In this document: positions 1 through 31,222 of the stretch, piece after piece | Numbering within the stretch: position 1 is the stretch's first letter | Layout of the letters: the number at the start of each line of letters is the position of its first letter | Assembly: GCA_010093745.1 (NCBI GenBank) | Contig: MU006014.1 | Coordinates: 62,001-93,222, forward strand | DNA from: Piedraia hortae CBS 480.64 | Lineage: Eukaryota | Direction: 5' to 3' | DNA: 31,222 bases | Position numbers and translations under genes: made by a program | Notes under the pieces: model-generated | Database searches by the model: none | What the model saw: the letters and a program-made list of their open reading frames with translations, nothing else | What the model was told of the DNA's origin: nothing

Positions 1-2139
1 GATTGGGATCCATGAGAAAGTCTCGAAAAGATTCGTGATAAACTCGTACCGCAGCCCGTGAGCCCGCTTTGACCTCCTTGCCACTTGGAAACTCGATTAC
101 GGAACTCAAGGGTTTGAGAGCATTGAGAACAACGTTATTATCTCCTTCCCCCAGCAGATTGCCCAGTGCCGGAATGGTGAGCGGGGAATGCAGAAGGGCG
201 ATTGGTTTAATAACTTGACTGAACCATTGAAGCCATTCCTTGTCGAACTTAGTGGCCTGTATCAGAATATTAGAGTAAATCACGGTCAGTGTATCCGTTT
301 CAGTGAAGTTGAGCCGGTCGACCCATTCTCGAAGCCGTTTGCGTGGATTGTTGCTCACTTCCTTGAATATCGTAGATGCCGCGATGAACAGTGGCTTTGA
401 TATTTCCACAAGTTTGTCGACAGCGCTTTCCCCTGGCCAGTCATCCTCGAGCTCATCAAGACTAGACTCCTTCCTGCTTTGCTCCCGAAGTCTTCTCAGT
501 TCATCGTAACAGAACAACCTCAAGTCGTCTTCGATGGTACTTGATTGCCAGTGTTCAAGCCTCTCATGCTTAAGATCCTTTTGCCCCAACTCGCTTAGCT
601 TATCCCCGATCTTGTTGTCGGACCGGCTCGTCACAAAAACTCTTAGGTTCATGGAGCTTTGTGCACGAAGTCTCGGCCAAAGAGTCATGGCATGGCCTAT
701 CGCTCCCCAGTCCTCGCACTCGTCGAGAGCATCGATGACAATGGCCCTGATATCTGTCGCGGAACCCATGCTGTACCCTGACAGCGATCCTTGGATAAGC
801 GTGTCGAACTGAGTTGTTGGCGCCCTTTCAATCACCGGAGGGGAACCTTTAGAGGCAGCAGCAATCTTGTGGCTAATGCTGGGTACAGAGTCTGCCATTT
901 GACGGGCAATGGTGGGAAACAAACTGCGAGCGCGGCCCAATTCACCATGGCCGCGCTTGAAGAAGAAGCTTCCCACCAGGTACCCTTGCCTCGCAAGTTC
1001 ATCGGCAACGGTTCGCGCAATTGTCGATTTGCCTGTTCCTGCCTTTCCAGATAACCAGAATAGCCTTTGGTCGTCGTTGGCGGTGGCCCAGTGCATGATC
1101 TCCCTTCTGATCTGCACTCGGGTGTCTTCTAGACATAGCTGCAACTCGCCATTTTCGTCGGCATTCCGATTGTCCATCGAATCGTAAGCTGCCCCAGCAG
1201 CCGCCTGCAGAGCACTAAGATCCAGCGCTTGTTTAACGCCTTGGACTCCTTGATTAATCTCTTGCTGGGCTTTCTCCAGCGTGTTCAGCTTTTGCTTGAC
1301 CCATGCCCGCTGCTCCTCTGAAACCTCGCGATCGACAGCTCTTGCATGATATTCAACCGTCCTCAGCATCCCGTCGTGATCAGTCTTGAACTTTGGTATG
1401 ACTTGACCAGTCAGAGAGTGTATCATACCTTTAAATTTTTTCATGTCACATGTGTGCTGTGCGTGCGCCACGAACGTCAAATTGAGGCCGTAGAGCTTGA
1501 CGATGTTGTCATATAAATGGCGAATCGCGGATGTCGCATCAAGCTGGCTATAGATGTCAAAATATCCATTCAGCAGGTGGCCTGTGTCCAGCACCGTTTC
1601 GATTCCTTTCAGGATCGATTCACTTTGCTCCTGAGTTTTCTGGGCCACCTAGGAGATAATGTCATTCAGGGTCGCAGTTGCACAGTATCTTTGCTTACTA
1701 TTAAGAGAGAGCGGATGCCGGCCCACGGCAGGCTGAGGATGTCCGCTTGAGCATTTGTCGCCACGTCAAACACTGGCGCAAATTGCATGATTTGACAAGC
1801 GATCTTCCTCATGCTTATGATCCATTGATCGGACCTTTTAGTTTGGTTTTGGCCTCTTGAGGTCTCGACTCTGGCCGCGTCCCTCTCGAGGTAACTATTT
1901 GGACCAAGCTGCTCCTTGACAAACTCGCAATCTTCAGTGGCAAGATCATTAAGGGCATCAAGTTTTAACTTGTTCTTGTCTCGGAAGGGGTTGTCTGCCA
2001 ACTGAAATGAAGCCTGTACAAGTGTACTGTTTGGCTGTGATGACTGCAAGGGCTGTGAAGCGGAAACCGAATTGTGAGGTCGTAATTTCGACACCAGTGA
2101 TTCACACTTCACCTTGAAGGACTCCCAGTATCTGGGCAT
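1..2139 (-). CDS. Fungal NLR-like NACHT NTPase (HET-E/NWD type) with helical N-terminal domain; 3' end lies beyond the left edge
   Basis: ATG at 2139 (MPRYWESF...), then a 50-nt intron 1649-1698 (GTAAGC...CCTAG). Exon 2 is stop-free to base 1 and reads CLEDTRVQIRREIMHWA, LFWLSGKAGTGKSTIARTVA (Walker A, ~1025-1048), GSFFFKRG, IVIDALDEC (Walker B, ~714-741), LRVFVTSR, PLFIAAST and winged-helix VYHESFRDFL. It is missing from the ORF track because it has no stop in the window. Confidence 0.93.
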
Positions 2140-3848
2140 GCCGGGCACGTTGAATGACGATGAGAAAGAGCAGTTTGAGAAGGTTTGGCATAAGGAAAAC
2201 TTCGCCGTGTTCAAATATGAGCATCGATAAAGTGGGATAGGAGCGGGGTGCATGCATGAGCCTACTGTTAGCGTGTATGAGCGGAATCCACGAATGAGGC
2301 ATATCATAGGCCTCATTTTATGCATGTGTCGTAGGCATGTGCAGGCTAGTAGACGGGATTATCCCGGCTAGATTACCTGGTAGAAAATTGGAGACATCCT
2401 GCAGAATGACCTTTACGTGTAACATTGACCACAACAGACAATCGCAACACCTTGTTCCTTCTAGGTGAGGACGAGGCTTTCATTTTCCACAAATTTAATA
2501 CCGATTGAAAGCCAAAAGGGGGGGCATAATAAGTCTCTTGGTAGCATGGTAGTAGAAATAACATCGTCTTTCGCGTCACCCTCCCATTTCTATTCTCATT
2601 ACTAGAATCGGATACATCACGTGCGGGCCCCCCCTAACCACAGCGTCGGACGCACTTGCTGTGAGGCTGGTCCCCGCATTTCGTGTTTTCATGCGTTTCT
2701 CTTTTTGCTACGAATGTTGTGCATTAGAAGTCTTCCCCACTGCGTGCACACTTTTGATCACCATTTCAAACGCAAATAGCACCACACACATCCACTCCAC
2801 ATAGCAGTGTACTATATTTCTCGAAAGCGCTTCCTCTAAGGTTTCATGTGGTACTCTTTTTGATGGTTAGCGATTCCATCGGAAGCGGGAATGTTGTGAT
2901 TAATGCCAAAACGCGGTCTCGCACACATGACGACCCTAAGCAACCATCTCTGGGCCAAGGCGTATGAGGCACCGACCGCTACAATCTTAAAGATATTAGC
3001 TTTCTTGTTAATCTTATTTGAGGCGCGCGCGACGTCTGGGCGCGGTGGGTCATCGATTCAAAGTTGATGAAGTCGTTACGATATCGGCACGACAACTTTG
3101 AATCGACACAACAGATCGCATAATCATCGCAAACGACCATAATTACATGAATATGAACGCTGCAATGAATGGATTCCGATGATATGCACCGCAAAGATTG
3201 AATCCGTTTTCATTGTGCCCTTTTGCGAGGTTTGATCATGCGCGAAATGGTCTTCGAAACTCGCGGAAAATTGGGCCATAAGCTTACGAAAACCTACAAA
3301 AAAAAAACCGGAGGGATATGATCTTCAAGGTATAGCCTTCTGCCTCAATCAAGTTGGAAACGTTTGAGTGTCGCGCTACATCGCTCGAAAATCGGCGAGT
3401 TTGAGCGATTTCGATGTGGCTTTCGCGGGGAAGCGCGGGGCGGCACCCCACGTCTAACGACACCTCACGCCAACGCCACGTCCAACCGCTTGTGCGATAC
3501 ATGGATGACTCTCGTCTCTCCGACACTGTAGGCAGTTCAAATACGTCAATCCTGTTATCTTTGTGCCTCGAGAGTCCTTCGGAAGGCAGTTGGTAGAATG
3601 GCAACTCCTGGTACCCTAGCATAAGACGCGTCCAGAGCGACCATAACATCGGGACGGGATAAATTGCCTGTCCCGGGTCTTCCATACAAACAACTACATC
3701 TGTAACAGAGAATAAGATTGCCAGGATGAGTAGATGCATGTAGATGTTCATATATAGCCATTCCTGCCGGTCCATGTTCCGTACAGACGGTCTGTTCTTC
3801 TTTTCCCACTCCGTAGTTCTTCCATACCGCTTCCCATCTCTTGTCATC

Positions 3849-4706
3849 ATGGACGCTGCCCTTAGTGAACCATATGCTCTGGTCGAGAATGGCATCAAGC
3901 CAAACTTCGCGGCTACCGCCAAAAAGCATCTGGTCAATCGTACAACCTTGTACAAACGGTCCCAGGGCCTCACGGCGGATCGCGACACCGCATTGGAGGC
4001 GCGCAGGAGCCTGTCAAAGGAGCAATCAGAGGCGCTGGTCAAGTACATCAGCTTCATGTGTGACTGGTGCTTGCCTCCCTCGCTAGCCATCGTGCTGAAG
4101 CTGGCGCAAAGCATCTGCCAGCAAGACCTTGGAAAGAGCTGGCCCGATTGGTTTGTGGAAAGAAACCGAAAGAGCCTTGATTGTCGGTACATGAATGGTA
4201 TTGACCTCTTGCGTCATAAAGCCGACTCTCGCAAGAGCTACCGGGCCTATTTCGAGGTGCTGGAGAAGATTCAGGGCCTAAAAATCCAACCAGAAAATGT
4301 GTACAATATGGATGGAAAGGGGTTTCTCATTGGCAAGGGCCAGAAGATAAAGCGGAGATTTGCCCGCAACCATTACGAGCAAGGCCGACTGATTGGAGCG
4401 GGCCAGGATGGTAACCGCGAGTGGGTTACTGTTATGGCCACCATTTGCAGAGACGGAAACACGCTGCCGCCAACTGTCATCTATGCTTCGGCCTCGGGCA
4501 CCGTCCAAGACAGTTGGGTGGAAGAGTCAGACACCGGCAAGCATACGGCGTACTTTGCGGCGACGAACGGTTGGACCAACGACAAGCTAGGCTGCCACTG
4601 GCTCATCCGTGTTTTTGACAAGGCGACGAGTGGCCAGGCCAGGCGTAGGTGGCGGCTGCTGCTCGTGGACAGCCACGGGCTGCCTGCTAGTCCTTGGCAA
4701 CCATAG
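3849..4706 (+). mobile_element. Truncated Fot1/pogo-family (Tc1/mariner superfamily) DDE transposase remnant
   Basis: N-terminal HTH region (AATAKKHLVNRTTLYKR, LSKEQSEALVKYI, LGKSWPDWFVERN), VYNMDGKGFLIG (family consensus NMDEKG), QDGNREWVTVMATIC, TNGWTN and RWRLLLVDSH (consensus DGH). Homology stops at ~4680, before the third catalytic residue. No TIRs identified. Confidence 0.9.
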
Positions 4707-5257
4707 GCGTCCCCTGCCCTCGAATTTCCTGCAGATGCCGAATGATTTCGGCATTCTGCTCTGCCAGCAAGCTGGCTAGCCCAGCAAGGGGCTCTTTTAC
4801 CGCCGCCGCCGAAGGCTAGATGCTGGCCGTCAGTAATGGCGCAGCAGCCGCTGCCGCCCCACCGGCACGCAACGATGCTTGCGGTCGTGTTGGACGAGGG
4901 GCGACCTTTCGGGGAGGCAGCATCGATGATACTGCCTTGGCAGGCTCTGGTGAGGATGGCGCCGGAGAAGAAAGCGCCGGACGGGCCAGGGCTTGCGGGT
5001 GTGGTATTGTCTCAAATAGAGACGGCGAACGCGGCATAGCAACAGGCGAATGAGATGACCGGCAATAGCGCGAACGGCCGCCATTGGGTTACACGCCGGC
5101 CTGTAGTAGACGACGGCCCCGCAGTCGTCTTTGCAACCCTCAAGTCGGACTGTTCGTCTTCGGCAGGGCGGTCGACTTGGACGCGTTTGCCAGGTCGAGA
5201 TGCTTCATTGCTTGTGGTATTCACGCGCTTCTTGCTTTCCTTTTTCTTGGGAGGCAT
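4680..5257 (-). pseudogene. Broken low-complexity ORF with basic N-terminus (MPPKKKESKKR...), Pro/Ala/Ser-rich
   Basis: ORF 5012..5257 and the overlapping ORF 4816..5037 in another frame look like one frameshifted gene. Past the TAG at 4816-4818 the second frame continues protein-like (PSAAAVKEPLAGLASLLAEQNAEIIRHLQEIRG) to the transposase junction. Confidence 0.45.
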
Positions 5258-5476
5258 GGTTTTGGAGTGTGTTGGAAGGAGGAAGGGATCTACTCATATC
5301 ACTTTGAGATTGGTGAATGGTGACGCAGTCAACAGTGTGTGTGATACCTCATTATGGAATCCGTCTGAGATCTAGAGAAGGCTTTGCACCGCAAGACTGG
5401 TCTAGACTCTCTTCCCGGCCCGAACCGCATTTGCTGTGACAACGTCCTCTGACGTAACCACGCTCCAGGGGAAACA

Positions 5477-5572
5477 TCCTGTTGTGAATATGCCGTATAT
5501 AACGCGCATTATTAGCAATCGGTGCTCGGCTCTCGACTTGACGCGTCAACTAGTTTTCCATAGACTTGTATG
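5477..5572 (+). repeat. Dispersed direct repeat, copy 1 (pairs with 31125-31222)
   Basis: Hand alignment to 31125-31222 gives 9 substitutions plus one 2-nt indel over 98 columns. Weaker similarity extends ~120 nt to the left in both copies. Confidence 0.92.
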
Positions 5573-7977
5573 CTTACTGGTACACATCTACTCACAACTA
5601 TAACACATCCTCCATGAGGTGAAAACCCTTGAGAGTCCAGTGCCCTATCTACCTAAGGCAGGCGTCTGACACTTTATCACCCTTGTGCACGTATTTGCGC
5701 GTCTATCATCGTGAAACAGAATACATACACATAACAGCTTACAAAGCCAGACGGAACAAAGTCCGCAGTCCGTCAAACGCCTTCTTTTTAAATGATCTTT
5801 TCCGACTTTGCATGTGCGATGCGATGAATATGTTCATTCTATTCAGCGTTATCGGAAGAATGATTCGTTTTGTCAGACTATTGATTGAGGAGGGCCTTGT
5901 TGTGAATTTCTGGGCGGAAAAGGGCTGGTTGCATCGACTAGGTGAGCCGCACCATGTGACTTTCTAGTCGTGTCATACAGTGCCATGATGACACCTTCGT
6001 CTGATATGTGAAGTCCAAGTGCAGACAAAGCCCACCCAACACACCCAACTCATCGTGCTGGACGGCGGACAGTAGTCTCTGCAACTCGACAATTAGTTTC
6101 AAGAATAATCTTGCTGGGAGCAAAAATATTGCCTCCACCTGGCTATTAAGCCTCATTGAGGCGGCTTGTCTAAATATTCGCTGGAAGATAGGACGGTACC
6201 TGTCGGAGCCTATGACATGGGTTGCAGGGACATTCTTGTCTCCCCCAGGTTTCGTCCGCCGGTGCGATGCAAGCATCCCACCTTGTGTTCTGTTTGGTCT
6301 ATGCTTTCATGTAGATAGAGACCGACCCCCAGAGGATCGGAGTTATCGGCTTGGTTGTGCATTTATCTCCCTTTATCCTGAGGAGCTCACTCACTCGCAG
6401 AAGATCTCACTGTAGACGCCCTTCATTTGAGGAATAAATTATGTTCGACCTGAGTTACGGGCTCGCAGGCTTGAATCGTGCTTACAGAACGCTGAAGGCA
6501 GGCCATGATCTTATGGATCAGTCACAGCTGTTCGAAGACACCTTGATTCAGTTGTTAACCGGTACTTCCAAAATACCCTTTCCTCATGCTGGGGGCGATA
6601 TGTTTCTTCTGAGATTAGGGCAGGGGCGAATGAGATTGGGTGTCTGCTTCGTTCCTGGTTTCACAATAGATGATATGTCAGTGCAGATCTGCCACCGGTC
6701 ATTGTAGGAGTGCCTTGGCTAGAAGTAGTATCCATACCTATGAAGATTTTGATGATAGTGGTACTTTAGCGTGGCGATGGACTGCAAATTGTAAAGAGTG
6801 AGACGGTAGAAGAGTGTTGGAGTCAAGCATCGCCGCTAACGCGTATTCGCGACACTTACATGACAAGTCAACTATACCTCCTAAACTACCGGCTGCACCC
6901 TAGGTTTTCCCCTTACAGATATTTTCCCTCAGGGTCATGTCATATGTGAAATGGCGAATGTGCCCTGCTAGTGTACGACGTGACGCCACCGGCCCACAGG
7001 TATAGAGTATTTATTCTGACGTCCCCTCACAGATACATATTGTTCTAATAAGTAGCGGCACCTCACAGATGTGTCAGTATACACGCTTATCTAGAGCTAC
7101 GCAAGAATATTTCTGAGTACTCGAATCCTGGTCAGGGATGTGGGTCATCACCTGCGGATCGCTCCGTGGCGACCTGCACAACACATATAGTCATTCACAC
7201 TGTCATATCGACACCGGTATTGACTCCTAACCACCTGCATCTTTCCTATCCTTGTCGTTGATTTCCTTCTACCGCTATGTCCTTCTATTTCGGGCCGCTG
7301 CGCACTTCCATCCGCGAGAGTACTATCGCTACACGAACGGATACAGAAACCGGGACTTAAAGCCGAGTGGAACTCAGCGGGGACTAGAAATGACTTATGA
7401 CAATCAAATACCCGCCGATGGGAGCTTAGCCACCGATCTGGCACCAAGCAGAATCATTCCTTCCGAGAGGTGATCATGGCACACCCAGCATCGAAGTGGT
7501 AGAGCGTTTTTCCATCATTCTTGCTCCATCTAGGGTTGACAGCGAATATGACAGCTCCAAGACACTTGACACTGAGAGTGCATTCGCCACATGGCAAGTA
7601 TGAGCTTGGCAAGTCCGACCTGAATCGCGGGGAAAAGTCAAGGGAGTCAATCTGCAACATTTTGCGGTGTATCGGTATATATTCACATGATCCTATCAGT
7701 GAGGCTTCAAGTCAACCATATACTCATGTCGCCAATGCATGATTTATGAAAACTTATCTCTGGATGCTATCCTCCATTCTGCATAGACAAAGGACTTAGT
7801 ACTCAGAACGCCATAACATAAACAGCAAGGCTGCGCCTTCCAATTTCATGTTACTATTCATTGGCCTTTATTTCTCCCATAATTACCGTCGGACGTCTAG
7901 AACTCACAACAACCAGGATTTAGTCGTATTATTAACAAGTACGTCTTCCAAGCGGAGTCGGCTAACTGAGTCATCCT

Positions 7978-8049
7978 TTGGGGATTCACCGTCACTCAGT
8001 TGAAAACGTATTACATCAGCAAGAGAGGAAAACGTTCGTGTTGATACGA

Positions 8050-8092
<43 letters not shown>

Positions 8093-8739
8093 ACGACTTT
8101 ACATCCTGGCCTCGCCCAACAGCCAGATTCCAACGCCAACATCGCCATGACCCCACTGCCGATGGCTCACCTGGATGCAAGTTTTCCCCTGTTGTCGAGC
8201 AATCACGTCAGTCCTGCATCTCTACTCAGTTCCTCCAATCAGTTTGCCCAACCAGCTTATGTTAGCTACATTCCATCGTCACATGATTCCTCATTGCACC
8301 CAGCTACGTAGATGTACACAATGCTCCAAATGGAACGCCTGGTAATGGAGTTGTCCAGCCAGCAGGCCAAGTGCCTGGACGACTACATGTCGACGAAAAG
8401 GACTATGAGGATCTGCTAAACAGTATGCATTTCAAACGTATTGTTCGAGATATGACAAATGAACAAAATATTGTCGGCTTACATTATCTTACCCTCCTAA
8501 GGTACATCGGGCCTTAGATTTCAGAATCCGCTTGGTTGTCAAACGCTCTCGACTTAATGCGATTCTTTCAACTAGTGCTAGGAGATCCGTACAGCCCCCA
8601 GCGTCCCGTCCAACTTCACGACGAGGGCCGCAATGACCGGGAACTTAGGATGTACCTTGAGTACGTATTTACGCGAGACCAACATTTGGTGACGTCGACT
8701 GAATTCATGCTAATTTTACGAAGTGTACACTGTGGCTGA
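7978..8739 (+). pseudogene. Unknown-domain family member A (subtype 1), disrupted
   Basis: One frame with internal stops at 8263, 8284 and 8515. 8401-8739 reads DYEDLLNSMHFKRIVRDM...RYIGP*ISESAWLSNALDLMRFFQLVLGDPYSPQRPVQLHDEGRNDRELRMYLEYVFTRDQHLVTSTEF and aligns to the first domain of 11260..13023. The 5' boundary is uncertain. Confidence 0.8.
8052..8089 (+). repeat. C38 homopolymer
   Basis: 38 consecutive C counted directly. Confidence 0.97.
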
Positions 8740-9462
8740 AGAACAAGCATGGGGATATATCTTGATGCTCGCTGGGTGGGGGTCCATTGGATATGGATAG
8801 AGATAAGGGTTTTTGGTTGTCAGCGGATCGTACTGCAGGTATTTCTATGAGGTGACCGATCTCAGTACTGTGGATCGTCGAGGTAGATAGAACCGTAAGA
8901 ATCTTCAATTTCGTTGTGTTGCTGTGCCTGTCTGGGATTGCCACTCGATAACTGTACTCAACTTACACCCCAGATTCACAAACCCCTCTTTCTTCCTTGT
9001 AAGTATTCTATTCATCTCGCCAGATATTTCTCCGCGTATCTCGACTTGCCACGCAACATCCACAAAGTCACACAGAGGTATCCATTCGTTACAGTATGTA
9101 GTCATACCTGATGCTTGGCCCGTACAACCGCTTTTGAACTCTCTTGGTCGGCTACAACGAGACATTCAAAAACAGCAGAATAAAAGCATGGCGTCGCTGT
9201 GAGTCCTGTTGAGGTGATATTGAATCTAGGGTTCAAGAGCGATCCCTTACCGTTCAATCTCATTCCTTCGAAAATAGTAGACGATGCCTTAGGGTCACAC
9301 CGCACTTTCGTCGATTCACCGTAGAACGTCGAAAGGTTGTAATGTCCATAGTCACACCACCTTCCAATTTCGTGGTTTACTCATTGACACAGGTCTTTCG
9401 ACAATTTCAGACAACATGATACTTCTGTCAGCTAAAATTACTCAGTACCGTTCTTAGCATGC

Positions 9463-10332
9463 TTGCCTCTGAAGCGACGAAAGGCTACCCAGTTGCCTAC
9501 TTATAAGTCAAACCGCACGAAGAAAGAACGCATTGCAGCGCCAGAAGAAGATGGTGTCCGTGTAGAAAATGAAATTGCTTCAACTTCGCAGCCACGTTCG
9601 GCCCCACAGCCAAATTCAGACCCCGCCTTGCCCACGACTCCAAAAACGGGATATGTCATAGGTGCTAATTTCCACTCGACTTCGAACAAACGCGACAGTT
9701 CCGCTTCTTCACTTAGCTCATCAAATCAGTTTGGCCAATCTTACCCGGCGCCCTACACCCCGTCGCGTGACCTCACTTGGAACATCAAAATGTTGAGGGA
9801 CTCTAATGTGTCTAGAGGTCCATCTTCAATCAGTCCATACTATTACTCTATTGAATCGTCGCCGATGCCTTGAATATTACCCCATAGTACACCTGTGGAT
9901 TCCCGTGTTCAACCCTCGTCGAGCCCTCCATATGGTATTGCTCAGCCTTCCTAGCCACCCCAGGGCCAGTCCCACGTGACCACTCAAGACTACTCACCAC
10001 ATGCGGGCTACTACTATCTACTCATTCACCCCTGAATCATTTTGGTTTGGATTAATGAAGGAATCCATGAGTTCCTGGATGCCATAGCCTACCTCAGGGC
10101 CATTGGGCCTTGGAAACGAGATCCCTACTGGATGGATCGCGCCTGCGCCATGATGCTGGAGCTTGAGAAATCAGTAAGAGAACCGTACTTGATCGAGAAT
10201 CTTAAGAGACTCCACACATTAAGCTAACACGGTAAAGACTCGAATGTGGACCTTACGTACGTGTTCGAAAGACATGTAAGCCTAGCAAAGTCGGCGCAGT
10301 TCCGTCGCATCGTGGCAGAAGCTGCACGGTGA
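9463..10332 (+). pseudogene. Unknown-domain family member B (subtype 1), disrupted
   Basis: Single frame with internal stops at 9871, 9952, 10033 and 10225. N-terminal SSASSLSSSNQFGQSYPAPYTPSRDLTWN matches SASAFSPLNQLDQPASAYVTPPRVSTWS of 11260. C-terminal LDAIAYLRAIGPWKRDPYWMDRACAMMLELEKSVREPYLIENLKRLHTLS*...TYVFERHVSLAKSAQFRRI matches its first domain. Confidence 0.85.
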
Positions 10333-11259
10333 CCACTCTTCAAGAAGCCAGAGGGATCATGAGTCGTGCTTGCCTGGATGTTTGGCGTATGCTAGAAGAA
10401 AAGTTTCTGTGGATGGCGAAGAGGATTTCACTTCTAATCGGCACGAATTTCCAGTCTTTCTGTCGAAAAAACGTGGATTTTCCCCCATATTATTCAAATG
10501 GGATTGACACAGTTCATTTCTTCGGGGTAATCCAATACCAGAGTGATGCAATTATTGGGAGAGCCGAGAAATGGCCAATTGTAGACCTTTACAACGATTT
10601 TGTGCCACTCCATTTTCCTGGCACATTCTTTTTATTCCTCCCACTGGATTTATTCCTAAATAATCATCTTTCACGCAGAATAAGAACCATATCTCGTGGG
10701 TAAGGAAATAACATTGTAGATCCTGTTCTACCCCTTAAGTGGTTGACTCGTTACAAAAGAGTCGCATTACTCGATTCAGATGATATATTCGTGTATCCAT
10801 CACTGTATTTCCACTCAAGACTACGTTATCTTAGGACCAGACAGGTATAACTGGCGCTCTCGTAGGATAATGCTGTCAATCGTTGCCCAACATTCCGCCC
10901 AAGTGGTCACAAAAGTACCACGTGTGGTTCTAAATGTTAGAGTATGGGCATGTGCTGGGCATATAATGCGTAGCGACATGTGGGTGGATGGACACAGGAA
11001 GTGAATCATTAGCCAGCCAAACATATGTCTGGATGCTGTCCTCGAATATGAACAGACAATGTGGCCAGATTTGAGGACACCATAACGTAAACACCATGGC
11101 CACACCTTCCCATTTCCTGACATTACTCATTGGCCCACATGTCTTTCAACACTTGGTGGACATCCTGATGTTTCAAGAGAGGCAAAAGCGCTCGATTATG
11201 TTCCGAGCTGATATATAATTTAGGCATCGAAAGTCTGTTGAGTCGTTCTCCGAGATTTA

Positions 11260-13023
11260 ATGTGGAGCAACCAAGAATACAATTTATCATCGTCAGGGAG
11301 AGATTTCCAGCGCGAACATGGACTGGCATCAAGTTTACAGCCAAATCTCACCCAGCAACCAGATTCAAACCTCGCATTGTCCATGACTCCATGGACAGAA
11401 TTTGACTCAAGTGCCAGTTTCGACCCAATTTTGAACCATCACGGGCAATCTGCTTCTGCATTCAGCCCATTGAATCAGTTGGATCAACCGGCGTCGGCTT
11501 ACGTAACACCACCTCGTGTCTCCACTTGGAGCACTAATATGCCGACAGACACGAGTGCAAATCGAGATCTCGTTTATGCCCTCGATCTACCTGATCACTC
11601 AGGCCAAGTCTCTCTAATACCGGCTAATTTCAATATGCAATCTTGCTCCCTTGTGAATGGAATTGCTGGTCTTTCTCCCAGTCCAATCTATCTTTCTGAC
11701 CAACCGCCACAAATTTCTGACACACGATTCCATGGTTCGTCTGCGTATCCGAACATGGGGACAGATCCAGCCATGGATGGAGGTACTGGTCCTCTTCTCG
11801 GTCCAATCCATTCCTCTGGACAACCCTTGTTGATACCTTCCCACGTAACCCAGAGTTCGTCTTTGAATCCCAGTCTTCCATTTTTTTCGACAACTCCAGA
11901 TGATATTGCTCAGTCTCATCAATTACCTAGTGCCCAGTCGTTCTTGACCACCAAAAATGGCTACTCCCGTTCCCCTCAACCACCAAACGACCTAAGCCAA
12001 GGCAATGGCGTCCCTCAACCCTTCTCCCAAGCACCGACGACTCCAGAAGACAACAAGGACAACTTCGAGGATCTACTCCACAACCCTTATATCAAATGGA
12101 TTGTTCAGGACTTGATGCGCAATCCAAGCCTTAACTCCCTGGATGCAATCATCTTCTTCAGGGAAATCGGTCCTTGGGTACCGAACCCTCGCTGGATGGA
12201 TCGCGCCCGTTTCATGATGCAAGTGCTCGAGACATCAGTCGGACAACCGTACTCGATCGAAGATCTTGAACGAGTCCACCAATTGAGCTTCTACGTTCGG
12301 GGCTTACATGTGTGTATTACCTACGTATTCGACCGACAGCCAAATCTGGTGAAGGCGCCGCAGTTCCGCTTTATCTGGGAAACGGCCGCTTCATTAGCTA
12401 CCTTGAAATTTGATACCGACTTGAACCGGCCCCCGAACTTGACCAGCCAAATCAATTCGTCTCAACGCCCATTATCAAGCTTCAACTCCCAGCTGCCTCC
12501 GTATACTCAAACAAACCTCAATCCACAGCTACATTCATCATTCAGCATCTTTACGGAACCTTTCTCAGCAAGCGATTCCAACCACCCGTATGAAGGGCAA
12601 GATATAAGCAGCCTGACAGAGGATGCAGATGCAGGCACAAGAGAGAATGGCAATAACGACGACAGCGGCGAAATTCCAAGCCTCTCAGCCCTCTTCACAT
12701 CAATGCTCAACTACATGGTCGTTCGGCACAATCTGACTTCTGAACGAGACTGCCAGCTCCTCGAGAGTGCTATTCCTTGGAATCCAACACCTGACTGGAT
12801 AGCCCCAGCCATGCAGGCAATGGAACTACATTACGTAAGTAAGGGTTATCCTTACGACCCAGAAAATCTCAAGATGCTCCACAGCATGAGCCGCACTTAC
12901 GTCAATCTGCGCAAGTGTCTAGAACTGGCGATCTCACGACATGGGTCGATAATGTTCACACCTTCGTTTGCAATTCTTCTGAAATTGGCGGGTGAGGTGT
13001 TAGCTAATGGGCAGGATGGGTGA
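11260..13023 (+). CDS. Unknown-domain family member C: 587-aa protein with long S/P/Q-rich disordered region and two domain copies (subtype 1 then subtype 2)
   Basis: Uninterrupted 587-codon ORF. Domain copies at ~12058-12390 (IGPWVPNPRWMDRA...GQPYSIEDLERVH) and ~12673-13010 (IPWNPTPDWIAPAM...KGYPYDPENLKMLHSMSR). Confidence 0.85.
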   Translation: MWSNQEYNLSSSGRDFQREHGLASSLQPNLTQQPDSNLALSMTPWTEFDSSASFDPILNHHGQSASAFSPLNQLDQPASAYVTPPRVSTWSTNMPTDTSANRDLVYALDLPDHSGQVSLIPANFNMQSCSLVNGIAGLSPSPIYLSDQPPQISDTRFHGSSAYPNMGTDPAMDGGTGPLLGPIHSSGQPLLIPSHVTQSSSLNPSLPFFSTTPDDIAQSHQLPSAQSFLTTKNGYSRSPQPPNDLSQGNGVPQPFSQAPTTPEDNKDNFEDLLHNPYIKWIVQDLMRNPSLNSLDAIIFFREIGPWVPNPRWMDRARFMMQVLETSVGQPYSIEDLERVHQLSFYVRGLHVCITYVFDRQPNLVKAPQFRFIWETAASLATLKFDTDLNRPPNLTSQINSSQRPLSSFNSQLPPYTQTNLNPQLHSSFSIFTEPFSASDSNHPYEGQDISSLTEDADAGTRENGNNDDSGEIPSLSALFTSMLNYMVVRHNLTSERDCQLLESAIPWNPTPDWIAPAMQAMELHYVSKGYPYDPENLKMLHSMSRTYVNLRKCLELAISRHGSIMFTPSFAILLKLAGEVLANGQDG

Positions 13024-14020
13024 AACAGTAGTTGAGAGATGGAAATGATTGCTAATTGGGATTGAATAGTTGCCATTATAGGCACGTATTACCAGTTTCA
13101 GGCACATGAATTCTGCTGCTAGATGTATTGTGATATTCAGTTATGATCATGGGCAGGTACATCTGGTGCCCACCATCTAAATCTCGCACAAACTTGAGAT
13201 GCAGCATCTGAAACTCAGAAATGTGCCCTGGGTCTAGATAGGGTGCCTGAGGCTTTGCAGTATTTCTTTGCCTGGCCTAGGAAATTCCTCTGCGATGAGA
13301 ATACGACATCGTATGGTCTGGGCAAATGTGGTCCGGCCCATAGTGGGTCTGTGGGGCATGATCCTAGCGTCAGTGTCAGAAGGATGTGGCACCCACCATG
13401 ACCAGAACTATAAACAGAAGTCGAAACTTCTCAGGGTTTTTACCTCTATAGAGGAAGTTTTCCCTGAGTCGGGTCATTGTCTCGTTCATGCTTAAGGGCA
13501 TGGCTCGCTGACGTTGTCCTGGCAAATGCGGTCAGAGTGAGGTAGTGTGGGGAAGGTTTCGAACGTCACCTCATATAGATATAGACATCTACATTTCACT
13601 TTTTCAGTCAAAGTTGAGTGAAAACTTTTGTCGCCGAAATCCGCTCTCCTTTAGTCCTCGGAGGTTCACCCCTCCAACAGAGCGGTATAAATTGTTTGCA
13701 AGTATGATAATTCCAAGAAATTGATGAAAAACATGGGGTTAACAAGTGGTTCTTTGAGAGTGGAAGGTGTGGCCATTGTACTTACGTTTATGTATTCCAC
13801 ACGCTGGAACCAAAGCGATGGCGGGGCGGAAGCGATATAGTGCGAAGCCGCTTATATCAGCTCGTTGAACATTCGCGACACAACCTGATCAAGCACCGGA
13901 GTTCACGCTCTAGAAAGTTGCAATACATGCCCCAAATGGCATTCCAATCTTATCCACAATCCAACACCATCTCCTCCTCCAGATGCGGACCCACCACACC
14001 CCGTCTAGTTTGACCACATC

Positions 14021-14758
14021 TCAAGATCCCGCCTGTTCTTTTGCGAGTTCCTCGCCCGCTTTTTCCAAAATGTCCTCGAATTCAGCAGATTCCATCAAAG
14101 TCCCATGTTGCGCGACAACCAGTTCAAGACACACTCTCAAATCAACGTAATTCCGGCTCATATCGTGTAGCTTCGCGAAATACTCCGGCCTGTACGGATC
14201 TCCCTTTGACTTATAAAGCTCCTCCATCGTGTTGAGGGCAGGGGCCATCCAGTATGGTGCTGAAAACCAGCATAAATCTTTCGCAAGGAGCCGGCGGTCT
14301 CGATCGGAAGTGAGATTGTGCTCAGTGGCCATGTAGTTGAGCATGGCTTTGAAGAAGCCTGCGAGAATTGGATCCTTGCGGTCATTCTCATGGTAGTTAT
14401 TCTCCAATGTGTCCGCAAATGTGCCCTGTTCCTGGTTGCTGGTGACAACTGGGCCAGGAAATGAACTTTGTTGGTCAGACGAAGAGCCAGGACTGCTTGA
14501 TGAATTTGGCTGTGAAATGTGGCTGCACTGAGTATGCGAATATGGCTGGATGTTGGGGCTTGACGATGACCGTCGTGACGGAGTGAGCGGCCCGGTCAAG
14601 TTCGAGGACGACTTTCTGTCGGGATAAGTCATCCAAGTCGAAGCCGTTTCGCTCTCGCCGCAGACATATTCTTGATCTGATAGATTGTCATGTTTTTCGT
14701 CGCGTGAATCTGCATCACCGGAGTGTGACTCGTTGAAGTTTTCAAGTTTGGGAGGCAT
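14021..14758 (-). CDS. Unknown-domain family member D (subtype 2), 245 aa
   Basis: Intact ORF with a Ser-rich N-terminus. The C-terminal MLNYMATEHNLTSDRD...WMAPALNTMEELYKSKGDPYRPE...LHDMSRNYVDLRVCLEL is clearly homologous to the second domain of 11260. Confidence 0.85.
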   Translation of the reverse strand: MPPKLENFNESHSGDADSRDEKHDNLSDQEYVCGESETASTWMTYPDRKSSSNLTGPLTPSRRSSSSPNIQPYSHTQCSHISQPNSSSSPGSSSDQQSSFPGPVVTSNQEQGTFADTLENNYHENDRKDPILAGFFKAMLNYMATEHNLTSDRDRRLLAKDLCWFSAPYWMAPALNTMEELYKSKGDPYRPEYFAKLHDMSRNYVDLRVCLELVVAQHGTLMESAEFEDILEKAGEELAKEQAGS

Positions 14759-15374
14759 GATTGCTGAACACTGTAACTAATGGATACTGTATCTCTTTGT
14801 GCCTTGGTAAATTTTGAGTGGTGAATTGACCAGAACCGCGAGAGATGATGTCCTTTGGGATGAGTAATCACCCGAGGACGGAAAGAGGGTCCATGAGCCT
14901 GGTTGTGTACTTAGGTAAGTTGAGTACAGTCATCGAGCAGAAAATATATCCCTTGGAATCAAAGCTACGCAAAATGTATGATGTGCAGCTACCAACAAGA
15001 TGTTTCTCGTAGTCGCCTCTGCTAATATCTGGTCGTGTCAGTTCTTAAGATGCTGGCTGGGGTGCGCTAACGCATTGATTCAAGCGATACGAACGAGTAG
15101 AGCCGTCATGGATGGTCGAGTGCGAAGGTATGCATGTGATATTCACGTTGTGTTGATTTCAATACTGGATTTCAAGGCTTAGTAGGACCAGAAAAGTCCG
15201 AAACCAGTTGAATTCTCTCAAGAGTGGAACAGTTGTGCCATGATTCATCAAGTAGCGATGTTCACAATCTGAAAAATTTGCAACACGTGCCCAAAATGGC
15301 AATATTCAATCTCTGACCCATAGCCCCTTTACATTTATACCCCAATCTCCCACCTCATCAAGCTCGACCATATA

Positions 15375-16154
15375 TCATGACGCCGCCTCTTCCCTTTTCC
15401 GTGCTTCATCCGCAATTGTCAAAAGCTTCTCAAGAAAAGTTGATCCCATCAATAAATTCCCATATTGCGAAAGTATTAACACTAGACACTTTCGCAGAGC
15501 AAGGTAATTGCGGCTCGTTTCGTGCAGCTTTTCAAGGTTTTCCGGCTTGTAAGGTTCTCCCTTTGATTCATAAAGCTCTTTCATGGTGTCGAGGGCAGGG
15601 GGCATGTAGCGAGGTGTTGGATCCCAGGGAAACATACTTCGAAGGAACCGAAGATCTTGTTCCGAAGAAAGATGGCTTTTGCGCATCATTCTGATAAGAA
15701 TTTCGTCGAAATAGTGGCCGAGGGATGGGTCTCCGCTGTTGCTGTCACTGTCGCTGCCGCTGCCGCTAGCCTCATTTGTGTCAGCCAATGGTTCTTTTGC
15801 TTTATTGCGGATGGCAGCTGGGCTTAGGGGCGAATCTTGCTGTCCCGCCGAAAGGCTGGAGGTAGAAGGGCTACGTCTAGTCTTTGTGAGCGGCTGAACG
15901 TTGCCGCTTGATGTTACCCGTTGCGATGGAGTGAGTGGACTGGTTGAGCTTAAGGGCTACTTCAGGTTTGGTATAATTTGTAAGATCGACTCCTCTTCAA
16001 TCAAATATTTCTTGTCTGATAGGTCGCCCTCCTCAGTTGAGCTGCCAGATTGTTCCTTTCTGAGCTCTTTGTCATTGTTTCCCTTGTCTATCGGATCGTC
16101 CATGTCATATGAGTCGTCAGAGGATATCTCAACGACATAAAGTTTGGGAGTCAT
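15375..16154 (-). pseudogene. Unknown-domain family member E (subtype 2), single in-frame premature stop
   Basis: ORFs 15957..16154 and 15375..15788 are in the same frame, and the only internal stop is TAG at 15957-15959. It is collinear with member D (MTPKL vs MPPKL; SPLTPSQR vs GPLTPSRR; SKGEPYKPENLEKLHETSRNY). Confidence 0.8.
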
Positions 16155-16551
16155 ATTGTCCCGAATACTATGACTGATGATATCTCTTCAAGATTTTATG
16201 GAAGTCGCGTTGTAACTTGACCAGGACCATGAAGGAATGTATATTCGCTGCATGACTAATTACCTGAAAACCGCAGGAGGAAGCTGAAGACGTAAGCTAA
16301 TTACAGTCATCAAATGTTGGTGAAGTTCATCTTTATCGCTTGGTGGAGAGACCAATATTGTGGGACTCTCGGAACCGTCGCTAGATGCATCTTCGGAACA
16401 GATTGATTAATTGACTCTCAGACAACGGCAAACTCTCGGACGCTAGTGGATACTCAGAATTTGACAACTTCTAGATGCTTCCACAAGTTCAGCTTGATCA
16501 TGTGAATTACCACTGCCACCTCTGTCCAATCACTGCAAGCTGTCATCCAGG

Positions 16552-16578
16552 CATCCACTAGCGCGGCGCTAGTGGATG
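16552..16578. repeat. Perfect 13-bp inverted repeat with 1-nt spacer
   Basis: CATCCACTAGCGC-G-GCGCTAGTGGATG read directly. Confidence 0.9.
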
Positions 16579-16646
16579 TGCAAGAGTCGTCATCTTACTA
16601 AAAACTTTTACAACTTTAACTCACTCATCAAACAGCAACATACACG

Positions 16647-17372
16647 ATGAAGATTTTTACGACATTTCTGTGGCTACTTACATTCATAACAGCTATCCAC
16701 GCTCTCGCACTTCCCGTCACACTTCCTGAATGGTCAGCCTCATCGAAAATGCTTGTGAAGCGAAAGGGGGGAGGCGGCGGTGGTGCTCGAGGAGGTGGCA
16801 GTACCAAGGGACAAGGTTCCTCGTCGTCGAGAGGTGGTTCCGGAAAAAGCAGCTCCTCTTCTGGGACCAGAGGCAGTGTAACTTCGGCAGAACATCCAAC
16901 GTACGGCAGCAGTGGAAGATTTTACGCCGGCGGCTCATCTTCGCCTTATAAAGCCGGTAATCGCAGCCCAGTAGGCTTAGTGCCTGTTTTTATCGAAGGT
17001 GCTGCCCTTGGTACTCTCGGTGGTGCCTGGCTCCACGGTGCCTACGCCTACTCATACCCTCGCATGTGGGATTACCTCAATAACACATCTGACAGACTTG
17101 AAATGAGGCCAGCAAAATGTTTATGTGCAAAGGATGCCGTCTGTGGCTGCGACTACTTCGCAAATTCCGGCTACATGAATCAGGTGGCCAACAACAAGAC
17201 GCTCAGCCGCGTCGCAAACTTCAACGACACAGACACGCTCTTTATCAACGGCACCCTGACTGCCAGTACATCGCACAAATCGTCTGCTACAGTGTTGAGC
17301 CTTGGTCCTGCAGGGTTGGCAGGCTGGTTGGCCATATTCTGGGTTGCTATGTACACAGCATCAATTTTTTAG
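16647..17372 (+). CDS. Secreted Gly/Ser-rich, probably GPI-anchored cell-surface protein (intronless paralog of 23587..24385)
   Basis: Signal peptide, KR (Kex2-like) site before the Gly-rich tract, YAGGSSSPYKAG, CLCAKDAVCGCD, N-glycosylation sequons and a hydrophobic C-terminus. Confidence 0.88.
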   Translation: MKIFTTFLWLLTFITAIHALALPVTLPEWSASSKMLVKRKGGGGGGARGGGSTKGQGSSSSRGGSGKSSSSSGTRGSVTSAEHPTYGSSGRFYAGGSSSPYKAGNRSPVGLVPVFIEGAALGTLGGAWLHGAYAYSYPRMWDYLNNTSDRLEMRPAKCLCAKDAVCGCDYFANSGYMNQVANNKTLSRVANFNDTDTLFINGTLTASTSHKSSATVLSLGPAGLAGWLAIFWVAMYTASIF

Positions 17373-17992
17373 ACTTATGGTAAGGCTTGGGCCTTGTAGA
17401 AGTATCAAAAGTTTTGTTTGTATGTAACTATCAGTTGCTGGTTGGGGGCTCCGGCCCTGCAGATAGAAAACCAAGGAAAAGAAAATTCTTTAATTCATTT
17501 ACGGACCACTGTTATCTTGATCCCACTGTACCATACATCTGTTCCGCACAGGTGCCAACGAGTGTCCAGAATTTGACATACTTCTGGGAGATTCCACAGG
17601 TCCGGTCACCCATGAGGAAATAACATCATCATCCCTATGCGCCAGCCCTGTGTCAGTCATTGGCCTCGTCAAGGATGTTGGTAGTGAATATAGGAATGGG
17701 AGGTGACACGAAAAAACAATGTTGTTGTTGCTACCTGTCTACTAAGACTCTAGAGGAGATGAGTTTATTGTAGAGATTTGGCTCTCGTGGGTGAGAGTGC
17801 GCAGCGACCCGAAGAGGACGGAGCGATAGACAGAATCAGGGACAGGAAAGATGTAGATGTATGTGAGTCAAATACCAGTTGCAGCATGGTAGTGTGAATG
17901 ACTATTTGCAATAAGGGGACGTTCAGAATGAAAATTCTGCACCAGTAGGCCGGTGCCGTCACGTCGTACACTAGCAGGGCGCATTCACCATG

Positions 17993-18846
17993 TCACATAT
18001 GACATGACCTGAGGAAAAAACTTTGTGAAGGAAAAAACCTAGGGTGCAGTGGTAGTGTAGGAGGTATCGCTGACTTGCTGTGCAAGTGCCCCGCATACGC
18101 GCTTGCGGCGATGCTTGAATCCAACATTATCCCGGTCAGCGCTTGACTCTCCTCAGCATCACGGGACTCCGAGTTCTCCTTTTCCAAGTGATTTTTGGAA
18201 TCACGAATTTCTGCCTGCTGTTTTTCCTGGCGCTCAAAGATGCTGCCCAGCATAAGCATGGGCGAGTTCTTATGTCTCATTAGATTTCAGTGTTAGTGCT
18301 ACCGCAGGATTCAACCTACCAGCTTCAAGAAGCATCGTCCCCGCCAAGATGTCGATCCCTGGATTGCAGGACGGGATGTTGACGGCCGGGAAGATGACCA
18401 TGACTCCCTTCTTTCTGGAGACTTCTATATTGTACTGCACCGCCTTCTTGATGATGAAATTCTTGACACAGCATCGTCTTAAAGTGGGGTTCTAAGTTTT
18501 CCTCCATCATCTTGATTAGCATGACCCTGTACAAATGACTATTCATCTTCCCGGACATCAACCACGACTTCTCATAGTTGACCACCGTGCTCGTCAATAC
18601 GTTGTGTGAAATCTTTATCATTTTCAACTAGTCCACGACGGACAAGATCACCGACATTTTCGACATGTTAGACAAGCCCCCGTTCATTAACTCAAAGTTC
18701 TTTCTTCGTGCCTTACGCTCTTCCTGGGCCCGCTTGAACTCTTCATTCTTCGTCAGAAACTGCTCATTTAGTTTCCACAACCGGCGAATTCAGGCTCTTT
18801 CCTGTCCTTTTGCCGTCATCTCACTTAGAGCTCGCCCCGAGACCAT
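17993..18846 (-). pseudogene. Probable decayed gene with charged, coiled-coil-like segments
   Basis: ATG 18846 is in frame with ORF 18325..18627 but two stops intervene (…KNEEFKRAQEERKARRKNFE…). An intron-like GTAGGT...CTAAC...AG stretch near 18275-18320 may link it to ORF 17993..18280. No family recognised. Confidence 0.3.
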
Positions 18847-20887
18847 ATTTTGAGTTGTCATTTCTAGGCAGTATGGTCATTCTTGTAGAGTCTTTTCTCG
18901 TCGAGGGCCTGCAAAATCTACAAATGTGAGGTAAGATGCTCGCAGGTTTGGTACAACCTTGTTTTCAACAGCATTGATATGAGCAGTGGCGGTCTCGAAC
19001 GACATGCGCTGCAAAGTGCCGGGTGCAGCGGTGCGGAAGACGACTGCCCGAGAAACACAGCCCAAGTAGATGCGACAGAGGCGAGAAAGGTAAATTATTC
19101 AGCCAGTGATGTGTTGATTGTCCTATTGAAGGACCAATTCTCCATGATAAAGTCGGATTGCCTTTGTAGATGACGATGAGGTCCGGTTGAGCAAAGTACA
19201 AGTAATGTCGCTCCTGAGGCAAGACTCAGTCCCACATCTGCGTTCACAGTGACAGCTGAGCACTTTCGTTAGCAACTCGTTGGCTGTGTTTCTGGTAATC
19301 AAGTCGCGGGATGGGCGACCGTCAGTACCGACCAACCTTCGACGGTGTAACTTAGATGAGTAGGATCTGGTACCTCAGTTGCAGTCTCACGAGGGCTGTG
19401 GATGATGATCTAGATAAGGGGGCCAAGTCGCAAGCCGCAGAAAACAAACCATCTGAAAGCCATAAAACATCGGAGCACGCATATGTAGTTGGCACACATG
19501 CGCACAAAATGAGTCTCGCTGGGCTCAACATCTACCCTCTGTTAGACAGTCTTGGCAGACCTCATTTTGCCCATGTCTGCAGCATGATCGAGCGTCATAC
19601 GTTATAGCGACGCCATTAACCGTAGGAGGTCGCTTCTTTTCTCGTCCATTAGCCATCGTGTGGATCTGATGTCCTCCGACGTGCTCTAACATCATGAGCT
19701 CACTTGACAACACGTGCATTGATGTGCGGTCCCTCTCCCTAGCTCTCTTTCTGAAGTGGTGAGACAAACGCGATCGGTACCGATTGTGGTGGCGAAGACA
19801 ACGCTACCACTGATGGTTGCCAAACAGTTCCGGCTTTCGACCACATCTTGGTCAAATGGATGATGGCACTGGTTTCAAGGAGAGATCTGTGGAAGCAAAA
19901 GTTGACGCTTCAATTTGCCTCGGAATAATATCCGCGATGATGGCTCATTCACATTTCGGTTTCAGCAAAGGCGGGTCATCGGTGCACCCTACGCACCACG
20001 CTGTAATTCGTGGCTCTGTCTCCGCGAGAAACGACTCAAGCTGTCTTGTACGAGGTACTTCGGCGGCATGCGCCCCTTGACGTGGCACAGATGGCACATA
20101 ACTTTTGCGGGGTCGATTGTTCATATCCATGCATCGCCGCAAAATGTGAAAGCTGCCCATTTGCCACGTTAGCCGTGTATTCGGAAGCGAGTGTCGAAGT
20201 TGCTGCGCCGCATTGCATTCCTCCAAGGTTCGTAGCCCAATTTCAGGGCGAGTTGGGATATATCATGTTCACTCGACCGGAATGTAAGCTTTCAAAGGAG
20301 GAGGTTATTCATTTGGTACTTGAAAATCACACACTTCTTCTTAGCAGCAGCACTCTTGGGTATCTGAGACATCGACTTTCACTAGTAGGAAGCAAGAGTC
20401 AGCCCTGGTCATGTTTGCTTTTAACATGTCAAGCCTTTGCAGCTGACCACGGAAATTTCGTCGACAGCTGGATGGGTACCAACGTCAAAAACTATAGCTA
20501 TGCGACACTTTGCCTTTGGGTCGCCGCAGAGTCGGCACCGTTTTCCTCAGATATGCAGTGAGCATGGCATTCCCCGTCATAGGTAGGTCTATATGGCATA
20601 GAGGGATGCACATTCATATGAAATTTCGCAGTGCGCCAAGCCAATCCCACTTCTTTTAACAATTCACATCGTGGCAACATCATAGGAGTTCATACCTGGA
20701 TGAAAACCCCAGCAGACTTCAACGCGATCAGCCTCCTGTCACGTCTTTGTCTGGCGCTTGATTCGATCATCAGAATCGTCGACAGGTGACAGATGGAAAA
20801 ACTCTGAATGTGGTGATACCCTGGTTGATGCGGAAGTCATTCCGCGCAGACCTCACCTCAACCGACCCGCTCAACCGTGATGGAAGG

Positions 20888-22497
20888 ATGAACCGCCTCG
20901 CCCGCGGCAACTGTCGATGGCGGATTCCCGTGACCAAACTATCACGAATATCGCGCAAAATCTCCCAAGACCACACAGCCGACTACACGAACAGGATTGA
21001 GCAACTCCAAGCGGCATCCGGCGAGCTTCAAAACTGCTATCCGAGGATAACACCCGAGTTTACAGCGCGGAGACAGGACATTGCGCGGTTCCGGGACGCA
21101 TATGGCGGACTCATGCCGGGGGAGAGTCTCGACTCGGAGGTTACGATTGCAGGTGCGGCTTCACAGCGAAAGGGAAGGAAGAGAATCTAACGGTGGCAGG
21201 TAGATTGACATCTGTGCGGACGGCGGGGAATAAATTGATTTTTCTTGATCTTACAGATGGGCCTGGCGGGGTGCAGGCTGTGGTGAACGAGCTCAAGCTT
21301 GGTGGACAGGGGCAGCTTGAGGGCCTGCGACGGGTGTGTAGAAGAGGGGATTGGTATAGCGTTACTGGGCAGCCGCATAGAACAAAGAGGGGAGAACTTT
21401 CGATTCTGGCGTCATCGGTACCGGAGTTGCTCTCCCCGTCACTGCATCAGATCCCCGCTGTGTTGAACGATGCGGAGACGATTGCAAGGAAGAGACATGT
21501 TGATCTGTTGGTCAACAGGCCGTCGGCTGTCCTGCCTCTACTAGTCCGACATGGTGTTGAGGAGGCGATACAGAAGTACTTCAATGGGGAAGGCTTTGTT
21601 AAAGTCAACACGCCCATCCTCAGTGGCGGAGCCGGAGGGGCGGCGGCGAGGCCGTTTGCAACGACGGCAACAGAGCTGGAGGGGGAGAAACTGCACCTTC
21701 GCATCGCGCCGGAGCTGTGGCTGAAGCGGCTAGTCGTGGGAGGACTGGGCAAGGTTTATGAAATGGGGCCGGCGTTCCGCAATGAAGGCGTAGATGCAAC
21801 GCACAATCCAGAGTTCTCCATTTGCGAGTTTTATGAGGCGTTTGCGTCCCTGCAGTCCCTAATGACGCGCACAGAACACTTGTTCCAAGCCATTCAGCTG
21901 CACGTTCAGAGCGAGGTGGACCTTAAGGGCCCCTATAAGAGGATTGAATTCCTGCCTGCGTTAGAACAGCATCTCACCAGACGCTTACCAGATCTTTCTG
22001 ACCCAGCAGCGAGGGAAGAAGTCTTCTCCCTCGCGGGAACACATTTGCCGTCAGAGTCTTTGCCCGCTGAGCCCAACCCGAGCCTCCCGCGCGTACTGGA
22101 TGCGTTGGCGTCGCACTTCCTAGAGGACTGTACGCAGCCAACATTTATCGTGCACCACCCAGCCTGTATGAGTCCCTTGGCCAAGCATTTCAAGTGTGCC
22201 ACAACGGGACAAGCCGTGGCTGCAAGGGCTGAACTGTTCATTGCTGGTCGAGAAATGGCCAATATGTACGAAGAAGAAAACTCGCCCGTCGAGCAGAGGA
22301 AGAAATTCCAGCTTCAGCAGGAAGTGGGAGGACTGGATGAACAGTACTGCCAAGTGCTGGAATGGGGCCTGCCTCCTACAGGCGGCTGGGGTTGTGGCAT
22401 CGATAGACTGGTGATGCTGCTGTCTGGCGAAGGACGAATTGGCGACGTTCTGCCGTTTGGGACGTTGAGACATGTGGTTGGCTTGGGAAAGCCGTAA
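20888..22497 (+). CDS. MSK1: Lysyl-tRNA synthetase (class II), mitochondrial type
   Basis: Arg-rich N-terminus MNRLARGNCRWRIP (presequence-like). A 47-nt intron at 21153-21199 (GTGCGG...CTAAC...CAG) restores VTIAGRLTSVR. Motifs: RTKRGELSI, LRIAPELWLKRLVVGG, FRNEGVDATHNPEF, GLPPTGGWGCGIDRLVM. Spliced length is 520 aa. Confidence 0.92.
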
Positions 22498-22541
22498 GTA
22501 TTCTACATTATACTTGTACATTAGTTAGTGTATGATAGGTA

Positions 22542-23297
22542 TCACGAAAAATGTTCCCATCTCTCAGCGCTCACAGCACCGATGAGCTTCTCTAGCTCCT
22601 CCCTCTTTCCGACCTCGTTCATCCGTTTGGCCCGCCGCTTCAGGCCGGAAAGCGCCTTGCTGTTGAGGCCTCCCACGTACTGCCAATTGGGCTGTGGTCT
22701 GCATTTGTCGGCGCGCAGGTGCAGCCAGCGACGAAGCGACTGGCCCTCCTTCGGTAATCCTTCGCTCATGGAGTGTGACATCTCGATGAAAAGGTTCTTG
22801 TTCTTGGCCAGCTTGGGCTCGTCCCCAAACGGCATTCGGGACATCCATTCCAGCAGAGGGGTGAAGTCCAAGTCGCGAATAATGGCCGTGATGGGGCTGT
22901 GACGTAGCATGATCGGCAATGCCTCATTACGGATCTGTTTCGACACCAGCAACAGTGACAGCGCACCGGCATTGTAATTGCGGCAGATAGGACAGCGGTT
23001 GCCGCACCGGCACCGGTACCTAGTGGAGATGTTGTTTGACTGCGGGCCGCAGTTTATTGTAACGCTGATGCTGGAAAGATACCAGGTGAAGATCTCGACG
23101 CGGAGCTCGGCTGGTAGCCGCATGAGTCCTGTAACATCGGGAGGTGGTCTGGCAAATTGCTTGAGCGGCGCCGGTTGGATGGCGCGGTACCTCTTGGCCG
23201 GAGGGTTATTGGCTTCCATTGTCAGCGGTCGCTTCGTAACGCGGGCCGTTGGCGCAGGCTGGAGGGCGGGGTCGATACTCCAGCTGGCCGGATACAT
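22542..23297 (-). CDS. F-box-like domain fungal protein
   Basis: Motif GLMRLPAELRVEIFTWYL followed by LSLLLVSKQIRNEALPI is typical of fungal F-box-like proteins. Likely start MYPASW at 23297. Confidence 0.75.
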   Translation of the reverse strand: MYPASWSIDPALQPAPTARVTKRPLTMEANNPPAKRYRAIQPAPLKQFARPPPDVTGLMRLPAELRVEIFTWYLSSISVTINCGPQSNNISTRYRCRCGNRCPICRNYNAGALSLLLVSKQIRNEALPIMLRHSPITAIIRDLDFTPLLEWMSRMPFGDEPKLAKNKNLFIEMSHSMSEGLPKEGQSLRRWLHLRADKCRPQPNWQYVGGLNSKALSGLKRRAKRMNEVGKREELEKLIGAVSAERWEHFS

Positions 23298-23586
23298 GAT
23301 GTGGTGGTATGTGGAAAAATGGGAGGAAATCGCCGTGTACCCCGCGGTGGGGTGAAGTCGTGCGTGTACGTGTGCAAAGGGTGTGCAGTAGCCTGCAGTA
23401 GCGTGAAGCGCCATTGAGAGAAATATCCCTGCGCGATCAACGTTACGTCGGTCCGCGCCGTTGCCATCTGCATGGATCTGCAGGGCCGAAACCCTCAACC
23501 CAACCCAACGAGTATGATAATACAGTTACATACCTATTATAAACTCGTTTTGGATACCTTTAAATGGCCCAAGCCTTACCATAAGT

Positions 23587-24124
23587 CTACAACATCAATG
23601 CGGCGCACACCGCGACCGAGACGACGGCCGACCAGCCTGCCCCCTCTGCAAGGTCAGCTCGTAAATTTGCAGCAGACGAGACGGCATGCGAGACGGCAGA
23701 CAGGGTGCCGTTAACGAAGAGTGTGTTCGTGCCGTTGACGTTTGCAACGCGGCTGAGCGTCTTGTTGTTGGCCACCTGATTTATGTATGTGGAATCTGCG
23801 TTGTTGTCGCAGCCGCAGTCGGCATCCTTTGCACATAAACACTGTGCTCGCCTCGTTTCGTTTCTGTTAGACGTGCTGTTGTGGTACGTCCACGGGTGCG
23901 GATAGGAATAGGCGTAGGCGCCATAGAGCCAGGCACTGCCGACAACACCAAGCGCAGTGGCTCCGAGGAAAACAGGCACCATGCCTCCTGGGCTGCGACT
24001 TCCGGCCCTGTAAGGCGAAGATGCGCCGCCACCGTAGACTCCGCCGCCACCGCCGTACATTGGACGCGTTCCCGAAGTCCCAGATGAAGAGCTTGAACTA
24101 CCGCCTTTCCCAGTCCCTCCACTG

Positions 24125-24169
<45 letters not shown>

Positions 24170-24385
24170 GAACCGCCTCCCCTAGCGCCACTAGATCCAC
24201 CTCCGCCTGCACCGCCTAAAAGCGTCAGTTGGGGTATTCGGACAACCGCCGCACGCACCTCCACCCTTTCGTTTCCACAGCGTTTTCGACGAGGTTGCCC
24301 ATTCGGGAAGCGTCGCAGGGAGCGCTAGAGCGTGGATAGTTGTTATGAATGGTAGTAGCCACAGGACCGTTGTGGACGTCTTCAT
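23587..24385 (-). CDS. Secreted Gly/Ser-rich, probably GPI-anchored cell-surface protein (intron-containing copy)
   Basis: Exon 1 24259-24385 (signal peptide, WKRKGG), a 43-nt intron 24216-24258 (GTGCGT...CTGAC...TTTAG) and exon 2 23587-24215 join in frame to 251 aa. Contains CLCAKDADCGCD and a hydrophobic C-terminus. Confidence 0.9.
24125..24166 (+). repeat. (GAC)14 microsatellite encoding poly-Ser on the minus strand
   Basis: 14 perfect GAC units counted directly. Confidence 0.95.
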
Positions 24386-25114
24386 CTTGTAGGTTGTAGT
24401 TTGATAGCCAAGTGATTGCCCTTATAGCCTGGATGGCAGGATGCGGGGTGGCAAGTGACATCATCCCTGACCAACCCCGCCTGCGAGGCTAAGCACCAGA
24501 GACTCAACTGCGCCATCGCTAAAGCTACAGCCGAGGATGTTGGTTGTGGGTCTGAATACGAGCCTGATGCTCAGCAATGTGACTCTGGTTTGACCTTCGG
24601 TCAATCCCGGTCAATGCTGAGTGGTGCCAACGGCTTCCTAGCACGTACCCGTGGGGTTGTCACCCAAGTAGTTTTGGAAGTCTTTCAGACAGCCATGCTC
24701 GTAATAACGTCCATGATCATAGACAAGCTGACGATTAGTCTCGTTGGATGTGCAATGTAAGGATTAGGATGTGTTTCTACACAACTATGTAGTTACTGTA
24801 TACTGTCGAGCAACTGTCGATGCCCTACTCATGATATAGGCCTATCTCAGTTTAAGTTGAGACTAGAATCAGCGTAAAGTAGCCACTTTGATTCTCCGTA
24901 AGCGATTGGAACCACTGAAAGCTGATGCAGAGTGTGGCTGATGGCTGATATTTTCTATGTTATCGTTTTATGGATGGCAGTTGAACGAAGATCGGCACAC
25001 GTAGACAGCAATACACTGAGCTCTTGATAGAGTGTTGATTACCATTATCCAACGGGCAGACACCATTAAGCCCATTTACTCTACAGAAATTTTATCCATG
25101 ACCCGGGCGCTTGA

Positions 25115-25756
25115 TCAATTGGGCTGCTGAGCCGCTATGCTAAAAGGACTCCCCTTTCCATTCATATGCTTCTGTTGTGTGTGGTCGGCAGGGCTGTCCG
25201 CGCCGTTGTTCGCGTGCCCTTGCATCTCGATATTGCCCAAGTCAGGGCTGGCGGAGTTATCATTACTCTTCACTCGGGGATTGCCCTTCCACGTTTCCAG
25301 CTGCCATGTGTGTCCGGTGAATGACTTTATTTGCATGGGCTTACGCTCCCAGCGTCGGCAGGGCTTACCACTACGATCCAGGGCGCGCAAGTTTGCGTTG
25401 ATCGCACCAGTGTTAGCTTTGGGGTTAGGGCGGTGGGAAGAGACTCCGTTGGGCTTGGTGCCGTTGCCGTTGTCCGCTTGTGCTTTCTTCTTAGGCGGTG
25501 CGCGCTTCTTCAACGGTTTGGTTGGGTCGATTGAGGGCGGCGCGCGTTTCTTCGCGCTGGACTGGCCCGCTTTCTTCGTCTTGGACGACGCTGCCGGAGT
25601 GCTGTCAACTTGTTTTGAGGTGGCGTCCTGCTGCGCTGTGTCGCCATCACCGATAGACGGACGAGGCGGAATACTGCAGATGTCACGCAATTTGGTCGAC
25701 GGCAACCGCAAAATCACCATTTTCGTCTTTTCGGGAGCTTTGGAAGATCTGGTCAT
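25115..25756 (-). CDS. IES4: INO80 chromatin-remodelling complex subunit Ies4
   Basis: KMVILRL near the N-terminus and the family signature PKANTGAINANLRALDRSGKPCRRWERKPMQIKSFTGHTWQLETW. Likely start MTRSSK at 25756. Confidence 0.85.
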   Translation of the reverse strand: MTRSSKAPEKTKMVILRLPSTKLRDICSIPPRPSIGDGDTAQQDATSKQVDSTPAASSKTKKAGQSSAKKRAPPSIDPTKPLKKRAPPKKKAQADNGNGTKPNGVSSHRPNPKANTGAINANLRALDRSGKPCRRWERKPMQIKSFTGHTWQLETWKGNPRVKSNDNSASPDLGNIEMQGHANNGADSPADHTQQKHMNGKGSPFSIAAQQPN

Positions 25757-27077
25757 GTTGGATGATGGTGGTGGTGCAGGTGTTGCGTGGGGTGCAGAGA
25801 AGGCGTGGCTGGAGAAGGGCAAATTGTTGTCAGGTGAAGTAAGAGCGGCATGGCGCCGAGTGGCATCGCACGTCGACGACCTGTCACACGCGTTTTGCTC
25901 CAGGCTGGACGAACTGCCTGCGGCAAACTCCGCGCGGAAGGCGGCACGGCCCGCACTCAACACTTCAAAACCAAATTTCGGCCACAAATTTCTTCTCTTC
26001 AGACACATCAGTAGAGTGACTACAGTCATTCAAACGAGGCTTCGCTACGGCGACATGCTGAGGGTTATCCTTTCTATTCCGTAAAGTCTCCCTCCGTTCC
26101 CGGCCTCGGAGATGGACGCACCGCGCTTCCTGTTCATCAACTGTCGCCAACAATGGAGAGAGTTGAGGAAGGCGGTGCTACATTTAGCCCATGCATCTTC
26201 GCACTTATACAGTTCATCATATTCTCGTTGTGTATATGATCCAGGGCCTGTTGCACGAAATCTCGGTCGAGGCTGACCATCATTGCAGGGCAGAGCTGTC
26301 TTCTGGTCAGCACTGTCCGCATCGCCAGTAATCCTGTATGCTGTGTTTGTTCTGAATCTTATGCAGTTGAGCACTTAAATGAGGCCAGGGTCTAGATTCT
26401 ACGGTAGACCCCTGCAGACCGCCTTATGCCCGTGGCAGATGTGTATAGTGTTGACTACAGGGAAGGTGTACCAAGTCACCGAAGGGTGCAGCCATTTGAA
26501 GAGGTGATCGCAGCTTTGCATATTACTACATCTGCGGCATACCAATATGTCAATGCTTCGTGGGTTACAGTGTGGCAACCCGTAGGCGGGGTTCTCTAGA
26601 ATTCTCTCTGCCCCTTCTCAGCAAGTCGTGTCAATGGTGAGGTACAATAGTGAAACGCATTGCTGGCCAAACTGCATGCCACACTGCACCCATCCATGGC
26701 GTTTGTCACCACTTTGTGCTGTGTAACCCTGGACACAAGAGACGAACTGGTGGAAATCAGCCAATACGACAAGGCTACCAAGAGGCCTCTAGCAGCAACG
26801 GTATTACCGTGGCGTAAATTCACGCGGCGCATTGGTGCCCCGGATTATTTTAAGTTGCGGGAAATTTCCCAAGGGACCGGAAACGTCACCCTCGCAGCCT
26901 GACAACGGCTGACTCGAACCAGAGCTCTCCTCAGCCCCGTCACGCGCTCAATAAAGCCACCCTCAACATCAAACACAAGCCGCAACGATTGCGTCGCCAC
27001 GACTAGGAGGCCGCGGAAGCGGCATCGGCATCGACCGATACCTCCATCTCCCCGACCGATCCAACACTAGCCTTCCA

Positions 27078-28239
27078 ATGACCGGCGCCGCGTTCCCCAG
27101 CCGCAATGGCATCATGGGCGACGCGGCCGCTCCACCGATTCCGCGCCCTTCCAAGATGTATTTGCCAAACACTCGCTGGACCGTGGCATTTGCCGGCATC
27201 ACGCTGGCCCAGTGCATCGTCGCGCTGGCGCTCGAAGCCTACGTCTTTGCGCAATTCCAGAAGGGCCTGGAAGGAATGGTGGGAAGTGGCCATCCGCCCA
27301 GTGCTACCCTCACCATTCCTACCTACTTGGCACTCTTCATCTTCGGCTTCCTGTATGAGCTGGTTTTGGTGTGGGATGCCCTGCGCCTGAAGAACACGAT
27401 TCAGGTGATTGGAATTTGTATCTACAATCTCGGCATGCTCATCTACTCTGCGGTGGAAATGAGCCAGGTCAAAGAGGCCGTCCCTCCGCTAATTGGAACC
27501 AACAACTTCCACATGGGGACATATCACGACATGCGGCCTTTTCTTGTGGCAGCGCCTTGCGTGATCGCTCTCTGCACGGTACTCCTCAGCTTTGTGGCAT
27601 GGAAGCTGTATGATGAGTTTGCGTGGACCATTTACAAGCACATTTCGGCCGATTTGAGACTTAAGCGGCGCTTTTTGACCTACCAGGTGAGTATAATGGG
27701 AAGAGACACGGCCGCACAATTCACACACATATCAGATCTATCTTGCACTGTTGAAGTTTGATTTCTTCTTCTTCTTGGGCTTTACCGTACAGTTTCTCGT
27801 CGTGGTGCAGGACACCAAACACGATGTCGAGTTCTACGTTACCATTGCCGCAATGCCCGTCACCATCGCGCTGCTCTTTCTCGCTGCCTACTTTGTGCGT
27901 CGAGAATCGCACGCCGGCCACTCGTGCATCATCCTCGTTTACTTTGCCGCCATGGCCTACTTTGTCTTCAAGCTCGTTCGCATGTACGACAGCGTGCGAG
28001 TCAGGGATTACGAACCGATCCGCAACAGCCTGACGACTTTTGCGGTGCTGACGATTATACTCTTGATCGTCACCATCATCACGGCCCTCTGCTGCATGTG
28101 GAACTTCAACAAGGGACTTAAACCACATCTACAACGGCGGGCAGTGGGCAAGGCGAGCGAAAGCAAGTACGAATATGGGGGCTATTCTGGCGAGGCACAC
28201 CAATTAGGAAGTGTGCCAGGCCGCATGACGATTGATTGA
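27078..28239 (+). CDS. Multi-pass membrane protein, UPF0658 Golgi membrane protein-like
   Basis: IPTYLALFIFGFLYELVLVWDALRLKNTIQVIG and KLYDEFAWTIYKHISADLRLKRR. A 49-nt intron at 27687-27735 (GTGAGT...CAG) joins YQ|IYLALLKFDFFFFLGFTVQF. Ends NFNKGLKPHL...RMTID. Confidence 0.88.
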
Positions 28240-28595
28240 TTTACTTGAGCGTTGGAATGATACCAGTCTTTTTTTTTTGTATATGTGCGTTGACGACTGT
28301 GGCTGCCATGTGCCGTGACCCTAGCTGTCGAACTACGCGTGGAATTTGTTGAATGTGGGAACACAGACTGTTTACCCCCAAAAAAATATTTGTGCCATGA
28401 CCCCTGTCAACTGTCGCGCACACCCTCAACCAACCCTGGCCCACATAGTGCGGGGTCACATGCACATGTCATTCGCCCTCGGCCGCGCGCGCTAACTGAA
28501 CGCGACGCCTCACGCCGCGTCAGCAATGACAATCCCCTAAGACCGATTGACCTTTGCACAATACCTCTCACACACCACTGTGGCCGGACCGCAAC

Positions 28596-29213
28596 ATGTC
28601 CGTGCCGTGGACCGAAGATGTCGGTGCACGCAAGATCAAGCCATATCTGCGCCGGTGGAGCCACAAGGACGACAATCGCCTGGACCTCTCCAAATTCGTG
28701 TGGGACCATGACAGCGGCAGCCGCCACGGACGCAACGTGAGCGGCGGATCCCGCCCGTCAATGTCGGGCTCGCATGCGCCCTATGTACACCCCATGCGGC
28801 TTGAACCGAGCCCCTTTCATCCGCCCATGTCTACCTTCGTGGATGAAGATGGGGCCACGCTGCGCTCCGTGTCTCAGTTCTCTCCGACGTCTCCCAGCTG
28901 GTCCGCGCCGCGTCTGAAGAGCCGCAGCAGCTGGGCCTACGACCCGCCTGCACTGCTCCCTTCTCCCCCGCGCCGCCGGGGCCGCACGACGACCACGCGC
29001 GCGGAGCGCATTAGGAAGGCCAGGGCGCAGTTTGAGGAGAAGGAGGCGCGCAAGCAGGAAAAATACTACAAGACGGAGTCTCTGCTATGCGAGAAGGCCC
29101 TGGCAGGCGACTTGAACAAACGCAAATGCAGGCGCAAGACGCCGCTGGAGGTGTGGCTCACCTTTTCAGCTTGGGTGCGCACCCGCATGCTGAGCTGCTC
29201 TTCGCGAGCCTAG
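28596..29213 (+). CDS. Hypothetical protein, basic and Ser/Pro-rich
   Basis: 205-aa ORF with coding-like GC-rich codon usage, KIKPYLRRWS...LDLS near the N-terminus, a charged helix (RIRKARAQFEEKEARKQEK) and C-terminal FSAWVRTRMLSC. Confidence 0.7.
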   Translation: MSVPWTEDVGARKIKPYLRRWSHKDDNRLDLSKFVWDHDSGSRHGRNVSGGSRPSMSGSHAPYVHPMRLEPSPFHPPMSTFVDEDGATLRSVSQFSPTSPSWSAPRLKSRSSWAYDPPALLPSPPRRRGRTTTTRAERIRKARAQFEEKEARKQEKYYKTESLLCEKALAGDLNKRKCRRKTPLEVWLTFSAWVRTRMLSCSSRA

Positions 29214-29671
29214 CAAAACCATTACGAACCGCGACGTTTACGACATTTTTGCTTTACCGGCGTTTCCAGGCCTACACTCAACTTTTGCATGGCGACAAGC
29301 ATGGCATGAGATGGATTGGGAAGCGGGCAAATATTATCATGACTAGACGGCATTCGTCTACGTATACCAATGAACGACGTTCACTCGTCTCTCCTTTCCT
29401 GTGTCTTTACTCATGACTCCCGTCAATTCTCGATACAACGGATTCATCTGGTTCATCCGCTGTAACCGGGATGGGCTGTAGTCTGTACTAGCCTATTCTT
29501 GGGCATGGGCGCTAACTGCAGGTAATCACGACAAGTATTAAGAAGCAGGAACCTTATGCGCATGAACCCATCTGACTGTGACTGTGGCGTAGATGTTAGA
29601 TGGAGGGGTAGCTCTCATTTCTGAGCGGGGCTAACCACAAGATCTTTGCTCACGTCATCACCTTGGCTAGA

Positions 29672-30568
29672 ATGGCATGTTACATAGAAAGTGGTGCCCT
29701 CTCGACTGACATTGATAGGCATCGCATCCTCCTGCCCGCTGCTGCACTGTCGGCGTCAAGCACGAAGGCGAAGCCAAAGGCCAAATCAAAAACATTGGCC
29801 AGAGTAAGTGAAGACGCTGACAACCAAACGCAACTCACACTGTGTAGTTCCTACGTACATTACCCAACCGGAGAAAAAATCGGAATATGCCATCCTGCTT
29901 CTCTCCGATGTCATTGGCTATAAGTTCATCAATGCCCAGCTGTGAGTCAGTTGCAGTAGACTATCACCCAAGCTAAACCTCCAAGAATCGCCGACCAGTT
30001 CGCAGCCAACGGCTACCTGGTAGTCATGCCTGATCTCTTCCAGGGCGACCCCGTCCAGCTGAACCGCCCTGCTGGTTTCGATTTGATGAACTGGCTCAGG
30101 ACAGGCGGACCGGAAGGCAAAGGCCATGGCACCGACCAAGTCGATCCAATCGTTGAGCAGGTCATCAAGGAGATGCGTGACAACATGGGTGTCAAAAAGA
30201 TCGGTGCTGTCGGCCACTGCTTCGGCGCCAAATACGTTGCTCGCTTCATGGCCAAAGGCAAAGGTGTTGACGTCGGCGCCATGGCCCATCCCTCCTTTGT
30301 CGATGTCGACGAGATCAAAGCCGTGACCGGCCCACTCACCATCGCCGCTGCTGAGACGGACCAGATCTTTCCCGCAGAGAAACGTCATGAGACGGAGGAT
30401 ATCCTCAAGGACATGACAATTCCGTATCAGATTACGCTCTACTCAGGAGTTGAGCATGGTTTCGCCGTCCGCGGGGATATCAAAAACCGTCAGGCTAAGT
30501 TTGCTAAGGAGGCGGCGTTTTGTCAGCATGTTACGTGGTTTGATGAGTGGCTCAAGGGTGGGGATTAG
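29672..30568 (+). CDS. Dienelactone hydrolase family alpha/beta hydrolase (AIM2-like)
   Basis: Model with three 44-nt introns (29675-29718, 29804-29847, 29942-29985) gives MASHPPARCCTVGVKHEG...SDVIG...NAQLIADQFAANGYLVVMPDLF. Catalytic Cys in GHCFG, Asp in AETD, His in EHGF. Confidence 0.92.
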
Positions 30569-30821
30569 ATGTTTGTAGACGAGTGCACTGAGTGCGTGGG
30601 TGTATCTCCTTGCAGTACTGCCAGTGCTTCACATCACGAAAACCGGAAGCTCAACACTCCCAAAACCTGAACACTGCACATTCAAATGGTTTCCCAACCT
30701 CTAAATTGCTCGACATGATGTGGGGGTTTGGTTTGCCAACTCACGATATCTCTCACAGGCATTGACATCAAGATGGTAACATATCCCCATGTGTAAGCTG
30801 AATTTGTCAATTTGTTTGCTT

Positions 30822-30838
30822 AAAAAAAAAAAAAAAAA
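30822..30838 (+). repeat. A17 homopolymer
   Basis: 17 consecutive A counted directly. Confidence 0.95.
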
Positions 30839-31124
30839 GGGAAACCAAGGGTTCTTTTTCCTGGCCAGTTAGGTGGCACTACTTATATGCTGCTAACTCC
30901 AATTGTTTAATCGTGTTTCCTGGATACACCGCCCCACGAATATAACGCATGGACAGTACAACAACGGACAGATCCAAAAACCCATCCCCAATCTGTGGAA
31001 CCTGTCAGACACTTGAAGTGGATAGGGCACCGAAGATCAAGACTTCTTAACTCGACGAACATATTTACCTTCAGGCGTGGCCACGTCACAGCACCGCGAC
31101 GGAATGTCGTAACAACGTATGCGG

Positions 31125-31222
31125 TCCTGTTGTGAATATGCGGTATATTACGCGCATTATTAGTAACCGTCGCTCGGCTCTCGACTTCACGCGTCAACTA
31201 GTTTTCCGTAGAGATTTGTATG
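31125..31222 (+). repeat. Dispersed direct repeat, copy 2 (pairs with 5477-5572); runs off the right edge
   Basis: See copy 1. Similarity is still present at the last base of the window. Confidence 0.92.

Follow-up and report, generated by a model that had tools for sequence, protein, structure and literature searches.

A multi-copy gene family of Piedraia hortae whose helical domain probably stems from the deacetylase subunit Rco1/Cph2

The wtf spore killers of fission yeast are described as a multi-copy family with many pseudogenes, situated beside solo LTRs and at first without homologues elsewhere (PMC5478263). The Dox drivers of the Drosophila simulans clade are reported to be amplified and lineage-restricted, with an HMG box taken from protamine (10.1101/2021.08.05.454923), and the Neurospora doc-1/doc-2/doc-3 genes are reported to encode DOC proteins of 828-920 aa, two of them with predicted membrane spans, and to show balancing selection (PMC4831770). 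We compared these systems with a cluster of five genes, A to E, in a 31,222-nucleotide stretch of contig MU006014.1 of Piedraia hortae CBS 480.64 (the window). Like the wtf loci, the cluster is multi-copy, partly composed of pseudogenes and accompanied by TG..CA repeats (at 6815, 13374 and 17768), but the wtf genes described in that report have several introns and several membrane spans, and the family proteins show neither. It shares with the doc genes a rearranged locus of linked, diverged paralogues, whereas the DOC proteins as reported are larger, partly membrane-spanning and under balancing selection, and no sequence link to the family was seen. The likeness to Dox lies in a lineage-restricted, amplified family built on one folded domain that probably comes from a conserved chromatin protein; the domain and kingdom differ, the Dox report describes a drive phenotype and hairpin-RNA suppressors, and the window copies are far more diverged. 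The chromatin protein in question is Rco1/Cph2, the PHD subunit of the Rpd3S/Clr6S deacetylase. The family domain aligns to it without gaps over its five C-terminal helices, and both have long disordered regions, but the family lacks the PHD fingers and the other Rco1 regions, adds two N-terminal helices and a PWxPxPxW segment, and is multi-copy and species-restricted.

The six domains of the window (Table 1) are real and homologous, with leave-one-out profiles scoring 66-119 bits per copy as against at most 14.6 bits for 1000 shuffles. An earlier note, made from the letters of the window, had placed them correctly to within a few codons, and its 18-position motif holds at 11 positions in A, 15 in B, 16 in C1 and D, and 17 in C2 and E (C1 and C2 being the type I and type II domains of gene C). 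The serine-, proline- and glutamine-rich arms that it described were also recovered (S+P+Q 30-37% in the arms of C, D and E), as was the lack of a signal peptide or transmembrane segment: the N-terminus is not hydrophobic, and the best 19-residue hydropathy across seven proteins is 0.4-1.6, peaking in the last helix of C2. The family is not local to the cluster, as had been supposed, but has seven further copies on contig C12; the genome thus holds at least 13, six in the window and seven on C12, in two subtypes, I and II. Among 1.84 billion proteins searched with a profile, no credible family copy came from another genome. No Pfam family scored above cut-off, and no known fungal effector domain was found, in C, D, four window domains or the proteins P0011, P0018 and P0019; the transposon or Pfam-domain match that the note had named as a refutation is absent from the family, and the same scans did find DDE_1, gag and RVT in neighbouring frames. 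The protein profile search, the dN/dS ratios given below and the arm and hydropathy analysis support the view that the family is lineage-specific, intracellular and evolving by birth and death.

Table 1. Features of the gene cluster and its surroundings (window coordinates).
Feature	Position	Strand	Details
TG..CA repeat, high-copy, solo-LTR-like	6815..7333	-	inverted copy of 17768-18126; piece of another repeat inside
Type I upstream non-coding stretch before A	7750..7875	+	71% identity to 11019-11144; z 30 vs shuffles
Gene A, type I, broken	8147..8739	+	frameshift between 8287 and 8311; internal stop 8515-8517; domain 8398-8736
Type II upstream remnant without type II coding sequence behind	8944..9095	+	aligns to 14770-14937(-) before D, z 24
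Type I upstream stretch before B	9339..9458	+	aligns to region before C, z 15
Gene B, type I, broken	9436..10332	+	stops 9871, 9952, 10033, 10225; domain ~10036-10329
Type I upstream stretch before C	11019..11208	+	sequence alignment
Gene C, intact, 587 aa	11260..13023	+	arm, type I domain (12061-12393), linker, type II domain (12673-13002)
TG..CA repeat, 306 bp, solo-LTR-like	13374..13679		sits where gene orientation flips
Remnant of type I upstream stretch, downstream of D	13719..13801	-	z 10 vs shuffles; ends 40 nt before repeat 13374..13679
Gene D, type II, intact, 245 aa	14021..14758	-	domain 14048-14383
Type II upstream stretch before D	14770..14937	-	also recognisable before E, z 10
Gene E, type II	15375..16154	-	in-frame stop 15957-15959; domain 15402-15734 open
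TG..CA repeat, high-copy, 360 bp, far side of cluster	17768..18126	+	depth and alignment

The note had counted two intact and three broken genes. C and D are indeed open and A and B broken, but E may be intact, because the public model P0017 splices out a 51-nt intron (15940-15990, GT..AG, weak donor) that contains its single in-frame stop. No RNA contig crosses this putative intron. The claimed absence of introns accordingly stands for C and D, which are single open frames, and is uncertain for E. The NLS-like PLKRRK with which B was said to begin is indeed read in the frame of B, yet that frame has no ATG ahead of it (its first is at 9790, and the ATG at 9459 belongs to another frame). The linker of gene C shares homology with the 5' portion of the coding sequence of D (12413-13015 against 14625-14032, 61%), and C1 is the nearest relative of gene B.

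AlphaFold models (pLDDT 93 for D and 86) predict a confident fold of seven helices, laid out alike in types I and II. A seven-helix MLLE3 domain is described in Ustilago Rrm4 (PMC11572963), and the family domain could be a genuine orphan, or a peptide-binding bundle distantly akin to MLLE, its likeness to Rco1 reflecting convergent amphipathic helices; we regard this as unlikely. The MLLE signature PF00658 matched none of 15 rows at E<=1, which also sets the family apart from the Rrm4 domain as described. Its single match in the genome is not a family copy, and hhalign against the first exon of that match gave 0.04%. Comparison with MLLE domains, whose fold has five helices (seven in MLLE3), gave an rmsd of 3.2-4.8 and scores within background, tied with those of unrelated rows. 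The 34-residue helical TPR repeats produced one 24-column match, to the very TPR protein that the search pattern had picked, and no TPR Pfam match in the family rows.

The domain, which the note could not assign to any family, is traceable, with good but incomplete confidence, to the helical domain that Rco1/Cph2 orthologues carry near the N-terminus and from which it probably descends. This Rco1 domain is present in 68 of 75 orthologues from Pezizomycotina (P0024-P0098), and the last ~70 residues of the family domain align ungapped to positions ~175-250 of P0024. Comparison of the family profile A3 with the 68 Rco1-orthologue domains, whose proteins were selected by their PHD region only, gave an hhalign probability of 95.5% (E 1.5e-8) over 69 gap-free columns; the window copies alone gave 90% (E 1.6e-6, 71 columns), and did so equally when the Rco1 row of this genome was left out. 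The reversed alignment reached 0.35%, the best of 100 block shuffles 8%, and those windows of the same Rco1 proteins that lie outside residues 121-300 (25 of 29) no more than 0.6%. Searched against 68 proteins of ~1000 aa, the family profile had its best match inside the Rco1 domain in 64, and when, conversely, an Rco1-domain profile was run against 121 kb of six-frame DNA, six family copies headed its eight matches. That an ungapped 70-column match withstands reversal, block-shuffle and other-window controls in both directions argues against convergence. Capnodiales domains score highest on the family profile (median 20.5 bits versus 3.8-11.4 in four other groups). Because the lead had been selected in a search of the whole genome, where its E was 0.18, the pairwise E-values must be scaled; we estimate about 1e-4 with A3 and 1e-2 when only the window copies are used. 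Identity to the Rco1 domains is low (median 10-21%, best 30%), the hhalign value drops to 47% with a three-sequence alignment and to 76% with type I alone, and 8 of 14 domain rows, including C1, C2 and E, fail to beat their own shuffles on the Rco1 profile. A joint tree places the family beside Botryosphaeriales rows (support 98) and not with this genome's Rco1, which is probably long-branch attraction on 66 columns.

The parent gene is an Rco1/Cph2 orthologue (E 1e-73 and 6e-64). A PHD1-linker-PHD2 profile built from the 75 orthologues scores 255 bits there and no more than 0.2 bits anywhere in the 121 kb that contain the 13 family copies, and neither the Rco1 N-terminal motif nor the conserved C-terminal region was found near any family copy. 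A separate stand-alone copy of the Rco1 domain on contig C4 (27 bits) opens a 380-codon frame with no PHD nearby; the domain therefore does escape in this lineage. The Rco1 domain has no Pfam family and found no match in the yeast Rco1 and Cph2 sequences. Filamentous-fungal Rco1 is thereby seen to hold an unnamed conserved domain, unmatched in yeast proteins, and the stand-alone copies are natural versions for finding its partner. On this evidence, what looked like an orphan family can probably be traced to a domain that escaped from a conserved chromatin complex, in a genome otherwise poor in genes.

We tentatively favour a lineage-specific family that arose by partial duplication of Rco1 and whose products are binding modules or decoys, adaptors or competitors, of the Rpd3S pathway. 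The N-terminal helical domain of the fungus's Rco1/Cph2 would have been duplicated without the PHD fingers, acquired the two extra helices and the PWxPxPxW segment, and diverged into types I and II. The family would then have spread as a unit of type I followed by type II was copied in tandem; deletions, one fusion (gene C) and an inversion at the solo-LTR-like repeat would have come later, and roughly half of the copies would have decayed. Each product would be a soluble protein in which a disordered arm is joined to one helical module of ~110 aa, or to two, binding the same kind of partner as the Rco1 domain; as free adaptors or competitors, unable to read histones themselves, they could tune deacetylase targeting. 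Given the descent, we find it somewhat more plausible than otherwise that the family still acts on the Rco1/Rpd3S pathway. The family's invariant W, PY and H are absent among the Rco1 residues, and the binding surface may therefore have changed. The suggestion of a nuclear role is strengthened by the probable origin in a chromatin protein and by basic N-terminal clusters in two intact C12 members, P0018 and P0011, but C, D and E have no clear cluster at the N-terminus. Partial duplication followed by birth and death is a well-known process. The data show that the copies are homologous, how they fold, that they were under selection, how the genes arose from one another and that they lack PHD fingers; the function proposed here is a prediction.

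Judged from alignments, the ancestral unit is a pair of genes, type I then type II, because promoter and 3' remnants are common to the copies, and gene C is an in-frame I-II fusion of the unit partners. This order is seen again in C, in two pairs on C12 (275.3k/273.8k and 272.7k/269.5k) and in the promoter remnants. Either partner has been lost repeatedly; no matching type II frame, for example, follows the remnant at 8944. This recurring order could mark a selfish or non-self-recognition system in which types I and II are a linked pair, for example poison and antidote, as in the protamine-derived Dox. Type I is the more often broken (4 of 6), lone type II domains being mostly open, fast turnover beside solo-LTR-like repeats recalls the wtf loci as described (PMC5478263), and a chromatin-derived driver family is reported in Drosophila (10.1101/2021.08.05.454923). 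Yet duplication of a two-gene block yields the same order without a functional link, the intact type I gene P0018 stands alone on C12, the proteins have no membrane-spanning or catalytic feature, and the copies are strongly diverged, not young. The repeat at 6815 has a depth of ~1200 versus 13, and the one at 13374 has 41 matches listed (40 scored of 231 genome-wide candidates), 40 of those listed at >=90% identity; with 231 candidates genome-wide, proximity to this repeat means little. We consider such a pair quite unlikely. The conflict role that the note proposed (allorecognition, meiotic drive) is possible, judged from a single genome, no second strain having been found. A conflict system made from an Rpd3S fragment, one type disrupting deacetylase targeting or being watched by a neighbouring NLR and the other neutralising it, is improbable; if real, it would add a new type of selfish or recognition locus in fungi, a counterpart of Dox-like drivers, and a first function for the unnamed Rco1 domain of filamentous ascomycetes.

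Each of the two clusters has a NACHT-WD gene next to it (in the window at 1-2358 and further upstream, on C12 at 279.8-284.5 kb), and a NACHT relic lies 9.4 kb from the C12 copy at 54.9k. The copies might accordingly be decoys of neighbouring NACHT-WD40 receptors, mimicking a chromatin target of parasite effectors whose change the adjacent NLR senses. Each of these associations has p about 0.06 under an even spread of 49 loci, a null that is too generous because repeat-rich stretches are where NLRs and young genes alike tend to accumulate. Moreover, the two neighbouring NLRs are not closely related to each other (59% identity, row 28 of 58) and the C12 copy at 257k is 25 kb from the nearest NACHT match among the matches listed, and we judge this reading very unlikely.

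The past purifying selection that the note deduced from motif conservation is evident in dN/dS ratios of 0.24-0.52 in 12 of 12 pairs, well below the value near 1 that it had named as part of a refutation. Because dS between copies is 0.9-3.2, this signal is old. It would also suit a once useful family of the same Rco1 origin whose job has changed or been lost, turning over near-neutrally in LTR-rich regions with no Rpd3S link: roughly half of all 13 copies are broken, losses of one or the other partner of the I-II unit have recurred, and the key family residues are unlike those of Rco1. We hold this to be rather unlikely. Three short, low-depth contigs cover D (14327-14575) and E (15254-15510 and 15543-15910); they come from a single RNA-like run, and that it is RNA is a guess. 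Frames of 587, 539, 245 and 219 aa have stayed open at such dS, and the fusion in C has been kept in frame.

All six copies of the domain that the earlier note had described in window genes A to E were found again, at the positions it gave, by six-frame translation and by tblastn with C and D. Six columns of their alignment are invariant, and one short insertion is needed. Against leave-one-out profiles the copies score 66-119 bits, and their shuffles (1000 each) score at most 14.6. Genes C and D are intact, as had been read from the sequence, and gene A is broken by a frameshift and a stop. Gene B is likewise broken, by four internal stops, but the PLKRRK motif proposed as its protein start has no in-frame ATG upstream. 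Gene E carries one stop, in keeping with its description as broken, but a public gene model excises this stop through a 51-nt intron that no RNA contig spans; the intron may be a rescue by the predictor, as D aligns gap-free across the same stretch. The breaks are present in the DNA, since a DNA run (X1, possibly the assembly source) holds no alternative letters across 8101-13401 and 13651-17207. Contigs from this run end at the 38-C run next to gene A, so its length may be uncertain.

Coordinates of features in the window and on other contigs of the genome
Feature	Location	Strand	Remark
NACHT-WD40 gene, 5' part	window 1-2358	-	
DDE_1 transposase relic	window 3744-4706	+	
88-bp repeat	window 5477-5564		91% identical to 31125-31212 at contig end
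38-C run	window 8052-8089		immediately 5' of gene A
Gene A, stop	window 8515		
Gene C, open frame	window 11260-13023		587 aa
306-bp TG..CA repeat	window 13374-13679		
Gene D, open frame	window 14021-14758		245 aa
Gene E, stop	window 15957		
DUF7732 gene	window 16647-17372	+	
Inverted partner of DUF7732 gene	window 23549-24405	-	
RNA-like contig	window 18050-20725		2.6 kb
Intron in RNA-like contig	window 18268-18320	-	
257-codon frame	C12 275680-276450 (L014:5680-6450)	+	
Rco1 helical domain	C11 336626-336916 (L023:3626-3916)		
380-codon frame	C4 26831-27970 (L024:3831-4970)	+	
Metagenome TPR protein	L022:2920-4338		

The family numbers at least 13 copies in its own genome: six in the window, six on contig C12 at 257-289 kb and one on C12 at 54.9 kb. 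This lower bound comes from genome searches in which seven single domains and a complete member served as queries, and from a profile run over 121 kb of fetched DNA. When 1.84 billion representative proteins were searched with the profile, eight matches appeared, seven of them from this genome, which bears out the suggestion of a lineage-specific family; Piedraia hortae is described as a Capnodiales fungus colonising hair (PMC7082219). In the tree, type I (A, B, C1 and the C12 copies 289k, 272.7k and 275.3k, named by kb position) splits from type II (C2, D, E and C12 273.8k, 269.5k, 54.9k and 257k, the last being the most diverged) with support 81, and hhalign finds the types homologous to each other (99%). 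All 12 pairs compared have a dN/dS of 0.24-0.52, and the pN/pS bootstrap interval lies below 1 in 11 of them, in agreement with the past purifying selection that had been claimed; dS values of 0.9-3.2 between copies indicate that the duplications are old. The family is real, old and species-restricted. A reading in which near-neutral turnover followed an earlier role is rather unlikely.

The two-gene history of the family is clear. Non-coding stretches are homologous within each gene type: the type I upstream stretch lies 5' of A, B and C and also downstream of D, the type II upstream stretch lies 5' of D and of E and recurs, without a gene after it, between A and B, and a 3' stretch is common to C2, D and E. 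Between the C linker and the 5' coding part of D the match is 61%, and on a single strand of C12 the order is 275.3k (I), 273.8k (II), 272.7k (I), 269.5k (II). On the simplest reading, a two-gene unit, I then II, would have been copied in tandem, with one partner lost in several repeats; gene C would be an in-frame fusion of unit partners, and an inversion may have occurred at the 306-bp repeat. That the types form a two-type conflict system is quite improbable. The 306-bp repeat family has 231 candidates genome-wide, and the label of solo LTR for repeats of this kind comes from TG..CA ends, copy number and position by gag/RT frames on C12 rather than from a curated library; a search for a RIP signature found none. 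The 257-codon frame inside the C12 cluster overlaps the end of a solo-LTR-like repeat and has no match in a Pfam scan.

By profile comparison, the family probably descends from an N-terminal domain of Rco1. The C12 257k copy as query gave a weak match on contig C11 (E 0.18), inside the gene of P0024, a 932-aa double-PHD protein; its best relatives with a solved structure are Cph2 and Rco1, described as subunits of the Clr6S and Rpd3S deacetylase complexes (PMC10374167, PMC10709384). Among 75 filamentous-ascomycete Rco1/Cph2 orthologues, gathered via the PHD region alone, a helical domain at residues ~175-250 is conserved in 68; it corresponds to no Pfam family and is unmatched in the yeast proteins Rco1 and Cph2. 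The family aligns with this domain's profile over ~70 gap-free columns (hhalign 95.5%, E 1.5e-8, with the full-family alignment A3; 90%, E 1.6e-6, with the window copies alone), and 90% is kept when either the 257k copy or the Rco1 row of this genome is left out. As controls, the reversed alignment gave 0.35%, the best of 100 block shuffles 8%, and windows outside residues 121-300 (25 of 29) at most 0.6%. In 64 of 68 proteins the domain holds the top match of the family profile; the Rco1-domain profile in turn ranks six family copies first of eight matches in 121 kb. Positions in common include the G-x-P that follows helix 3, the S that ends helix 4, an L-x-x-L-L-E stretch and, in the last helix, F and A; family profile bits are highest for Capnodiales domains (median 20.5 vs 3.8-11.4 in other groups). 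However, identity to Rco1 domains is 10-30%, 8 of 14 rows singly fail to beat shuffles with the Rco1 profile, type I alone reaches 76% and a three-row alignment 47%, and a joint tree places the family beside Botryosphaeriales rows, not this genome's Rco1. As the lead came from a genome-wide search, E rescaled by ~10^4 genes (our estimate) becomes 1e-4 (A3) and 1e-2 (window copies alone). Convergence as the source of the likeness is unlikely, and escape of the unnamed Rco1 domain is the most likely birth of the family. A separate stand-alone copy, not a member of the window family, occupies the 380-codon frame on contig C4, which opens with a basic cluster and the Rco1 domain (27 bits) and continues as a disordered tail; no PHD lies in the 8 kb fetched there.

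No Rco1 region other than the helical domain was found near any family copy. A docking domain without the histone reader could still bind the domain's partner but would not bring the deacetylase to nucleosomes, so that a role as adaptor or competitor is the natural guess. Rco1 lacks the W, PY and H that are invariant in the family, and the partner may therefore have changed. Basic clusters start the two intact C12 members; C, D and E are without them. The whole explanation, escape of the Rco1 domain together with an adaptor or competitor role, is plausible but tentative. The copies might instead be decoys guarded by NLRs, as NACHT sequence occurs within 10 kb of each cluster and of one singleton (p ~0.06 each, for an even spread of 49 loci); however, the neighbouring NLRs are unrelated among themselves, fungal NLRs are reported not to be spread evenly (PMC12258605) and repeat-rich stretches surround the copies, and we consider this highly improbable. 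The window NACHT-WD40 protein has 58 matches at ~49 loci, many with stops, and NACHT matches genome-wide number 40, of which 37 exceed the cut-off; the 16.9-Mb genome holds a large NLR expansion.

The family is not a member of Rco1/Cph2, as no PHD was detected in it, nor, as these are described in the sources cited, of wtf (PMC5478263), the family being without membrane spans, doc (PMC4831770) or MLLE (PMC11572963). Its likeness to the Dox family, whose single domain reportedly derives from protamine (10.1101/2021.08.05.454923), is one of probable origin and not of demonstrated drive. An index-level literature survey found no published description of the family or its parent Rco1 domain. Around its third helix, domain D agrees at 16 of 24 residues with the near-identical repeats of a metagenome TPR protein; this protein had been picked by the search pattern itself, and the match was judged to be chance. 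Elsewhere in the window, the RNA-like contig covers no frame longer than 184 codons, and the inverted gene pair is 75-79% identical in DNA, its plus-strand member encoding a DUF7732 protein that is hydrophobic at its N- and C-terminus.
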